NCBI GenBank assembly: GCA_036337155.1
Contig: JAYZET010000004.1
Coordinates: 8,352-72,351, forward strand
Length of the DNA: 64,000 nucleotides
Direction: 5' to 3'
Source of the DNA: Pseudomonadota bacterium
Lineage (GTDB): Bacteria; Pseudomonadota; Alphaproteobacteria; UBA8366
Shown here: positions 1-64,000 of the stretch, piece by piece
Numbering within the stretch: position 1 is the first letter of the stretch
Layout of the letters: every line of letters begins with the position of its first letter
Program-made: the position numbers and the translations under genes
Notes under the pieces: generated by a model
What the model saw: only the letters and a program-made list of their open reading frames with translations
What the model was told of the DNA's origin: nothing
Databases searched by the model: none

Positions 1-672
1 ACCGATCTCAATAACACGCATCTGTCACTGCGCGTGCCGGGAACCAAGGACCACTTCCTGCTCAATCCGTTTGGTATGTTCTTTGAAGAGATCACGGCGT
101 CCTCCCTGATTAAGGTTGATGGTGACGGTAACATGCTCGGCGATAATGACTATCCGATGAACCCGGCCGGGTTCATCATCCATGGCGCGATCCATATGTC
201 GGGTGACGAACGTCACTGCGTCCTGCATACTCACAGCCGTTACGGCACCGCCGTCTCGATGCAGAAGCATGGATTGTTGCCGGTGAGTCAAAAGGCTCTG
301 ACCATTATGGGATGGGTTGGTTATCATGATTTCGAGGGACCTGCAGTTGACGCGGGCGAGCAGCCGCGCATTGTGCGCGACATTGAAGGCAAGACGATCC
401 TAATTCTGCGCAATCATGGTCTTCTGTCAGTTGGTAGGACGGTGAGTGAGGCTTTTGTCTATCTTTACCGAATTGAAACTGCCTGCCGTCACCAGATCGA
501 TGCCATGGCTGGTGGTGTGGAATTGCAGCAGGTCTCGGAAGCGACCCAACGGAAGTCCATCGACATGGGTCTTGCCATGTACGGAAAGGGGGGATTTCTT
601 GAGGCTGGTAGGGAATGGCCAATGCTACTTCGCCAGCTCGAGCGCGAGGGAATTGACGATTACGCTCGATAG
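1..672 (+). CDS. class II aldolase/adducin-family protein (5' end outside window)
   Basis: Frame 1 is open from base 1 (TDLNNTHLSLRVPGTK...), so the listed GTG at 34 is internal. HGAIH, VLHTHS and LRNHGLL motifs are typical of the class II aldolase/adducin domain. Confidence 0.85.
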   Translation, partial: TDLNNTHLSLRVPGTKDHFLLNPFGMFFEEITASSLIKVDGDGNMLGDNDYPMNPAGFIIHGAIHMSGDERHCVLHTHSRYGTAVSMQKHGLLPVSQKALTIMGWVGYHDFEGPAVDAGEQPRIVRDIEGKTILILRNHGLLSVGRTVSEAFVYLYRIETACRHQIDAMAGGVELQQVSEATQRKSIDMGLAMYGKGGFLEAGREWPMLLRQLEREGIDDYAR

Positions 673-689
673 TTTGACGATGCTAGTAG

Positions 690-711
690 CTTTATGGGGT
701 CTTCCATAAAG
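690..711. terminator. hairpin between convergent genes (possible bidirectional terminator)
   Basis: CTTTATGG-ggtctt-CCATAAAG, an 8-bp stem with 6-nt loop, lies in the 117-bp gap between convergent CDSs. There is no clear U-tract on either strand. Confidence 0.3.
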
Positions 712-789
712 GGATGGAAAATTAAGGTTTGATAAGTGTTGTCGTCCTCAATTTATCCAGTGGGATAGGTTTAGAATGCAACCTCTCCT

Positions 790-2049
<1,260 letters not shown>

Positions 2050-2120
2050 CTACGCCCAAGAGGAGCCGGGTTCAATGGCCATAACTTGACCTAGGCGCAA
2101 TTTGGCCTCAGATCGTTTAC

Positions 2121-2963
2121 ATGATGCCTAAACGTTTGTCCGAAACTCAGTTGAGCACCTATCAGCGTGATGGTTTTATCTATCCTGTTTCTGCGATAGG
2201 CACCAAAGAGGCGTTCTCCTATCGCATTCGTCTCGAACAGTTCGAGCGCGATCGACCGCAATACATGAAAGGGATGAAGCGACAGAAATTGCACCTTGTC
2301 ACGACATGGATGGCAGAGCTGGTACGCTGTCCGGAAATACTCGATGTGGTTGAGGACATCTTAGGTCCCGACTTGCTGTGTTGGCAGACCAGTTTGTTCA
2401 TCAAGGAGGCGCGCGATCCCGGATTTGTCTCTTGGCATCAAGACGGCAATTACTGGGGCCTTAGCAGCGACGAGGTGGTAACTGCCTGGCTCGCACTCTC
2501 GGCATCCACGGTGGAAAGTGGGTGCATGAAGATGATCCCGGGTAGCCATGAGTGGGAGGGTGTAGAGCACGAAGATACCTTTGATAAAGATAACTTGTTG
2601 ACACGTGGTCAGGTGATGAAGCGTGAAATCGACGGTTCGAAGGCTGTCGACGTTGTCATCGCACCGGGCGAGATTTCGCTCCATCATGTCAAAATCGCGC
2701 ACTCTTCCGCTCCCAACAAATCAGACGACCGGCGCATCGGTATTGCTATGCGCTACGTGTCACCGCGCGTCAGACAGATCACGGGCGTGCCGGATAGTGC
2801 TACCTTAGTGCGCGGTAGATACGAAGGCGACGCGTTCGAGTTGGAACCGGCGCCGGCGTACGATTTCGAGCCTACTGCGGTAGCTATGCACGAAAGGGTA
2901 ACCGATACGCGGTCAGGTTTTATATTCAAAGACGCGGTAAAGGGACCGATTGTTGTCGAATAG
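2121..2963 (+). CDS. phytanoyl-CoA dioxygenase (PhyH) family Fe(II)/2-oxoglutarate oxygenase
   Basis: WHQDGNYWGL, the later SLHHVKIAHSS His motif, and an N-terminal YQRDGFI motif characteristic of the PhyH family. Confidence 0.85.
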   Translation: MMPKRLSETQLSTYQRDGFIYPVSAIGTKEAFSYRIRLEQFERDRPQYMKGMKRQKLHLVTTWMAELVRCPEILDVVEDILGPDLLCWQTSLFIKEARDPGFVSWHQDGNYWGLSSDEVVTAWLALSASTVESGCMKMIPGSHEWEGVEHEDTFDKDNLLTRGQVMKREIDGSKAVDVVIAPGEISLHHVKIAHSSAPNKSDDRRIGIAMRYVSPRVRQITGVPDSATLVRGRYEGDAFELEPAPAYDFEPTAVAMHERVTDTRSGFIFKDAVKGPIVVE

Positions 2964-3112
2964 GCGGATGACTGCCTGTCCTTTCATAATTCGCTGTTCA
3001 AGGAGCTTATAGTGTCCTCGTCCGTGATCGAATGGCGGTGCTATGAGTTCCATTAACAAGGTGGCATCAAAAAAAATGCAGTGCGTCAACATCGCTATGT
3101 CAAATGGCTCCA

Positions 3113-3132
3113 GCTAATGCCCGGGCATTAGC
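3113..3132. promoter_or_regulatory. perfect 20-bp palindrome GCTAATGCCCGGGCATTAGC (candidate operator or hairpin)
   Basis: Read directly: the sequence equals its own reverse complement. It lies in the 327-bp gap between the PhyH-family and SDR genes. Confidence 0.3.
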
Positions 3133-3290
3133 TCAAGAAGTTTCGATGCGCGCTGTCGATGTGCGTTCGTTGCGGCCATGCGGGCGATGACGAGTTCGAA
3201 TTCGTCCTTTTGGGTCATACAGAGGATATGGGAAGTTGCGCTGCCCTCTGCTATACCGGCCGCAATTTTATAACAATTGGGCAGGACATT

Positions 3291-4052
3291 ATGGACGCAA
3301 CAGGATTACCGGCGGTCGTTACCGGCGGGGGCTCCGGCCTTGGGGCCGGCGCTTCTCGCGCCTTGGCTGCAGCGGGAGCTAAGGTTACTGTGCTCGACCT
3401 TAACAAGTCGGCAGCCGAAGAAGTAGCGGAAGAGATCGGTGGAGTTGCTGTCCAGTGCGACGTGTCGGATGCGTCGTCCGGCGAGGCTGCTATTGCCATG
3501 GCCCGCGATGCGCACGGGCCAGCTGCTATTTGCATCAATTGTGCGGGTATCGGCACGCCCGGGCGGATTGTTGGTCGAGAGGGCCCGATGCAGTTGGAAC
3601 AATTTGCCCGCGTTATAAACGTTAATTTGATTGGCACGTTTAATATTATGCGCCTCGTAGCCGCGGATATGATGACACGCGAGCCGAACGACGAAGGTGA
3701 GCGCGGCTTAGTGATCAATACCGCGTCTGTTGCCGCCTATGAGGGTCAGATCGGTCAAGCTGCTTATTCTGCATCGAAAGGAGGGGTAGTTGGAATGACA
3801 CTGCCTGCCGCGCGCGAGTTCGCCCGCGCTGGCATCCGTGTTTTGGCCATCGCACCCGGCCTCTTCGCAACGCCAATGTTGATGGGCCTGCCAGAGAACG
3901 TTCAGCAAAGCCTCGCTGGGACATTGCCCTTTCCTTCGCGTTTTGGGACGCCTGCGGAGTACGCCTCACTTGTTATGCACATGATCTCAAATCCTGTGCT
4001 AAACGGTGAGGTCGTCCGTCTCGACAGTGCAATACGCCTGGCGCCAACGTAG
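3291..4052 (+). CDS. SDR-family oxidoreductase, 3-hydroxyacyl-CoA dehydrogenase type-2-like
   Basis: N-terminal VVTGGGSGLG Rossmann motif and YSASKGGV catalytic Y-x3-K. The ATG at 3291 (MDATGLPAVVTGG) gives the normal SDR N-terminus. The upstream extension to 3159 has no SDR-like sequence. Confidence 0.85.
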   Translation: MDATGLPAVVTGGGSGLGAGASRALAAAGAKVTVLDLNKSAAEEVAEEIGGVAVQCDVSDASSGEAAIAMARDAHGPAAICINCAGIGTPGRIVGREGPMQLEQFARVINVNLIGTFNIMRLVAADMMTREPNDEGERGLVINTASVAAYEGQIGQAAYSASKGGVVGMTLPAAREFARAGIRVLAIAPGLFATPMLMGLPENVQQSLAGTLPFPSRFGTPAEYASLVMHMISNPVLNGEVVRLDSAIRLAPT

Positions 4053-4062
4053 ATTTGCGCAT

Positions 4063-4659
4063 CTATTCGCGGACCGGTTTGAAATCGTCTGCGCGGCGTT
4101 TCGCGGCTGTGCGCTCGTCGCTCGAAAGTGTGCGGCTTACCTTATCGCGATTTTCCGATGCGATGCGGCGTGCATCGCCCTTTAGATTACGGCTAGCCAG
4201 CTCGTACCATTTCCACGCTTCAATAGCGTCCTTTTCGACACCCTCGCCGCTGAAATAGAGGTATGCGAGATTGTTTTGGGCGGAGGCGTGACCTTGGAGA
4301 GCCGCCCGGTTATGCCAGACAAAGGCCTCCGCCGCGCTTTTCCGAGCTCCCTGCCCCAATTGGTAAAAGATGCCCAGATTAAACTGGGCTGAAGGCAATC
4401 CCGCTTTTGCTGCTTTGAGGTACCATTGTGCCGCCTTCTTCAAATTTTTTTCCATTCCATATCCGCCTTCCCGCATTACACCCATCATGAACTGTGCGTC
4501 GCGGTTGTTGCCGGAGGCGAGGTTTCGAAAGATGACCACAGCGCGTTCGTTTTGGCCGAGTTGAAAAGCGCGCAGCCCATCGCGGAAGTCCTGGGCGTTC
4601 ACCGATCCGGAAATGAGGATGGCTACGAAGCAGAAACACTTGAGTAGGTGCGGCATCAT
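4063..4659 (-). CDS. Sel1-repeat (TPR-like) protein with signal peptide
   Basis: Repeated A-x-WY-x-AA-x-G-x-x-AQ-x-LG-x-Y units ([42 protein letters not shown]). The hydrophobic N-terminus ends in VNAQ. Confidence 0.8.
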
Positions 4660-4973
4660 GCAGAGCTTTCGGATAGTATTTGCTGTCTGGCAATCTTATC
4701 AATGAATTGCGCCAGTGCCACGTCTCGAGAACTGAGCCCACTGCAATCGTGTGTCGTCAGCGTTACATTAACGGTGGCCCACACGTTGGACCATTCTGGG
4801 TGATGGTCCACACGTTCAGCCTCAATGGCAACTCGGCTCATGAAGCCCCAAGCTTCATTGAAGTCAGAGAAAACTAGAGTTCTGCTGATAGCATCGCGGC
4901 CAGCGACTTCTGTCCATTCGGGGAGCTCGGCGAGTGCTGCAGTTCGTTCCACCTTAGAAAGCCTCGTGATCAT
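4656..4973 (-). CDS. 4a-hydroxytetrahydrobiopterin (pterin-4a-carbinolamine) dehydratase
   Basis: The HHPEW...V...L.THD motif ([21 protein letters not shown]) is diagnostic. ATG at 4973 (MITRLS). The stop overlaps the Sel1 gene start (ATGA). Confidence 0.85.
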
Positions 4974-5082
4974 ATTTTCGGGCCTTTCCCCCCCCCTGAA
5001 TTTAAGCAATCGCTCAAAAATACCTGAATCGGACCGCCATGATAAACGACTTGTAGTCCTTGCTTAATGCCCTACTGCTGAG

Positions 5083-5316
5083 GTGATTGAAGAGCTTGCC
5101 GAACGTGCTTTCGCCGAGATGCTTGCCTATTTGCGCCGTGCAGCCGGTGACATTGTGATTAGGGTCGAGAATGTTCCTGACGAAGAGAAAACTCAAGCGA
5201 TGGAATTGAGTCCGCCGTTCGACTGGGAAACATAGGAACCGCTGGGCCGACTTGTCTGCCATGAACTAATCCGCGGAATTGAGTATCTTTTTGGCTTATC
5301 TGATGCCTCTATCTAG
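5083..5316 (+). pseudogene. decayed remnant of a Zincin_1 (DUF1025) minimal metallopeptidase-family gene
   Basis: The + frame reads PTAEVIEELAERAFAEMLAYLRRAAGDIVIRVENVPDEEKTQAMELSPPFDWET-TAG-EPLGRLVCHELIRGIEYLFGLSDASI. This resembles the family N-terminus (..GD.V.RVED.PDEE...M....PFD) and C-terminus (HE.GHHFGLSD). It has no start codon, an in-frame TAG at 5233, the central part missing, and HExxH degraded. Confidence 0.4.
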
Positions 5317-5327
5317 ATTATAGAGGC
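5305..5327. terminator. hairpin between convergent genes
   Basis: GCCTCTAT-ctagatt-ATAGAGGC, an 8-bp stem, immediately 3' of the uracil-DNA glycosylase-family stop (5329) and the remnant ORF. No U-tract. Confidence 0.3.
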
Positions 5328-5328
5328 G

Positions 5329-5919
5329 TCACTTGACTAGTTCGGACACTCGCCCTTGCAATATTGGCAGAATGTCCGTTGTAAACCAGGGGTTTTTCTT
5401 GATCCAGGCATTATTGCGCCAGCTTGGGTGCGGGAGCGGTAAATAATCCGGCGCATAATCGCGAAAGTTTCGCACGGTTTCGGTCAGTGTCTTCTTGCGT
5501 GTCTTGAGGAGATAGCGCTTTTGGGCGTACTGACCGATCAGCAAGGTCAGTCGGATATTTGGTAAAGCGGAGAGAATAGGCGTGTGCCATTTGGCTGCGC
5601 ATTCCGTGCGCGGTGGTTTGTCTCCACCCTTTGGATCGACGCCAGGATAGCAAAATCCCATTGGCACGATGGCGATTTTTGCCTCATCGTAGAAATATTC
5701 TGGAGAAATTTTCAGCCAATTCCGCAGACGCTCGCCACTCGGATCATTCCAGGGAATTCTAGTTTCGTGCACCCTGATGCCGGGTGCCTGTCCAATCAAA
5801 AGGAGCTTGGCTTCGGGTCTAGCTTTTATGATCGGTCGAGGTCCAAGCGGTAGTTTTGACGCACAAATGTCGCAGGACTTGATATCCCTTAAAAGGGTTT
5901 TGAATTTTTGGTTCACCAA
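5329..5919 (-). CDS. uracil-DNA glycosylase superfamily protein
   Basis: GQAPG motif (LLIGQAPGIRVHE), C-terminal HPS motif (LPLPHPSWRN), and an N-terminal CDIC. Confidence 0.85.
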   Translation of the reverse strand: MVNQKFKTLLRDIKSCDICASKLPLGPRPIIKARPEAKLLLIGQAPGIRVHETRIPWNDPSGERLRNWLKISPEYFYDEAKIAIVPMGFCYPGVDPKGGDKPPRTECAAKWHTPILSALPNIRLTLLIGQYAQKRYLLKTRKKTLTETVRNFRDYAPDYLPLPHPSWRNNAWIKKNPWFTTDILPILQGRVSELVK

Positions 5920-6428
5920 ACGCTCAAAGGATAATCAACTTCCGGTCTGTATATTGGCCCGGAAGAAGCGAGAAAACTCGAATAGAGGGAAAACTTTTCA
6001 ACATGAAAATAGGAGGTTCTGAAACCCGTATGACCGCCTACGAAGTCCTCTAGACGGCCTCGCGGAGTACCCCTTAGTCGAGCCAGAGTAACGTGCGGCG
6101 TAAACTTTCGCTCTTCCGCTGCGAGACCAATTCGCTGCAGTGCAGATTCAATTTTTTGCTGCAGGCGGGTCAACTGTTCGTTCTGTTCCACTCCGACCCA
6201 AACTGTTCTGGCCGCTTTGGCCTTGCCAAAATAGCCCACTCCGGAAAGCGAAATGTCTAAGGGTAGTGCTGTGATACTGGTTAGAGCGCTGTGGATGTCT
6301 TCCGCCGTTCCTTCGTCCACCTCACCCACAAAGCGCAGGGTTAGGTGAAAGTTTTCAGGCCGCGTCCAGCGTGCACCTGGCAGGCCGGACGTCATGACGG
6401 ATAGGCGATTGACCATATCGGTCGGCAA
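5913..6428 (-). CDS. thpR: RNA 2',3'-cyclic phosphodiesterase (2H phosphoesterase, ThpR/LigT)
   Basis: Two H-x-T-x motifs (FHLTLRFVGE and PHVTLARL). The first canonical start is the TTG at 6428, but the conserved first strand (VRLFIAIALP) is encoded upstream (see finding). Confidence 0.85.
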   Translation of the reverse strand: MPTDMVNRLSVMTSGLPGARWTRPENFHLTLRFVGEVDEGTAEDIHSALTSITALPLDISLSGVGYFGKAKAARTVWVGVEQNEQLTRLQQKIESALQRIGLAAEERKFTPHVTLARLRGTPRGRLEDFVGGHTGFRTSYFHVEKFSLYSSFLASSGPIYRPEVDYPLSVW

Positions 6429-6467
6429 GGCTATGGCGATGAAAAGGCGGACCAGAACAGACTCCGT

Positions 6468-7595
6468 CTAAGTGAACAATGCAAGTACGCCGGTATAACC
6501 GTAGAGCCGGTTATTGGAGATTTCACCATTTGCGAAAAAGCCCACTAGCGGAAACTCACCGAGTTCTTTGGAGATCAACTGTAATTCTTCACTATTAGTC
6601 CCAAATTGGTTTGGTCCCCGCGCACAGCACGAAAAATACAGCCCGCCTCGGATCGGTACGTTGCCGGTTCGGTGGCGGAGATCTCTCAGCATGCGCCGCA
6701 TGTCTTCGACCGCACTATTGTGATCGCGGCGACAGAACATGATGGAATCGCCTGCGGTGACGAGTTCACCAATTGCGATGAGATTTTGATTAGGATCAAT
6801 TCCAGTTAAATTGCGGACGAGATAATCTCCTGTATCCGAGCCGCTGACCGGGATTGCAGCGAAGATATAGCCGGCAACCTTACTGAGGTCGCGGGCCAGG
6901 ACTTCTCCAATGTCTTCCTTAAAAACTTCGAGAGCAGGGCGATCGTCGATTTCAATAAGGATGTTTTGTTCGGCGGCAGTGATCCGATGCATTTTGCCGA
7001 TCGGCGAGCAGCCCTGCGTCAGTGCGACGGCAACTGGAACCGCTTCGAGTGATATCATCACGCCTGAAACCTCACCCTCCGCCACGTCCCCGGCGAGTTG
7101 CGGATGGGCACCGTTCGAGGAGGTTAGACCGCCTATTAGAAAGCCGTCGGTTTCGCGTGACAAATCTTCGATAATCCGGGGAACATTCTCATTACGAGGA
7201 TCTGCATGGGTGACAACGAGCGGCGGCGTGTCCGAAAGCCAGTCAGCAATATTGGCAATCGCGGGCGCGATGTCGTCGCTGATACCGCCGAAAACGCGAA
7301 ACGCTTTTTCCGGTATCGGCGCGACCATTGCCGCCATCGCGGCTTCGCCGAAATACTCCTTTCCAGGTGCACAGATGCCGAACCCAACAGTGCCGACCCA
7401 ATTCGGCACCCCGGTCGTCTGACGCAGAAAAGCGGAAATATCCTCCAGGGAAGCCGCGAAAGCATCTGTGACATAGAGGAATCCAAGGCGGTGTTCCTCG
7501 CCAATCGGTTGCAGATTTCGAATCATCTCGTCTGCGGCTTCCTGCCAGCTGGATCCTTTCGCATGCGCTACAAGAAACTTGTCTGGATTACTCAT
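6468..7595 (-). CDS. FIST-domain (FIST_N/FIST_C) sensory protein
   Basis: Its length and sequence pattern (GFLYVTD.., VGTVGFG.., FSCCARG..) match FIST domain proteins. This is assigned by recognition only. Confidence 0.75.
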   Translation of the reverse strand: MSNPDKFLVAHAKGSSWQEAADEMIRNLQPIGEEHRLGFLYVTDAFAASLEDISAFLRQTTGVPNWVGTVGFGICAPGKEYFGEAAMAAMVAPIPEKAFRVFGGISDDIAPAIANIADWLSDTPPLVVTHADPRNENVPRIIEDLSRETDGFLIGGLTSSNGAHPQLAGDVAEGEVSGVMISLEAVPVAVALTQGCSPIGKMHRITAAEQNILIEIDDRPALEVFKEDIGEVLARDLSKVAGYIFAAIPVSGSDTGDYLVRNLTGIDPNQNLIAIGELVTAGDSIMFCRRDHNSAVEDMRRMLRDLRHRTGNVPIRGGLYFSCCARGPNQFGTNSEELQLISKELGEFPLVGFFANGEISNNRLYGYTGVLALFT

Positions 7596-8284
7596 TTAAA
7601 ATCCTTTCCTAGCGCATTTATAACGAAGGGCAATATACGTTCGGCGATAATGGCAACCCCTTTAGCATTCGGATGCAGACCATCCTGCTGGTTTAACTTT
7701 GGGTCGGCGGCAACACCTTCCAGGAAAAATGGATAGAAATCCAACCCCTGATGGTGAGCAATGGCCGGAAAGACATCGTCGAAGCGCTTCGCATAGTCGG
7801 GGCCGAGATTGCGTGGCGCCTTCATACCGGTCAATAAGATTGGCGTACCCGTGGCTTTCAATTTTTGGACGATTTGCTCGAGGTTCTGGCGTGTCAGAGC
7901 CGGGTCTATACCCCGGAGGGCGTCGTTTGCTCCGAGTTCGACGATTGCGAGGTCAAAGCGTCTGTCCATTAACCAATCTATGCGTTGTAGGGCGCCACTT
8001 GTGGTGTCTCCGGAAACGCCAGCGTTAATAATTTCCGACTTGATATCGGCATTCTGAAGTTGCCGGGTGAGCTGTGAGGGAAATGAATCCGGCTGGCGTA
8101 GTCCATAGCCAGCCGTCAAGCTGTCGCCGAGAGCGAGGATACGAATTTGATCCGAAATCGCTGCTGTGGGCGTAATGACCAGGAGGTATGCGAGAAACGG
8201 AAGGGTGATCTTTGCGTTGAAAGGTGGGCGTACCTCGCCATATGGTCGAAGAACTTTCCCGACGATCGGAAACGGTGCAAACAT
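7592..8284 (-). CDS. SGNH/GDSL arylesterase, TesA-like (acyl-CoA thioesterase I/lysophospholipase L1 family)
   Basis: Block I ILALGDSLTAGYG, block III GANDALRG, block V DGLHPN. The ATG at 8284 is the only in-frame canonical start upstream of the hydrophobic signal-like segment. It is divergent from the ybbA-like gene, as in E. coli tesA-ybbA-ybbP. Confidence 0.85.
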   Translation of the reverse strand: MFAPFPIVGKVLRPYGEVRPPFNAKITLPFLAYLLVITPTAAISDQIRILALGDSLTAGYGLRQPDSFPSQLTRQLQNADIKSEIINAGVSGDTTSGALQRIDWLMDRRFDLAIVELGANDALRGIDPALTRQNLEQIVQKLKATGTPILLTGMKAPRNLGPDYAKRFDDVFPAIAHHQGLDFYPFFLEGVAADPKLNQQDGLHPNAKGVAIIAERILPFVINALGKDFK

Positions 8285-9002
8285 GAACTTCTCTTCCTCG
8301 GCGGGCCAGATGGTCCGCCTCCAAGACGTGGAACTTACACTTAAGAGCGATGCTGGTGAGATCAACATCCTAAAAGGAATTGATCTTTCCATAGATCGGG
8401 GCGAATCTGTCGGTGTTGTCGGTCCTTCGGGTTCTGGAAAGACCTCAATGATTATGACCGTTGCCGGTCTGGAACGAATTACCGCCGGCCAGATCTGGGT
8501 GGCAGGTCGTGAAATTTCCGTTCTTGATGAGGATGAACTTGCTGTTTTCCGGCGAGATGAAATCGGTGTCGTATTCCAATCCTTTCATTTGATCCCAACC
8601 ATGAATGCCCAGGAAAATGTGGCAGTACCGATGGAATTAGCTGGCCGGCGTGACGCGTTCGAGAGAGCTGAAGTTGCACTCGAAGCCGTCGACCTCGGAC
8701 ATCGGTTAATGCACTATCCGGGTCAATTATCCGGTGGTGAACAGCAACGCGTGGCTTTGGCGCGAGCTTTTGCCGTTGAGCCGCAGTTATTGCTGGCGGA
8801 CGAACCGACTGGCAATCTTGATGTTGAGACAGGTAGCCGCATCGTTGAGATGATGTTCGAACTTGCCGCGAGTGCCGGAACTACCATGATGCTCATCACG
8901 CACGACCTTGCAGTCGCTGAGCGATGCCAGCGGATTGTAACGATGTACGACGGGCGAATAGATGCTTCGCCTGCCGAGATGCAGACAAGCGAATGCCCAT
9001 GA
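8283..9002 (+). CDS. ABC transporter ATP-binding protein (YbbA/LolD-like)
   Basis: Walker A GPSGSGKTS, signature LSGGEQQRV, Walker B LLLADEPTGNLD, H-loop ITHDL. The start is ambiguous (ATG 8283 or ATG 8310). The 8166 extension overlaps the divergent gene. Confidence 0.85.
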   Translation: MNFSSSAGQMVRLQDVELTLKSDAGEINILKGIDLSIDRGESVGVVGPSGSGKTSMIMTVAGLERITAGQIWVAGREISVLDEDELAVFRRDEIGVVFQSFHLIPTMNAQENVAVPMELAGRRDAFERAEVALEAVDLGHRLMHYPGQLSGGEQQRVALARAFAVEPQLLLADEPTGNLDVETGSRIVEMMFELAASAGTTMMLITHDLAVAERCQRIVTMYDGRIDASPAEMQTSECP

Positions 9003-11530
9003 AGGCATGGTTGGTTCCCATTCGCTTCGCGCTCCGTGAGTTGCGGTCGGGATTGTTTGGGTTTCGCTTATTGATCGCCTGTTTAGCTCTCGGTGTAGCC
9101 GCGGTTGCCGGTGTTGGCTCGCTTGCTGCGGCGTTGACGGCGGGCTTGAAGGCGGAAGGCCGAACCCTGCTTGGTGGCGATGTCGACCTCACATTTACTC
9201 ATCGTCGCGCTTCCCAAGAGCAATTTTCTTGGCTGAAAGCCGGGGGTGCAAAAATTTCATCCGTCATCGAGATGCGCACTATGGTTCGCCCATTGTTAGG
9301 GACGGCTCGACAAAGATTGGTCGAATTGAAGGCTGTTGATGGGAATTACCCTATTTACGGAAGTTTTACGCTAAGGGGCGGCGGTAATCTTGCGATGGCG
9401 CTTCAAAGGAAAGACGATGTTTGGGGTGCCGCTGTTGGGCCGCGGGTGCTCGAGCATCTTGGTATTTCCGTTGGCGATCGGTTTCGCATCGGCGACGCCG
9501 AATTTCGGGCAGCAGCAATTATCCACCGCGAACCAGACCGAGGCACACGAGCGTTTAGGCTTGGCCCGCGGATTATCATTGCAGCGCCGGCCTTGGCGGC
9601 AACGGGCTTAGAACGACCAGGAAGCCTTATCCGATATCATTACCGCCTGGCGCTTCCGCCCGGGACAGACCTTAAGGTATGGCGTGAGACTTTGCAGAAA
9701 CGCTTTCCCGGGGCTGGTTGGCGCATACGGGACGTAGAAAATGCAGCACCTGGTATCCAACGGTTCGTCGACCGCGTGGCGCTGTTCCTTTCGCTGATTG
9801 GGCTGACCGCTTTGCTGGTTGGCGGTGTCGGTGTCGCCAATTCCGTTCGATCTTTCATTGAGTCGCGGATCCGATCTATCGCGACTTTGAAGTGTCTCGG
9901 TGCGAATCGACAAACCATTTTTCGCATTTACCTGCTGCAAGTTTTTGCAATGGCCACAGTTGGCATCTCCGGCGGTCTTGCGATTGGCGCACTGGTGCCG
10001 AAGTTCGTGGCTCCATTGCTCGATGGCCAACTGCCTGTAACGGTGCGCATGGGATTTTATTTGGAACCTATGGCGATCGCCGCCGCATTCGGGTTTCTTG
10101 TCGCCGCGCTCTTTACGTTATGGCCTCTTGGGCTTGCTGGTGAGGTGCGGGCGGCTGCTTTGTTTAGGAACACCGTTGAACGCCTTTGCGGGAAACCGCC
10201 ACGGCGCTTTTACTTTGCAAGTGGAGGGCTTGCGGCGATAATTGCCTTGTTGGTTATTGCAACGGCGTCCCGTCCGGATATGGCTGGTTGGTACATCGCT
10301 GGCGCGGTTTTGGCATTCGCTATTTTCCGAGCGGTAGGAGAAGTGCTCGTTCATATCCTTCGCCGGATACCGCGTCCCCGTCGTCCTATATTGCGACTGG
10401 CACTTGCCAACCTGCACCGGCCTGGTGCGCCGACGACCGGAGCAGTGCTCTCGCTTGGTTTGGGTTTTACGGTACTCGTGGCGGTTGCGTTATTGGAGCA
10501 CAATCTTAAGCGCCAAATCGAAGAAGTCCTGCCTGAGGAAGCGCCGGGATACTACTTCATTGACATCCAGCCGCCACAAGCGGAGGCATTTGACAAACTC
10601 GTGCGGCATCATCCTGGCGTTGCTGATTTGCAACGCGTTCCGATGTTGCGTGGTCGCATTGTAGCGTTGAATAGCACACCGGTAGAAAAGATAGTGCCGC
10701 CGCCCGAATTTGCGTGGATACTGCGCGGTGATAGAGGTCTCACCTGGTCGCGCCGTTTGCCAGATGCAGGCAATCGCATTGTTTCTGGCGATTGGTGGCC
10801 AGCGGACTATGCGGGCGAGCCTTTAGTTTCTTTTGACGCCCGGGCGGCGCGCGCGTTCGGTCTTGACGTTGGTGACAGCTTGACAGTGAACATACTGGGT
10901 AAGCGGGTCACGACCAGGATCGCCAATCTCCGGGTCATCGACTGGACCAGCCTGGGAATTAACTTTGTGATGGTATTTTCGCCTGGGCTCTTAGAAGGTG
11001 CCCCGCAGAGCCAGATCGCGACTGTGCGGATCGATCCGGCGAAGGAATTGGCGCTCGAACGTGCAGTCGCGGACAGTTTCCCAAACGTAACGGCCATCCG
11101 CGTCAAAGAAGTGCTGGAAGACGTAAACAGCGTGCTGGGAAGCCTCGCTATCGCCGTTAAGGGCATCGCGGCAGTGGCAATTTTCGCTGGAATTCTGGTG
11201 CTTGGAGGATCGATTGCGGCGGACCATCGGCGGCGGGTCTATGACGCCGTTGTACTCAAGGTATTGGGTGCGACGAAACTGCGGATCATGAGGACTTTCC
11301 TTGTAGAAATCGGATTAATCGGTCTGTTCACCTCGTTTCTGGCCGCACTACTCGGCACGCTTATCGCTTGGTCTGTCGTTGAGAAGATCATGCGCATGCG
11401 ATGGGACTTCGGAGTGGAACCGCTGGTCTGGACGCTCTTTGCGGCCGTGGTCGTTACGACCGTGTTTGGTTTCGTCGGGACTTGGCGCGCCTTAAGCCTG
11501 AAGGTGGCACCATATTTGCGCAACGATTGA
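8999..11530 (+). CDS. FtsX-family ABC transporter permease (YbbP-like, two FtsX domains)
   Basis: About 843 aa with two clusters of TM helices separated by large loops. ATG at 8999 overlaps the ATPase stop (ATGA). MKAWLVPIRFALRELR is a typical N-terminus. Confidence 0.85.
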   Translation: MKAWLVPIRFALRELRSGLFGFRLLIACLALGVAAVAGVGSLAAALTAGLKAEGRTLLGGDVDLTFTHRRASQEQFSWLKAGGAKISSVIEMRTMVRPLLGTARQRLVELKAVDGNYPIYGSFTLRGGGNLAMALQRKDDVWGAAVGPRVLEHLGISVGDRFRIGDAEFRAAAIIHREPDRGTRAFRLGPRIIIAAPALAATGLERPGSLIRYHYRLALPPGTDLKVWRETLQKRFPGAGWRIRDVENAAPGIQRFVDRVALFLSLIGLTALLVGGVGVANSVRSFIESRIRSIATLKCLGANRQTIFRIYLLQVFAMATVGISGGLAIGALVPKFVAPLLDGQLPVTVRMGFYLEPMAIAAAFGFLVAALFTLWPLGLAGEVRAAALFRNTVERLCGKPPRRFYFASGGLAAIIALLVIATASRPDMAGWYIAGAVLAFAIFRAVGEVLVHILRRIPRPRRPILRLALANLHRPGAPTTGAVLSLGLGFTVLVAVALLEHNLKRQIEEVLPEEAPGYYFIDIQPPQAEAFDKLVRHHPGVADLQRVPMLRGRIVALNSTPVEKIVPPPEFAWILRGDRGLTWSRRLPDAGNRIVSGDWWPADYAGEPLVSFDARAARAFGLDVGDSLTVNILGKRVTTRIANLRVIDWTSLGINFVMVFSPGLLEGAPQSQIATVRIDPAKELALERAVADSFPNVTAIRVKEVLEDVNSVLGSLAIAVKGIAAVAIFAGILVLGGSIAADHRRRVYDAVVLKVLGATKLRIMRTFLVEIGLIGLFTSFLAALLGTLIAWSVVEKIMRMRWDFGVEPLVWTLFAAVVVTTVFGFVGTWRALSLKVAPYLRND

Positions 11531-11607
11531 TTTGTGACATGGTTGCAATTGATGGATGAATCTACAATATTTAACGCAGGTAAGCCTATAAATTGGGAGT
11601 AGTTAGT

Positions 11608-12333
11608 ATGGCTTTTGATCCGCGTAGTGGAAATCTTGCACAGGCAGCCGCTAGAGCCGGTGTTGGTACGGACATTGATGCCGGCCTACGCAAATACATG
11701 CTCAGCGTCTACAATTATATGGCGCTCGGCGTCGCGCTCACCGGCATTATAGCGCTCGTGGTTGCGCTCAATCCGGCAATTATGCAGGCAGTGGCGCTCG
11801 GTCCCATGAAATGGGTACTTTTTATTGGCATTCTCGGCCTTGGGTTCTTCTCGGGCAAAGTTATGTTTAGCGGTAGCTGGACGATGGCCCAAGGCGCTTT
11901 TTGGCTTTATGCTGCGATGTGGGGTGCGCTCATTGCGCCGATGTTTTACCTCTACACTGGGGAAAGTATTGTGCGCGTGTTCTTCATCACTGCGGCGGCC
12001 TTCGCCGGAACGAGCCTCTACGGGTATACCACTAAGAAAGATTTGACGGCCATGGGTCGGTTTCTGTCCATGGCGACAATTGGAATCCTGGTTGCGGTCG
12101 TCGTGAATATTTTTATGCAGAGTGCAATGTTCCATCTGTTCCTTTCGGTTGTGGTCGTTCTCGTCTTTGCTGGCCTGACGGCGTATGAGACCCAGAATAT
12201 CAAGTCGGCTTATTTCGAAGGGGACTCCGGAGATTTGCAGAATCGCAAAGCGATTTTTGGCGCCTTTATCCTTTATGGTAGCTTCGTGACTATGTTCATC
12301 TGGATGCTATCGATATTTGGGAACCGAGAATAA
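11608..12333 (+). CDS. Bax inhibitor-1/YccA family membrane protein
   Basis: Seven hydrophobic segments with a YMxxVYxxMxxGL motif (KYMLSVYNYMALGV). GGGAG lies 8 nt upstream of the ATG at 11608. Confidence 0.9.
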   Translation: MAFDPRSGNLAQAAARAGVGTDIDAGLRKYMLSVYNYMALGVALTGIIALVVALNPAIMQAVALGPMKWVLFIGILGLGFFSGKVMFSGSWTMAQGAFWLYAAMWGALIAPMFYLYTGESIVRVFFITAAAFAGTSLYGYTTKKDLTAMGRFLSMATIGILVAVVVNIFMQSAMFHLFLSVVVVLVFAGLTAYETQNIKSAYFEGDSGDLQNRKAIFGAFILYGSFVTMFIWMLSIFGNRE

Positions 12334-12358
12334 GTTAAAAAAATAAACCAACGTTCTA

Positions 12359-12381
12359 CCGCTCGGGTTTTCCTCGAGCGG
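12359..12381 (+). terminator. hairpin downstream of the BI-1 gene
   Basis: CCGCTCG-ggttttcct-CGAGCGG followed by TT. It lies 26 nt after the stop at 12333. Confidence 0.4.
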
Positions 12382-12416
12382 TTATGGTTCGGGTTCGGGC
12401 GGACCAAAACGATGCC

Positions 12417-13145
12417 ATGATCCTGCTCTATACGGATTTCGGTTATGACGGCCCGTACGTCGGGCAGATGAAGTCGGTGTTGCACCGGTTGGCGCCGGAC
12501 GTTCCCATTATTGATGTCATGCATGACGCGCCTGTATGGAACCCGCGCGCCGCCGCCTATCTGCTGGCAGCCCTGGCGCGCGCGAGCGAGGCTGGTGACG
12601 TATGGCTCTGCGTGGTCGATCCCGGTGTCGGAGGGCCTCGTCTTCCGGTAGTGTTAGAATGCGGTGACGTGTCTTTTGTTGGTCCGGATAACGGATTGTT
12701 CGAGCCGCTCCATCGCAGAATTCCTGACGCGCGCCTTATGAGGGTCGATTGGCGGCCTGATCATCTATCCGCAACATTTCATGGCCGGGACCTCTTTGCA
12801 CCTGTCGCCGCCATGATTGCAAGAGGGGAGGCTGTTCCGGGAGATCCTTTGGAGATGAGTGAGACCCGCCCAGGCATCGAGTGGCCGGATGATTTAGCAG
12901 AGGTGATTTATGTTGATGCTTACGGCAATCTGATGACCGGCATCGCAGGCTCGACACTTGATGATGGCCGCAAGCTACGCGTTGGTTCCGAAACGTTGGC
13001 CTACGCGCGGACTTTTTCCGGCGTTCAAGAGGGTGTGCTTTTTTGGCACCGTAATTCGAGCGGTCTTGTCGAAATCGCTGCTAATCAGGCGCGTGCGGTC
13101 GACTTGCTTAATGTTAAGCCAGGTGCGGTAGTGGAATTCATTTGA
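12417..13145 (+). CDS. SAM hydrolase/SAM-dependent halogenase family protein (DUF62, SAM hydroxide adenosyltransferase-like)
   Basis: N-terminal LLYTDFGYDGPYVGQMK and IDVMHD motifs, with later FHGRDLFAP. ATG 12417 is preferred because ATG 12384 abuts the upstream hairpin. Confidence 0.85.
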   Translation: MILLYTDFGYDGPYVGQMKSVLHRLAPDVPIIDVMHDAPVWNPRAAAYLLAALARASEAGDVWLCVVDPGVGGPRLPVVLECGDVSFVGPDNGLFEPLHRRIPDARLMRVDWRPDHLSATFHGRDLFAPVAAMIARGEAVPGDPLEMSETRPGIEWPDDLAEVIYVDAYGNLMTGIAGSTLDDGRKLRVGSETLAYARTFSGVQEGVLFWHRNSSGLVEIAANQARAVDLLNVKPGAVVEFI

Positions 13146-13531
13146 TAGATGGTGAAAATGATCCGGATGCTTGGATGCGATTTGGGGTGCCTGCGCATAA
13201 CAAAATAGAGAAGCGTAAATTTTTACTGGCAATAAAAGGAGGTTTTATAGCGTGGGAATCGTTTTCCCATCCTGGGCTGGTTGTGGCATATTTTACGGCT
13301 CTCGAAGCTTTAATTATTGAATGACGGTTTGATAGGCACAATTGGGATTTAGCAATTCAACTGCTGATCACTCTGCAGTTGACCGTAATGGATTGATCGG
13401 GAACGATGGTGAGTTAGTATAATGCCATCATTACCTTACCCTAGCTTCTTTTTCTGCGCTTTGCTCTGTAAAATAAATTTCAGAAGTATCGCAAAAAATT
13501 TTTGTTAAGGCCGAACTCTTAGGATTGTTTT

Positions 13532-14623
13532 ATGTATGAAAATAAATACCAAGTAGTAAGAAAAGATTTGAGAAAAGCTCATGAACATAATTGGGGCCGG
13601 CTTGGCATAGCGGGGACTTGGTTAGATGCGGAAACTCGAGTTGGTATAATAAAAGAGTTAAGGTATTCAAAGGATTGTAGCTTATGTAAGTTGTCAAAAA
13701 ATTCACTTTCACCTAACCTGGTGGAAGGAAAACATGAGAGTTTAGGAATTCTTTCTGATGGAATGATAGAGATTATTCATCGTCTACGTCACGATGCTGC
13801 TCGGATTACTGAAGATTGGGTGAATAAGATAGCCCTTAAGAGAGTAACAGACGGTGAATATGTTGAAATCATTGCTGTTGTTGCAACTGTTTTAGCCATT
13901 GATGGTTTCAATGATACTCTTGGCTGGCCAAGGCCAAGCTTGCCAAAATTACAAGGCGGTATTCCTAGCAAGAAAAGACCAATAAATGCGAAAAAACAGT
14001 TAGCATGGGTACCTACGTTAAATCCTAGCGATATTGGCGTTGGGGAAATAAATCCTTACGAAGACGTGCGTGGCGTGCATATTCATCAAGCGTTAAGTTT
14101 GGTGCCCGAAGAAGTTATTGCCTTTTTTAAATTAGATGCTGCCCAGTACCTGCACGGCTCAGAGGTAAGGGATTTTAAAAAGGAATATCGTGCCTTAACA
14201 CATCAACAAATTGAATTATTGGCAGGTAGAGTATCTGCTATAAATCAATGCGTCTATTGAACTACCAGTCACGCAGTTCTGCTCCGTGGGAGCAGTGAAT
14301 TTTACGGTAAAGAAATCGACTTGTCCGCTATGGTACGTGAGTCGAATACGCCTACAGGTATAAGGGGTGAAAGTTGTCTTATTTCCTTAGCTGATGGGTT
14401 TTACTCTAATAATCAGGACGATTTAACTGTCGCAAGAGACAAAGTAGAAAAAGAACTAGGAATTTCAGCTCTAGTGGATGCTGCTGGTATTATAGGGATT
14501 TTTGATGGGATTGTTAAAGTAGCGGATGCTACAGGAATACCGCTTGAAAAGGACAAAAGTATTGCATCAAAAGAAATTCGCTTAAGCCTCGGTATAAACA
14601 AATTTCATCCAGATAAAAATTAA
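13532..14623 (+). CDS. AhpD/carboxymuconolactone-decarboxylase (CMD) family protein with in-frame TGA at 14258..14260; candidate CxxU selenoprotein (otherwise a nonsense pseudogene)
   Basis: Conventional ORFs 13532..14260 and 14321..14623 share one frame, with no stop in between. The TGA replaces the second Cys of the CMD motif: SAINQ-C-V-Y-[TGA]-T-T-S-H. A hairpin lies 18 nt downstream. Confidence 0.55.
14279..14295 (+). other. SECIS-like stem-loop downstream of the in-frame TGA
   Basis: CTGCTCC-GTG-GGAGCAG, a 7-bp stem. The apical loop with G/U starts about 25 nt after the UGA, within the range described for bacterial SECIS elements. Confidence 0.4.
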
Positions 14624-15055
14624 ATTGACCCAAATCTAAATTATTAATCTTGAGGTGGTATCCCTTGTACACACTACCCCCTTACGGGGGAAAAGAGCAT
14701 GTCCGTCCTGAGGCCAATGATCCCGAACACATTGCCTCAGAAAAACTTATTGAACCAATAATAATACGTTTGGAATTCAAGAAGTAAGGTGAATGATCTG
14801 ATATCCTCTACGACCCACACCACTCGGGATCCAGTGTTATCCTCAGCGTGATTGATGTATTGAATCAGCCATAAATTTATAACGAGTGATGAGAACGATT
14901 GCGTTGGTCATATAGATAAGAAGATTTTGAAACCACTCACACAAATTATGCTTTCATTATAGTTGGGATGCGTGTCGAGATCAGCTTCGACAGTTGCTAT
15001 TTGGTTACTGCAAAAAAACCTATACCAGAATAATTCTGTCGAATTCTTTAAAATT

Positions 15056-15131
<76 letters not shown>

Positions 15132-15360
15132 ATGCTTGCGACAGTAAAACGCGACCGGTCGCCGATGAGACCATAGGGCTGATGGGGAAAAGACGCAACA
15201 AACAAGCGGACTGATAAGTGCCGAAAAGAACTTCTTTATCTAATCTAAATCACTTTTGATGTGTTAAAATTCCAAAAATTTAACCCAAATGGATGAGACA
15301 TAAAGATAATTATCGTTCTTTTATGTTTTTAGGGTCTGATCTCTCGCAGGGCTGTTTTCT

Positions 15361-17208
15361 TTATATCTTCCGAGGTGTCGCGGTTAGCAGGAACCGCTGC
15401 GCTTCTTCCAGAAAGATGGGATCCTCAAAGATCTTGTCGCAGCCGTTCTGAATTTGTTTCTCGACCTGTGAACAAAATTCTGAGTTGGTGCCAAGGCGTA
15501 AGGCTATATTTGCGAAGTCATCTGCGTCCTTGGCAACGCAATCCATCATGCCCATGTGCTGATATATGGCGAGGCTCAGCCGTCCTCGAAGATAGTCGCC
15601 CGGCAGGGTCACGACTGGGGTTCCCATGGCGAGAGCCTGATAGGTCGTATTGCCGCCGCAGAAGGGGAAACTATCAAGACTAACGTCCGACAATGCGAGA
15701 AGTCGCATGTAATTTTCGTGTGTTTGCCGGGGGAGAAACCGGATACGCGCCGCATCTTTGCCGATGGTGCGCTCGAATCGATCACGCAATTTGGCGCCCC
15801 ATTTGCGGTCTTGTCCCTCGAGGAGGAGGATCAGGCCTTTCGGGTCACGCAGCAGTATGGTCGCTAAGGCGCAGTCCATGTTCGGGTGAATTTTGAACAG
15901 GTTCTGCGCTAAAAAATAGATCGTCGCGTCTTCCGGTAGATTGAAATCGCGGCGCGAGCCGATAGGCTCTGGCCGAGCGGGTCGCCGGTAAGAGAAAGGA
16001 AGGCCGCCCAAACGAACGAGTTGCTCTGTATAATGTTTTTCGGCGTCTTCTGGTTCCGCCGCGTCGCAGGAAAGGTAGTAATCGATGGTAGGCATCCCGG
16101 TGGTGACGGGATGGCCCCATGTAGCTGCCTGAATCGGTGCGAGCTTCGACTGGGCCAAAAAATAGGTCACGGGGTCTATGCCGATATCTGGATAGAACAG
16201 GACATCAAGTTGTGCGATGGAGATCATCTCCCGCGCCGCCTGTAGATCGCTTGGCAGGGTTGCGACCGTATCCGCGAGAGCGTCTATTTCTCGTCTCAAC
16301 TCATCGTTTTTTGGTGTAACAACATGAAACAAGAAAATCTGACAATCGCTGCGCTCGTGTAGACATGCGATTAGTCCGATCATCAGTCGACCAATCGAGT
16401 GGTCATGCAGGAACCGAGAAGCGATGCCGATACGGCGCACCGTCGTAGCAATGCTTTTCTGGGCGCAATGCGGTGCTGTCCAGCAAAGCGAGGGGCAGGC
16501 CGCCCGCATTAGGCGTGCCTGTTTTTCCTGCAATGGGCGATCGTCGAGGCCGTGATATGCGAGAAAAAATCGGTTTCCACCAGCTTCTCGTACGGGGTCA
16601 TTAACCGGTGGCGGGGCCTCAAGGAGAGCTTCCAGGCGGCGTGTATATTCATCGCGGGCATCGGAATATGATTGGGCTGACTCCGGAATAATAGGAACCT
16701 GCAATTGGGCGCGCAGGGTGAACCCGCGAGGTGCGCCGAGGTAGATAGCCCTTTCATAGGCGCGCCGTGCGTCCTTAAATTCACCGCGTGCTTCATGGAC
16801 GGACCCTTTGTAGAGAAGGGGTTCCGGCCAATCCGGTCTATGAAGTGCGGCCGCGCTGAAATGGGCGATAGCGTGGCTCGCAGCTCCTTGTTTTTCCAAT
16901 AGCCGGGCAATCGCAAAATGTGCATTTGCGTTTTTTGGTTCAAGCGCCAGAGCGGTCCGGTACGCGGTAATCGCGGCGTCATTTTGACCGACCCGTGACA
17001 GAGCTTGGGCTAGACCGAAGCATGGTTCTGCCCATTCAGGAGTAATTTCTGCGGCTCGGGCAAATGCGCGTATTGCTTCTTCGGGAAGATCGTTAGCCGT
17101 GACCTGGCCAATGCGGTTCCAAATTTCGGCGTCATCTGGGGTGGCTTCCGCCTGGGCCTTTAGGCGGGCGAAATCGGAATTTCGGTGATTCTCTCCAGAG
17201 AGTATCAT
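15361..17208 (-). CDS. TPR-repeat protein fused to an OGT/SPINDLY-like (GT41-type) glycosyltransferase domain
   Basis: The N-terminal third has TPR units (AITAYRTALALEPKNANAHFAIARLLEKQG...). The C-terminal part has COG3914-like blocks (IYFLAQNLFKIHPNM, FLPRQTHENYMRLLALSDVSLDSFPFCGGNTTYQALAMGTPVVTL). ATG at 17208; a GTG at 17226 is also possible. Confidence 0.8.
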   Translation of the reverse strand: MILSGENHRNSDFARLKAQAEATPDDAEIWNRIGQVTANDLPEEAIRAFARAAEITPEWAEPCFGLAQALSRVGQNDAAITAYRTALALEPKNANAHFAIARLLEKQGAASHAIAHFSAAALHRPDWPEPLLYKGSVHEARGEFKDARRAYERAIYLGAPRGFTLRAQLQVPIIPESAQSYSDARDEYTRRLEALLEAPPPVNDPVREAGGNRFFLAYHGLDDRPLQEKQARLMRAACPSLCWTAPHCAQKSIATTVRRIGIASRFLHDHSIGRLMIGLIACLHERSDCQIFLFHVVTPKNDELRREIDALADTVATLPSDLQAAREMISIAQLDVLFYPDIGIDPVTYFLAQSKLAPIQAATWGHPVTTGMPTIDYYLSCDAAEPEDAEKHYTEQLVRLGGLPFSYRRPARPEPIGSRRDFNLPEDATIYFLAQNLFKIHPNMDCALATILLRDPKGLILLLEGQDRKWGAKLRDRFERTIGKDAARIRFLPRQTHENYMRLLALSDVSLDSFPFCGGNTTYQALAMGTPVVTLPGDYLRGRLSLAIYQHMGMMDCVAKDADDFANIALRLGTNSEFCSQVEKQIQNGCDKIFEDPIFLEEAQRFLLTATPRKI

Positions 17209-17914
17209 TGCACTTATCGATACCACTGGAACGGGGAAAATCCTAGCAAAATGCGCATCGTATTATGCTATGAATGGTGTGAGGGTACAACGGAACTCTA
17301 GTGCTATTGCTAGAATTTGCCTACCGAATAAAAACTCTGGCATTTGGTTTTTGTTTAAAGTTAGCGTAGATTTTTAGTCATTAACATCCCTTAATATGAC
17401 AGTGTTTTATGTCAAACAGCTATAATTCAGTCTTCGATGGAAAAGTTTTCTATCGCCGATTACTGATTATGAACATAACGCCAATTTGACGGGGAAGTCT
17501 CGTATAGTCGGGTCACTTGTTTCTAATACAGTTAATGTCATTAGGATCGTGCGGATTCAAAGTAACATTTCCATCTCGTTTAAACGATACTTGCGATCAT
17601 AGGTGACGTTACCCTAATCTTGAGCCACAATGTCGAATCCGATATTTGATCATTTTCATCTGAAGTATCGCTTCAACGGGGGGAGTAATTTGCGCCTTTG
17701 CGATGCCAGTTGCGTTCCGCTCGATGGCGGCTCTTCTAAGGGATCATTGCCTATCTGGATAACGACGGGTGCATGCTTAAGTATCCAAGAAATTTGCCGA
17801 TGGTCTGCTATTTCAATCAATAGGCTGATACCAAGGATAGATGCTAGGTATGGTGAACCAGGTAGACATCGAAGTTAAAGTTTTCGATATATATTTGCAT
17901 CAAATGATCAACAA

Positions 17915-19558
17915 ATGAACGTGGCTTCACAAAGACTGCGCCTCGCTCTCGTCACGGATATCCATCACGGTGTGCCGGTAAAGACGAAACGGAGTGACAT
18001 GGCCATGCCGCTGCTGCATCAGTTTGTCGATTTTACCAATGAATGGGGCCCCGATATTGTCGTCGATCTCGGCGACCGAATCAGCGATAAGGACAACGCG
18101 ACCGATCAAGAGTTGACTGCCGATGTTGCTGGCGCATTCCAGCGGGTTGGAGCTCCTCGCCGCCATATTGTTGGCAATCATGATCAGGAATTCATGAGCC
18201 GAACTGAAGGGGAAGTGTTGCTCGGTACTTCGCTCTCCAGCGAGAGCATCGATTTAAAAGGGTATCATCTTGTATTTTGGCAGGCGGACGTCCGTTACGA
18301 CAGGCAGTTAGGTTTCATCCTCTCGGAAGGCGATATAGATTGGCTGGCCCGAGACCTAGCCGCTGCAGAACTGCCTTCCATTGTGTTCAGTCATGTTCCA
18401 CTGGATGGAGCGTTGATGACGGGGAACTACTATTTCGAGGCTAATCAGCATTGTGCTCAGTACGATGAGACATCGGAGATCCGCCGAGTGCTGCGTGAAA
18501 CGGGTAATGTTGTGCTTTGTGTTGCCGGGCACGTTCATTGGAACAAAGCGAATACGGTCGATGGTATTCCTTATCTCTCGCTTCAATCATTGACCGAGAG
18601 TTTTACGACTGCGCCAGATCCTGCTGGCGCCTGGTCAACCATAGAAATCGACGAAGACATCCACTGGCGTTGCTACGGTGCCGATCCTGTCGACATGCAC
18701 TTACCCCTGGGGCGTGCTTGGACAGCGCCTCTGCCGAGCTTCGAGGAGCTGCGCCGTCAACAACAGGCGACGAAATGGGATGAACCGCTTACTGGTCTTA
18801 AGGGTGTTTTGTTCGACCTCGATGGTGTTGTGTATCGAGGTGAAGAACCGATAGAAGGCGCCTCTGAACTTTTTGCGTATCTGCGTGAAACGGGCCGAAT
18901 TGTTGGTGCTATTACCAATAACGCCCTGAAGACTGGTGACGAGTATGCCGAAAAGCTCGCCTCCATGGGTATCGATCTAGCGGGTGAGCGAATTTTTACC
19001 TCCGGCTGGGCTGCGGCACGTCATGTCGTTAACTCCAAACGGGGCGCGAAGGTATTTATAGTCGGTGGTGACGCCTTGCGGCGGGAATTACTGAATTCTG
19101 GCGCTATAGAAAGCGATGAACCTGATTTTGTGGTCGCGGGTATAGATCTTTCGTTGACGGTGCAGCGACTTTCTGATGCGGCCGTTCACGTACGAAACGG
19201 GGCTGGTTTGATTGTCACCAATCCGGATCAGACGGTTCCGATCGAAAACGGAGTGCGTGCTGGAGCGGGGGCCGTGCAGGCATTTATAGAGGCGGCCGGT
19301 GGTCGGGCCGCCACTGTGATAGGAAAGCCGCAGGCAGGCATCTTTCAACTTGCAGTTGGGAGACTGGAATTGCTGCCGGAAGATACGATCATGGTAGGTG
19401 ATACTGTGGAGACCGATATTGCTGGCGCTGAGGCGGCGGGTATGCGGTCGGTGCTGGTCGAAAGCGGAAACACCATAGTCGGGACTGCGGGGCCGACCGT
19501 GCGCGTCTCCGGCGTAGCCGAGTTGTTAGAAAGGTTTCGTGAGGTGGATGCGGCGTGA
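17915..19558 (+). CDS. fusion protein: calcineurin-like metallophosphoesterase (N) + HAD-IIA (NagD-like) phosphatase (C)
   Basis: The N half has VTDIHHG, DLGDRISD, GNHD and GHVHW. The C half has LFDLDGVVYRG (HAD motif I), ITNN (motif II) and GDTVETDI (motif IV). Confidence 0.8.
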   Translation: MNVASQRLRLALVTDIHHGVPVKTKRSDMAMPLLHQFVDFTNEWGPDIVVDLGDRISDKDNATDQELTADVAGAFQRVGAPRRHIVGNHDQEFMSRTEGEVLLGTSLSSESIDLKGYHLVFWQADVRYDRQLGFILSEGDIDWLARDLAAAELPSIVFSHVPLDGALMTGNYYFEANQHCAQYDETSEIRRVLRETGNVVLCVAGHVHWNKANTVDGIPYLSLQSLTESFTTAPDPAGAWSTIEIDEDIHWRCYGADPVDMHLPLGRAWTAPLPSFEELRRQQQATKWDEPLTGLKGVLFDLDGVVYRGEEPIEGASELFAYLRETGRIVGAITNNALKTGDEYAEKLASMGIDLAGERIFTSGWAAARHVVNSKRGAKVFIVGGDALRRELLNSGAIESDEPDFVVAGIDLSLTVQRLSDAAVHVRNGAGLIVTNPDQTVPIENGVRAGAGAVQAFIEAAGGRAATVIGKPQAGIFQLAVGRLELLPEDTIMVGDTVETDIAGAEAAGMRSVLVESGNTIVGTAGPTVRVSGVAELLERFREVDAA

Positions 19559-20868
19559 ACGCGGTTTTCTTCGCTATTGTTTTCATCTCCTTCACTGTCG
19601 CTGCCTACCGCGAGGTTTTCATTACGCAAACCGCATCGGATCTCAGCCATCCGATGAAAGCGCTGGCGACCGGTATGGTCGACGCCGCCGCAGATTCAGT
19701 TACTTTGGCGATTGGTCTTGTGGGGGTAATGTCGATGTTTCTCGGCCTAATGAAGGTCGCCGAAGCAGGTGGTCTTCTCACCATCATTGCCCGTCTACTA
19801 AAGCCGCTGATGGTACGATTGTTCCCGGAGGTTCCGGCAGAACATCCCGCGATGGGAGCAATGATCATGAACCTGTCGGCTAACATCATGGGACTAGGTA
19901 ATGCTGCTACGCCCTTTGGTATTCGTGCCATGCAAGAGCTGGATAAATTAAATGAACATAAGGGTACGGCGACCAATGCCATGGTGTTGTTCCTTGCCGT
20001 AAACACTTCAAGTGTTACACTGTTGCCCACCGGCGTGATAGCCTTGCGTGCGTCTCTGGGTTCCTCTGAGCCGGCAGCAATTCTTCCAACCACGTTATTT
20101 GCGACACTTATATCAACCGTGGTGGCCATCTTATCCGCTAAATTTTATCAACGTTATTTTTCGATGGGGCCCTCGGTTGCAGCCCTGGGTAAGATGCCGG
20201 ATCAGTTGCGAACCATCGCTGAACCACCGGAAGCCATTACGGCATCTGGTGCAAGTGATAGCGGTGATGCCTATCCTGGTTGGATTTCTCTCCTGGCGTT
20301 TGCCGTCATACTGGCATTGATACCGCTCACCATTTTTTGCGGTAGTGCAATTGCGCCGTGGATCATACCAGGCTTGATGGTCGGGTTATTGGGTTTCGGG
20401 ATGTGGCGCCGTATTCGCGTATACGAAGTGTTTGTCGAGGGTGCAAAAGATGGGTTTCAGGTCGCAATTCGGATCATTCCATATCTCGTAGCAATTCTGG
20501 TCGCGGTCGGCATGTTTCGGGCAAGCGGAGCGATGGAACTTCTGATTGAACCCTTGGGTGCTTTGACTCAAATATTTGGCCTGCCGCCGGAGGCTTTGCC
20601 GATGGCGTTGCTGCGGCCGCTCTCGGGCTCTGGCGCGTATGGCATTTTAGCCTCTATCTTGACAAATCCAGAGACAGGGCCGGATACGTACGTTGGACTT
20701 CTCGTCAGCACGTTCCAGGGGTCGACCGAGACGACGTTCTACGTTCTCGCTGTATATTTCGGAGCGGTAGGTATCCGCCGAATTCGGCATGCATTGGCCG
20801 CGGGTATCACTGGTGATATCGCTGGTATTGTGGCTGCTGTTAGCATCTGTTTGATATTATTCGATTAA
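19555..20868 (+). CDS. nucleoside-recognition (Gate) domain membrane protein, fused SpmA/SpmB-like
   Basis: Polytopic membrane protein in two halves, each resembling Gate-domain proteins (LLKPLMVRLFPEVP..., GNAATPFGIRAM). The GTG start overlaps the upstream stop (GTGA). Confidence 0.75.
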   Translation: MNAVFFAIVFISFTVAAYREVFITQTASDLSHPMKALATGMVDAAADSVTLAIGLVGVMSMFLGLMKVAEAGGLLTIIARLLKPLMVRLFPEVPAEHPAMGAMIMNLSANIMGLGNAATPFGIRAMQELDKLNEHKGTATNAMVLFLAVNTSSVTLLPTGVIALRASLGSSEPAAILPTTLFATLISTVVAILSAKFYQRYFSMGPSVAALGKMPDQLRTIAEPPEAITASGASDSGDAYPGWISLLAFAVILALIPLTIFCGSAIAPWIIPGLMVGLLGFGMWRRIRVYEVFVEGAKDGFQVAIRIIPYLVAILVAVGMFRASGAMELLIEPLGALTQIFGLPPEALPMALLRPLSGSGAYGILASILTNPETGPDTYVGLLVSTFQGSTETTFYVLAVYFGAVGIRRIRHALAAGITGDIAGIVAAVSICLILFD

Positions 20869-21060
20869 TTATGGATTAGCTACCTGAGTTTGAGGGAATA
20901 ATAGTATTGGGTCCGTATGCTTCGAGTAACAATTCGTCGGATTTTGTTTGTAGAGTGGATGCTCTCGCTTTGCTACAACTTGTGCTTGATCAAGATCAAA
21001 AAGGCATATCTGGTGTTTTTGCTTGGCCGGGCCAATATTTGGCGGTTGTAGGGAATTTTA

Positions 21061-21858
21061 ATGACGGGCGACGAGATTTCTAATGGGCTAAATGAGCTGA
21101 CGGAAGAAATGCGGCTTTGGGAAAAGGATAGCATCGAACCAGCATTAATGTCCGCCGTCTTCGAGAATTGTTGCGGTATACTTGGGAATAATCCAACAGG
21201 ACATGAGGTTAGTGAAGCGGTTGCCACTGCCGTTGCCATCACCGAGCAGGTTTGGAGCGATATTGAGAACGAATCATTAGCGCCAGCCTGCGAGAAAGGT
21301 TGCGCTTGGTGCTGTCATCAGACGGTGATGGTGATCGCTCCAGAAGTTATTTTCCTAGCAGGCCAAGTAGATCGATTGTTTGACACTGCCAAGCGGAGCG
21401 AGCTTAGAGCGCGTCTTGGGCGTCAAAGAAAATTGATAGAGGGGAAGACCACAGCGGATCGCCAAACGAACAGCTTTGCCTGCGGAGTACTCGTTGATGG
21501 TGAATGTTCGGTGCATCAAGGCCGCCCGCTGCTCTGCCGAGGAGCATTCTCTTCGGATGCAGGCTTCTGCCGTCACCTTTTCGAAAATTTCGTCGAAGTT
21601 ATTGCGGCGATCGATAGTGGTGCGCGCGAGGGAAAATTTTTACATACACCAAAAATCCTGTTTGATAGCGCTCAGCTGGGGTTATCGAAGGCATTTCAAA
21701 AGCTTGGCTATAAATGTCCTCCACTCGAATTGACAGCAGCACTGGATATTGCCTTGTCGCTGCCGGACGTTGGTGATGTGTGGCTTGGCGAAGAGAGTAT
21801 TTTTGCCCCTGCGGCTCTAACGAAGATAGGTAATTATTATGTTACTAGTTCGAGCTAA
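21061..21858 (+). CDS. YkgJ-family (UPF0153, CxxCxxCC-type) cysteine-cluster protein
   Basis: CEKGCAWCCHQ and CGVLVDGECSVHQGRPLLCRGAF match the two Cys motifs of the family. Confidence 0.7.
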   Translation: MTGDEISNGLNELTEEMRLWEKDSIEPALMSAVFENCCGILGNNPTGHEVSEAVATAVAITEQVWSDIENESLAPACEKGCAWCCHQTVMVIAPEVIFLAGQVDRLFDTAKRSELRARLGRQRKLIEGKTTADRQTNSFACGVLVDGECSVHQGRPLLCRGAFSSDAGFCRHLFENFVEVIAAIDSGAREGKFLHTPKILFDSAQLGLSKAFQKLGYKCPPLELTAALDIALSLPDVGDVWLGEESIFAPAALTKIGNYYVTSSS

Positions 21859-23131
21859 ACATTTTACGGATAGTCTCGATGGCCATTTCCAGTTGTTCGT
21901 CACCTTTGCGATCTGGGTTCGATTCAACTACGGTGTCGGGTTCAATCCCACCTTCGACGGAATTCCCGGACGGAGTTAGGTAAATCGAAGTCGTTAGGCG
22001 CAAAGCGTCATTGCCACCAAGTGGTATTAGCCTCTGGACGGTGCCTTTGCCAAAGCTGCGCTTTCCAATTAACACCGCCCGGCGGTGGTCTCGCAACGAT
22101 CCTGCGACAATCTCTGATGCAGATGCGGAACCCTCATTAATAATGACTGCCATGGGCAATCCGTTCGCGATGTCGCCGATATTGGCTTCGTGGTGTTCCT
22201 CAGTGTGCCGTCCCTTGGTCGAAACGATACGCCCACTGTCTAGGAAGGCGTCCGATAAATAGATGGCTTCGTCGAATGGTCCCCCAGGATTGCTCCGCAG
22301 GTCTAATACAAATCCACGCAGCCTTCCTCCGGCTTTGCTGCGTATTTTTTCGACCGCTGCCTCGACCCGCTTACTCACGTCTCGGGTAAAAGCGCTTACG
22401 CGGATATAACCAACTTCGCGCACGAGACGCCAATTGACGCCTTTGATTTTAATAATCTCGCGTACAACCATTACGTCAAACGGCTCGGTCCCTTTGCGGA
22501 CTATCGATAAGGTGATGGGATTGCCGACTTCTCCTCGTAATAGACGAACGGCGGCGGGTAGAGACATTGTGCCAAGCGCTCGGCCGTCAGCGCGCGTGAT
22601 GACATCCCCTGACTTTATTCCAGCACGAAACGCTGGCGTATCGTCAATTGGAGAGATGACGAGGAGCCCTCGTTCGTGTTTGTTTATTTTGATTCCAAGG
22701 CCACCGAATTGTCCTTGAATGCGTTCGCGAATTGCCTTCAATTCGGATGGGTCAAGATAGGTACTGTATTTGTCGAGTGATTGAAGCATTCCCTGTATGG
22801 CTGCCATGACGAGTTTTTCGTTAGAGACGCCTTGGGGTTTAGGATAACGTTCGCGCAGGCCTTTGCGTGCGGACGCTAATAAATCGGCGTCTTGGACTGG
22901 ACGAACATAGTCATTTCGGACCCGATCAAAAACCAAAGCAAAAGTCGAGAGAGCCGCGTCAGACAGGTTGGTGCTAAGATCGGCGTCTGGAAGATGCGAA
23001 GTAAGGTCTCTGGCGATACTGTTTGCGGCGGCAATTGAATCCGGACCAGGCCGGCGGTCAATAATTCCGCACGATGCAAGCGACAGGAAAATCGCAAAAA
23101 GACTGGTTACGAAACGCGTTTTAAAAAACAT
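21845..23131 (-). CDS. S41-family carboxy-terminal processing peptidase (Ctp/Prc) with PDZ domain; probable lipoprotein
   Basis: PDZ segment (GLLVISPIDDTPAFRAGIKSGDVITRADG), catalytic region (DLRSNPGG ... GSASASEI ... GKRSFGKGTVQ), and lipobox LASC after the ATG at 23131. Confidence 0.9.
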   Translation of the reverse strand: MFFKTRFVTSLFAIFLSLASCGIIDRRPGPDSIAAANSIARDLTSHLPDADLSTNLSDAALSTFALVFDRVRNDYVRPVQDADLLASARKGLRERYPKPQGVSNEKLVMAAIQGMLQSLDKYSTYLDPSELKAIRERIQGQFGGLGIKINKHERGLLVISPIDDTPAFRAGIKSGDVITRADGRALGTMSLPAAVRLLRGEVGNPITLSIVRKGTEPFDVMVVREIIKIKGVNWRLVREVGYIRVSAFTRDVSKRVEAAVEKIRSKAGGRLRGFVLDLRSNPGGPFDEAIYLSDAFLDSGRIVSTKGRHTEEHHEANIGDIANGLPMAVIINEGSASASEIVAGSLRDHRRAVLIGKRSFGKGTVQRLIPLGGNDALRLTTSIYLTPSGNSVEGGIEPDTVVESNPDRKGDEQLEMAIETIRKMFSSN

Positions 23132-23547
23132 ATGGTTTCGTATTATTTCGATGCCGACCATTTATTATTTTTCATTTTGTATGTTTCAAAATTGATAAAG
23201 ACCGCGTGTTGCAAATTGAATTAGATCAGTTTCGAGAGCGGTTGGTATGTAGGTACCTAGGCGTTACAGGTGTGGCGCGTCAAACTGTGTCTGTACCGCA
23301 ACAGTAATTATTTTATGTCGAAAAGAGCAACAGTGCCCTTTAAGGCCACTAGATAATAGCGGATCGATTTAATTTTTGAGTGGGAGGCGCTAAGATAAGC
23401 AAGGCTTGTTGGATTCCTGATAGATTTGAGAAAGTATATCCGTATCAGGTTGCGGGCTTGAGCGAGAAATATCTCGTAGGTACAGAAATTCCTGTCGCCA
23501 AACGCCCTGATGACGCAATGTAGCTTTAATATTGCTCGACTGGTTTC

Positions 23548-24870
23548 ATGCCCAAACTCAGCTCATTCGCCATTCAGACTTCTCTAGCCCGCCGCGTGCC
23601 ATTTTTTTATGGGTGGATCGTGATCGGTGTAGCTTTCGTAACCATGGCGATTGCTGTAAATTCCCGAACCGCTTTCTCACTCCTCTATCCACCGATCCTA
23701 GATGAGTTTGGTTGGAGCCGAGGCGATACGGCCGCAATTTTCTCTATTGGGTTTATTGCTTCGAGCATTGGAACGCCGCTCGTCGGATTACTAATGGGGC
23801 ACTTGGGTCCTCGCCTAGTGATGCCGCTCGGCGCTTTGCTTGTCGCTAGCGGCCTTTTGTTGGGGACCTTCGCGAGTGCGCTGTGGCAATTTTATCTGAC
23901 ACTCGGCGTTCTTGTTATAGGTGGCAGCATCTTCATCAGCTACATTGGGCATTCGATGTTTCTAGCTAATTGGTTTAATCGGCAACGCGGGCTCGCGGTG
24001 GGTATAGCATTTTCGGGTGTAGGATTTGGTGGCATCGTTATGTTCCTATGGATTCAGCAGATCATCGTCGATATCGGTTGGAGGGTGTCATGCTGGGTTA
24101 TGGCGATATTGTTGGTTGTCATTGTCGTTCCATTAAATTTTCTATTGCAATGTCAGAAACCGAGTGAGTTGGATTTGGAGCCGGACGGCCACGCCGGCGA
24201 TATGTCGGGAAGCATGATTTCCCAATCGCTCGTTGTTGATCGCGAATGGGTTGAAACGGAATGGACGCTGCGGCGTGCAATGTTGACGTCGCGCTTTTGG
24301 TGGTTAGCACTGACAATGGGGACCGGATTATTCGCTTGGTATGCGGTGCAGGTCCACCAAAGCCAATACCTGCTGCAGCTTGGTTTTGGTGAAACGCAGG
24401 TTGCCTTGGCACTTGGTGTTGTCGTGATGAGTGGTGTGGTAGGTCAGATCGGGCTGGGCCATTTGTCGGACCGGCTGGGCCGTGAATGGGCCTGGACCCT
24501 AAGCCTTTCGGGTTACGTACTTTGCTATTCGGCACTCTTGTTACTGCAGCAGTATCCTTTGGTTCTACTTGTTTATGTGATGGCGGCTGCGCAAGGCATT
24601 TTGGGCTATGGATTAGCCTCAATGTTCGGTGCGATGCCCGCCGATTTGTTTCAAGGGCCTAATTTTGCGGCCATCATCGGCGTGGTTAGTGTGGCCGCGA
24701 ATTTTGGGGCCGGGGTCGGGCCTTGGCTAACTGGATATCTCTATGACGTTACCGGAAGTTACGATGACGCGTGGTGGCTCGCCATTGCTGTTTCGCTCGT
24801 TTCAATTGGTGCTGTTTGGATGGCTGCACCGCGTAAGGTTCGCTTAGTCGCAGGTCAAGCGTCGAGATAG
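23548..24870 (+). CDS. MFS transporter
   Basis: 12 predicted hydrophobic segments in two halves, with an MFS loop motif (GHLSDRLGRE). Confidence 0.85.
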   Translation: MPKLSSFAIQTSLARRVPFFYGWIVIGVAFVTMAIAVNSRTAFSLLYPPILDEFGWSRGDTAAIFSIGFIASSIGTPLVGLLMGHLGPRLVMPLGALLVASGLLLGTFASALWQFYLTLGVLVIGGSIFISYIGHSMFLANWFNRQRGLAVGIAFSGVGFGGIVMFLWIQQIIVDIGWRVSCWVMAILLVVIVVPLNFLLQCQKPSELDLEPDGHAGDMSGSMISQSLVVDREWVETEWTLRRAMLTSRFWWLALTMGTGLFAWYAVQVHQSQYLLQLGFGETQVALALGVVVMSGVVGQIGLGHLSDRLGREWAWTLSLSGYVLCYSALLLLQQYPLVLLVYVMAAAQGILGYGLASMFGAMPADLFQGPNFAAIIGVVSVAANFGAGVGPWLTGYLYDVTGSYDDAWWLAIAVSLVSIGAVWMAAPRKVRLVAGQASR

Positions 24871-25166
24871 CGGTGAATGACAATCTCGCGCGTTCTCTCG
24901 TTGCGGGTCTTTAGATAGTTAGAGTTCCATATGTAGATATTTGGTTCTTAACCAGCCGGATATTTCTCATATGATTCCCAGGCGATACCCGAGATTACAG
25001 CACGAACAATTGTTAAGCTGATAAGTGTCTGTGCTTTAGTGGTTTTGCTATTGTCGACCCTGAATACTCATTCGAGCAATATCCTGACCCGCGCCTTTGT
25101 GGTCGTTCCGGTTTAGCTGAGCAATTTTTTTCATGCAGGGTCGTTTCCGTTCATAGTCCAAGCACG

Positions 25167-27092
25167 CTATTCGTTTTTTTCACGCCAAGGGGGCCGCTCG
25201 GAGTCGAGTTTTGGGGAGGACACGTGCTTGTGAAAAAAGCTCTTAACAGTCTCTAGGAACGAACGCGACTTTCTCGCTGTGTATGGCGCGACTGTCATTT
25301 CTTTTGGCAACCTGCGGGCTGTTTGTCGACTTGAAGAGCGGGTAGCGAAATCTTGCCAAATCGAGGCTGGAAGTTGGCCTCCCGTAACACTTTTCGTTGG
25401 TTTATTGTCATCATTACCAAGCCAAACACCGGCCACAAAATTAGCCGAATATCCTATGAACCACCCATCACGATAACCCTGGCTGGTTCCGGTTTTGCCG
25501 GCGACTTCGCGATCTTTTAGGCGGGCGCGATGACCGCTTCCATGTCGCACGGCCGCGATAAGCATCCGGTTCATCCAGCCTACATGGCGTGAGTCGATGA
25601 CTTGTCCTAGTGTATCTCCGGTCCGAACAAAAAGTGATCTACCATCAGTTGTTCGGATCCGTTTGATCCCATAAGGAAATACACCGAACCCACCGTTCGC
25701 AAATGGGAGATAGGCCGCGGTCATTTCGAATAAACTGACCTCCGACGCACCAAGCGCCAGTGAGAGGTCAGGTGACAAATCCGCCGTAATTCCAAGACGC
25801 CGCGCAGTTGCAATAATCTTTTTAGGGCCGGCCTCTTTTGCGACTTTGACAGCGACGGTATTGATTGATTTGGCAAGGGCGTGTTCGACTGTGACAAGGC
25901 CGGTGAATTTACCGTCGAAATTACGGGGACGCCAACCATCGATTTCGACAGGCGCATCGCGAAATTTGCTCTCCGGTCTCAATCCGCCTTCAAGCCCGGC
26001 GAGAAATACAATCGGCTTAAATGCGGATCCGGGTTGGCGGCGTGCTTGAACTGCCCGATTATATTGGCTTGTCTTGTAAGAACGGCCGCCGATCATCGCA
26101 CGAATGGCGCCGTCCGGAGCGAAGGCAATAAGAGCTCCTTGCCCAACAGACCGTTTTTTGCCGTGCCTAGCCAAAGCCTGATTGAGGGCGACCTCTGCCG
26201 AAGTTTGCATTTTTGGGTCGAGTGTTGTTTCCACGATGATATCTCCGTCGATACGGCCGACGAAGAAGGGTATTTGCGTTACAACCCAATCGATAAAATA
26301 GCCTTCAGCCGATGTTTGGGTAACCGGTTTTGCAAGCCGTATCGGTGTCCGCTTGGCTGCTTCGGCCTGTCGCCGTGATAGATATCCGGCTGCTACCATA
26401 TTGTCGAGGACATCGGCGGCCCTTTGCTTGGCGCGGCGGAGGTTGTTTGTGGGAGCATAACGTGATGGTGCCTTCAGTAATCCGGCAAGCAGCGCCGCCT
26501 CGCTGAGATTTATCGAACGTGCTGATTTTCCGAAATAGCGGCGCGATGCTGCCTCGACACCGTAACTGCCGGCACCGAGATAGACACGGTTGAGATAGAG
26601 GGTGAGTATCTGGCGTTTTTTAAGCCGAGCTTCCAGCCAAACGGCTAGTATTAGTTCCTTTAACTTTCGAACAATCGAACGTTCGGGCGTAAGCCACAAG
26701 TTTTTGGCCAATTGCTGGGTAATTGTGCTGCCGCCCTGCACTACTCGTCCGGCGCGAATATTGGCGATTAAAGCCCGCGCGAAACCGATTACATCCATGC
26801 CGAAATGTTTGTAGAAACGGCGATCCTCGGTAGCCAGAACGGCCTGCGGCAGGTGGGCAGGCATTTTTTCAATCGCCACTAGACGGGCACTGGTCCCGGT
26901 TTGCGCCAATGCGCTTCCGTCGCGCGCAAGGATAATGATCTCATTACTCCTCGTGCTGCTAAACAGGTTGTTAGTATCGGGCATGTCAGGTGCGAGAATT
27001 AGGAAGAGAATTGCGCAAGCGAGGGCCAGTAGCAGTAATCCGCTGACGCTGAATTTCATCAGTAGCATCAAGATTCGAGCGATGCGCAGCAT
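25167..27092 (-). CDS. bifunctional class A penicillin-binding protein (GT51 transglycosylase + transpeptidase)
   Basis: GT51 motifs (ATEDRRFYKHFG, GGSTITQQLAKN, RKLKE), transpeptidase motifs SAFKP and KTGTS. ATG at 27092 precedes the TM anchor. Confidence 0.85.
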   Translation of the reverse strand: MLRIARILMLLMKFSVSGLLLLALACAILFLILAPDMPDTNNLFSSTRSNEIIILARDGSALAQTGTSARLVAIEKMPAHLPQAVLATEDRRFYKHFGMDVIGFARALIANIRAGRVVQGGSTITQQLAKNLWLTPERSIVRKLKELILAVWLEARLKKRQILTLYLNRVYLGAGSYGVEAASRRYFGKSARSINLSEAALLAGLLKAPSRYAPTNNLRRAKQRAADVLDNMVAAGYLSRRQAEAAKRTPIRLAKPVTQTSAEGYFIDWVVTQIPFFVGRIDGDIIVETTLDPKMQTSAEVALNQALARHGKKRSVGQGALIAFAPDGAIRAMIGGRSYKTSQYNRAVQARRQPGSAFKPIVFLAGLEGGLRPESKFRDAPVEIDGWRPRNFDGKFTGLVTVEHALAKSINTVAVKVAKEAGPKKIIATARRLGITADLSPDLSLALGASEVSLFEMTAAYLPFANGGFGVFPYGIKRIRTTDGRSLFVRTGDTLGQVIDSRHVGWMNRMLIAAVRHGSGHRARLKDREVAGKTGTSQGYRDGWFIGYSANFVAGVWLGNDDNKPTKSVTGGQLPASIWQDFATRSSSRQTARRLPKEMTVAPYTARKSRSFLETVKSFFHKHVSSPKLDSERPPWREKNE

Positions 27093-27269
27093 GTTCGTAG
27101 CCCTATTGATGAGCTTTGACGGAACATGGAGCCTAGTGCATTGCGATGCAACCAAACTTGTGCTCGCTTAAGAGGCTAACTTGGGTCACACTGCCACTCT
27201 AGGTCCAATTATGATTTATGCAGATAGAAATTTAGGCTCTCTGCGGTAGAGCTTCTGGAGGAGAGAAAT

Positions 27270-28010
27270 TTGGCTGAACGCCTGAAAGGCAAATCGATTT
27301 TAGTAACCGCTGCTGCTCGTGGCATCGGGTTAGCCATCGCCAAGCGATTTGCGGGTGAGGGGGCCTCTGTGATGGCGACAGATCTCGATAGCGATGAACT
27401 GTCCCGGCTTACTGGCACAGATGGGATAACGACGCGTGTCCTCGACGTCACTGACGGAGCAGCGGTTAACGATCTCTCAGTTGCTATGGGACGTTTAGAT
27501 GTCTTGTGCAATATTGCTGGGTATGTGCACCATGGTAGCATTTTGGAACTTGAGGAAGAGGAGTGGGATTTTTCATTCGAATTGAACGTCAAATCGATGT
27601 ACCGGACGATCCGTGCCTTTTTGCCGGCAATGTTGGAAGGCGGCGGTGGTTCGATTATCAATATGTCGTCGGTTGCCTCTTCACTTCGAGGATTACCCTT
27701 CAGATGTGTTTATGGCGCTAGCAAGGCGGCAGTGATAGGTCTAACGAAATCGGTAGCAGCGGATTATATCGCAAACGGTATTCGTTGCAATTGTATTTGT
27801 CCTGGTACCGTGGAAAGCCCTTCTCTTGAAGCACGCATTGCGGCGTTCGATGATCCGGATTTGGCGCGTCGCAATTTCATCGCTCGACAGCCGATGGGCA
27901 GGCTCGGCACGGCAGAAGAGATCGCTGCGATGGCGGTTTACCTTGCTAGTGATGAATCTGCCTACGCGACTGGTACCGCCTTTGTGGTAGATGGCGGGGT
28001 TACTTTATGA
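27270..28010 (+). CDS. SDR-family oxidoreductase
   Basis: TAAARGIG cofactor motif, NIAG, YGASKAAV catalytic motif. TTG start at 27270 with GGAGGAGAG 6 nt upstream. Confidence 0.85.
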   Translation: MAERLKGKSILVTAAARGIGLAIAKRFAGEGASVMATDLDSDELSRLTGTDGITTRVLDVTDGAAVNDLSVAMGRLDVLCNIAGYVHHGSILELEEEEWDFSFELNVKSMYRTIRAFLPAMLEGGGGSIINMSSVASSLRGLPFRCVYGASKAAVIGLTKSVAADYIANGIRCNCICPGTVESPSLEARIAAFDDPDLARRNFIARQPMGRLGTAEEIAAMAVYLASDESAYATGTAFVVDGGVTL

Positions 28011-28516
28011 GGGTAACCAGGCAATTTTAGTGTTGTTTCCCTGCGCTCAGCGAGCAGATAATTTTGATTGAGCGTGGATCGGTTGATTTGTAGACCCAGA
28101 CTACTGATTGCGAAAGCATGGGTTTGTAGTATCGTTATCTCAGATAGTGATGACGTTTATTTCGCAGTATTTTGGTACGATAAATTTTAATTATTTTCTA
28201 AGCGCTGGCCATACGTATTGTGACGGCGGGATCATGGCGTCGAACAAGACTAAACGCAGAGCCCCCAAAAAATGGTGCGAAATCGCATAATAGCGTCCGA
28301 TACAGTGTCCAAGAGTAGCGCGGCGGTGATCAAGAGATCTACTAATTTGCATGGCCATATTGCGCCCGTCGTCATGCGTTACTGATTAGCCAATTTGCCG
28401 GGGCTGTCTTAAGCCGTCAACTGGGCCGAATTATATTTGCTATTGTGAGATGAACCTGAACGCTTGCAGCAGGATAAGGGCGAAAATTTGCTAAGTTTCT
28501 CGGCGACATGGGTGGC

Positions 28517-28996
28517 CTATTCAGCTAATTTTTTTAACGCTTTCAGTTCGGTTTCCGCCAGAAAAAGTTCTAGACAGGGCGCGTCTATTTCCTTGCAAGC
28601 CAAGAAGTTTCGGCGTGCTGCTTCGATCTCTCCCCTGCTAAGATTCGCTGCACCGGCATAATAAGTGGCTTGGCATTTTTGGACTTTCGGTATGTTCTCT
28701 GAGATGAAATTGTCCAGGCTGCTCTTGCCGACGGCGAGAGCTATTAAATCGGCGCTCCAAGGATCAGATGGTTTAATTCGGTCAATCGCAATCTGTGCCA
28801 GCCAATATGCCTTTGCGAAGTCACCCAGTCGGCAAAGGCTGATCAGTGTGAGTTGCAGACCCTGTATTGCGCCCTTTTGGGAAGTTATAGCCTCTGCATA
28901 AGAGGCGAGTTTGGAAAAATTCCGTGCTAGGAAGGCCTCGACAAGTTCGTCGAACTTCGGAGTTTCCTTGGACACTAAAACCAGTTCTCCGGGCAT
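28517..28996 (-). CDS. hypothetical helical (TPR-like) protein, apparently co-transcribed with flagellin
   Basis: 159-aa ORF starting 25 nt after the flagellin stop on the same strand. It has a TPR-like segment (ATYYAGAANLSRGEIEAARRNFLACKE). I recognise no family. Confidence 0.5.
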   Translation of the reverse strand: MPGELVLVSKETPKFDELVEAFLARNFSKLASYAEAITSQKGAIQGLQLTLISLCRLGDFAKAYWLAQIAIDRIKPSDPWSADLIALAVGKSSLDNFISENIPKVQKCQATYYAGAANLSRGEIEAARRNFLACKEIDAPCLELFLAETELKALKKLAE

Positions 28997-29021
28997 GGCT
29001 GGTATCTTCGGTCGATGCTGC

Positions 29022-29834
29022 TTATCCGAATAAGCCTAAGACCGCTCGTTCGTTATCCGTTGAGATTCTTAAAGCGTTTGCGCCAAGTGCTTGGCGCGTC
29101 TGTAAGGACAGGAGACTGGCCGCTTCTTCGTTGAGGTCTGTGCGCGTCAGATGTGCAGCACCTTGCTCCAGCGTATTAGCTAGATTCTCAGTGAAATTGA
29201 CGCGGCTCTCCAACAGGCGAGTGTTTGACGCAAGCGAGTTCGAGTTCGAACGTATTTGTGTAAGTGCGCTTGATAAATCCGCCAGTGCGGCAACGATATC
29301 GGTGGCGCTGCCAAAAGTACGCGCCGAAAGTCCAATGCCGGCGCTGCTCGAATCCGCCCCTTGGACTACGAGGCTGGCGGCATCGTCGTCGAGCGCAATG
29401 TTGAGAGTATCTGGCGAAGGTTTGATTAGATTTATCCCACCGAAATTCGCATCTGTGGCGATGCGGTCGATCTGATTGCGGACCTGGTTGAACTGTTCTG
29501 CTAGCCGTGCCAATTCAGTCGAATCAGAAGCATTTTGCGCTTGAAGGGTAACCGCACGCGCCTGATCCATCAGGTCGCTGATCCCGCCTAGGCCCACACT
29601 CGCCGCCTGGATGGTGTTGATCGCTTGGCCGACCTGGTCCTTGATTTTGGTCAAATCTGTGGCTGATTTTGTAAGTGGGTGCGACGCAAAGAAATCCTGC
29701 GCTCCGTCCAGCCGATTGTTAACCCTAAGACCGGTGTTTAACCGGTCCATTGCTTGATTGGTTTGTTGGCTCACACGTTTCAGATTTTGAAGTGCGGATT
29801 TTGCCGCTGAGCTGGGGCCGACGCTGTCAACCAT
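29022..29834 (-). CDS. flagellin (short, Caulobacter-type)
   Basis: N-terminal ALQNL...RLNTG and a C-terminal TDLNEEAASLLSLQTRQALGANALRISTDNERAVLGLFG block match the flagellin D0/D1 helices. ATG at 29834 is preceded by GAGGAGA. Confidence 0.8.
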   Translation of the reverse strand: MVDSVGPSSAAKSALQNLKRVSQQTNQAMDRLNTGLRVNNRLDGAQDFFASHPLTKSATDLTKIKDQVGQAINTIQAASVGLGGISDLMDQARAVTLQAQNASDSTELARLAEQFNQVRNQIDRIATDANFGGINLIKPSPDTLNIALDDDAASLVVQGADSSSAGIGLSARTFGSATDIVAALADLSSALTQIRSNSNSLASNTRLLESRVNFTENLANTLEQGAAHLTRTDLNEEAASLLSLQTRQALGANALRISTDNERAVLGLFG

Positions 29835-29987
29835 AGGTATTCTCCTCACAACAATGCGCCAACCACACCTTCTGGTGCAGCGTTATCAGCGCAAAGTCCA
29901 TCCTCATCCAGTTTACATCTTAGACTAATATCGCAGAAAAAATCTATATCCAGTGTGATGATAGTCACCGTAGCTGAATATTAGGCA

Positions 29988-30824
29988 GTGTCTGGCAATC
30001 ATTCTTACGCTCTATATGTTCAACGCATGATCACTCTTGGTGGCGTCATCGCATTCGAATTTTTAAGCACAGCCGGATTCACATTCGTGCTGCTCGCCCA
30101 TTTTGGTGGTTTTTATATTAGGGGTGTATTCGGCTTTGGATCGAATATGCCAATCATACTGCTAACTACCTGGGTCCTTGGGCCTCATCACGCAATTTTG
30201 CTTGTCGCATTGGCATCTGGTATCGCGCAAATTCACCTGTTGCCCCAGGGGTTTCGAGACACCGATTGGCGAGTGGCCCGGGTGTTATCGCTCGGCATGA
30301 TGGGCGGGATAGCGCTCGGCGTTTGGGTTTTTGTTGGGATCGAGGCCAAATGGCTGGTTCTGTTACTTGGCGGTTTGATCATTGTAATTCTTCTGATGGA
30401 CCGGTTGCGATTAATTGAGCGCTTGCCCCGGAAATTTGACCTGCGGTCCTCGGTATTGGCAAGCGTGCTCGCAGTAATATCCGGCACGGTCGGAACAATT
30501 AGTGGCGGCGGTGGATTGTATTTTCTCGTCGCCTATCTGAAACTAGTTTGCACATCGCCGGCGACGTTACGTAGCACCAATGTGTTCCTGTCCGGTGTTT
30601 TCATGATTTTTAGGTTATTATTGCTCGCCTATGCGGGTCTCTTCACACCAGGATTACTATTGGAGGCTCTCATTATTTGCCCCGTAGTATTTTTGGGCAG
30701 CTGGGCTGGAACTTCCCTTTTCCGTTCGTCGAGCACAGAACACTTCTACCGTCTCCTTCAGCTTGTCCTTCTTGCTGTCGCCGCCGCGTTGTTCGTGAGG
30801 GGCCTCGTATTTCTAGCGGCCTAA
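29988..30824 (+). CDS. TauE/SafE-family (DUF81) anion exporter membrane protein
   Basis: Eight hydrophobic segments and GFGSN/GGGG-type glycine motifs. The start is ambiguous (GTG 29988 or ATG 30027). Confidence 0.7.
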   Translation: MSGNHSYALYVQRMITLGGVIAFEFLSTAGFTFVLLAHFGGFYIRGVFGFGSNMPIILLTTWVLGPHHAILLVALASGIAQIHLLPQGFRDTDWRVARVLSLGMMGGIALGVWVFVGIEAKWLVLLLGGLIIVILLMDRLRLIERLPRKFDLRSSVLASVLAVISGTVGTISGGGGLYFLVAYLKLVCTSPATLRSTNVFLSGVFMIFRLLLLAYAGLFTPGLLLEALIICPVVFLGSWAGTSLFRSSSTEHFYRLLQLVLLAVAAALFVRGLVFLAA

Positions 30825-30839
30825 ATCCGCTAGTTTCGG

Positions 30840-32807
30840 CTAACCGCCAAGCCACCACGGCATCTCGACTAACGCTTGCAGAATTCCTGGCGGGTACCGT
30901 AGCGTCAGAAAATGGGACATCAGGCCGAGAAACGCCACTCCGCTGATGCCAAGGGCTAACGCCTTTAGGTCTGAAACGTTCGTATGCCATCTAACAAAAG
31001 CGTATATGAACAATGCACAGCCGAATGGAAAACCGATGAGCGCGACGAGGCCCAGCATTCCGATTGTCCAGCCAAGATAGTAATATCCGCTGCGCTCGGA
31101 TTTATCGCCGAGTTCTAAGTCGTGCAAGATAGCCGACGGTACCTTGACGCGCATCATGGATGCGAGCAACGGTATAGCTAGCGCTAGCGCGACTATCGAA
31201 ACCGCCATCGGAAAAATCTTGCCCATAATGTGGTATTGGAGACTGCTTGCCAAAGCGAATACTGCGAAGCCCGTCATTGCAAAAGCGAAGATAAGCTGAG
31301 GTCTCTTCTGGCTGATGCCGTTTGGTCCACCTTCTTCATAAATTTTTCCGGTATTCGGTGAGAATCGCCAGGCCATGTAGATGGACGCTATCGTCAGGAG
31401 TAACAGTATGATTACAATCGGCCGCTCAAAGAAACTCAAACCATAGACCTGGCTCGCCTGATAAATTTTTGGCTCAAGCCGGGGTGCGAGGAAGTAACCG
31501 ATCAATAGCGCTGGGCGCGACCAACCGAAACGTTTCATAAAGATGCCGAGCGTTCCCATAGCCAGCAGTGCGATCAGGTCTTGCCAGTCGCGTGTTGCCT
31601 GAAAGGCTGCGAAGAAAATCAGCATGATCATGAACGGCGCTAGTAGTGAATAGCGGATCGTCGTTAATTTTGCGACGTGATTTGCGATGCCAAGACAGAC
31701 CAACGCGCCGAGGACGTTTGCTAATGCCAGCGACCAGATCATGACAAATGTCAGATTCAAATGCTCGGTCATCATTGTCAGGCCGGGCTCGACGCCCACG
31801 AGTACAAATCCACCAAGCAGGATAGCCATGCTGCCTGAGCCGGGTATCCCGAACAACAATGTCGGGATCAGTGCGCCACCCTCCTTAGCGTTATTGGCAG
31901 ATTCAGGCGCTAGAACGCCGCGGATATCCCCGCTTCCGAATTTTGCGCGATCCTTCGTAGTCTGAATTACGTGCCCGTAGGCGATCCAGTCGACGACGGA
32001 ACCCCCAAGCCCTGGCAGTGCGCCGACGATGCATCCGATTGCTGAACACCGGATGACGATCCACTTGTGGCGTATGGCGTCTTTAAGACCTTGCAGCCAA
32101 CCGTGCCCGAGGGTCCCGGTTTCCGAAATCGAGGTATTGCGACGCAGGAGGTCAACGATCTCTGGCAACGCGAACATGCCGAGCCCGACAATTACGATCG
32201 GTATGCCATCGCTTAGATAACTGGAGCCGAATGTCATTCGGAACTCGCCCGTCGCCGGGGCTGCGCCGATACTGCCAATCAGCAATCCAATTGCACAGGT
32301 TGTCAGACCCTTTAGAGCGCTTGTACCGGTGAGCATGCCGATCATGCTGAGGGCCAGTATTATGAGCAAGAGTTGTTCGCCGAAGCCCATTGCCAGAATT
32401 ATTGGGCGTGCTGCGAATACAGCACCGGTCAGTATGATCGCGCCAAATATACCACCGAAGAGAGAGGCCGAGAAAGCCGCACCAAGGGCACGTGCTCCCT
32501 CGCCCCGTTTAGCCAGTGGAAAGCCGTCTACTACGGTCGCTTGCGATCCGGCCGTGCCGGGTATACCCATCAAAACCGAAGGAAATGTATCTGACGTGAC
32601 GGTAGGTGCTAGAAGTCCGATCATCATTGAGAGCGCGTGCGATTCGTCCATTCCAAAGACGAAAGGCAAGACAATCGACAGACCTGCAATTCCGCCGAGC
32701 CCCGGTAAAATACCTACTAGTAGTCCCAGCAGTGTGCCTAGCGATAGAAAGAAAAGATGCGCTGGCGTAAACATCTCTACCAGCGCCTGAAAGAAGAACT
32801 CGACCAT
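30840..32807 (-). CDS. tctA: tripartite tricarboxylate transporter large permease TctA with C-terminal TctB-like extension
   Basis: The first ~495 aa match TctA (LGTLLGLLVGILPGLGG..., GIPGSGS...). An extra ~160 aa C-terminal module with 4 hydrophobic helices resembles the small TctB subunit. No separate tctB ORF lies nearby. Confidence 0.85.
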   Translation of the reverse strand: MVEFFFQALVEMFTPAHLFFLSLGTLLGLLVGILPGLGGIAGLSIVLPFVFGMDESHALSMMIGLLAPTVTSDTFPSVLMGIPGTAGSQATVVDGFPLAKRGEGARALGAAFSASLFGGIFGAIILTGAVFAARPIILAMGFGEQLLLIILALSMIGMLTGTSALKGLTTCAIGLLIGSIGAAPATGEFRMTFGSSYLSDGIPIVIVGLGMFALPEIVDLLRRNTSISETGTLGHGWLQGLKDAIRHKWIVIRCSAIGCIVGALPGLGGSVVDWIAYGHVIQTTKDRAKFGSGDIRGVLAPESANNAKEGGALIPTLLFGIPGSGSMAILLGGFVLVGVEPGLTMMTEHLNLTFVMIWSLALANVLGALVCLGIANHVAKLTTIRYSLLAPFMIMLIFFAAFQATRDWQDLIALLAMGTLGIFMKRFGWSRPALLIGYFLAPRLEPKIYQASQVYGLSFFERPIVIILLLLTIASIYMAWRFSPNTGKIYEEGGPNGISQKRPQLIFAFAMTGFAVFALASSLQYHIMGKIFPMAVSIVALALAIPLLASMMRVKVPSAILHDLELGDKSERSGYYYLGWTIGMLGLVALIGFPFGCALFIYAFVRWHTNVSDLKALALGISGVAFLGLMSHFLTLRYPPGILQALVEMPWWLGG

Positions 32808-32901
32808 GCGTCAGCGCCCGTATGGCGAACAAATTTACAAATAAGCAGGCGGCATCCGGCATGCTATGGCCGGATGCTGCCCTGTCTATTTTTTTGAGCT
32901 T

Positions 32902-34029
32902 CTACTTAATGTCGATTTGGTATCTATCCTTCACATATTTTGAAAGCCACTTCTTCGCATTTGGTGGAATTTGGGTGGCCTTGTCGCGTATTTCGTAGGC
33001 CTGATCGCCGATTGTTTGCCTGAACGGCCCGAAAATTTTCGCGCGTTTTGCCTTGAAATCTGCGTCCTGCATCATTTTACGGGCCGCCTTACGATAAGTT
33101 TCGACGATATCCTTCGATGTACCGGCTGGTAGATTCCACGATTTCGACATAGTAACGAGCATGTGGTACAGGGATATGAAGGCATCGTACCCGTCGCCGG
33201 ATGGCGCCTTACCGTGAACAGCCTTGTAGGCTTCGTTAAAGGTCGGGACGTTTGGCCACACTGGGTCGCGCACGATATTACCGTCGTCGTTGATCACACC
33301 GAATGTGTAGAACGGCACGGCGATGCCGTCTGCGTGCAGCTTTTTGCGATTATTTTTGTAAGACAGCGTGTTGTCAAAGTTGACCAAAAACTCGCCGCGT
33401 TCAAACGCAAGTGCCATTGGCCCATTGCCCTTCATGCCCCAGACGTCTTTTGTCTCAATACCAAGTAGGCTCAGCCCGACGCGTAGGCTCAGCCCCGCCG
33501 AAGTCGGCGTCTTGCCACCGAAGACTAGTTTTTCCTTTGGGAAGCTGCGCATTTTTTCGACCCTGCCCTTGAGGGTCGGGATGTCCTGGAGTCCGAGGTC
33601 CTTGCGGACGTACTGCATAGTACCACGGGGTGATAGAATAATTGGGATGAACTCGTTGAGTTTGAATTTCACCCGGGGATCTCCGAGTGCAAAATTCGAA
33701 ATTGTGGATGTGGATAAAGCAAAGACCCAGGTACCGTCTGCCTTTGCTTTCTGTGCGAAGTAATTTCCACCTAGTATGCCGCCAGCGCCCGATTTATTTT
33801 GAACGATAATCTTTGGGTTCCCTGGCAAATACTTTTGGAAATAAGGCAGCATGAAGCGGGTATAGCTATCGGTGCCGCCGCCTTCATTAAATGGCACGAC
33901 GATCGTGATCCGTTTGCCCGAAAAATCAACGGCAGAGGCCGCTCCGGACGCCATTAATACTAAAACGGCAGCGCTGGGCGCGATTGCTTTTAGCAAATAT
34001 TTTTTTATCAAACTCGTTCTTCGGAACAT
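32902..34029 (-). CDS. tctC: Bug/TctC-family tripartite tricarboxylate transporter substrate-binding protein
   Basis: Signal peptide (AVLVLMASGAASA) and a VPFNEGGGTDSYTR motif (family P-x-GGGTD-x-x-R). ATG 34029 has AAGGA 5 nt upstream. Confidence 0.8.
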   Translation of the reverse strand: MFRRTSLIKKYLLKAIAPSAAVLVLMASGAASAVDFSGKRITIVVPFNEGGGTDSYTRFMLPYFQKYLPGNPKIIVQNKSGAGGILGGNYFAQKAKADGTWVFALSTSTISNFALGDPRVKFKLNEFIPIILSPRGTMQYVRKDLGLQDIPTLKGRVEKMRSFPKEKLVFGGKTPTSAGLSLRVGLSLLGIETKDVWGMKGNGPMALAFERGEFLVNFDNTLSYKNNRKKLHADGIAVPFYTFGVINDDGNIVRDPVWPNVPTFNEAYKAVHGKAPSGDGYDAFISLYHMLVTMSKSWNLPAGTSKDIVETYRKAARKMMQDADFKAKRAKIFGPFRQTIGDQAYEIRDKATQIPPNAKKWLSKYVKDRYQIDIK

Positions 34030-34193
34030 TGGCATCCTTTCCAAGCATTTCGGTGTCGTAATCAATTTACGAAGCTATGTCGAATTTTTGAATTTAATAG
34101 GCTTCTGCCGTAAATGTATAGTTAGGAAGATTATGTTTCGAAAATAATAGAAATATCGTTGAAGTAAAAATTTTAAAAGGTAATGTAACGCTC

Positions 34194-34514
34194 ATGAATG
34201 AAGAATTTGTGGCTGCGAGCCTTAGGGCTCTTGGGCATCGAACAAGGCTTTCCATTTACCGACTTTTGGTCAAAGCGGGAGATAAGGGTCTGATTGTTGG
34301 TGACATTCAGAAAGTGCTCGGTGTGCCGGCATCGACGCTCTCCCATCATCTTGCAAAACTAGCCCGCGTCGGCCTTGTATCACAGGGACGGCGTGGTCGG
34401 AAAATTTGCTGCTGCGTCGATTACGACGAAATGCACTCCCTGATCATGTTCTTGACCGATGAGTGCTGCACAAGTGTGAACCTGGAGAGTGAATACGCCC
34501 AGGACGCCGCCTGA
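34194..34514 (+). CDS. ArsR/SmtB-family metalloregulator with C-terminal cysteine cluster
   Basis: Winged-helix core (LGHRTRLSIYRLL...STLSHHLAKLARVGLV) and C-terminal Cys residues (ICCCVDY...DECC). Confidence 0.85.
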   Translation: MNEEFVAASLRALGHRTRLSIYRLLVKAGDKGLIVGDIQKVLGVPASTLSHHLAKLARVGLVSQGRRGRKICCCVDYDEMHSLIMFLTDECCTSVNLESEYAQDAA

Positions 34515-34532
34515 ACAAACGGATATAAAGTT

Positions 34533-35573
34533 ATGACGGACATTTCATTTCACCTCAAGAATGCCGCCGGGTTCGGTCGTCGGATCGAGCGGACGTGGCT
34601 CGTGGTTCTAGGCATCTTCGTCGGATTGGCGGTCTTTGTGACGGACCAGGTGACGGCGAGCCTATCCTTCGTTGTGGGAGCGTTAACCGAGATCGGACCG
34701 TTCCTCGTGGTCGCGATCGGTATTGCCGCTTATGCACGTGCCAGCGGCGCGGATAACCTGATCGCCAAGGCGTTTGAAGGACGAAGTTCGACTATGATCG
34801 TCGCTGCAGCGATCTTCGGAGGTCTCTCTCCGTTTTGTTCCTGCGGCGTTATTCCAATGATCGCCGCCCTGTTGGTGATGGGCGTTCCAGTTCCGGCCGT
34901 CATGGCTTTCTGGCTCGCCTCACCTTTAATGGACCCGACTATGTTTTTCCTTACCACTGGGACGCTCGGCCTCGACTTTGCCATTGCAAAGACCATTGCT
35001 GCCGTCGGGATTGGTATGATAGGCGGCTTCGCGACAGCCTCTTTGATAGCTCGGGGCGCGTTCTCAATGCCACTGCGCGAGGGAGTTAGTAGTTGTGGCG
35101 GCTGCGGTACCCCGGAGATTGATGCGCAAGCCAAAGTCGTATGGAAATTTTGGAAGGAAAACGGCCGTAGGCAAAAATTCTACAAAGAATCGCGTTTGAC
35201 CACACTGTTTCTGCTGAAATGGCTGACCCTCGCCTTCCTGTTGGAAAGCTTGATGATAGCCTATATATCAGCCGATCAGATCGCTTTGCTGCTAGGTCAA
35301 GGCAACGCCTGGGCGATCCCACTCGCCACGATTGTCGGTGTGCCGGCGTATCTAAACGGTTATGCCGCACTACCGTTGGTCGCGGGCCTGATCAAGCTAG
35401 GCACTGCGCCCGGCGCGGGCATGGCCTTCCTGATTGCAGGCGGCGTTACTAGTATCCCTGCGGCCATTGCCGTCTATGCGCTGGTTAAGAAGCCGCTGTT
35501 CCTTTGGTATATTGTGCTGTCGCTAACGGGCGGACTGCTCGCCGGGCTTTTATTTCAGCTCTACGCCGGCTGA
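34533..35573 (+). CDS. ArsP_1/DUF318-family permease
   Basis: Polytopic protein with the SPFCSCGVIP motif typical of this permease family. Confidence 0.8.
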   Translation: MTDISFHLKNAAGFGRRIERTWLVVLGIFVGLAVFVTDQVTASLSFVVGALTEIGPFLVVAIGIAAYARASGADNLIAKAFEGRSSTMIVAAAIFGGLSPFCSCGVIPMIAALLVMGVPVPAVMAFWLASPLMDPTMFFLTTGTLGLDFAIAKTIAAVGIGMIGGFATASLIARGAFSMPLREGVSSCGGCGTPEIDAQAKVVWKFWKENGRRQKFYKESRLTTLFLLKWLTLAFLLESLMIAYISADQIALLLGQGNAWAIPLATIVGVPAYLNGYAALPLVAGLIKLGTAPGAGMAFLIAGGVTSIPAAIAVYALVKKPLFLWYIVLSLTGGLLAGLLFQLYAG

Positions 35574-35590
35574 CCCGCCGTGACGGGAAA

Positions 35591-35898
35591 GATGTCAAAA
35601 CCGGCCTGCCTGAACATCCAATACATAATATTGCCAAACGACAGATGGATGGTGGGTTTGGCGCCATGATGCCGATCTGGTTAAAGGGCGGCGCTCGAGC
35701 TGCGCTTGCTATCGTCAAGTCGTTAAAGCTCCTTGTGCCAGCGACTTCGCTTGGTGGAGTTGAAAGTCTGATCGAGCACCTGGCCACCGTCGAGGGTCCG
35801 GAAAGCCCGGTTCCAGATGATCTCTTTCGCATCAGTTTTGGAAAGAGGATACTGGCGACCTGATCGCCGATCTTGAACAAGCTCTGGATCAAGCATGA
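35591..35898 (+). pseudogene. 3'-terminal remnant of a Cys/Met-metabolism PLP enzyme gene (cystathionine gamma-synthase/beta-lyase family), frameshifted
   Basis: It reads GLPEHPIHNIAKRQMDGGFGAMMPIWLKGG...LKLLVPATSLGGVESLIEHLATV...LFRISFG, then after a frameshift near 35843 continues EDTGDLIADLEQALDQA-TGA. Only the last ~100 codons of a ~390-codon family are present. The shifted stop overlaps the aquaporin ATG (ATGA). Confidence 0.55.
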
Positions 35899-36560
35899 CC
35901 CACACATTCACGCAGAAACTCGGTGCCGAATTCATTGGTACCGCTGGATTGCTCGCAACCGTTATTGGTTCCGGCATAATGGGAGAGATGCTCGCGGCTG
36001 GAAACGGCGCCGTTGCGCTACTCGGAAATACGATTGCCACCGGCGCCATATTGGTCGTCTTGATCTGGATTTTAGGGCCGATATCCGGGGCGCACTTTAA
36101 TCCGGTTGTGACCGTCGCCTTTGCATTGCGCCGTGAGATATCACCTCACGACGCGGTTATATATATCTTAGTGCAGGTACTTGGTGGCCTGCTTGGCATG
36201 CTGGTCGCTCACTTGATGTTCGACATGGCGCTACTTCAAGAATCTGAAAAGGTTCGCACCGGGCTCGGTCAATGGGCGGCGGAAGGCGTGGCAACCTTCG
36301 GCCTCGTCGCGACGATTCTCGGCTGTCTCCGCGCCCGCCCCGACGCGGTGGCAATGGCAGTCGGGCTATACATAACGGCCGGGTATTGGTTCACAGCTTC
36401 GACCAGCTTCGCCAACCCGGCAGTCACCGTAGCGCGTAGCTTTACGAATACCTTCGCGGGCATTCAGGTGGCCGACGCCCCAGCCTTTATTTTAATGCAG
36501 ATCGTCGGTGGGGTAGTTGCAGTACTAGTCACGGAGTGGCTTTGGCGTGATGCGAACTGA
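35895..36560 (+). CDS. MIP-family channel (aquaporin/aquaglyceroporin, AqpS-like)
   Basis: Two NPx boxes (HFNPVVT and FANPAVT) and six hydrophobic segments. Confidence 0.9.
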   Translation: MTHTFTQKLGAEFIGTAGLLATVIGSGIMGEMLAAGNGAVALLGNTIATGAILVVLIWILGPISGAHFNPVVTVAFALRREISPHDAVIYILVQVLGGLLGMLVAHLMFDMALLQESEKVRTGLGQWAAEGVATFGLVATILGCLRARPDAVAMAVGLYITAGYWFTASTSFANPAVTVARSFTNTFAGIQVADAPAFILMQIVGGVVAVLVTEWLWRDAN

Positions 36561-36594
36561 CTTGGTTGCTAGCGGGCCGGCGCTTAGTAATAAC

Positions 36595-37479
36595 ATGATA
36601 AAAGAATACCGGCGGATCGAGGTGCGGCGGGTGACCCCAGCCGTGGGCGCGGAGCTCGCTGGTCTCGACATCGCGCAAGGCGTCGATGAAGAGACGTTCC
36701 GTGAAATTCACATGGCTCTCATGGAGCATGGTGTCGTCTTCCTGCGCGATCAAGATGTCACGCCGGAACAGCAGCGCGACTTTGCCGCGCGCTTCGGTCG
36801 CCTGCGCAAGGTTAGACGTTCCGCCTTCCTCGTGCAGAAGAATATTCCGGAAATGCACATCTTGGTGAACGACCGGGACCGGCCACCCAATGTCAATCAT
36901 TACCATTCAGATGGCATTTTCCGAGCTGAGCCGGAATTTGCTTCGATGCTGCGTGCGGTCGAGGTGCCGGATGCTGGGGGTGACACCATTTTTGTCGGAA
37001 TGCGGGCCGCTTACGACGATCTATCGGCCGACATGAAGGTTTATCTAGAGGATAAACAGGCGATCAATGATTTCATGAAACTACATGGCAGTCCTAAGAA
37101 GGCGCGAAGCTGGGAAGGTGACAATTGGGAGCGTATGGAGAGGTCCCGACGTGCCAATCCACCCGTTGCCCACTCCATGGTGAAGGTCCACCCAGTGACG
37201 GGCCGCAAGAGCCTCTACATTTCCGAGAGTTTTACCGCGAGCGTTGTCGGCCTTGGCGAGGATGAGAGCAAGGGCCTTTTGGATTTCTTGAACCGTCATT
37301 GCGCGCGACCGGAGTTCCAATGCCGGTTCCAATGGCGGCCGGGCTCGATCGCCTTTTGGGACAACCGAACGACCCAGCACTACGCGGTGGCAGACTATTG
37401 GCCGGAACACCGCCTAATGAACCGCGTCTCAATCGAGACTGATGCGATCGGGGGGCAAGCCGCCGCCACGACGGAGTAG
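36595..37479 (+). CDS. TauD/TfdA-family Fe(II)/2-oxoglutarate dioxygenase
   Basis: HSDGIF (H-x-D), later WDNRTTQHYA. ATG 36595 lies downstream of the aquaporin stop. Confidence 0.9.
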   Translation: MIKEYRRIEVRRVTPAVGAELAGLDIAQGVDEETFREIHMALMEHGVVFLRDQDVTPEQQRDFAARFGRLRKVRRSAFLVQKNIPEMHILVNDRDRPPNVNHYHSDGIFRAEPEFASMLRAVEVPDAGGDTIFVGMRAAYDDLSADMKVYLEDKQAINDFMKLHGSPKKARSWEGDNWERMERSRRANPPVAHSMVKVHPVTGRKSLYISESFTASVVGLGEDESKGLLDFLNRHCARPEFQCRFQWRPGSIAFWDNRTTQHYAVADYWPEHRLMNRVSIETDAIGGQAAATTE

Positions 37480-37639
37480 GACTTTTGCTAGCGACCGCTG
37501 GCGATATGTATCCGCCGGTTTCAACTAAAACAGTTCGATGCTGCTGTTATCTGGCGCCGCGATACAGAAGAGCAAGCAGCCGCCACTTATGCGTTCTCTC
37601 TGATGACTTAAACGTGTTCGAATTCGAAGCCGGGATTGT

Positions 37640-39142
37640 TCAGGGTGAGGATTTGTTTAATTTCTCCCGTAGTACCCGTTTCAGCACCTTGCCGGAGGGG
37701 TTGCGCGGCAGTTCGTCAACAATATGCAGTTCCTTGGGGCTCTTGAAGCCGGCAAGATGATTTCGGCAATGGGTGTCCAGGTCCCTATAATCGAGCAAAG
37801 CCCCCGGCTTCGGTACCACGACGGCGACGACCCGCTCGCCCCATTTATCATCCGGCAGTCCGACGATCGCGGCTTCCAGAACCTCTTCCATTTGATAGAC
37901 GATGCGTTCGACTTCGGAGGAGGCAATGTTCTCACCGCCGGAAATTATCATGTCCTTCTTGCGGTCTGTGAGATAGAGGAAGCCGTCTTCATCGAGATAG
38001 CCGATGTCGCCTGTTCGGAACCAATCATCGGCGTAAAAGGCTCCTGAGGTTCTCTCCGCGTCACGCCAGTAGCCTTCGGTGATTTTCGGTCCACGCAGAC
38101 AGATTTCTCCATCCACGTGGGGCGGTAAGGTTCGGCCACCTGCGTCTCGGATGTCCAGTTCGACGTGCATGATGGCGCGCCCAGTTGAACCGATTTTCTC
38201 GATCTCCATGCCGGCTTCCATCAATGTGTCGCCGCCGAAACTCTCTGTCAGACCGTAAGCATCGATATACCGGGCTTCGGTGAAAAGGTTACCAAATTCG
38301 CGGATCCGGGTCTCCGGTGTACGCTCACCCCCGCCGATGCACCACCGAAGCGATGAAACGTCATAGTCTCCGCGTGCTGGATGATTGAGGATCATGTTCG
38401 TCATGACTGGGGCGAACCAGGCCCCTGTGATTTTCTCATCGCGGATAGTGGCGAGAGATGCTTCCGGATCGAACTCGCGATGGATAACAAGGGTACCCCC
38501 AGACCACAACGTGCTAATCCCCGGAAGATCGATGCCGCCGACATGATACATTGGGCCGACGACCAATAGCGTATCTTTGGCGGACTGCCGCAGTGCTACA
38601 GCTTGGCCCATCGTCTTCCAATAGAAGTTGTCGTAGCGGTGAATTACGCCCTTCGGATGATCCGTCGTCCCAGAGGTATACATCAAACGGTATAGATCGC
38701 TGCCCCTCCGGCGTACAGCGTTTGGCCGGTCATCTCCTGTGGCGAGAGCCCGTATATCTCGCTGCGCATCGGCGTCAATCGTCTGCAGGTTAGGCAATCT
38801 AGAGGCGGCTTCTGCCAACGCATCGTCAGCGAGCATCAGCTTTACGCCGGCATGGTCGTGTATATAATCAATCTCCGCTGCCGCCAGCCGATAGTTGACC
38901 GGCAGCAGTACCGCACCGATATGGCTTGCCCCTAGCGCGAGGTCGAGAAACCCCGCGCTATTTTTCATCATTAGCGCTACGATGTCGTTGGCCCTGATGT
39001 CCTGATCGAGGAGCCAACCGGAGGCCGCCAATGCGCGGTCTAGTAACTCCGCGTAGGTAATACGCTGGTCCTCGTAGATGACGGCGAGGGCATCTGGGCG
39101 TTCTGTTGCATGAAACTGGATGAAGGAGGTCAGATTGTGCAT
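37640..39142 (-). CDS. AMP-dependent acyl-CoA synthetase/ligase
   Basis: YTSGTTDHPKG AMP-binding motif, GYLDEDGFLYLTDRKKDMI, and C-terminal PRNPSGKVLKR. Confidence 0.85.
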   Translation of the reverse strand: MHNLTSFIQFHATERPDALAVIYEDQRITYAELLDRALAASGWLLDQDIRANDIVALMMKNSAGFLDLALGASHIGAVLLPVNYRLAAAEIDYIHDHAGVKLMLADDALAEAASRLPNLQTIDADAQRDIRALATGDDRPNAVRRRGSDLYRLMYTSGTTDHPKGVIHRYDNFYWKTMGQAVALRQSAKDTLLVVGPMYHVGGIDLPGISTLWSGGTLVIHREFDPEASLATIRDEKITGAWFAPVMTNMILNHPARGDYDVSSLRWCIGGGERTPETRIREFGNLFTEARYIDAYGLTESFGGDTLMEAGMEIEKIGSTGRAIMHVELDIRDAGGRTLPPHVDGEICLRGPKITEGYWRDAERTSGAFYADDWFRTGDIGYLDEDGFLYLTDRKKDMIISGGENIASSEVERIVYQMEEVLEAAIVGLPDDKWGERVVAVVVPKPGALLDYRDLDTHCRNHLAGFKSPKELHIVDELPRNPSGKVLKRVLREKLNKSSP

Positions 39143-39259
39143 GCGCGTACCTCGAAGCGGCACGTGAGACCGCTATATCAAAATTGGGCCGTGCACTGGG
39201 GCTGTCCAGCGCCCGGAATCGACTGATAGGAGGCCGCCATTATTACCGTTCCCACCGCC

Positions 39260-40315
39260 GTGCTCGACAACCAGATTGCCGAAATCTACCGCGCCTGGGG
39301 TATGATAGAAGAGGTCATTGAGGTGACTGTTCGAAATATGATCGAGGCCGACCTACGGGGCATCGATTCGCATGGTGTAGGGATGCTTCCCACCTATAAC
39401 CTTCGGCGGAAGCAGGGTATAGTTGATCCGCAAGGAGAGCTAACGATGGTGCGCGACTTCGCGGCTACTGCGCTGCTGGACGCCGGCAACGCGCTTGGCC
39501 ACTACGCCACCACGAAAGCGATGAAAATGGCCTGTGACAAGGCGAAGGAATTTGGCGTTGGCGTGGTTACAGTCCGGCGGTCTAACCACTATGGTGCGGC
39601 AGGGGTCTACTCGACGATGGCGGCGGATCGTGGCATGGTGGGCGTGTGCATGACCGGTTCCAGCCAGGCTGCGGTTCTGCCAACCTATGCGAAGGAACCG
39701 CGGTTCAGCACAAACCCCATCGCGGTCGCTGCACCCGGTTTAAAGAATGAACACTTCTCGCTCGATATGGCAACCAGCACGGTCGCAGTTGGAAAACTTA
39801 ATATTGCGCGCCGTGCCGGAAAAGAAATTCCTCTCGGCTGGGCGGCTGACGAAACTGGCATGCCGACAACCGATCCGGTCGTTGCCCTTAACGCAGTTCC
39901 CAAACGGCTCACGCCCATTGGTGGGACGCGCGAACTGGGCTCCCATAAAGGGTACGGGCTGGGACTGGTGGTCGAAATCTTGAGTAGCGTGCTGTCAGGC
40001 TCCTATACTGGCGCCACCGACGTCATAACGGGGGAGAAGGGCGAGAACATGAATATTGGGCACTTCTGTCTTGCCATCGACCCTGGCGCCTTCCGCGAAG
40101 AAGGCGCCTTTGAGACGCATATGGATGCGCTGATGGATTGGATGCGCGATACGCCAGCGCTTGATCCGGCGCAGCCGGTCTTGGTACCTGGCGACCCGGA
40201 GCATGAAATGAGGAAAATTCGGGTGGAGGAAGGAATTCCGATGACTGATACTCTTGTTAAAGAGGTGTGGGATGTCGCCAAGGAAACGGGTGCGCCGTTC
40301 TTCATTGGGAACTGA
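39260..40315 (+). CDS. Ldh_2-family (malate/L-lactate/sulfolactate-type) NAD(P)H oxidoreductase
   Basis: GIDSHGV, NHYGAAG and SHKGYGL motifs. GTG 39260 is the first canonical start. The frame is open upstream to a strong SD followed by ATT (see finding). Confidence 0.85.
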   Translation: MLDNQIAEIYRAWGMIEEVIEVTVRNMIEADLRGIDSHGVGMLPTYNLRRKQGIVDPQGELTMVRDFAATALLDAGNALGHYATTKAMKMACDKAKEFGVGVVTVRRSNHYGAAGVYSTMAADRGMVGVCMTGSSQAAVLPTYAKEPRFSTNPIAVAAPGLKNEHFSLDMATSTVAVGKLNIARRAGKEIPLGWAADETGMPTTDPVVALNAVPKRLTPIGGTRELGSHKGYGLGLVVEILSSVLSGSYTGATDVITGEKGENMNIGHFCLAIDPGAFREEGAFETHMDALMDWMRDTPALDPAQPVLVPGDPEHEMRKIRVEEGIPMTDTLVKEVWDVAKETGAPFFIGN

Positions 40316-40757
40316 CTAGATTTCGCATGATCGAGGAAAGATTGCGCACTACTTGGTTGGAATACATATAGTTAAAGGGACTATAGAATGGTTAATAGTG
40401 CGCTGAGCTGACCAAGAGGAGCACAAATCTCCATCCGAAGTTTTCCGCAGTAATGCGAGCCTCAATATGGATAACAATTTCGCCAACTATTTTGAAAAGC
40501 AGGTCAATAACGAGGGATCGAACCTCGGCAACTTATATGGGGCTGGGAGATTCACCTTCGTCGGTTCTCAATAATTAAATTTGGTAGAGTTAAGCCCGCG
40601 ACCGCGACATCGGTGCGGAGCGTGGTGGTTCGTTTGGGCGCTCGTGACCGGCGAGGCCGCGCCGCATGCTCGTGCAGGTGGTGCTGACCTTCGGTCTTGC
40701 TAAAGATTGGCGGTGCGGTGGAATTAGGTTAATTATTGCTGGGGCTTTGGGGGCGAC

Positions 40758-41510
40758 ATGATCAAATTATCCGGTGTAACAAAGGGCTTCGGTGAACTCG
40801 ATGTCTTGCGGGGTGTAAACATCGAATTACATCGCGGTGATTCGATGGTGTTGGTTGGTGGATCTGGTAGTGGGAAATCTCTACTGCTGAAGACGATGAT
40901 CGGCCTTGTGCATCCCGATGCTGGGACGGTGGAGATTGATGGTAAGGACGTGCGTCGGTTGCGGGCGGCCGAACGCCAGGCTTTTGATGACCGGTTTGGC
41001 ATGCTGTTCCAGTATGGCGGTCTTTTCGATGGTATGCCGGTGTGGCGAAACATTGCCTTCAAACAATTACAGACTGGACAGTTGAACGAACGGCAGGCGC
41101 GAGAGCTCGCAGCTGAAAAACTGGCGGTAGTGAACCTCGGTTCGGAAGTGGGAGATCTATATCCGGCAGAGCTTTCGGGAGGGATGCAGAAACGCGTCGG
41201 CCTCGCCCGGGCGATCGCTACAAATCCGGAAGTTCTGTTCCTTGATGAGCCTACGGCCGGGCTCGACCCCATCATGTGCAATATCATTTACGACATGATC
41301 CTAAAGAGTGTAGGGGAACTGGGCGCCACCTCCTTTGTCATAACCAGCGACATGGCGGGTGCCCAGCGTATCTCCAACAAGATAGCGATGTTGCACGAAG
41401 GCCATATCGGTTGGCAGGGCGCCACATCTGATCTATCCGACGCCGATCATCCGGAAGTAAAACGTTTCCTAGAGAGCAAGTCGGGTCGCAGTGGTAATCT
41501 CGCCGCCTGA
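40758..41510 (+). CDS. ABC transporter ATP-binding protein, MlaF-like (COG1127), with atypical H-loop
   Basis: Walker A GGSGSGKS, Q-loop LFQ, signature LSGGMQKRV, Walker B LFLDEPTAGLD. The switch region reads VITSDM instead of the usual ..THD. Confidence 0.8.
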   Translation: MIKLSGVTKGFGELDVLRGVNIELHRGDSMVLVGGSGSGKSLLLKTMIGLVHPDAGTVEIDGKDVRRLRAAERQAFDDRFGMLFQYGGLFDGMPVWRNIAFKQLQTGQLNERQARELAAEKLAVVNLGSEVGDLYPAELSGGMQKRVGLARAIATNPEVLFLDEPTAGLDPIMCNIIYDMILKSVGELGATSFVITSDMAGAQRISNKIAMLHEGHIGWQGATSDLSDADHPEVKRFLESKSGRSGNLAA

Positions 41511-41517
41511 ACTTGGT

Positions 41518-42564
41518 CTAGTATCCGCGTTTCCAATCAAGCACGTTCTCGAGCGGTTGTCCGGCGACATAGGCTTTCAGGTTTCGGCAAAAAAGGTCGA
41601 TTTGCCGGGTACCGCGCACATCAGTCGCTGCTGAAATATGGGGCGTAAACAGCACCCTGTCGTCTTTCCATAGTTCCAAGTCTGGCAGCCGTTCGAATTC
41701 ACCAACATAGACGTCGAGACCGACCCCCCGGATTTTTCCGGATGCAAGTGCCAATTTCAATGCTGTCTCATCAACGATCTCGCCGCGCGCGAGATTACAC
41801 AGAACGACACCGTCCTTCATGGCGCCAAATGTGTCTTCGCCAATCAATTTTTCGGTCTCTGGCGTCCATTGACAGCAGACAGAAACGAAATCAGCGTCTG
41901 GTAAAATTTCGACGAGTTTGTCCGGCGTGTAGATCGCGTCAAATCCGTCAGGTCGCTGCCCGGTAGAGCGACGTGTTCCGATGACACGCATGCCGATTCC
42001 AGCGCAAAGCTTTCCTACGTCCTTACCGATGCCGCCGGTGCCGATTACGCAGACCGTCTTGTCTTTGATCTGAAACGGGTCATAGGCGAGGCGTTCGAAA
42101 TTACCTTTGACTCGGTCAGAGTTGGCCACGTGAAAATTGCGCGCGAAGTAGTAGAACGTCGCGACGGTCCATTCCGCCATCGCCTGAGTATTGCCAAGGC
42201 CGCGCGACGTCGTTACTAGCACGTCGCTTCCCCAGAGATCACCGTTCAAGAGGTTGCTGGCACCGGCGGGTGTTTGGTGAAACCATTTCATATTTGGTGC
42301 GCGTGAGCGGAGGTCGAGTGGAAAGGGAAATCCGCCGAGTACGATCTCTGACTCTTCAAGCAGTGTGTTGCGTTGCTCTCGAGTGCCTTCACCTTTTAGG
42401 TTGGGCGGTAGATATGAGCGGGAAGTGTACTCAGGCCACGTATCACGGAACTCGCCATGGAACCAGTTTGGAGCCATTATGAGGCGAATCGATGGATCGG
42501 TCCCCTCTATCTGCGTTTGGCCCGCCTCTGAAAGCGGGATCATTGAAAGAATATTCAAGACCAT
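41518..42564 (-). CDS. D-isomer-specific 2-hydroxyacid dehydrogenase family protein
   Basis: NAD motif GTGGIGKDVG and catalytic-region RGEIVDE / TPHISA. ATG 42564 (MVLNILS) is preceded by AAGGAAAGAG. The longer ORF would overlap the upstream gene. Confidence 0.85.
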   Translation of the reverse strand: MVLNILSMIPLSEAGQTQIEGTDPSIRLIMAPNWFHGEFRDTWPEYTSRSYLPPNLKGEGTREQRNTLLEESEIVLGGFPFPLDLRSRAPNMKWFHQTPAGASNLLNGDLWGSDVLVTTSRGLGNTQAMAEWTVATFYYFARNFHVANSDRVKGNFERLAYDPFQIKDKTVCVIGTGGIGKDVGKLCAGIGMRVIGTRRSTGQRPDGFDAIYTPDKLVEILPDADFVSVCCQWTPETEKLIGEDTFGAMKDGVVLCNLARGEIVDETALKLALASGKIRGVGLDVYVGEFERLPDLELWKDDRVLFTPHISAATDVRGTRQIDLFCRNLKAYVAGQPLENVLDWKRGY

Positions 42565-42605
42565 ATAATTCTCTTTCCTTTGGTCTGCATAAGTGGGTCG
42601 GATCG

Positions 42606-44330
42606 CTACGCTGTAGCTGCGACCCCGAGACCGAGTTCTTTGATCATCACCTCGCGCATCTTGAATTTTTGCGGCTTGCCGGTAACGGTCATCGGAAGTT
42701 CCGACTTGAAACGGACGTAGCGGGGTACTTTGTAATGTGCAATCTGTCCTCGGCAAAAGGCGAGAATATCATCTTCCGTCGTCCCCCCATCCGTTTTTAA
42801 GACTATCCAAGCGCAGACTTCCTCGCCGAACTTATCGTCGGGTACGCCGAAGACTTGGACTTCTTGAATTGAAGGGTGGCGGTAGAGATATTCCTCGACC
42901 TCACGTGGATACACGTTCTCACCGCCCCGAACGACCATGTCCTTTACCCGGCCAGTGATATTGCAGTAGCCGTTAATGTCGATAACTGCTAGGTCGCCCG
43001 AATGCATCCAGCCATCAATATCTATGGATTCTGAGGTACGTTTAGGCTCCTCCCAATATCCTTTCATTACGGAATATCCACGGGTGCAGAGTTCGCCCTG
43101 TATGCCCGGAGATACAGTATCTCCGTACTTATCGACAATCTTACATTCGATGTGTGGGTGGACCCGCCCGACAGTGGAAACCCGGCGTTCCAGGGGGTCG
43201 CTGTTCGAGGTTTGGAAGGATACGGGGCTAGTTTCTGTCATGCCGTAGGCGATGGTGATCTCGGAGAGGTTCATCTCGGAGACGCACTGCTTCATAACTT
43301 CGATCGGGCAGGGTGCGCCTGCCATGATTCCGGTTCTTAGTTTGGAGAAATCGAAGTTCAATAATTCCGGATGTTGAAGCATGCCAACGAACATTGTAGG
43401 CACGCCGTAGATGGACGTGCATTTCTCTTGCGTAATCGCTTTCAGGCAACTGTCCGGGTCGAACCCCTCCGCCGGAAATACCATGGTGGAAGCTGAGGAA
43501 ACGCATCCGAGGCTTCCCATCACCATTCCGAAACAGTGGTAGAGCGGGACTGGTATGCAAAGACGGTCTGTCTCGTCCATGTTCTGTGCGGCGATGGTGT
43601 ATCGGCCATTGTTAATAATATTTACGTGGGTCAGTGTGGCACCTTTCGGAGCACCTGTGGTCCCAGAAGTGAACTGGATATTGATTGGATCGTTAGGACT
43701 GAGAATTCTGGTTATTGCGTCTAGGTTGGCCGCGTTGCCGTCTCGGCCGCGGTTGACCAATTCGTCAAAGTTCAGCATGCCTGAAGATTTTTTGGCTCCA
43801 GTGCGGATGATCGTGCGCAAGCTGGGCAGCTTTTCCGCAGATAATTTACCTGGCGCTGCATTCGCGAGTTCGGGTGCCAGACCTTGCAGCATGCCGACGT
43901 AGTCGCTGCTCTTAAAATGCGACGCAGTGACCAGTGCGGCGGCACTAACTTTGTTGAGAACGTACTCTACTTCAGAAACACGGTAGGCGGGATTGATAGT
44001 AACGAGTATCAACCCCAAGCGTGCCGTTGCGTACTGTGTCAGCAGCCATTCATAGCGATTTGGCGACCAAATGCCCACTCTATCGCCTTTTGTGAGCCCG
44101 AGTGAAAGAAATCCGTGTGCCAGGGCGTCGACTTCGCGGTCTAGATCCGCCCATGTCCAACGGACGTGTTGTTCGAGAAACACGGCCGCCTCGCGTTGGG
44201 CATGGTTGGCGACCGTTTCCTTTAATAAGTCGGGGATCGTTCGGTGCCACAATTCTGTGCTGCGGTCGCCAACGACATGTGCTCGATCCGTATTTGGGAG
44301 CTGATTGTTTTTGAAGTCAGGTGCGCTCAT
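42606..44330 (-). CDS. AMP-dependent acyl-CoA synthetase (medium/long-chain-like)
   Basis: FTSGTTGAPKGATLTH, YGMTETSP, GDLAVIDINGYCNITGRVKDMV, and C-terminal LPMTVTGKPQKFKMRE. Confidence 0.9.
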   Translation of the reverse strand: MSAPDFKNNQLPNTDRAHVVGDRSTELWHRTIPDLLKETVANHAQREAAVFLEQHVRWTWADLDREVDALAHGFLSLGLTKGDRVGIWSPNRYEWLLTQYATARLGLILVTINPAYRVSEVEYVLNKVSAAALVTASHFKSSDYVGMLQGLAPELANAAPGKLSAEKLPSLRTIIRTGAKKSSGMLNFDELVNRGRDGNAANLDAITRILSPNDPINIQFTSGTTGAPKGATLTHVNIINNGRYTIAAQNMDETDRLCIPVPLYHCFGMVMGSLGCVSSASTMVFPAEGFDPDSCLKAITQEKCTSIYGVPTMFVGMLQHPELLNFDFSKLRTGIMAGAPCPIEVMKQCVSEMNLSEITIAYGMTETSPVSFQTSNSDPLERRVSTVGRVHPHIECKIVDKYGDTVSPGIQGELCTRGYSVMKGYWEEPKRTSESIDIDGWMHSGDLAVIDINGYCNITGRVKDMVVRGGENVYPREVEEYLYRHPSIQEVQVFGVPDDKFGEEVCAWIVLKTDGGTTEDDILAFCRGQIAHYKVPRYVRFKSELPMTVTGKPQKFKMREVMIKELGLGVAATA

Positions 44331-44727
44331 CTAAGACTTCCTCCTGAAAATTTCGCTTGAGTTTACCGGGTGAAAGCCTGCTTCAAAAGCCATCGATGTG
44401 GCAGTCGCGGAGTTTCGTTTTGTAGTCTCAGATTGTTTACCAGAACGCGGCGGCGGTCACCGTCGCTATTTAGCAGTTTGGAGAGCACCGCAGCTTTGTG
44501 TGCGAAAACGTTTAGCAGCACAATGTTATCCTCCGTCAATGGAAACCAAACTCGAGATGCTTTACAGAGCCTCTATTCACTGGAATTTTTTTAATCTCTG
44601 TCACGCTGAACAATTTAGCAGTTTCGCTGGTGTTCCGCTGTCGGGAAAATATATCCGATAACAGTTCTACATGAATTGCCGGCTCAGCCAATGCTAGCTG
44701 CCCGGTGCTTTGGCGAAGGAGGGTGAG

Positions 44728-45588
44728 ATGCGCAAGACCACGAAACTTAGGGAAATGATACGCTCCGGCAAAACTCACTTGGTGCCCGGGGTGTATGATG
44801 GGTTGTCCGCCCGTATTGCGCAGGCGGCAGGCGCCGATATACTTTATGCGACCGGCGGGGGGATTGCCCGTAGTACTGGTATTCCTGACATGGGTCTGAT
44901 CAATCCGGTACAGATCACCGAGCGCTTGGAGCAGATCATCGATGCGGTCGACCTTCCGGTTATCGCTGACTTCGATACGGGCTATGGAAACGCGTTGAAT
45001 GCATTGCATACGCTTAAGGGGTTCGAACGCGCGGGTGTCGCCGGTTTCCATATCGAAGATCAGGTGTTCCCAAAACGATGCGGCCACCTTGAGGGTAAAA
45101 CGGTGGTGCCGGCAGAGGAACTGGCGGTGAAAATTCGTGCCATCAAGGAAAATCAAATAGACCCGGATCTGGTCGTCATAGCTCGCACCGATGCCCTTGC
45201 GGTAGAGGGTTACGAGGCTGCCGTCCTGCGAATGCATAAATATATGGAGGCGGGGGCCGATCTTGCCTTCATCGAAGCGCCACGCAGCATCGAGCAAATC
45301 GAGCAGTTGTCGAAGGACTTGCCCTATCCGAAGCTGCTCAACATGTTCTGGGGCGGCAAGACGCCCGTTGTGCCGCGGGAAAAGCTCGAAGCATGGGGGT
45401 TTAATCTGATGATAGCGCCTGGTGACATGCAGCGAGCCGCGATGCGGGCGATGCGAGACGCTGCCGATGCAATTCTGGCCGAGGGGCACACGGAATCGCT
45501 GAAGGATCGTATGGCGTCATTCGACGATCGCGAGGAAGCCATCAATACTGCGAAGTATATGGAATTGGACGCCCGCTACGCGGTCTGA
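44728..45588 (+). CDS. isocitrate lyase/PEP mutase superfamily protein (2-methylisocitrate lyase PrpB-like)
   Basis: VPGVYDGLSARI, DFDTGYGN, HIEDQVFPKRCGHLEGK and ARTDA motifs. ATG 44728 is preceded by GAAGGAGGG. Confidence 0.85.
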   Translation: MRKTTKLREMIRSGKTHLVPGVYDGLSARIAQAAGADILYATGGGIARSTGIPDMGLINPVQITERLEQIIDAVDLPVIADFDTGYGNALNALHTLKGFERAGVAGFHIEDQVFPKRCGHLEGKTVVPAEELAVKIRAIKENQIDPDLVVIARTDALAVEGYEAAVLRMHKYMEAGADLAFIEAPRSIEQIEQLSKDLPYPKLLNMFWGGKTPVVPREKLEAWGFNLMIAPGDMQRAAMRAMRDAADAILAEGHTESLKDRMASFDDREEAINTAKYMELDARYAV

Positions 45589-45608
45589 ATTGCTTGAAAG
45601 GTTAAGCC

Positions 45609-48272
45609 ATGACGACGTCGGCCGACTTTGAATCGAGCTTCTCTGCAGTTGGGGAGGAGTTTCTCTATTACAGTTTGGCACAGGCCGAGACAGCGGGACT
45701 CGGGGAGTATTCAAGACTTCCGAGGTCTCTCAAAGTGTTGGGAGAAAACTTACTGCGCAATTGCGATAAGCCGGCCGTTGCGGAGGAAGACATCCGAGCC
45801 CTCGGCGGTTGGACGTCCGACCCCGAGATGGTGCGCGAAGTGGCCTACCATCCGGTACGCATATTGATGCCCGATATGTCGGGGATACCGCTCTTAGTCG
45901 ACTTATCCGCGATGCGTGACGCGGTGTGGCAGTTCGGAGGTGACCCGACTGCGATCAACCCACGTCTTCCAGTCGACCTTATCATCGATCATTCGGTGAA
46001 CGTCGATTTTAGCGGCCGGCCGGACGCCCTGCAGCGCAACATGGCGCTTGAATATGAGCGTAACGGTGAGCGTTATCGTTTCGTTAAATGGGCGCAGCAG
46101 ACCTACCGTAACATTCGGGTGATACCGCCGGGAATGGGGATCCTCCATCAAGTGAACTTAGAACATATCGGCCAGGTGGTTTGGTCTGATGTGGTCGGCG
46201 ATAGGCGTTGTGCTTTTCCTGATACCATGCTCGGTATGGACAGTCACACGCCAATGATAAACGCGCTTAGTATATTTGGTTGGGGTGTTGGCGGCCTTGA
46301 GGCTGGGGCGGCGATGTTGGGTCAGGCGGTCTCTATGCTTATTCCTAATGTCGTTGGCGTGCGACTGATGGGGGAACTGCCGGATGGGGCCACGACGACC
46401 GATGCCGTGCTCACCGTCACTGAACACCTGCGCGCGCATGGCGTCGTCGGCAAGTTCGTCGAGTATTTTGGTAACGGCCTCGAACATCTGGCGCTGACCG
46501 ACCGCGCGACACTCGCCAACATGTCGCCGGAATATGGCGCGACGATGGGCTTTTTTCCGATCGATGAGCGAACCCTGGAATTCCTCGCGATAACGGGTAG
46601 GCACAAGGATCAGGTGTCGTTAGTGGAAGCTTACGCCAAGGAGCAGGGTTTGTGGTGCGAAATGGAAGACCCGGTCTTCACTGAGACAATTGAGATCGAC
46701 CTTAGCAAGGTCGAACCGTGCATGGCGGGCCCTTACAGGCCGAACCAACGCACACCTTTAGCACAAGTACCAATGAGCTTTAGCGATGCGATGGCGGAGC
46801 TTGGCCGTACACCGAAACAGGCGCCCGTGGTCAAAGCGGGGTACAACCTTCCCGACGGGGCTGTGGTGCTGGCGGCGATCACGAGCTGCACCAATACGTC
46901 GAACCCTGCGGTCATGGTTGGTGCTGGATTGTTGGCCCGGAACGCGGTGCAGAAAGGCCTATTGGTCAAGCCCTGGGTGAAGACTTCGCTCTCTCCTGGC
47001 TCGGCCGTTGTCGCTGACTATCTCGCAAAAGCGGGACTGCAAGAACCGCTCGATGCTCTCGGTTTTCACGTGACGGGTTTCGGCTGCATGAGCTGTGGTG
47101 GACTATCAGGCCCCCTTCCGGAATCGATTGCCAAGGCCATTCACGAAGGCGATCTTATGGTCGGCGCTGTGCTATCTGGCAATCGTAACTTTGAAGGTCG
47201 CGTGCACGCACTCTGCCGTGTGAATTATCTTGCCTCGCCAATGCTGGTCGTCGCCTATGCGCTCGTGGGACATCTCGAATGCGATCTGACAACAGTCGCG
47301 CTCGGTGAGGATATGAATGGAGACCCGGTGCGCCTTGCGGATATCTGGCCTTCGCCGGCTGAGATCGACGCAGCGATCCGGGAAGTGATTTCACCGGCAC
47401 TTTATATTGAACGCTACGCCACGGCTGAGGCTGGAGATGATAACTGGCGGGCTTTGCCGAGCGGTAAGGGTGCACTCTATGCTTGGGAAGATGACAGTAC
47501 CTATATCCGCCGCCCGCCCCTATTTGAGGGCTTTGCGTCGCAACCGACCCCGGTCGATGACATCGTCGGTGCGCGGGCGCTGGTCATGGTTGGCGATATG
47601 ACGACGACCGATCACATTTCTCCGGTCGGCGCTATTCCGACGGATGTGCCGGCTGGTGAATACCTTCAGCACCTTGGTGTCGCGCCAGAGGACTTCAACA
47701 TTTACGGCACGCGGCGCACAAATCACGAGGTTATGATCCGTGGTACTTTCGCCAATATTCGGCTGAAAAACGAGATGGCACCGGGTATCGAAGGTGGTTT
47801 CACGACCCATCAACCCTCGGGCGAAGTGACGACCGTGTATGATGCGGCAATGCGATATGCCGCTGAGGGGACACCGTTGGTGGTAATCGGCGGCGATGCT
47901 TATGGCACCGGTTCCTCGCGCGATTGGGCGGCGAAAGGGACGCGTTTGCTCGGAATACGGGCGGTAATAGCGGAAGGACTTGAGCGAATTCATCGTTCGA
48001 ACTTGATAGGAATGGGCGTGCTACCTCTACAATTCCCGATGGGAGTCGACCGCAACACCTTGGCCCTTGATGGATCGGAAACGTTCGATCTTGGGAACCT
48101 TTCAGCGGGTATTTCAGCGCGGATGACTGTACCCTGCCGTATTACACGTAGAGACAGTTCGGTCACAGAAGTTGGACTGAATTGCCGCCTCGATACTGAT
48201 GTGGAAGTCGAATATTATCGGCACGGCGGTATGTTGCATTATTGTTTGCGGGAAGCGCTCGAAGCGGCTTAA
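45609..48272 (+). CDS. acnA: aconitate hydratase family (AcnA/AcnD-type)
   Basis: 887 aa; MLGMDSHTPMINAL, ITSCTNTSNP, CMSCGG and GTGSSRDWAAKG motifs. Its position next to the PrpB-like gene makes an AcnD (2-methylcitrate dehydratase) role possible. Confidence 0.9.
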   Translation: MTTSADFESSFSAVGEEFLYYSLAQAETAGLGEYSRLPRSLKVLGENLLRNCDKPAVAEEDIRALGGWTSDPEMVREVAYHPVRILMPDMSGIPLLVDLSAMRDAVWQFGGDPTAINPRLPVDLIIDHSVNVDFSGRPDALQRNMALEYERNGERYRFVKWAQQTYRNIRVIPPGMGILHQVNLEHIGQVVWSDVVGDRRCAFPDTMLGMDSHTPMINALSIFGWGVGGLEAGAAMLGQAVSMLIPNVVGVRLMGELPDGATTTDAVLTVTEHLRAHGVVGKFVEYFGNGLEHLALTDRATLANMSPEYGATMGFFPIDERTLEFLAITGRHKDQVSLVEAYAKEQGLWCEMEDPVFTETIEIDLSKVEPCMAGPYRPNQRTPLAQVPMSFSDAMAELGRTPKQAPVVKAGYNLPDGAVVLAAITSCTNTSNPAVMVGAGLLARNAVQKGLLVKPWVKTSLSPGSAVVADYLAKAGLQEPLDALGFHVTGFGCMSCGGLSGPLPESIAKAIHEGDLMVGAVLSGNRNFEGRVHALCRVNYLASPMLVVAYALVGHLECDLTTVALGEDMNGDPVRLADIWPSPAEIDAAIREVISPALYIERYATAEAGDDNWRALPSGKGALYAWEDDSTYIRRPPLFEGFASQPTPVDDIVGARALVMVGDMTTTDHISPVGAIPTDVPAGEYLQHLGVAPEDFNIYGTRRTNHEVMIRGTFANIRLKNEMAPGIEGGFTTHQPSGEVTTVYDAAMRYAAEGTPLVVIGGDAYGTGSSRDWAAKGTRLLGIRAVIAEGLERIHRSNLIGMGVLPLQFPMGVDRNTLALDGSETFDLGNLSAGISARMTVPCRITRRDSSVTEVGLNCRLDTDVEVEYYRHGGMLHYCLREALEAA

Positions 48273-48283
48273 TTATCGCCTTC

Positions 48284-48922
48284 ATGGAGCCCACCATAGA
48301 CATCCCGGATGGCCTGCGTTCCGAGCCATGGAGTTGCGAACGCCGGCGCGCCCATATGGAAGCGATCATCGCTCAGGCTCCTGCGCCGGATGAAATCTGG
48401 GTTTTCGGCTATGGCTCGCTGATTTGGGATCCGCGCTTCTGTCCACTTGAGACGCGCTTCGCCCGCTTAGATGGTCATAACAGGTCTTTCTGCTTTTGGA
48501 CAACGATGGGACGCGGGACACCGGAGAAGCCAGGCCTCGGCCTCGGCGTGGTCCCGTGCGATGGATCGGTCGAGGGCCTAGTTTATCGGCTCGATCCGGA
48601 GGGGTTGGACGAGGTGCTGGAAGCCCTATGGCTGCGCGAAATGCGCGCCGGCGTCTATCACGCGGAATGGAAAAAAATGCGTACATCTGATGGAGACGTA
48701 CATGCGATCGTGTACATCGCCAATGATGGGCATCCTAATTTTGTCGGTGATTTACCGTTTGAAGAGCAAGCCCGGATAATGGCGCGTGCCAAGGGAACTC
48801 GGGGCTGGAGCTATGAATATCTCGGCCATCTCGTAAAGGAATTTGAACGGCTCGGCATCGACGATCCGTATCACACGGCGCTCTACAAGCGTATCATGGA
48901 AATCGTTTCTGTACGTGAGTGA
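48284..48922 (+). CDS. ChaC-family gamma-glutamylcyclotransferase
   Basis: The VFGYGSLIWDP motif is diagnostic. ATG 48284 lies after the aconitase stop. Confidence 0.85.
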   Translation: MEPTIDIPDGLRSEPWSCERRRAHMEAIIAQAPAPDEIWVFGYGSLIWDPRFCPLETRFARLDGHNRSFCFWTTMGRGTPEKPGLGLGVVPCDGSVEGLVYRLDPEGLDEVLEALWLREMRAGVYHAEWKKMRTSDGDVHAIVYIANDGHPNFVGDLPFEEQARIMARAKGTRGWSYEYLGHLVKEFERLGIDDPYHTALYKRIMEIVSVRE

Positions 48923-48946
48923 ACGTGCGATTTTTACGCTTGTACG

Positions 48947-49777
48947 TTAATTTTCTGTCATCTTTGGTAACACTTCAGCCGACCCTTTTGACGGAAGATC
49001 GGTGATCAGCATATGGGCTGGGAAATGCGTGATGCAGATTTCCGGTTTGGCGTTGGTTACAACCACTTGCGGGGTGATTCCGCAGGCCCAAAACACCGGT
49101 ACTTCACCCTCTTCGATCGCCGGCGGATCGCCGTAGTCAGGCTTCGTAATGTCCTTAATGCCAATTTCGGTGGGATCTCCGAAATGCACCGGCGCGCCGT
49201 GGGTTAGGGGGAACCGGCTGGTTACTTCGACCGCGCGAATTGCGTCTGCCGGCTTGAAGGGTCGCATCGAGCATACCATGCCGCCTTCGAAGGGACCGGA
49301 CTTGGTCGTTGCGATGTTGGTATTGTAAGCGGGTACTGCACAGCCAAGGTCGAGATGTCGTAGCGGCAATCCGGCGGAGACTAGTGCTTCCTCGAAGGAG
49401 TAAGAGCATCCGAGTACGAAGGCGACGTAATCATTCCGCCAATAATCTGATATGTCAGTAACGGCCTCGATAAATACGCCGTCGCGAAACACCCGGTATT
49501 TTGAGATATCGGTGCGCAGATCAAAATCGAGAGCTAGGGTAGGTAGTTCCGTCGATCCGACTTCCGAGATCGCAATTACCGGGCACGGTTTTGGGTTACG
49601 TTGGCAGAAGGTCGCGAAATCAAGGGCGTATTTTTCTGGAAGGATGGCTAGGTTGCCTTGGATATATCCCATCGCCAAGCCCGTTGTATCTTTGGTGAAG
49701 TGTCCGGCGCGGATCAGCCTTCGGACCTCTCGCGGAGACAGTTGCCGCACTTCTTGCAGACCCTGCATGTCGTTCAT
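48947..49777 (-). CDS. DUF1445/UPF0317 putative hydro-lyase (D-glutamate cyclase-like)
   Basis: [32 protein letters not shown] and [12 protein letters not shown] resemble the family N-terminal signature. Confidence 0.8.
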
Positions 49778-49921
49778 CTCGAACCTCCCGTAGCATTGTT
49801 AAAGCGCTATTTTCCGCTCAATCGTGCCCAAAGTCCACTAGAGGGCTGACGAGATAGTGAACCGGCCCGCTTGTTCCTGTCCGGTAGACGCGCCAAACTC
49901 ACGCGCTATGAAGTGGATGAT

Positions 49922-50686
49922 ATGTCTTGGCGCTCTGGTAACCTTATTGCTCGTGGGGCCTCTGGTTGTTCTGGGAGAGAGTTTGTAGTGGGAAAAGTTT
50001 GGTGGGAAGCCTCTCGCGATTCTGCTGGTCTGGCGCCTGATCCTGAAGTTGTGCACGAAGCCGTGGTGCAGGTCTACGCGGCACGTGCTTTTAGTTGGCG
50101 GGGCGCCTTCGGCGTGCATACCTGGATTTCGGTCAAGCCGACCGGTGCCCGGCATTTTACTGTATACCATGTCGTCGGTTGGCGGCTGTATCGTGGCGGT
50201 GACGCGGTTGTAATTGAACGCGATATTCCCGACCGGCATTGGTATGACGCAGTGCCAGAGGTTTTGGCCGATATTCGCGGTTCAGGTGTCGACCTAGTGA
50301 TCGATAAGATCGACACGGCCGCGCGAAGTTATCCGCATGGCGATCGCTATACAGTTTGGCCGGGACCCAACAGTAACACCTTTGTCGCTTGGATTGCGCG
50401 CCGTGTGCCTGACTTGAAGTTGGACCTGCCGCCAACAGCGATCGGCAAAGATTGGCTGGGTCCAGATGGACCGGTTGCACCGACGCCGAGTGGCACTGGC
50501 TACCAATTATCACTTTTTGGTCTCGTGGGCGTGCTGGTTGGAAGGGAGGAAGGGTTTGAGGTCAATCTAGCCGGATTAAATTTCGGACTCGATCCACTCG
50601 ATCTGGCGGTCCGCCTACCAGGTATTGGGAGGTTAGCTCTCGGGCCCGGTAATGGACCTCGAAAGATCTCTAGCGGGAGTGAATAA
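49922..50686 (+). CDS. DUF3750-like protein
   Basis: The HTWISVK ... YTVWPGPNSNTFVAWIARRV block resembles DUF3750. The start is uncertain (TTG 49871, GTG 49913 or ATG 49922). Confidence 0.6.
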   Translation: MSWRSGNLIARGASGCSGREFVVGKVWWEASRDSAGLAPDPEVVHEAVVQVYAARAFSWRGAFGVHTWISVKPTGARHFTVYHVVGWRLYRGGDAVVIERDIPDRHWYDAVPEVLADIRGSGVDLVIDKIDTAARSYPHGDRYTVWPGPNSNTFVAWIARRVPDLKLDLPPTAIGKDWLGPDGPVAPTPSGTGYQLSLFGLVGVLVGREEGFEVNLAGLNFGLDPLDLAVRLPGIGRLALGPGNGPRKISSGSE

Positions 50687-50687
50687 C

Positions 50688-51419
50688 ATGGCGAGTGTTT
50701 GGGGCAAGATCATCGGTGGTGTTGGAGGACTGGCTCTGGGCGGGCCTATCGGTGCTCTAATAGGTGCGGTTGCCGGCCATATGGTGGATAAGGCGCGGGT
50801 CCCGTCCGCCCAGCCTGACGATGCCACCAAATCGATCGCCTTCACGATCGCGACGATAGCGCTCGGGGCTAAGATGGCTAAGGCCGATGGTGTCGTCACA
50901 CGTGAAGAAGTTAACGCCTTTAAACAGGTCTTCCGGATTCCGGCCGAGGAGACCGCTAATGTTGCTCGCGTATTTGATCGTGCCCGCAGGGATCATCGCG
51001 GCTATGAGCCCTATGCCCGCCAGATCGCTGGTATGTTTGCTGACAATCCGGGGGTGCTGGAAGAACTTCTCTATTGTCTAACTCGGATCGCCCGTGCCGA
51101 TGGCGTTATACATCCCGAAGAGGAGAATTACTTGCGTTCCGTTGCAGAAATTTTTGGTCTGGACGCCCACGTTTTTGAGCGGATAACTGAGATTGCCGAA
51201 AAGGCCAACCATTCGGACCCTTACAGAGTGCTTGGTGTTGACACGGAAATTTCCAATGATGGTCTTAAGTTGGCCTATCGAGCACTTGTGCGCGAGAATC
51301 ATCCGGACAAGCTAATTGCGGACGGCATGCCAGAAGAATTAGTCGAATTAGCCAACGAAAAACTTGCTGCGATCAACGACGCTTATGACCGGGTGGCTGC
51401 GTCGCGCGGTCTGAATTAG
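50688..51419 (+). CDS. djlA: co-chaperone DjlA (TerB-like domain + C-terminal J domain)
   Basis: Gly-rich TM N-terminus (WGKIIGGVGGLALGGPIGALIGAVAG), TerB-like middle, C-terminal J domain (DPYRVLGV...LVRENHPDK). Confidence 0.85.
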   Translation: MASVWGKIIGGVGGLALGGPIGALIGAVAGHMVDKARVPSAQPDDATKSIAFTIATIALGAKMAKADGVVTREEVNAFKQVFRIPAEETANVARVFDRARRDHRGYEPYARQIAGMFADNPGVLEELLYCLTRIARADGVIHPEEENYLRSVAEIFGLDAHVFERITEIAEKANHSDPYRVLGVDTEISNDGLKLAYRALVRENHPDKLIADGMPEELVELANEKLAAINDAYDRVAASRGLN

Positions 51420-51422
51420 GTA

Positions 51423-52136
51423 GTGTCGGAAGTGTATTCCATCATCGAGCGCCAGTCGCCCAATTTCGATGCGCGCGAACCAAACACGTCGGTGGATATG
51501 CTCGTGCTGCATTATACCGGGATGCTGAGTGGCGAAGAGGCCTTAGCCCGGCTGACAGATTTTGAGCATCAGGTAAGTGCTCATTATCTGATCGAAGAGG
51601 ACGGTCGGGTCTACCGCCTCGTGGATGAGAAATATCGAGCTTGGCACGCAGGTGTCTCCTATTGGCGTGGTCATCGCAACATTAATGCGCGGTCCGTCGG
51701 CATCGAGATGGTCAACCCGGGCCACGAGTACGGTTACCGCCCTTTTCCAGCGGTTCAGATGTCTGCACTCGAAGCGTTGGCACTCGACATCCTGTCACGT
51801 CATCCAATTCCTGCCCGCAACGTTGTCGGACATTCTGATGTCGCACCGATGCGGAAGGAGGACCCCGGTGAGTTTTTTGATTGGCGAGGTCTCGCCGCAA
51901 AGGGTATTGGACTTTGGCCGAAGCGAGCGGTTCGCAGGTCTGCTAATGTAATCGATGCGCTTGCTTTGATTGGTTACGACACAACGGACTATGCCCGCGC
52001 TCTGGCTGCTTTTCAGCGTCACTTTCGCCCGGCGGAAATCCACGGTGTCGCCGATGCGGATACCCTCCACTGGCTTCAGGGTGTGGTAGATTCGTGTGAA
52101 TCCGCGCTGCCCGTCAACTCAAAGTGTTGTCAATAA
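51423..52136 (+). CDS. N-acetylmuramoyl-L-alanine amidase (Amidase_2/AmpD-like) with C-terminal peptidoglycan-binding-like repeat
   Basis: LVLHYTG, AWHAG, SVGIE and VVGHSDVAP motifs. The C-terminus (ALAAFQRHFRP..GVADADTL) resembles a PG_binding_1 domain. Confidence 0.85.
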   Translation: MSEVYSIIERQSPNFDAREPNTSVDMLVLHYTGMLSGEEALARLTDFEHQVSAHYLIEEDGRVYRLVDEKYRAWHAGVSYWRGHRNINARSVGIEMVNPGHEYGYRPFPAVQMSALEALALDILSRHPIPARNVVGHSDVAPMRKEDPGEFFDWRGLAAKGIGLWPKRAVRRSANVIDALALIGYDTTDYARALAAFQRHFRPAEIHGVADADTLHWLQGVVDSCESALPVNSKCCQ

Positions 52137-52207
52137 AATAGCTGCTGCGCTTTGATGGATTTTTGAGATTAATGGTTGTTGTCCATTGTCGCAGTTCGCA
52201 AATATTT

Positions 52208-52235
52208 TTGAAGGTAGCCGTTTAGGTTCTATAAT
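52208..52235 (+). promoter_or_regulatory. sigma70-like promoter for rnpB
   Basis: TTGAAG (52208..52213), a 16-nt spacer, then TATAAT (52230..52235). The predicted P1 5' strand starts about 10 nt downstream. Confidence 0.45.
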
Positions 52236-52245
52236 AATGTTGCGT

Positions 52246-52645
<400 letters not shown>

Positions 52646-52908
52646 GCGCTATTCTTGTTTTCTGTTCGAAATAAAATTGGCGTGCCAAGACGCGCTAAAA
52701 TTGCCCATTACGACGAGAAAGGATTTAAAAACAAAAATAGAACATAAAGAAAACATTAGGGGGTTTTTTATTTTAAGAATTCATTGAAGCACTAAACCTG
52801 GTGTTTCCAAGTGAATACAGCACAATTTTTTGATTACTTGGAGAGAACATGTATTAGTGTAATTTTATCATCTCTATTATTATTTGTTTGTATTGACTTT
52901 CCATTTAA

Positions 52909-52933
52909 TCCCATGATATCCCATGCTGTCCCA
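52909..52933. promoter_or_regulatory. three direct TCCCA (complement TGGGA) boxes at exact 10-bp spacing upstream of mraZ; candidate MraZ operator
   Basis: TCCCAtgataTCCCAtgctgTCCCA at 52909, 52919 and 52929, about 70-95 nt upstream of the mraZ ATG. A TTGACT -35-like hexamer lies at 52893..52898. Confidence 0.45.
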
Positions 52934-53003
52934 GAAAAATACAATGCGGGAAACCGTTTGAAATCTAGGGGCAAGATTAAATGGGAAACACGGGAATACG
53001 CTA

Positions 53004-53459
53004 ATGGCGTTGTTCGCCGGCACATATGAGAACCGGATTGACCGTAAAGGGCGCGTCTCCTTGCCGGCAGATTTTCGTGCCGAGTTACCTACTGAAGGTA
53101 CGCGTGTTGTGTACGTTTATCCTTCTCCCCGCGGAGGCGCGCTCGAGGCGTGCGATCGGCCCTTTATGCAGCGTATGGCCGACAGCTTGGAACAATTTGA
53201 TATGTTCTCCGACGAGGAGGACGAATTGGCTTCGATCATTGTTTCCGAAGCGCGCCGCGTCTCAATCGACGGTGAAGGACGCATCGTGCTGCCACCTGAA
53301 TTGATTGAACTTGCCGGGGTCGATGAGCGAGTAACGTTCGTTGGGCGTGGTGCTCGCTTCCAAATCTGGGATCCTGCCACCTTTGCGGAGAAGGCCGCCG
53401 AGGCGCGCGAGCGTGCAAAGGGTAGGACCATGCGTCTACTCCCGCAGGAGGGGAGTTAA
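53004..53459 (+). CDS. mraZ: transcriptional regulator MraZ
   Basis: Two SpoVT/AbrB-like halves with DRKGRVSLP and DGEGRIVLP motifs. It is the first gene of the dcw cluster. Confidence 0.95.
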   Translation: MALFAGTYENRIDRKGRVSLPADFRAELPTEGTRVVYVYPSPRGGALEACDRPFMQRMADSLEQFDMFSDEEDELASIIVSEARRVSIDGEGRIVLPPELIELAGVDERVTFVGRGARFQIWDPATFAEKAAEARERAKGRTMRLLPQEGS

Positions 53460-54442
53460 TGACCCAGCACACTATCTCGGCTACCGCACATGTACCGGTG
53501 TTGCTCAGTGAGGTATTAATCGCCCTTTCGCCGCACGATGGTGGCGTCTATGTGGACGGTACCTTCGGTGCGGGAGGTTATACTCGTGCCGTATTGGACG
53601 CCGCCGATACTAAAGTCTGGGCAATCGACCGTGATCCAGATGCGATCCGCCGCGGTTATGCACTCCGCATGGAGTGGGGCGATAGATTGACCATGCTGCA
53701 GGGCCGCTTCGGTGAAATGGCTCAGCTGCTGCGGACCGCTGACGTAAATCGTATCGACGGGGTAGTGCTCGATCTCGGCGTCTCCTCCTCGCAGCTAGAC
53801 GATGCGGAGCGCGGCTTCTCGTTCCGTTTGGACGGCCCGCTCGACATGCGCATGGAAAAGGCAGGGCCGAGCGCAGCCGATGTTGTGAATTCGTTAGACG
53901 AGGAGGAACTTGCGCGGCTGCTTCGTGAATTTGGCGAGGAAAAGCGCGCCCGCCAGGTTGCTCGCTCCATTGTCAAAGCGCGCGCCCAACGCCCTATCAC
54001 GCGGACCTCTGAGCTTGCCGAAATTGTTTGCCGAGCGGTTCCGCAAGGCCGCTCGCGGATTAATCCTGCGACCCGCACGTTTATGGCTCTTCGTATTCGA
54101 GTGAACAATGAATTAGGCGAACTCGAATCCTTACTCTGCGCAGCCGAAGAGATGCTCGCGCCCGGCGGTCGGCTCGTCGTCGTCTCATTTCATTCACTGG
54201 AGGATCGCCGAGTTAAAAATTTCATGCAGGAACGGGGTGGCGCGTTACCCGCGGGTTCGCGCCATTTGCCTCCAGTCATAACGCGCCACGCACCAAGTTT
54301 TCGCTTGCTGCGTCGTGGAGCGGTCAAGCCATGCGACGCAGAGGCTAAATTGAATCCACGCGCTCGTTCAGCCCGCCTAAGAGTTGCCGAACGGACAAAA
54401 GCCGCTGCCTGGCCGAAAGACGAGGAGCACGTGGCATTATGA
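53459..54442 (+). CDS. rsmH: 16S rRNA (cytosine1402-N4)-methyltransferase RsmH
   Basis: HVPVLL, DGTFGAGGYT, DLGVSSSQLD and SFHSLEDR motifs. TAATG overlap with mraZ. Confidence 0.95.
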   Translation: MTQHTISATAHVPVLLSEVLIALSPHDGGVYVDGTFGAGGYTRAVLDAADTKVWAIDRDPDAIRRGYALRMEWGDRLTMLQGRFGEMAQLLRTADVNRIDGVVLDLGVSSSQLDDAERGFSFRLDGPLDMRMEKAGPSAADVVNSLDEEELARLLREFGEEKRARQVARSIVKARAQRPITRTSELAEIVCRAVPQGRSRINPATRTFMALRIRVNNELGELESLLCAAEEMLAPGGRLVVVSFHSLEDRRVKNFMQERGGALPAGSRHLPPVITRHAPSFRLLRRGAVKPCDAEAKLNPRARSARLRVAERTKAAAWPKDEEHVAL

Positions 54443-55007
54443 GGATAGTCTTAATCGCGGCGGGGGCTGTGCTCACTGCAGGCTCGCTAGGTGCGATGTT
54501 CTATATCACCTTCGCAGTGGAGCAACTCGAGGCGCGGCCGCACGATCTCAGCCGTGAGATCGCAGGCGAAAAGGAAACAAACCGCGTGTTGAAGCAAGAA
54601 AATGGTTACCTCAACATGCAGGAACGAGGGGGCACGTTACCTGCGGGGTCGCGCTATTTACCGCCGGTCATGACGCTTAATGTGCCGACATTTCGACTGC
54701 TACGCCATAACTTAATTCAGCCGCGTAACGTTGAGGGCGAACTTAATTTAGGCGCATATGTGGTACGACCATTTGCTACGGAACGCCCATTGGCGGTTAC
54801 CTGGCCGGTAGAGAAGGCTCAAGTGACATGATGAGGATCGTCTTCATTGCGGTTTGGGTAACGCTTGCCGCAGGTGCTCTAGGCGCGATGTTTCACATTA
54901 CCTTCGAGGTTGAGCAGCTCGAGGCCCGTCTGCACAAGCTTAATCGCGAGATAGTGCGTGAACAGGAAACGAAACACGTATTGCAGGCGGAATGGAGTTA
55001 TTTCAAC
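54224..55007 (+). repeat. diverged tandem duplication (2 x 392 bp) spanning the rsmH 3' end and the ftsL 5' end
   Basis: Unit A is 54224..54615 and unit B is 54616..55007. Both contain ATGCAGGAACG..., the stop/start ATGA junction and an MRIV... start. My manual alignment gives 23/30 identical residues at the start of the RsmH-like part and 37/59 in the FtsL-like part. Confidence 0.85.
54439..54831 (+). CDS. chimeric ORF: FtsL-like N-terminus (TM + coiled coil) fused in frame to a copy of the RsmH C-terminus
   Basis: aa 1-59 (MRIVLIAAGAVLTAGSLGAMFYITFAVEQLEAR...) parallel FtsL. aa 60-130 (MQERGGTLPAGSRYLPPVMT..FRLLR...) parallel RsmH residues MQERGGALPAGSRHLPPVIT..FRLLR. Intact 130-codon frame with ATGA overlaps at both ends. 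Confidence 0.6.
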   Translation: MRIVLIAAGAVLTAGSLGAMFYITFAVEQLEARPHDLSREIAGEKETNRVLKQENGYLNMQERGGTLPAGSRYLPPVMTLNVPTFRLLRHNLIQPRNVEGELNLGAYVVRPFATERPLAVTWPVEKAQVT

Positions 55008-55202
55008 CGACCGCAGCGCTTGCAGGCGTTGACTCGCGAGTTGTTGCCAAACCTCATACCGATCGAAACTGATCAATTTGTCACTTTCGAGCGGCTCCCG
55101 AAGCGTGGCACGGATCCAATTTCAGCCAAGGACGCGCTATTCGCCTCTCCGGCCTATTATGTTCCTCCTTCAAAGAGCTCAGGAGTAAGGAGGACCCAAT
55201 GA
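54828..55202 (+). CDS. ftsL: cell division protein FtsL (alphaproteobacterial type)
   Basis: Single N-terminal TM, a coiled-coil LEARLHKLNREIVREQETKHVLQAEW, then FNRPQRLQALTRELL typical of alpha FtsL. It sits between rsmH and ftsI. Confidence 0.8.
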   Translation: MMRIVFIAVWVTLAAGALGAMFHITFEVEQLEARLHKLNREIVREQETKHVLQAEWSYFNRPQRLQALTRELLPNLIPIETDQFVTFERLPKRGTDPISAKDALFASPAYYVPPSKSSGVRRTQ

Positions 55203-56959
55203 TTGAACGGATAAAACGCGCGCGCCGCCTTGCTCATCCGATGCCAGTCATACAGCGCGGTGCGCGGCGCCGTGCACCATGCCCGGCCGAAGAAAAAATT
55301 GGACCTGTGAGGGAAGCCATCGAAACGGGCCGCAAGCGTCTTACCATCATGGCGGCGATCTTGTTGCTAGCCTTTTCGGTTGTCGGACTGCGTCTCGTGG
55401 ATATCACTTTGATGCAGGAGGCGATGGAGCCACGGGTCGCGCGTGCGCCCAATACCGAAACACCGCAATTCACACGAGCCAACATTGTCGACCGCAATGG
55501 TGCTCTACTCGCAACAAGTTTACCCACGGCTTCTCTCTATGCAGACCCGCGCCAGGTGATTGACGCTAAGAAAGTGGCTGAGCGCCTCGCAGAAGCGCTG
55601 CCCGGTCTCGATAGCGAGAAACTGGCTGCTAGGTTAGCCTCAAAACGTGGTTTCGTTTGGATTAAGCGTCATCTGACACCGCGTCAGCAAAAGAATGTCA
55701 TTGGTCTCGGTCTACCGGGTGTCGATTTCCGGCGTGAGGAGAGGCGGGTCTATCCCCAGGTCCGGCTATTGTCACATGTTGTCGGGTACGTCGACATAGA
55801 TGAAAAGGGCATCGCTGGAATTGAACGTCATTTCGAGGACGAGCTTCGTCGGCGCACCGAACCGCTAGAGCTGTCAATCGACATGCGAATTCAACACGCA
55901 CTTTGCGGTGAATTGGCAGCGGCTCAGAATGAGTTTGATGCGGTGGGCGCAGCTGGGCTTGTTCTCGACGTACGCACCGCTGAAGTAATGGCGATGTGCT
56001 CGCTGCCGGATTTCGATCCAAACACGCCGATGGCAACTTCGCGCGTTTCACGATTTAACCGTGCCGCGCTAGGGGTTTATGAACTTGGATCCGCCTTCAA
56101 GATCTTCACCACGGCTATGGCACTTGACGGAGGCATAGCGCGCCTCGAGGATCGTTATGACGCGACCAAGCCGCTTAAGATTTCTCGATTTACGATTCGA
56201 GACTATCACGCGAAGAAGCGTTGGCTCTCGGTCGAAGAAATTTTTATGTACTCCTCAAATATTGGCTCCGCGCGGCTGGCTAGCGAGGTTGGAGGTAAGA
56301 CCCAACGTTCCTTCCTTGACAGTATAGGCCTTCTCAAGCCATCCGCGATCGAATTACCCGAAGTAGGCACGCCAATTTTGCCACATGTTTGGCGGCCGAT
56401 TAACACCATGACGATTGGATTTGGTCATGGCATCGCGGTGAGTCCACTGCAGTTGGCAGCGGGCGTTTCTGCAATGGTCAACGGTGGTGTCTATCGACAA
56501 CCTACTATGCTCAAGCGTTACAAGGCAGCACCGGGCCGGCGGGTGATTTCAGAACGAACGTCGAATACGTTGCGCAAGCTTTTGCGCTTAGTAGTCGAAG
56601 AAGGTACGGGTAGTCGAGCGGATACTTCGGGTTACCGAGTTGGCGGGAAAACGGGTACGGCCGAGAAGAGCGGAGCCGAAGGTTATATTAAGCGGGCCTT
56701 ACTCTCATCCTTCATTGGCGTGTTTCCGGTCGATGAACCTCGGTTCGTCATCTTTGCATTGCTCGACGAACCGAAAGGCACCAAGAAGACAAACGGCTAT
56801 GCGACTGGTGGCTGGGTTGCTGCGCCCATCGTCGGACGCGTTGTACGCCGTATTGGTCCCGTCGTCGGTATTCGGCCTTATCCGGAAAAGTTGCCGTCGA
56901 ATCGCCGCAATTTAGTCATGAATCGAGCCCATGGGGCAGCCACACTCGCATCCTATTGA
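55199..56959 (+). CDS. ftsI: peptidoglycan D,D-transpeptidase FtsI (PBP3)
   Basis: N-terminal TM, PBP dimerisation domain, SAFK, SSN and KTGTA motifs. Position in the dcw cluster. Confidence 0.9.
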   Translation: MIERIKRARRLAHPMPVIQRGARRRAPCPAEEKIGPVREAIETGRKRLTIMAAILLLAFSVVGLRLVDITLMQEAMEPRVARAPNTETPQFTRANIVDRNGALLATSLPTASLYADPRQVIDAKKVAERLAEALPGLDSEKLAARLASKRGFVWIKRHLTPRQQKNVIGLGLPGVDFRREERRVYPQVRLLSHVVGYVDIDEKGIAGIERHFEDELRRRTEPLELSIDMRIQHALCGELAAAQNEFDAVGAAGLVLDVRTAEVMAMCSLPDFDPNTPMATSRVSRFNRAALGVYELGSAFKIFTTAMALDGGIARLEDRYDATKPLKISRFTIRDYHAKKRWLSVEEIFMYSSNIGSARLASEVGGKTQRSFLDSIGLLKPSAIELPEVGTPILPHVWRPINTMTIGFGHGIAVSPLQLAAGVSAMVNGGVYRQPTMLKRYKAAPGRRVISERTSNTLRKLLRLVVEEGTGSRADTSGYRVGGKTGTAEKSGAEGYIKRALLSSFIGVFPVDEPRFVIFALLDEPKGTKKTNGYATGGWVAAPIVGRVVRRIGPVVGIRPYPEKLPSNRRNLVMNRAHGAATLASY

Positions 56960-56963
56960 GTAA

Positions 56964-58409
56964 TTGAATGGAGCTAAATTGACCCACGCCACGGTGTTCG
57001 ATGATGTAAAAATAACAGGACTGACTGCGGATAGCCGCAAGGTCAGGCCCGGTTTTCTTTTTGCCGCAATACCGGGGACGAAACTTGATGGACGTGATTA
57101 CATCGATGAGGCAGTTCGTGCCGGAGCGGCCGCTGTTTTGGCTCCGCCTGATGTAACACAAGATCGTGTCACGCCGGGGGTCTCTCTGATCACGGCGGAC
57201 AATCCACGACATAGTCTTGCGCGTATGGCAGCGGCATTTTATGGGAACAAGCCGGAAACGATCGTCGCTGTGACAGGAACAAACGGCAAGACGTCAGTTG
57301 CTAACTTTACACGGCAGATATGGACCGAGACGGGTCGCAAAGCAGCGAGCCTCGGGACACTCGGTCTGATTGGTCCGGGACACGGTGAGGGAAGCAATTT
57401 TACTACGCCGGATGCAGTAGCGCTTAACTGTATCCTCCACAAACTTGCTCAAGAGGGCGTGCAGGATGTGGCGCTGGAAGCTTCGAGCCATGGCCTCTGC
57501 CAGTTCCGCTTAGACGGCGTGCCAATACAGGCTGCCGCTTTCACTAATCTGACTCGGGACCATCTCGACTACCATGGTTCAATGTCAGAATACCGACGTG
57601 CCAAGATGCGCTTGTTTCGCGAACTGCTATTGCCTGGCGGTGCTATCGTGGTCAACGCGGAGACACCCGAATATCCAGCTTTGCTGGAGTTGTCGCGAGA
57701 GCAGGGGCATGAACTTTTTTCATACGGATTCGCAAAGGGTGATATTAAGTGTCGCGCGATGGAGGCGACAGAGGATGGCTGGTCACTCATCTTAAACATT
57801 CTCGGCACTGAACACTCTGTTAAATTTCCGTTGATGGGGTCATTTCAGGTGGCGAACGCTCTCGCAGCCCTTGGACTCGTGATCGCATGTGGAGGTGAAT
57901 ACGCTAAGGTAACCGCGGCTCTGGAAGTATTGAATGGGGTGCCGGGACGTATGGAGACAGCAGCACGACTGCCTTCGGGTGCGCGCATTATAGTTGATTA
58001 TGCGCATACGCCTAATGCGCTTGAAGCCGTGCTGACAGCCGTTCGCCCGCATGTAGCTAATCGGTTGATGTTAGTTTTTGGTTGTGGTGGCGACCGAGAT
58101 CGGGGGAAGAGGCCCGAAATGGGATTGATCGCAGCCCAACTCGCTGATGGTGTCGTTGTGACTGACGACAACCCTCGGCATGAGAATCCGGACGCCATAC
58201 GTAAGGAGATATCCGCCGCCTGTCCCGGTTGCGTCGAAGTCGCTGGACGATACGATGCGATCCGTGTCGCCATGTCGCAGTTGGTGGAGGGCGACATTCT
58301 GGTCGTCGCTGGCAAAGGGCATGAAACTGGCCAGATTTTGGGAAATGAGACTATTCCCTTCTCAGATGTCGAGGTAGTGCGGGACTGCGCGCGGGAAGTT
58401 GCCCGATGA
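56964..58409 (+). CDS. murE: UDP-N-acetylmuramoyl-L-alanyl-D-glutamate--2,6-diaminopimelate ligase MurE
   Basis: VTGTNGKTS P-loop, DYAHTPNALE, and a DNPR motif (VTDDNPRHENP) specifying meso-DAP. TTG start at 56964. Confidence 0.9.
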   Translation: MNGAKLTHATVFDDVKITGLTADSRKVRPGFLFAAIPGTKLDGRDYIDEAVRAGAAAVLAPPDVTQDRVTPGVSLITADNPRHSLARMAAAFYGNKPETIVAVTGTNGKTSVANFTRQIWTETGRKAASLGTLGLIGPGHGEGSNFTTPDAVALNCILHKLAQEGVQDVALEASSHGLCQFRLDGVPIQAAAFTNLTRDHLDYHGSMSEYRRAKMRLFRELLLPGGAIVVNAETPEYPALLELSREQGHELFSYGFAKGDIKCRAMEATEDGWSLILNILGTEHSVKFPLMGSFQVANALAALGLVIACGGEYAKVTAALEVLNGVPGRMETAARLPSGARIIVDYAHTPNALEAVLTAVRPHVANRLMLVFGCGGDRDRGKRPEMGLIAAQLADGVVVTDDNPRHENPDAIRKEISAACPGCVEVAGRYDAIRVAMSQLVEGDILVVAGKGHETGQILGNETIPFSDVEVVRDCAREVAR

Positions 58410-58442
58410 CTGCATCCAAAATATTTGCGGGCGGAGGCGGTC

Positions 58443-59528
58443 GTGCTTTTTAATCTGCTAGTTCCAATGGCGGACGACTACATTGTCTTTAATCTATTTC
58501 GCTATCTTACGTTTCGGACCGGTGGCGCAATCATGACTGCGCTGTTCGTCAGTTTTATTTTTGGGCCGGCAGTAATCAATTGGTTGAAGAATGCGCAAAA
58601 CGGCAATACTCCGGTGCGCGAGGATGTTCCTGAGGGACATCTGAAGAAGATTGGTACGCCGACCATGGGCGGATTCCTTATCTTGATGGCAATTTCCATC
58701 AGCACCTTGCTATGGGCCGATTTACGGAATGGATACGTCTGGATCGTGCTTTTAGTTACGATTGGTTTCGGCGCAGTAGGCTTCGCTGATGATTATCTAA
58801 AGTTGACAGGCCACAAATCGCATGGCCTGCGAGGGCGAATAAAACTGTTCTTCGAAATTCTAATTGCTGCGGTCGCCGTTTGCTGGTTCTTGGTCATCAC
58901 TCCGGATCCTCTCTCCGGTAGTCTCGCAATACCGTTCTTTAAGAATGTCTTGGTCAATCTTGGTTGGTTCTTTGTTCCTTTTGCCGTATTTGTTGTGGTG
59001 GGGGCCTCAAACGCAGTGAACCTCACAGACGGCCTTGATGGTCTTGCCATCGTTCCTGTTATGATTGCCGCCGCCTGTTTTGGTTTCATTGCTTATCTCG
59101 TTGGCAATACAGTTTATTCTGGGTATCTGCAGCTTAACTACGTACAGGGCGTAGGAGAACTCGCGGTTTTCTGCGGTGCGTTAGTGGGGGCAAGCCTAGG
59201 GTTTCTTTGGTATAACGCTCCACCTGCGATGGTCTTCATGGGCGACACTGGCTCGCTATCGGTCGGCGGTGCGCTTGGTTCAATTAGCGTCATTACGAAG
59301 CATGAAGTGGTCCTTGCGATTATCGGCGGTCTTTTCGTTCTGGAGACGGTCTCAGTCATTGTTCAGGTCATCTCGTTCAGGTTGACTGGAAAGCGTGTTT
59401 TCGCGATGGCACCGTTGCATCATCATTTCGAGAAGAAAGGCTGGGCCGAGTCAACCATCGTCATTCGCTTCTGGGTTATAGCGTCGATCCTGGCGCTAGT
59501 CGGTATGTCAACCTTAAAGCTGAGGTGA
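58443..59528 (+). CDS. mraY: phospho-N-acetylmuramoyl-pentapeptide transferase MraY
   Basis: [30 protein letters not shown] and MGDTGSL motifs. GTG at 58443 (MLFNLLVP...) has GGAGG 5 nt upstream. A TTG at 58425 is also open. Confidence 0.9.
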
Positions 59529-59532
59529 TTGG

Positions 59533-60936
59533 ATGATTGATCTCAGCGCCTTCAAAAATAAACGATTCGCGGTTATGGGGTTAGGCATGTCTGGTCTCGT
59601 TGCTGGAGAAGCATTGTGCGCAGGCGGCGCCGAAGTTATCGCTTGGGATGATAGTGAAAGTCGCCGAAGTGATGCGGAAACGCGGGGTGTGCCAATCGTA
59701 CGTTTGGACGACGTTGATTGGATGGGTGTCGAGGCGCTGATTCTGAGCCCCGGTATACCCCACACACACCCCAAACCGAACCCGGTAGCATTGAGTGCCA
59801 AAGAAGCTGGGGTAGCCATCGTCGGCGATGTCGAGTTGCTTTTCCGCACCCAACCGAAAGCGTCCTTCGTCGGTGTCACGGGGACTAACGGTAAGTCCAC
59901 TACAACGGCATTAATTAGCCATATTTTAAACTACGCTGGCCGACGTTGCGCTGCTGGTGGAAACCTTGGTTTACCGGCGTTGTCGCTCGAGCCGCTCGGT
60001 TCCGAGGGCATCTATGTTTTGGAAATGTCATCCTACCAATTGGAGCTAACGCCCTCGGCCCGTTTTGAAGTCGCGATACTACTTAATATCAGCCAGGATC
60101 ACCTTGATCGGCACGGTGGTATGAACGGCTACGTCTCAGCCAAACGCCGAATTTTTGCTCAACAGGAAGTGGGCGATGTGGCTATTGTGGGTGTCGACGA
60201 TCAAGAGGCACTTAGTCTATTACTTTGCTTATCTGCTGAGCGTTCGAGCGGAATTGTGCCAATCTCCACCGAGCGCGAAGTGGGGGGGGGAGTCTACTCC
60301 AAAGGCTCTATGCTTATTGACGCTAGTGGTGCAGTTCCGCGCGAAGTTTGCTCGCTTGCCGATATTGAGGCTTTACCTGGATCCCACAATGCGCAGAATG
60401 CCGCCGCCGCATATGCGGCGGTGCGGGCTGTTGGTGTAACGGCGGAGATTGCGGCCGCTGCGCTTGAAACCTATCCCGGCCTGCCGCATCGCCAGCAACT
60501 AGCGGCAATTATTGACGGTGTACGTTACATTAACGACAGCAAGGCGACGAATCCTGAGGCCGCGGCCAAAGCGCTGTCGAGCTATGAAAAAATTTATTGG
60601 ATCGCTGGCGGTCGCGCTAAAGAGGGCAGCCTAGAAGCGTTGTTTCCTTACATTTCACGTGTCAATCGGGCTTTCCTCATCGGTGAGGCCGCAGAACAAT
60701 TGGCTAACCAACTTTCTGGTCTTACACAGACCGAATTATGTGGTGACCTACAATGCGCAGTGAATGCGGCGGGTCAGGCCGCGGTTGGGGAAAAAGCGGT
60801 TGTTTTGTTGTCACCTGCCTGCGCATCGCACGATCAGTTTGTTAATTTTGAGCAACGGGGCGAGATGTTCTGTCGGCTTGCAGCGCAAAGGCCAGGTATC
60901 GATCGAGATATCCGTTATGGCGGGAAGGCGTCTTGA
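59533..60936 (+). CDS. murD: UDP-N-acetylmuramoylalanine--D-glutamate ligase MurD
   Basis: GLGMSG N-terminal Rossmann-like motif, VTGTNGKSTT P-loop, NDSKATN. Confidence 0.9.
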   Translation: MIDLSAFKNKRFAVMGLGMSGLVAGEALCAGGAEVIAWDDSESRRSDAETRGVPIVRLDDVDWMGVEALILSPGIPHTHPKPNPVALSAKEAGVAIVGDVELLFRTQPKASFVGVTGTNGKSTTTALISHILNYAGRRCAAGGNLGLPALSLEPLGSEGIYVLEMSSYQLELTPSARFEVAILLNISQDHLDRHGGMNGYVSAKRRIFAQQEVGDVAIVGVDDQEALSLLLCLSAERSSGIVPISTEREVGGGVYSKGSMLIDASGAVPREVCSLADIEALPGSHNAQNAAAAYAAVRAVGVTAEIAAAALETYPGLPHRQQLAAIIDGVRYINDSKATNPEAAAKALSSYEKIYWIAGGRAKEGSLEALFPYISRVNRAFLIGEAAEQLANQLSGLTQTELCGDLQCAVNAAGQAAVGEKAVVLLSPACASHDQFVNFEQRGEMFCRLAAQRPGIDRDIRYGGKAS

Positions 60937-60939
60937 GCC

Positions 60940-62055
60940 ATGTCTATCGCCCGGACGGACAATTCTATTCTCGGCCGCTGGTGGTGGACCATCGACCGTT
61001 GGACGTTGTTCTCATTAATAATGCTTTCAATGATAGGTGTCATGCTCGCGATGGCGGCGAGTCCTTCAGTCGCAGAGCGCATTGGTCTTGAGCCACTTCA
61101 TTTTGTGCGCCGACAGTCGGCTTATCTGCCACTCGCGTTAATTGTCATGGTTGCCGTCTCCCTGCTTTCACCTATTAGCATCCGACGTCTCGCCGTTGTT
61201 GTATTGCTTGGCGCCCTAGTCTTGCTTATTGCCACCTTATTCGTCGGTACGGAGATTAAGGGAGCAAAAAGGTGGATCAGCGTCGCTGGTTTTTCCTTGC
61301 AGCCGTCTGAATTTGTAAAACCCGCGTTGGCAATCGTGTGCGGTTGGATGTTTGCGGCACGGCGTCTCGGCGAGGAAATACCGGGCAATTTAATTGCATT
61401 CTTGTTTTTCGCATTGGTTGCGTTCTTGCTCCTGATGCAACCTGATGTTGGCCAGGTGCTAGTTATTTTGGCAGTCTGGTTTAGCCAGTGGTTTTTGGCA
61501 GGCCTGCCGATGATATGGGTCGCCATGTCTGTAGGCATTGGCATAGTGGGGCTAATCGCTGCCTATTTTGTATTTCCTCATGTTGCGAGCCGTATCGACC
61601 GCTTTATTGACCCGAGATCAGGCGACAACTATCAGGTCGATCGTGCGATGGAAGCCTTTCTGAATGGTGGACTTTGGGGGCGCGGGCCGGGAGAAGGGAC
61701 GGTAAAGAGTTATCTACCAGATGCTCATGCCGACTTTATTCTTGCCGTTGCGGGCGAGGAGTTCGGTCTTGTGCTTTGCTTCGTTATCGTTGGTTTGTTC
61801 GGCTTTGTAGTGTTTCGTGGCATCATTAATTTAATGCGCAATTCAGATTTTTTCGTTGTCATTGCGGCCACAGGCTTATTAGTGCAGTTCGCACTACAGG
61901 CATTAATTAATATGGGATCGACCACCAACCTAATGCCAACTAAGGGAATGACCTTGCCGTTTATTTCCTATGGCGGTTCGTCTCTGTTGGCACTTGCATT
62001 TGGTATGGGTGCGCTTCTCGCATTGACTAGGCGACGTGCGGGAGGAACGCGATGA
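60940..62055 (+). CDS. ftsW: SEDS-family lipid II flippase/peptidoglycan polymerase FtsW
   Basis: 10-TM SEDS pattern, QPSEF, DFILAVAGEEFG, PTKGMTLPFISYGGSS. Confidence 0.9.
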   Translation: MSIARTDNSILGRWWWTIDRWTLFSLIMLSMIGVMLAMAASPSVAERIGLEPLHFVRRQSAYLPLALIVMVAVSLLSPISIRRLAVVVLLGALVLLIATLFVGTEIKGAKRWISVAGFSLQPSEFVKPALAIVCGWMFAARRLGEEIPGNLIAFLFFALVAFLLLMQPDVGQVLVILAVWFSQWFLAGLPMIWVAMSVGIGIVGLIAAYFVFPHVASRIDRFIDPRSGDNYQVDRAMEAFLNGGLWGRGPGEGTVKSYLPDAHADFILAVAGEEFGLVLCFVIVGLFGFVVFRGIINLMRNSDFFVVIAATGLLVQFALQALINMGSTTNLMPTKGMTLPFISYGGSSLLALAFGMGALLALTRRRAGGTR

Positions 62056-63194
62056 GCGAGGTTCGTCCAATCGTACTAGCGGCCGGCGGAACTGGCGGCC
62101 ATGTTTTTCCCGCACAAACACTGGCGGCCGAGTTGTGCGGGCGGGGTTATCGCCTCGTCCTGTTGGCAGATCGCCGCAGCCAGTCACTTGACGGAGCACT
62201 TGGTGAACTTGAGGTCCATCGTATCGATGGCGCGGGCGTTAGCGGTAAAGGATATCTTGCAAAGGCAGCGGCAATGCTGCGGCTGGCCCGGGGTTACTTA
62301 CAGGCGCGACGGTGCCTTCGTCGGTTAGATCCGATAATGGTCGTTGGTTTCGGCAGTTACCCTTCGGTTCCCACCGTGCTTGCTGCGCAGCATCTTGGTT
62401 TGAAGACACTGATCCACGAACAAAATGCAGTGCTTGGACGTGCCAATCGGCTGTTGGCTACAAGAGCCACACGAGTAGCTACCGCATTTGAGTCCGTGCG
62501 TGAGTTGCGCGCTGTCGACTGTGAAAAAACTGTTTGGACAGGCAACCCTGTGCGACCCGAAGTGATTGCAGCGCGTGACCAGGTTTATGCTCCTCCTCGT
62601 AATGACAGAGATGTCAATCTTCTCGTCGTGGGAGGCAGTCAAGGCGCCAAGTATTTTGGCGAAATCGTGCCGCGTGCACTTATCTTACTTGAAGAGGGGT
62701 TGCGTTCCCGGTTACGGGTCGCCTTGCAATGTCGTGTCGAGGAGATCAACACCGCAAAAATCAAACTTCATCGCGCCAAAGTTCGCGCAGAGGTTTCGTC
62801 ATTTTTCGATAATATTCCAGAGAGACTTGGGTCTGCGACTCTTGTCATTTGTCGCGGTGGCGCGTCTACGGTAGCGGAACTGATGGCTGTTGGCCGTCCG
62901 TCGCTTTTAGTACCATTTCCCCATGCGACAGATGATCATCAAACGGCGAATGCGGAGGGGCTTTGCGACGCAGGCGGCGGTTGGATAGTTCAGCAGAATG
63001 TGTTGAGTCCGGAGATATTAGCTGAGCGGATTGAATCACTTTTGCGGCCAGGTCCAACCTTAACGGTTGCGGCTAATTGTGCCCGACAGATGGGTAAGCC
63101 CGAGGCTACTGCGCGGCTTGCCGATCTCGTAGTCGAAGAACTTAAGGGTAATGGCAGAAACCTAATTGCTGATCGGCAGGAGGCCGTCGCATGA
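62052..63194 (+). CDS. murG: undecaprenyldiphospho-muramoylpentapeptide beta-N-acetylglucosaminyltransferase MurG
   Basis: [13 protein letters not shown]-terminal motif, GGSQGA, and [11 protein letters not shown]...H.TDDHQT.NA. Confidence 0.9.
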
Positions 63195-64000
63195 AGGAAA
63201 TGCCGCTTTCCATAGGAAACATTCATTTTGTAGGCATTGGCGGCATCGGCATGTCGGGCATTGCCGAGGTTATGCACAATCTCGGCTATTCTGTGCAAGG
63301 CTCCGACATCTCTATTGGTGGCAATGTTGAACGATTGGAAAAACTTGGTGTCCGCGTGGCTATAGGACATACCGAAGAAAACGTAGCCGAGGCGGATGTC
63401 GTTGTTATCTCCTCTGCTGTTAAAGTTAACAATCCGGAAGTGGTCGCAGCGCGATCCCGGCTCGTGCCGGTGGTAAGGCGGGCTGAAATGCTAGGCGAAC
63501 TCATGCGCCTCAAATGGTCGATCGCGGTTGGCGGCACACACGGCAAGACGACGACAACCTCGTTAGTATCTGTCATACTTGATCATGCCGGTTTCGATCC
63601 GACGGTAATCAATGGTGGAATTATAAACGCCTATGGCACCAACGCGCGGCTTGGTGCGGGGGAATGGATGATCGTCGAAGCCGATGAATCGGACGGCACA
63701 TTCGTAAAATTGCCGGCGACAATTGCTGTGGTCACGAATATTGATCCCGAGCATCTAGATTTTTATGGCGATTTCGAAAAAGTTAAGGATGCTTTCAAGA
63801 CATTTATCGAGAATATTCCATTTTACGGTTTTGCCGCTCTTTGCATCGACCATCCCGAAGTTCAGGCGATGATTGGGCAGATTACTGACCGCCGTATCAT
63901 CACCTTCGGTGTGAGTCCTCAGGCTGAGGTTAGGGGCGAAAATTTGAGCCAAGGTCCTGGCGGGACCATCTTTGATGTCGTTTTTTCAGCGCGCAATGGC
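63191..64000 (+). CDS. murC: UDP-N-acetylmuramate--L-alanine ligase MurC (3' end outside window)
   Basis: The ATG at 63191 overlaps the murG stop (ATGA). It reads [33 protein letters not shown]...[10 protein letters not shown]. The frame stays open to the window end, so it is not in the ORF track. Confidence 0.9.

Follow-up and report, generated by a model that had tools for sequence, protein, structure and literature searches.

The segment at 13532..14623 on the forward strand is, with high probability, a single gene that would encode a 363-residue selenoprotein of the NF041238 family, its in-frame UGA being decoded by means of a SECIS hairpin. This reading rests on membership in the family, a conserved UGA, constraint on the hairpin at the nucleotide level, purifying selection after the UGA, and colinearity with both Cys-containing homologues and AhpD-like structures, all of them results of sequence comparison. 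Following the standard bacterial mechanism, the UGA at 14258-14260 would be decoded as selenocysteine (Sec), and the mRNA hairpin at 14279-14295 would serve as the bacterial SECIS, which would bring SelB with Sec-tRNA(Sec) to a ribosome stalled at the UGA. All positions are those of the window, that is, the whole 64-kb stretch of DNA that was analysed.

Gene Structure and Family Membership

The first open reading frame (13532..14260, forward strand) opens with an ATG at 13532, and an AGGA at 13521..13524, 7 nt before the ATG on the same strand, is likely its ribosome-binding site, judging from the sequence context. It ends with ...AINQCVY, followed by the TGA at 14258-14260. No stop occurs in the 60 nt that follow (14261-14320), which encode 20 residues, TTSHAVLLRGSSEFYGKEID, and the frame is closed by a TAA at 14621-14623, 120 codons beyond the TGA, which gives a total of 363 codons including the TGA. 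By our own arithmetic, the chance of 120 stop-free codons at ~40% GC is about 4e-4. The start of the second open reading frame at 14321, which shares the frame of 13532 (each is 2 mod 3), is merely the first TTG within the continuation after the TGA. The original prediction had described a TGA-ended frame with a same-frame continuation, and every coordinate matched on re-reading. Its stop-free 60-nt interval also stood, and the 23-residue peptide that it assigned to this interval did not, as that string consists of the 20 residues plus three codons of the second frame. It had further expected gene callers to split the gene, and the public calls are indeed a 242-aa and a 97-aa open reading frame.

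In the NCBIfam profile search, the 363-residue read-through product matched NF041238 with 399.1 bits (cut-off, 175; E = 1.9e-119), and the alignment placed residues 9-359 of the protein on positions 1-356 of the 357-position profile, i.e., over its full length. This match, the translation itself and tblastn matches in 80 genomes support the complete selenoprotein coding sequence at 13532..14623 on the forward strand. NF041238 is AhpD_rel_CFYUT, “alkylhydroperoxidase-related (seleno)protein,” and its C-x-Y-U-T motif is present here as C240-V-Y-TGA-T244. The motif thus reads CVYUT here and not CFYUT; among 60 close homologues CTY occurred 22 times, CVY 20 times and CFY nine times, so that V is the second commonest variant. 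Besides the motif and the full-length match, the gene shares with the family the CxxU signature, a SECIS hairpin just 3′ of it and a marine metagenomic origin. Within NF041238, the window copy belongs to a low-GC subclade with P0001-P0003 (87-91% identical) and is foreign DNA to a genome whose GC content is 53%.

The family has been catalogued since 2005. Zhang, Fomenko and Gladyshev (2005) described a Sargasso Sea family of four sequences with a conserved CXXU and a predicted SECIS (PMC1088965), and a 2026 review equates NF041238 with “hypothetical protein 1” of the Sargasso Sea selenoproteome (table, PMC13188914). The Pfam CMD domain (PF02627) was marginal around the motif (23.7 bits, against a gathering score of 23), and the scores for AhpD proper (TIGR00777; 13 bits, cut-off 191.95) and for the COG2128-type proteins (TIGR01926; 27.6 bits, cut-off 81.8) were far below their cut-offs. 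Judged by these scores, the read-through protein is kin to both of the latter subfamilies and a member of neither. The “AhpD-like 1” selenoproteins (COG2128/TIGR01926, CxxU), of which 299 sequences were found in GOS (PMC2398784), have the superfamily, the CxxU motif and the habitat in common with it, and both families sometimes adjoin Prx-like selenoprotein genes; however, the two are separate families in the review (PMC13188914), and the TIGR01926 score found here is under its cut-off. The assignment to an AhpD/CMD-family CxxU selenoprotein made in the original prediction was supported by the NF041238 score, as well as by the conservation of the TGA among homologues.

The UGA as a Probable Selenocysteine Codon

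Four independent comparative lines, namely gene calls, genomic DNA, representative proteins and selection, identify this UGA (14258..14260, forward strand; codon 243, hence U243) as a selenocysteine codon, as far as sequence comparison can do so. In a collection of 5.8 billion proteins, all 60 close homologues (33-91% identity) had been annotated at 217-269 aa, each ending precisely at C-x-Y. At the DNA level, TGA occupied this codon in 81 of 81 gene copies from 80 other species-representative genomes, and TGC, TGT, TAA or TAG in none. Most of these genomes are from Alphaproteobacteria and Rhodospirillaceae, and some from Burkholderiales, Gammaproteobacteria and Myxococcota; their tblastn matches cover most of query residues 1-363. 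In all 81 copies the frame continues for 114-156 codons after the TGA, and in 80 of them the continuation opens with T-x-x-H, the fuller pattern being T-(T/V/S/A)-x-H-x-x-(L/M/V)-L-R.

When the N-terminal 242 residues were run exhaustively with HMMER against 1.84 billion representatives, 447 matches reached E <= 1e-10. Among the best 150 of these, 111 end at C-x-Y, 17 are full-length proteins with Cys at the codon 243 position, and the remaining 22 are incomplete or have no such motif (P0214 was assigned by visual inspection). The 17 Cys homologues are 339-418 aa long, and 16 of them carry C-x-Y-C-x-x-x-H. The Sec form thus dominates, with colinear Cys homologues existing beside it. These 17 proteins, like the solved Cys-containing AhpD-like proteins, align straight over the TGA, which was the outcome that the proposed colinearity check had looked for.

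The C-terminal 120 residues (14261..14620, forward strand) would complete the AhpD-like domain, as indicated by dN/dS, by an alignment with the AhpD-like structure 6k40 and by conserved residues. Between the window gene and an 86%-identical relative, L081, dN/dS was 0.14 before the TGA and 0.154 after it, and ~2 in the two wrong frames; the purifying selection measured in this way may largely predate the arrival of the gene in its host. R302, G310, A331, G335 and R350 in this part are conserved in 81-82 of 82 sequences. The segment after the TGA aligns with residues ~95-186 of 6k40, so that the downstream homology on which the original prediction depended was found.

Two other explanations of the TGA were considered. 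A reassigned genetic code was rejected, as TGA is an ordinary stop here and ends 21 of 47 large open reading frames. If the gene were a nonsense pseudogene, TGC or TGT for Cys in an ordinary CxxC AhpD-like gene would have turned into TGA, a single mutational step given that full-length Cys homologues exist. This explanation is nevertheless extremely improbable and is excluded at the family level: TGA is found in all 81 genes (80 species) and a stop at this point in 111 of the best 150 representatives, purifying selection after the TGA is the same as before it, and the hairpin 3′ of the TGA is invariant at the nucleotide level.

The Probable SECIS Hairpin

The candidate SECIS, CUGCUCC-GUG-GGAGCAG (14279..14295, forward strand), consists of a 7-bp stem and a 3-nt GUG loop, with the hairpin starting 18 nt and its loop starting 25 nt past the TGA. 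Folded in isolation, the 17-nt hairpin has an energy of -10.0 kcal/mol, and none of 200 shuffles was as good. As the energy of the 76-nt context is unexceptional (z = -0.77), the decisive evidence is comparative and not thermodynamic. The published bacterial SECIS model calls for a loop of 3-9 nt, a stem of 4-16 bp, a G within the first two loop positions, a spacing of 16-37 nt and an MFE <= -7.5 kcal/mol (PMC13188914). The window hairpin lies within all of these limits (loop 3 nt, stem 7 bp, spacing 25 nt, -10.0 kcal/mol), with a loop that begins with G followed by U, and the bacterial SECIS geometry claimed for it originally is thereby upheld. Rfam scans of the whole window and of 14200-14400 matched no SECIS family and returned only tRNA-Thr and RNase P RNA; this negative result is uninformative, because no Rfam model matches the hairpin.

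A gap-free alignment of 82 sequences over the 55 nt from the TGA onward revealed that columns 24-29, 31, 33 and 35 are invariant and that columns 23, 30, 34 and 36 are at least 90% conserved. The consensus of the hairpin core is CUGCUCCGUG(C/G)GAGC, with the 15-nt core reading CUGCUCCGUGSGAGC. The hairpin codes for L-L-R-A-S, residues that all have four- or six-fold degenerate codons. Codon entropy was 0-0.54 bits at codons 246 and 250-254, versus 1.07-2.23 bits elsewhere, the comparison set being 52 other positions of the gene at which such a degenerate residue is conserved. CTC, for example, encodes Leu251 in each of the 82 sequences, and GCG encodes Ala253 in 72 of 72. As the drop in codon entropy is limited to codons 246 and 250-254, selection acts on the RNA and is confined to the hairpin. 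The window gene is AT-rich, and of its 34 Leu codons outside the hairpin only 3 are CTG or CTC, the two that the hairpin uses.

The six core pairs are 96-100% paired across the alignment. The outer pair, 22-38, occurs as CG (62), UG (6), AU (3) and GC (3), and the next pair as UG (55), UA (21) and CG (1). The examination of homologous loci that had been suggested for the hairpin therefore found it near-frozen at the nucleotide level, with modest covariation, because the stem hardly varies. In the window copy GGG stands in place of the GCG of most copies; this adds the seventh pair and reduces the loop from CGUGC to GUG, and L001, L005, L047, L059, L077 and L081 share the variant.

In bacterial SECIS elements it is usually the shape that is said to be conserved, not the sequence. 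The present hairpin resembles the bSECISearch model in its 6-7 bp stem, its 3-nt loop (5 nt in most relatives) and the G at loop position 1 or 2 followed by U, but differs from it in that the 15-nt core is near-invariant over Alpha-, Beta- and Gammaproteobacteria and Myxococcota.

The window hairpin is also flagged by a simple terminator scan, because TGAATTTTAC comes directly 3′ of it in this AT-rich copy. Together with the two open reading frames given by gene callers, this hit is what favours a reading as two genes, in which a 242-residue protein ends naturally at the TGA, the hairpin acts as a terminator (intrinsic) or attenuator, and 14321 is the start of a small, independent open reading frame. 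The T-run, however, is absent after the hairpin in most homologues, in which the consensus tail is GGCnAACAT, and the 20 codons from the TGA to 14321 show protein-level conservation (T-T-S-H-x-x-L-L-R-A-S). The site is crossed without a break in AhpD-like structures and in Cys homologues, and the catalytic His lies 3′ of the TGA. With conserved codons between the two frames, no general T-run, and continuous structures and homologues, the two-gene reading is refuted, and we give it next to no probability.

Active Site and Proposed Function

Read as a selenoprotein, the C-terminal half (residues ~165-350) would be, by homology, an AhpD/CMD-type helical domain in which all residues of the catalytic relay are present. 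The active-site segment E228...C240-V-Y242-U243-T-T-S-H247 (14213..14272, forward strand) is marked out by the family alignment A3, in which E228, C240, Y242, U243 and H247 are all invariant, and by alignments with 6k40 and 1gu9. A profile search of the PDB with 16 full-length family members matched 6k40 (E = 5.9e-13), 2oyo (E = 5.2e-9), 3c1l (E = 5.6e-9), 2pfx (E = 7.1e-9), 2o4d (PA0269; E = 4.3e-4) and 1gu9 (AhpD of M. tuberculosis; E = 0.038), and the alignments run across the TGA, with the family's 'alnqCvYCttsH' against 'GLNRCVYCAVSH'. A five-residue proton relay has been described for AhpD and PA0269 (PMC3141380). Its spacing, Glu-x12-Cys-x-(His/Tyr)-Cys-x3-His, is found in the read-through protein; the equivalent residues are Glu118, Cys130, His132, Cys133 and His137 in M. 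tuberculosis AhpD, in the coordinates of the 1gu9 match, and Glu36, Cys48, Tyr50, Cys51 and His55 in PA0269.

The attacking position is the usual place for Sec. The original prediction had superimposed C-V-Y-[TGA]-T-T-S-H on the CxxC-x-x-x-H signature, which fits, and had put the TGA at the resolving Cys, which does not: in M. tuberculosis AhpD, Cys133 makes the disulfide with AhpC, and Cys130 is partly buried (PMC6626918). Because the equivalent Cys133 forms this disulfide, U243 is at the attacking position.

The similarities to M. tuberculosis AhpD (1knc, 1gu9), PA0269 (2o4d) and 6k40 include the Pfam CMD domain and an identical spacing of the relay, and PA0269 has a Tyr at the position of AhpD His132, as does the present protein with Y242. 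The differences from AhpD are also considerable. Sec takes the place of the attacking Cys, sequence similarity is weak (23.7 bits for Pfam; 13 bits against 192 for TIGR00777), and the protein has roughly double the length, including an additional N-terminal stretch of ~165 residues that is specific to the family and contains an invariant CxxC of its own as well as two His. This conserved motif, C49-S-L-C52 (13676..13687, forward strand), occupies invariant columns in alignments A1 and A3; C49 and C52 are invariant in the family, and so are H68 and H83. Comparison of the N-terminal half with the C-terminal half by hhalign gave E = 0.0016 and a probability of just 16%. A weaker possibility is a degenerate AhpD-like repeat in the N-terminal half, the second in the protein and with a CxxC of its own; if real, such a repeat would give a two-site redox relay.

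By homology, the protein is most likely a selenol/thiol oxidoreductase, in which U243 would attack either a peroxide or an oxidised partner, for instance a peroxiredoxin, and C240 would then resolve the selenenylsulfide. At some carrier loci (L054 was the one examined closely), a Prx-like selenoprotein gene (G-H-W-TGA-P-F-C, UxxC) lies directly downstream; the neighbour cluster of this gene is present at 11 of the 80 loci, downstream and on the same strand in seven. The pairing of Prx-like and AhpD-like genes has already been noted in ocean metagenomes (PMC2398784; PMC13188914), and it fits the paradigm in which AhpD reduces a peroxiredoxin. Given this pairing and the intact proton relay, we propose an oxidoreductase that would recycle a peroxiredoxin-type partner. 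A search for a conserved neighbourhood over the 80 loci found no neighbour common to more than 11 of them, so that gene context yields no general functional clue.

Genomic Setting and Decoding in the Host

The gene is compositionally foreign to its surroundings, with a GC content of 39.6% and a GC3 of 29%, against 50-58% and 47-65%, respectively, for twenty neighbouring genes. It is surrounded by a low-GC stretch of ~2.2 kb (~13150-15400) that ends near a tRNA-Thr(CGU) annotated in the window on the opposite strand (15056-15131). In this stretch neither direct repeats nor copies of the tRNA-Thr 3′ end were found, and near the gene there is no integrase and there are no flanking repeats. The window otherwise contains ordinary chromosomal genes, including those for aconitase, PBP1A and RNase P RNA and the mraZ-murG cell-division cluster. 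Judged by its MurE, the host belongs to the uncultured marine Alphaproteobacteria. A blastn comparison with L081, the closest other lineage, found homology (83.6%) over 13385..14639 on the forward strand, i.e., the gene and ~147 bp upstream; L081 and L082 come from Tara Oceans, and their flanking genes differ from those of the window. The locus recurs at 99.5-99.7% identity on at least nine contigs from separate marine samples, and its recurrence at this identity in several marine metagenomes indicates that it is fixed in an abundant marine population. The SECIS core is unusually invariant in a gene that appears mobile between genomes.

The only rival explanation still standing concerns this host. 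The gene may be a genuine member of the family, acquired horizontally by a bacterium whose Sec machinery is lacking or incompatible, so that the UGA stops translation and the product is a 242-residue fragment without the active-site Sec and His. Such an explanation would be consistent with the foreign composition, little adjusted to the host (GC3 of 29%, versus 47-65%), with the limitation of homology with the nearest other lineage to the gene and ~150 bp, and with the search of the 64-kb window, in which selA, selB, selD and tRNA-Sec were sought and none was found. In the same 64 kb, no credible further TGA-split (selenoprotein) gene was found. Look-ups by identical protein for two genes at the edges of the window and for one neighbour gave no match, probably owing to differently called start codons. 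On the other side, the TGA, the hairpin and the downstream frame are intact on the at least nine contigs, and four of the five sites that vary within this population are synonymous. Most carriers of the family are, like the host, Alphaproteobacteria, and in at least one carrier another selenoprotein gene is adjacent. We consider loss of decoding in this host improbable, and prefer the reading in which the UGA is decoded as Sec.

Implications for Annotation and for the Family

The present case is a correct rediscovery of a selenoprotein family that is real but already known, and it adds little new biology, as a curated NCBIfam model exists and the protein is already named in GenBank: MEE2687911.1 is the exact 242-residue product, [quoted passage not shown] encoded on a contig of 92,288 bp. 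The case does confirm that a sequence-only reader can spot a Sec codon through motif, frame and hairpin alone. The residual value lies in correcting the annotation, since the public record and all metagenomic gene calls examined end at residue 242. Such records lack the catalytic Sec, the His and the last 120 residues, and searches and structure predictions that start from them therefore use a shortened protein.

A further idea, which we put forward tentatively and regard as rather unlikely, is that a self-contained cassette of ~1.25 kb, made up of promoter region, coding sequence and SECIS, moves between marine bacteria, and that its near-invariant SECIS can be decoded by the SelB of many recipients. 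If this were true, a “universal” bacterial SECIS would make this selenoprotein gene unusually transferable.

Annotation and copy number of the AhpD-related selenoprotein gene

Public annotation has recognized the family of the selenoprotein encoded at 13532-14623, as GenBank entry MEE2687911.1 carries the family name, yet its protein model ends at residue 242. The C-terminal part appears in metagenome gene calls as a separate ORF of 97 aa (or 115 aa), and in the metagenome locus L084 the gene is split into calls at 10001-10729 and 10799-11092. Two copies per genome are frequent in the family. A single tandem pair was seen, in the homologous locus L032, with a TGA in both copies (at 6724 and 7836), and copies on two contigs were found in six MAGs (L012/L024, L029/L045, L058/L072, L026/L064, L006/L075, and L030/L053).

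In the AT-rich copy of the window, TGAATTTTAC lies directly 3' of the SECIS hairpin (14279-14304 together), and because of this the hairpin also fits a simple intrinsic-terminator pattern; the T-run is missing after the hairpin in most relatives.

The N-terminal half of the protein (residues 1-165; 13532-14030) is family-specific and without a Pfam match. It contains an invariant C-x-x-C, C49/C52 (13676-13687), as well as H68 and H83. When the two halves were compared by hhalign, C49xxC52 fell opposite C240xxU243 (E = 0.0016, with a probability of just 16%). The N-terminal half could represent either a second AhpD-like repeat that has degenerated or a metal site.

Genomic context and the Prx-like neighbor

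The selenoprotein gene is foreign by composition, with a GC content of 39.6% and a GC3 of 29%, against a GC3 of 47-65% in its neighbors in the window. It is held in a low-GC stretch (13150-15400) whose end is close to a tRNA-Thr(CGU) gene (15056-15131, minus strand), and the nearest other lineage matches the window at 13385-14639 only. No integrase or flanking repeats were found around this stretch. The wider setting is ordinarily chromosomal, comprising a class A RNase P RNA (52245-52650, plus strand; 308 bits) and, 3' of it on the same strand, an apparent mraZ-rsmH-ftsI-murE-...-murG cell-division cluster (53004-63194), in which all five genes scanned were matched.

A Prx-like selenoprotein neighbor is absent from the window. 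In the homologous locus L054, a second selenoprotein gene of this kind (~7250-7720) lies directly 3' of the AhpD-related gene; its product reads ...FYRGHW-TGA-PFCRRQ..., a UxxC motif, and ORF calling also breaks this gene in two. The Prx-like neighbor cluster occurs at 11 of the 80 loci, on the same strand and downstream in seven of them. Such a pairing has an earlier record in GOS data, and the arrangement suggests that the Prx-like and AhpD-related selenoproteins form a functional pair.

Follow-up and report, generated by a model that had tools for sequence, protein, structure and literature searches.

The window, by which we mean the entire 64,000-nucleotide stretch of DNA analysed here, contains part of a dcw cluster, one of the most conserved gene arrays in bacteria, in which FtsL is encoded as an essential, unstable and tightly regulated subunit of the divisome. 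All features described below lie on the forward strand. The rsmH gene for the 16S rRNA m4C1402 methyltransferase (53459..54442) is intact, and its 327-residue product matches PF01795 with 327 bits over profile positions 3-308 of 309 and TIGR00006 with 304 bits, and aligns with residues 40-347 of E. coli RsmH (3TKA). Genuine ftsL (54828..55202) encodes 124 residues, scores 81 bits (81.1) against NF049847 (FtsL_COG5462, cutoff 50), is 65-71% identical to the FtsL of related MAGs and keeps the invariant AEWSY.NRPQRL motif. Its stop codon overlaps the start of ftsI (PBP3; 55199..56959; PF00905 and PF03717) in an ATGA. Between rsmH and ftsL lies a frame of 130 codons (54439-54831), in which the front of FtsL is fused to the end of RsmH and which we refer to as the chimera. 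A preliminary description of this locus had proposed exactly this layout, with an intact rsmH, a 130-codon frame and a genuine ftsL of 124 codons, and the family profile matches confirm the identity of both parental genes.

The chimera lies across a tandem repeat with a period of 392 nt. Copy 1 (54224..54615) consists of the genuine rsmH tail, including the stop codon, the ATGA junction and the FtsL-derived head of the chimera, and copy 2 (54616..55007) of the RsmH-derived tail of the chimera, a TGATGA junction and the head of genuine ftsL; the repeat unit is therefore the last 72 rsmH codons, the overlapping stop and start, and the first 59 ftsL codons. Ungapped, the copies are identical at 258/392 positions (65.8%), and their best global alignment contains 0 gaps, that is, no indels in 392 nt despite approximately 34% divergence. 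On both sides of the repeat the identity drops to the background level of about 20-40%, which leaves sharp unit boundaries at the positions originally reported, and even in the distal tail, where the copies resemble each other least, 54.8% of the positions match (shuffle p < 1e-4). The breakpoint, AAC|ATG, has at most 1 nt of microhomology. Since the longest identical tract shared by the two copies is now 11 nt, the repeat is no longer removable by homologous recombination. The copies are arranged head to tail with full-length rsmH and ftsL on either side, and the part in the ftsL frame (54439-54615) runs without a stop into the part in the rsmH frame (54616-54831), the offset (54616-54439) being divisible by 3.

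Three segments can be distinguished in the chimera. The FtsL-derived head (codons 1-59; 54439..54615) is identical to the FtsL head at 37/59 residues and is predicted to form a transmembrane (TM) helix at residues ~3-25 followed by a membrane-proximal helix with a kink at Pro34. The RsmH-derived proximal tail (codons 60-89; 54616..54705), MQERGGTLPAGSRYLPPVMTLNVPTFRLLR, is conserved, with 23/30 residues identical to RsmH. The RsmH-derived distal tail (codons 90-130; 54706..54828) retains 12/41 identical residues and has evolved about neutrally. These values agree with the preliminary description, which had noted a much weaker resemblance beyond the start of the tail.

Coupling had been suggested at both ends of the chimera, and ATGA stop/start overlaps of the NTGA type, consistent with such coupling, are indeed present at 54439-54442 and 54828-54831. 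The second site can be refined by direct reading of its ATGATGA (54828..54834), which holds the chimera stop TGA (54829-54831), the ancestral rsmH-type stop TGA (54832-54834) and two ftsL start codons, a new ATG at 54828 and an ATG at 54831 that is homologous to the ancestral ftsL start. A single T->G change (TTA->TGA) made both the ATG at 54828 and the chimera stop, one codon before the ancestral TGA. Upstream of the chimera, a Shine-Dalgarno-like GAGGAG (54421..54426) inside the 3' end of rsmH represents the inherited ancestral ftsL signal; its anti-SD duplex has an energy of -8.1 kcal/mol (background mean -3.5, 5th percentile -9.3). The copy of this signal before genuine ftsL reaches only -5.1 kcal/mol, whereas ftsL in the relatives has -6.5 to -7.4 kcal/mol. 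The related loci L008, L009, L091 and L092 have conserved an NTGA overlap at the junction of rsmH and ftsL. The chimera thus possesses a Shine-Dalgarno sequence, an ATG start and an ATGA overlap with rsmH, and we infer that it is translated from the signal and start inherited from ftsL. Scans for internal promoters or terminators within the repeat returned counts at chance level.

Judged by its residues, the chimera can no longer be counted as a bona fide FtsL. Against NF049847 it scores 31 bits (31.0) over amino acids 7-63, below the cutoff of 50, while a Pfam match is absent for both the chimera and genuine FtsL. Replacements affect 15/34 of the FtsL-invariant head residues, including W9G, L34P in the coiled-coil core, W55N and S56G. 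At the place of the AEWSY.NRPQRL motif the chimera reads KQENGYLN|MQERGG and, being entirely RsmH-derived past residue 59, it lacks the FtsL C-terminal segment as well. With so many invariant residues replaced, a proline in the coiled-coil core and AEWSY lost, the chimera does not resemble a simple truncated FtsL, which somewhat undermines the earlier suggestion that it could compete with FtsL. A single N-terminal TM helix followed by a periplasmic helix is predicted from the Kyte-Doolittle profile, whose 19-residue maximum is 2.09 at residues 3-21 (2.28 in FtsL), and from an AF2 model of low confidence (pLDDT 52) with helices at 2-31 and 34-58 and a disordered tail. A profile search of the PDB reached no solved FtsL, only spurious coiled-coil or epimerase matches; by inference, the breakpoint would correspond to the AWI/CCD region of E. 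coli.

The RsmH part of the chimera is confined to its last 71 residues (60-130), which are homologous to the last 71 of RsmH/MraW (approximately residues 288-347 of 3TKA). In contrast to RsmH, the chimera has neither the SAM-binding nor the catalytic core, its NPRARSA and LRVAERT motifs have degenerated, and no match to PF01795, and hence no full SAM-dependent methyltransferase domain, was found in it at E <= 0.1. It cannot be a methyltransferase, and its RsmH fragment, predicted to be disordered, would be located in the periplasm. MAFFT and BLASTP place this tail in register with the replaced FtsL segment at R63, L67, LP74-75, TF84-85 and L88. Mimicry of FtsL by the RsmH-derived tail is unsupported: in shuffle tests p was 0.32-0.38 with the tail of the chimera and 0.09-0.19 with that of native RsmH.

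The same arrangement with an intact 130-codon frame occurs in 10 further independent metagenome assemblies (L001-L007 and L088-L090, from TARA, other ENA, Logan and NCBI sources), giving 11 sequences including the window. The uninterrupted frame pointed out earlier, despite the divergence of the copies, is therefore a general property of the carriers, and frameshifted or stop-interrupted versions, which would have indicated neutral decay, are absent from all 11 sampled assemblies. The chimera was not found in 82 related loci (80 GTDB loci plus L091 and L092), each with a single ftsL, of which the closest have an RsmH about 75% identical to that of the window. Neither another chimera nor another full-length match emerged when 1.84 billion protein representatives were searched exhaustively with HMMER. 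More divergent carriers turned up neither in JGI metagenomes scanned with a profile of the chimera nor with a degenerate DNA pattern specific to the junction. FtsL homologs fall from 98% straight to at most 71% identity, without intermediates. The carriers belong to one species-level lineage, which limits comparative power. No relevant ftsL duplication, paralog or chimera was found in the literature either, in line with the earlier remark that no described dcw cluster with such a duplication was known.

The duplication had also been called ancient. The third-codon-position identity of ~0.47 shows that it is indeed old, but it took place after the nearest sampled relatives had split off. Likelihood comparisons put the chimera together with the genes of the window itself (delta lnL 9-11 in the overall analysis, 6-8 with the head and 3-3.5 with the tail), which places its origin after that split. 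A duplication before the split with subsequent loss in L008 and L009 was rejected, both alternative topologies being worse by delta lnL 9-11.

The suggestion that the chimeric frame is possibly under selection applies to its first ~89 codons but not to its last 41. In the head, the identity between the copies is 0.80 at codon positions 1+2 compared to 0.47 at position 3 (Fisher p = 1.2e-5), and in the proximal tail 0.88 compared to 0.47 (Fisher p = 5.5e-5). Based on a codon branch model, codons 1-89 have an omega_chim of 0.18 (likelihood ratio test against omega = 1, p = 6.6e-5); the head alone gives 0.18 (p = 1.5e-4 against neutrality) and the proximal tail alone 0.15 (p = 0.024). The observed amino-acid identity was matched in 0/20,000 neutral simulations, and only one site in the proximal tail varies across the 11 assemblies. 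The codon comparisons thus show that codons 1-89 evolved under purifying selection at the protein level, with non-synonymous change below synonymous change. Population counts in the head and proximal tail amount to 6 N : 4 S, too few to tell an omega of 0.2 from 1. Amino-acid change falls predominantly on the chimera lineage, by 20:2 in the head and ~22:3 in the distal tail, while third positions in the tail are roughly clock-like.

In the distal tail the maximum-likelihood codon analysis was saturated (t = 33), and codon-position identities, NG86 and population counts were used instead. The identities of 0.51/0.61/0.51 at the three positions (Fisher p = 0.70), an NG86 omega of 0.71, 13 N : 7 S in the population and a GC3 of 0.44, indicative of AT-ward drift, show that codons 90-130 evolved about neutrally. 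No indels are present, and the stop-free state is expected in 20-27% of neutral simulations. The distal tail therefore serves as an internal neutral control, which makes the signal of selection upstream unusually clean.

How, then, should the chimera be interpreted? An assembly or binning artefact is scarcely credible. All the data are metagenomic, and nothing further speaks in favour of it; against it, copies that are 34% diverged cannot represent collapsed or expanded reads of one locus, and the same structure recurs in the carrier assemblies, which differ in sample and assembler. The artefact contemplated in the preliminary description can accordingly be excluded. Maintenance of the similarity of the copies by recent gene conversion rather than selection deserves as little credence, since the third-position identity is uniform across segments (0.47-0.51) and the longest identical tract is short, which excludes recent conversion tracts. 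Conversion was likewise rejected as an explanation for the good conservation over the initial 56 nt of the tail, where the third-position identity (0.47) equals that of the other segments. It is very unlikely, too, that the chimera is a decaying, pseudogene-like relic whose frame is open by chance. This would fit the neutral distal 41 codons, for which freedom from stops is not improbable, and the population N:S ratio of the head is not significantly under the neutral expectation. However, the codon-position signature of the head and proximal tail (p ~1e-5 each) and the branch-model test argue against it, the probability of no stop over all 130 codons under neutral simulation is 0.7-2%, no simulation reached the observed amino-acid identity, and the 392 nt have accumulated zero indels at ~34% divergence with 11/11 assemblies intact.

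A more serious alternative, although we regard it as rather unlikely, is that the chimera is a functionless by-product trapped in the operon, kept translatable for the sake of ftsL, ftsI and the downstream genes, with the constraint on its residues reflecting the avoidance of harm. A premature stop or frameshift would uncouple the translation of essential genes or exert polarity on them, and an obligatory peptide would have to insert cleanly into the membrane and not poison FtsB, FtsQ or Sec. The conservation of the NTGA overlap in all relatives and the weakened ftsL Shine-Dalgarno sequence of the carrier are in accord with such trapping, as are a distal tail that is open yet neutral and a repeat that homologous recombination can no longer delete. 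Additionally, the replacement of many FtsL-invariant, likely partner-binding residues would be expected if interference had been selected against. However, an omega of ~0.18 that is statistically indistinguishable from the 0.10 of the parental genes (p = 0.15) is stronger than usual for harm avoidance. The 30 RsmH-derived residues of the proximal tail are, moreover, the most conserved part of the chimera, even though these periplasmic, Pro/Gly-rich residues are out of their native fold and present no obvious toxicity if changed.

We consider it probable, on balance, that the chimera is a translated small bitopic membrane protein whose neutral tail feeds ribosomes to ftsL, and a role for it in modulating the divisome is plausible. 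A 392-bp segment across the rsmH/ftsL junction was duplicated in tandem in the ancestor of a single species of uncultured marine alphaproteobacteria. With the breakpoint in frame by chance, this left an intact rsmH, a new 130-codon frame and an intact ftsL, all joined by the ancestral NTGA overlap. The product may be an N-in bitopic protein of the inner membrane in which a TM helix is followed by a kinked helix in the periplasm and a segment rich in Pro and Gly, and the unconstrained distal tail would mainly carry ribosomes to the overlapping ftsL start. Since the Shine-Dalgarno sequence of ftsL itself has weakened and ribosomes would arrive through the tail, the open frame may be needed for the expression of ftsL and the downstream dcw genes. 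The absence of indels, together with what is generally known of coupling and polarity, suggests such a translated spacer kept in frame. Most speculatively, the conserved N-terminal ~90 residues could act at the divisome, pairing their TM and juxtamembrane helix with FtsB, FtsL or FtsQ. Because the FtsL activation motif and the FtsQ/FtsB-binding C-terminus have been lost, the chimera would be a modulator and not a second FtsL, and the replacement of 15/34 invariant head residues weakens the idea that it still binds the partners of FtsL. The stronger proposal that it is a newly evolved, species-specific divisome component that binds FtsB, FtsQ, FtsL or FtsWI through its conserved TM/juxtamembrane helix and the Pro/Gly-rich segment from RsmH, and tunes the timing of septal peptidoglycan synthesis, appears doubtful. 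If true, a protein co-translated stoichiometrically with FtsL would constitute a natural "anti-FtsL" or a third member of the FtsQLB module, and a fragment of a cytoplasmic methyltransferase would have been recruited to a new periplasmic role.

Tandem duplications in bacteria are normally transient and lost through recombination, and fusions at their join points belong to classical genetics. In contrast to the usual case, the duplication described here is only 392 bp long, lies in an essential operon, is present in every sampled carrier assembly, has diverged by 34% and bears the mark of long-term purifying selection. Chimeric genes that originate from tandem duplications spanning gene boundaries have been documented at population scale in Drosophila (PMC4069613, PMC5460883), and the mechanism is the same, with intact parents and the 5' part of the downstream gene fused to the 3' part of the upstream gene. 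The locus shows that even in the dcw cluster so small a duplication across a gene junction can establish itself, become irreversible and give rise to a new protein-coding gene under purifying selection. It would be one of the few documented instances in which a new small membrane protein arose within an operon that is both essential and highly conserved, and it is a compact natural example of bacterial gene birth through exon-shuffling-like chimerism. If the chimera is only an operon-trapped peptide, it would indicate that translational coupling can force the long-term retention of a by-product frame.

In its first 59 residues the chimera has the same N-in TM helix and the same beginning of the periplasmic helix as alphaproteobacterial FtsL (NF049847), and it likewise follows rsmH in the operon and starts within an NTGA overlap. 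It differs from FtsL in lacking the C-terminal half from the invariant NRPQRL motif onwards, with genuine FtsL encoded immediately downstream, in its subthreshold score (31 vs 50 bits), in the loss of W55 and S56 of AEWSY and in the proline of its coiled-coil core. Dominant-negative FtsL variants (AWI mutants) and FtsL-like interferers such as the toxin toxFtsLD9 demonstrate that an FtsL-like membrane helix can enter or disturb the divisome even when it lacks the activating surface (PMC7733951, PMC8998562, PMC10440598). Those are laboratory point mutants or the toxin of a TA system with a GAF domain, and the divergence of the chimera at FtsL-conserved sites may mean that the same partners are no longer engaged. 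Should the product of the chimera have an effect on the divisome, evolution would have produced a natural modulator from FtsL, and this could shed light on the use of the TM/coiled-coil region of FtsL in FtsQLB assembly and on ways in which peptides might interfere with it. FtsB/DivIC, an ancient paralogous partner of FtsL that has been termed an "FtsL paralog" (bioRxiv 10.1101/2022.02.09.479790), provides a precedent for the duplication of a small bitopic coiled-coil divisome protein into a new component; FtsB/DivIC is, however, ancient, near-universal and full-length, while the chimera is truncated, joined to foreign sequence and restricted to one species.

Profile searches show that the 124-aa protein encoded at 54828-55202 on the plus strand is a bona fide FtsL (NF049847 FtsL_COG5462, 81 bits, cutoff 50), and that the 327-aa rsmH product (53459-54442, plus strand) matches PF01795 over the whole profile (327 bits) and TIGR00006 (304 bits). 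Between them, on the same strand, lies the 130-codon chimeric ORF (54439-54831), for which a Pfam domain search gave no match and NF049847 a sub-threshold 31 bits over residues 7-63. The plus-strand neighbours are mraZ (53004-53459; PF02381 in MraZ) and ftsI (55199-56959; PF00905 and PF03717), the latter followed by murE in the ORF map.

The tandem 392-bp duplication proposed from inspection is borne out: the copies at 54224-54615 and 54616-55007 are identical at 258/392 bases without gaps, their best global alignment also contains none, and identity drops to about 20-40% directly outside both boundaries. Amino-acid identity to the parental proteins is 37/59 in the FtsL-derived head (codons 1-59) and 23/30 in the proximal RsmH-derived tail (codons 60-89), reproducing the earlier figures, and 12/41 in the distal tail (codons 90-130), the weakest segment, which is yet 54.8% identical between copies at the nucleotide level (shuffle p < 1e-4). 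The chimera junction is in frame, and a stop/start overlap is kept at both ends of the ORF. Through a single T-to-G change (TTA to TGA, 54829-54831), the chimera now stops one codon ahead of the ancestral TGA, which is still present, and ftsL has gained a second in-frame ATG at 54828, upstream of its ancestral ATG at 54831 (an MM... N-terminus), so that 9 instead of 12 nt separate the SD from the start. Since the longest identical tract between copies is 11 nt, too short for RecA's substrate requirements, the repeat is presumably no longer deletable by homologous recombination.

In NCBI the exact protein is MEE2687945.1, annotated as "hypothetical protein" in a Pseudomonadota MAG; it makes up a single cluster, whose one sister cluster lies at 95% identity. 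Ten further contigs (L001-L007, L088-L090; sources TARA, other ENA, Logan and NCBI), which differ in sample and assembler, carry rsmH, the 130-codon ORF and ftsL in the same arrangement, gapless at 95-100% DNA identity. With about one base in three differing between the copies, mis-assembly is excluded. A scan for RsmH in one genome per GTDB species yielded 80 loci, none with two heads or two tails. The nearest relatives, L008 (a TARA alphaproteobacterial MAG) and L009 (Rhodospirillaceae SP8), are about 75% identical in RsmH and 73-79% in FtsI, and have a single ftsL between rsmH and ftsI. Among 5.8 billion proteins, FtsL homologs go from 98% identity, seen within the same population, straight to at most 71%, and the two closest that were checked (L091, L092) are single-copy. 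Two scans of JGI metagenomes returned no carriers. When 1.84 billion representatives were searched exhaustively with phmmer, nothing else matched over the full length; the hits were ordinary FtsL proteins and a single chance match driven by repeats. The latter, P0009, is a highly repetitive 333-aa metagenomic protein (...SIFATERxLSITWELI...) aligning with chimera residues 94-124 (FATERPLAVTWPVE) at E = 2.6e-7; it looks like a coincidental match inflated by the repeats rather than a homolog.

A tree in which the chimera clusters with the ftsL and rsmH of the window itself is favoured over both alternative topologies (delta lnL 9-11 over the whole unit, 6-8 for the head and 3-3.5 for the tail), which places the duplication in the carrier lineage, subsequent to the divergence of that lineage from L008, L009 and L092. 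The event is nevertheless old, third-position identity between copies being only 0.47-0.51. The term "ancient" used in the preliminary description is relative: the event is younger than that split and confined to one species-level lineage.

The rsmH stop and ftsL start overlap as NTGA in L008, L009, L091 and L092, so coupling of the two genes appears to be ancestral, and this junction was copied by the duplication. The chimera start has the better copy of the SD (GAGGAG; anti-SD pairing of -8.1 kcal/mol), with -5.1 kcal/mol at the genuine ftsL start of the window and -6.5 to -7.4 kcal/mol at ftsL starts in relatives. In the other frames, the distal tail meets stops well upstream of the ftsL start, and no promoter-like or terminator-like signal above chance was found inside the repeat. 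Considering these data together with the established behaviour of translational coupling and polarity, we infer that the chimera is translated and that its frame would have to stay open as far as the ftsL start for normal expression of ftsL and the downstream genes.

At codon positions 1+2, the fraction of bases shared by the copies is 0.80 for the head, 0.88 for the proximal tail and 0.56 for the distal tail, against third-position values of 0.47, 0.47 and 0.51 (Fisher p = 1.2e-5, 5.5e-5 and 0.70, respectively). Compared with the distal tail, positions 1+2 are more conserved in the head (p = 2.7e-4) and proximal tail (p = 3.6e-5), with no difference at position 3. This pattern is the signature of protein-level constraint on the first two segments and does not fit gene conversion or an RNA or DNA element. 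Third-position uniformity and the shortness of the identical tracts further reject gene conversion, and the multiple assemblies reject an artefact. A codon branch model of GY94 type with F3x4 frequencies was written for this analysis and run on the tree ((chimera, parent), (L008, L009)). It gave the chimera branch an omega of 0.18 for the head (LRT vs omega = 1, p = 1.5e-4), 0.15 for the proximal tail (p = 0.024) and 0.18 for both combined (p = 6.6e-5); the combined value does not differ significantly from the background omega, 0.10 (p = 0.15). In 20,000 neutral simulations, the observed head or proximal-tail amino-acid identity was never reached, and a stop-free 130-codon frame arose in 0.7-2% of runs. 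Neutral decay of the whole chimera is therefore rejected. Changes at positions 1+2 fall almost entirely on the chimera lineage (20:2 in the head, 6:1 in the proximal tail, about 22:3 in the distal tail), so the head changes several-fold faster than FtsL, still far below the neutral rate; three-taxon branch dN, derived by hand from pairwise values, is 0.207 for the chimera head and 0.022 for FtsL.

The suggestion that the ORF is under selection consequently holds for the first ~89 codons but not for the last 41, which evolve about neutrally (NG86 omega 0.71; 13 non-synonymous to 7 synonymous variable sites in the population; GC3 down to 0.44, with 0.51-0.66 in neighbouring segments). A stop-free distal tail is expected in 20-27% of neutral simulations, and the total absence of indels is the only hint of selection for its frame. 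The head and proximal tail have 6 non-synonymous and 4 synonymous variants, too few to judge present-day constraint.

At third positions, change is divided about evenly between the lineages in the tail and leans mildly towards the chimera lineage in the head (17:7, 14:8 and 19:6; window 54831-55007 vs L008/L092). The pS of this ftsL 5' region against L008 is 0.555, below the 0.78-0.82 of the adjacent rsmH tail. Together these may be a sign of synonymous constraint at the 5' end of the genuine ftsL, tied to initiation or coupling. Carrier haplotypes are also mosaic: L088 and L089 share a 9-13% divergent tract over the chimera distal tail and ftsL head (window 54710-54980), flanked by 1-3% divergence, and L089 combines an L001-type head haplotype (54561-54603; A42V, T47M, Q53K, N55K) with an L088-type tail, which indicates recombination among strains of the carrier population.

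In the predicted product, residues 3-21 are still hydrophobic enough for a TM segment (Kyte-Doolittle 2.09; 2.28 in FtsL), and a low-confidence AF2 model (pLDDT 52) has helices at 2-31 and 34-58, a break at Pro34 and a disordered tail. Of 34 head positions conserved at >= 90% among 22 clade FtsL sequences, 19 are retained and 15 replaced (W9G, A13T, A16S, H22Y, E26A, L34P, N38S, V42A, R43G, Q45K, H49R, Q52K, A53Q, W55N, S56G). The invariant NRPQRL motif of FtsL and its entire C-terminal half lie beyond the breakpoint and are lost. By motif resemblance to E. coli FtsL (EW...RVERIA), the breakpoint probably lies in or beside the equivalent of AWI/CCD, the activation-control segment of FtsL (PMC8998562, PMC7733951); a PDB profile search returned spurious coiled-coil or epimerase hits and no solved FtsL structure. 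The part taken from RsmH matches the final ~60 residues of the methyltransferase fold (E. coli 3TKA 288-347), is presumably unable to fold or methylate alone, and would be periplasmic within the chimera. MAFFT and BLASTP alignment of chimera 60-95 with FtsL 60-91 (A2) puts R63, L67, L74-P75, T84-F85 and L88 in register with invariant FtsL residues, a likeness that is not significant in shuffle tests (p = 0.3-0.4).

The best-supported account is that an old, lineage-specific duplication spanning the junction, present in every sampled carrier assembly, made a new gene that would be translated. Its first ~89 residues, comprising the FtsL TM helix, a kinked juxtamembrane helix and a 30-residue Pro/Gly-rich segment from RsmH, have evolved under purifying selection, and the last 41 would be a neutrally evolving translated spacer. 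Any positive function of the conserved part would most plausibly lie at the divisome, considering where that part comes from, how it would sit in the membrane and its co-expression. In the main rival reading, the chimera is an obligatorily translated by-product constrained only to harmlessness; the replacement of FtsL-invariant residues is compatible with such escape from interference and with neofunctionalisation alike. The same extensive replacement argues against the truncated FtsL competitor, in its simple form, of the preliminary description. The observation made there is real, and its interpretation is partly supported. The evidence for selection is strong, yet it comes from a single uncultured species.

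Join-point fusions of tandem duplications are classical in bacterial genetics, and the origin of the chimera at such a join point follows this well-known mechanism. For Drosophila, population-scale surveys of such chimeras are on record (PMC4069613, PMC5460883). The present ORF has all the structural features of a junction chimera, together with the evolutionary mark of a selected coding gene over codons 1-89. By score, motif and C-terminus it falls outside the FtsL family, and it does not belong with RsmH either. Known FtsL-like interfering proteins comprise dominant-negative mutants made in the laboratory (PMC7733951) and a toxin domain (PMC10440598), and FtsB/DivIC is an ancient FtsL paralog (bioRxiv 10.1101/2022.02.09.479790). 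Our literature search turned up no dcw cluster in which ftsL is duplicated or chimeric, in agreement with the initial impression of novelty.

Elsewhere in the cluster, murE is followed directly by mraY, then murD, ftsW, murG, murC and murB (56964-59528; 6484-9033 in L004), murF not being found between murE and mraY, a departure from the usual dcw order. A single tRNA gene (15059-15131, minus strand; RF00005, 73.7 bits) is unrelated to the chimera. Directly 5' of mraZ lies a bacterial class A RNase P RNA (52245-52650, plus strand; RF00010, 308 bits); the overlapping "ORFs" on both strands there are spurious, and the minus-strand gene of 72-151 aa called at this interval in related contigs is probably a miscall.
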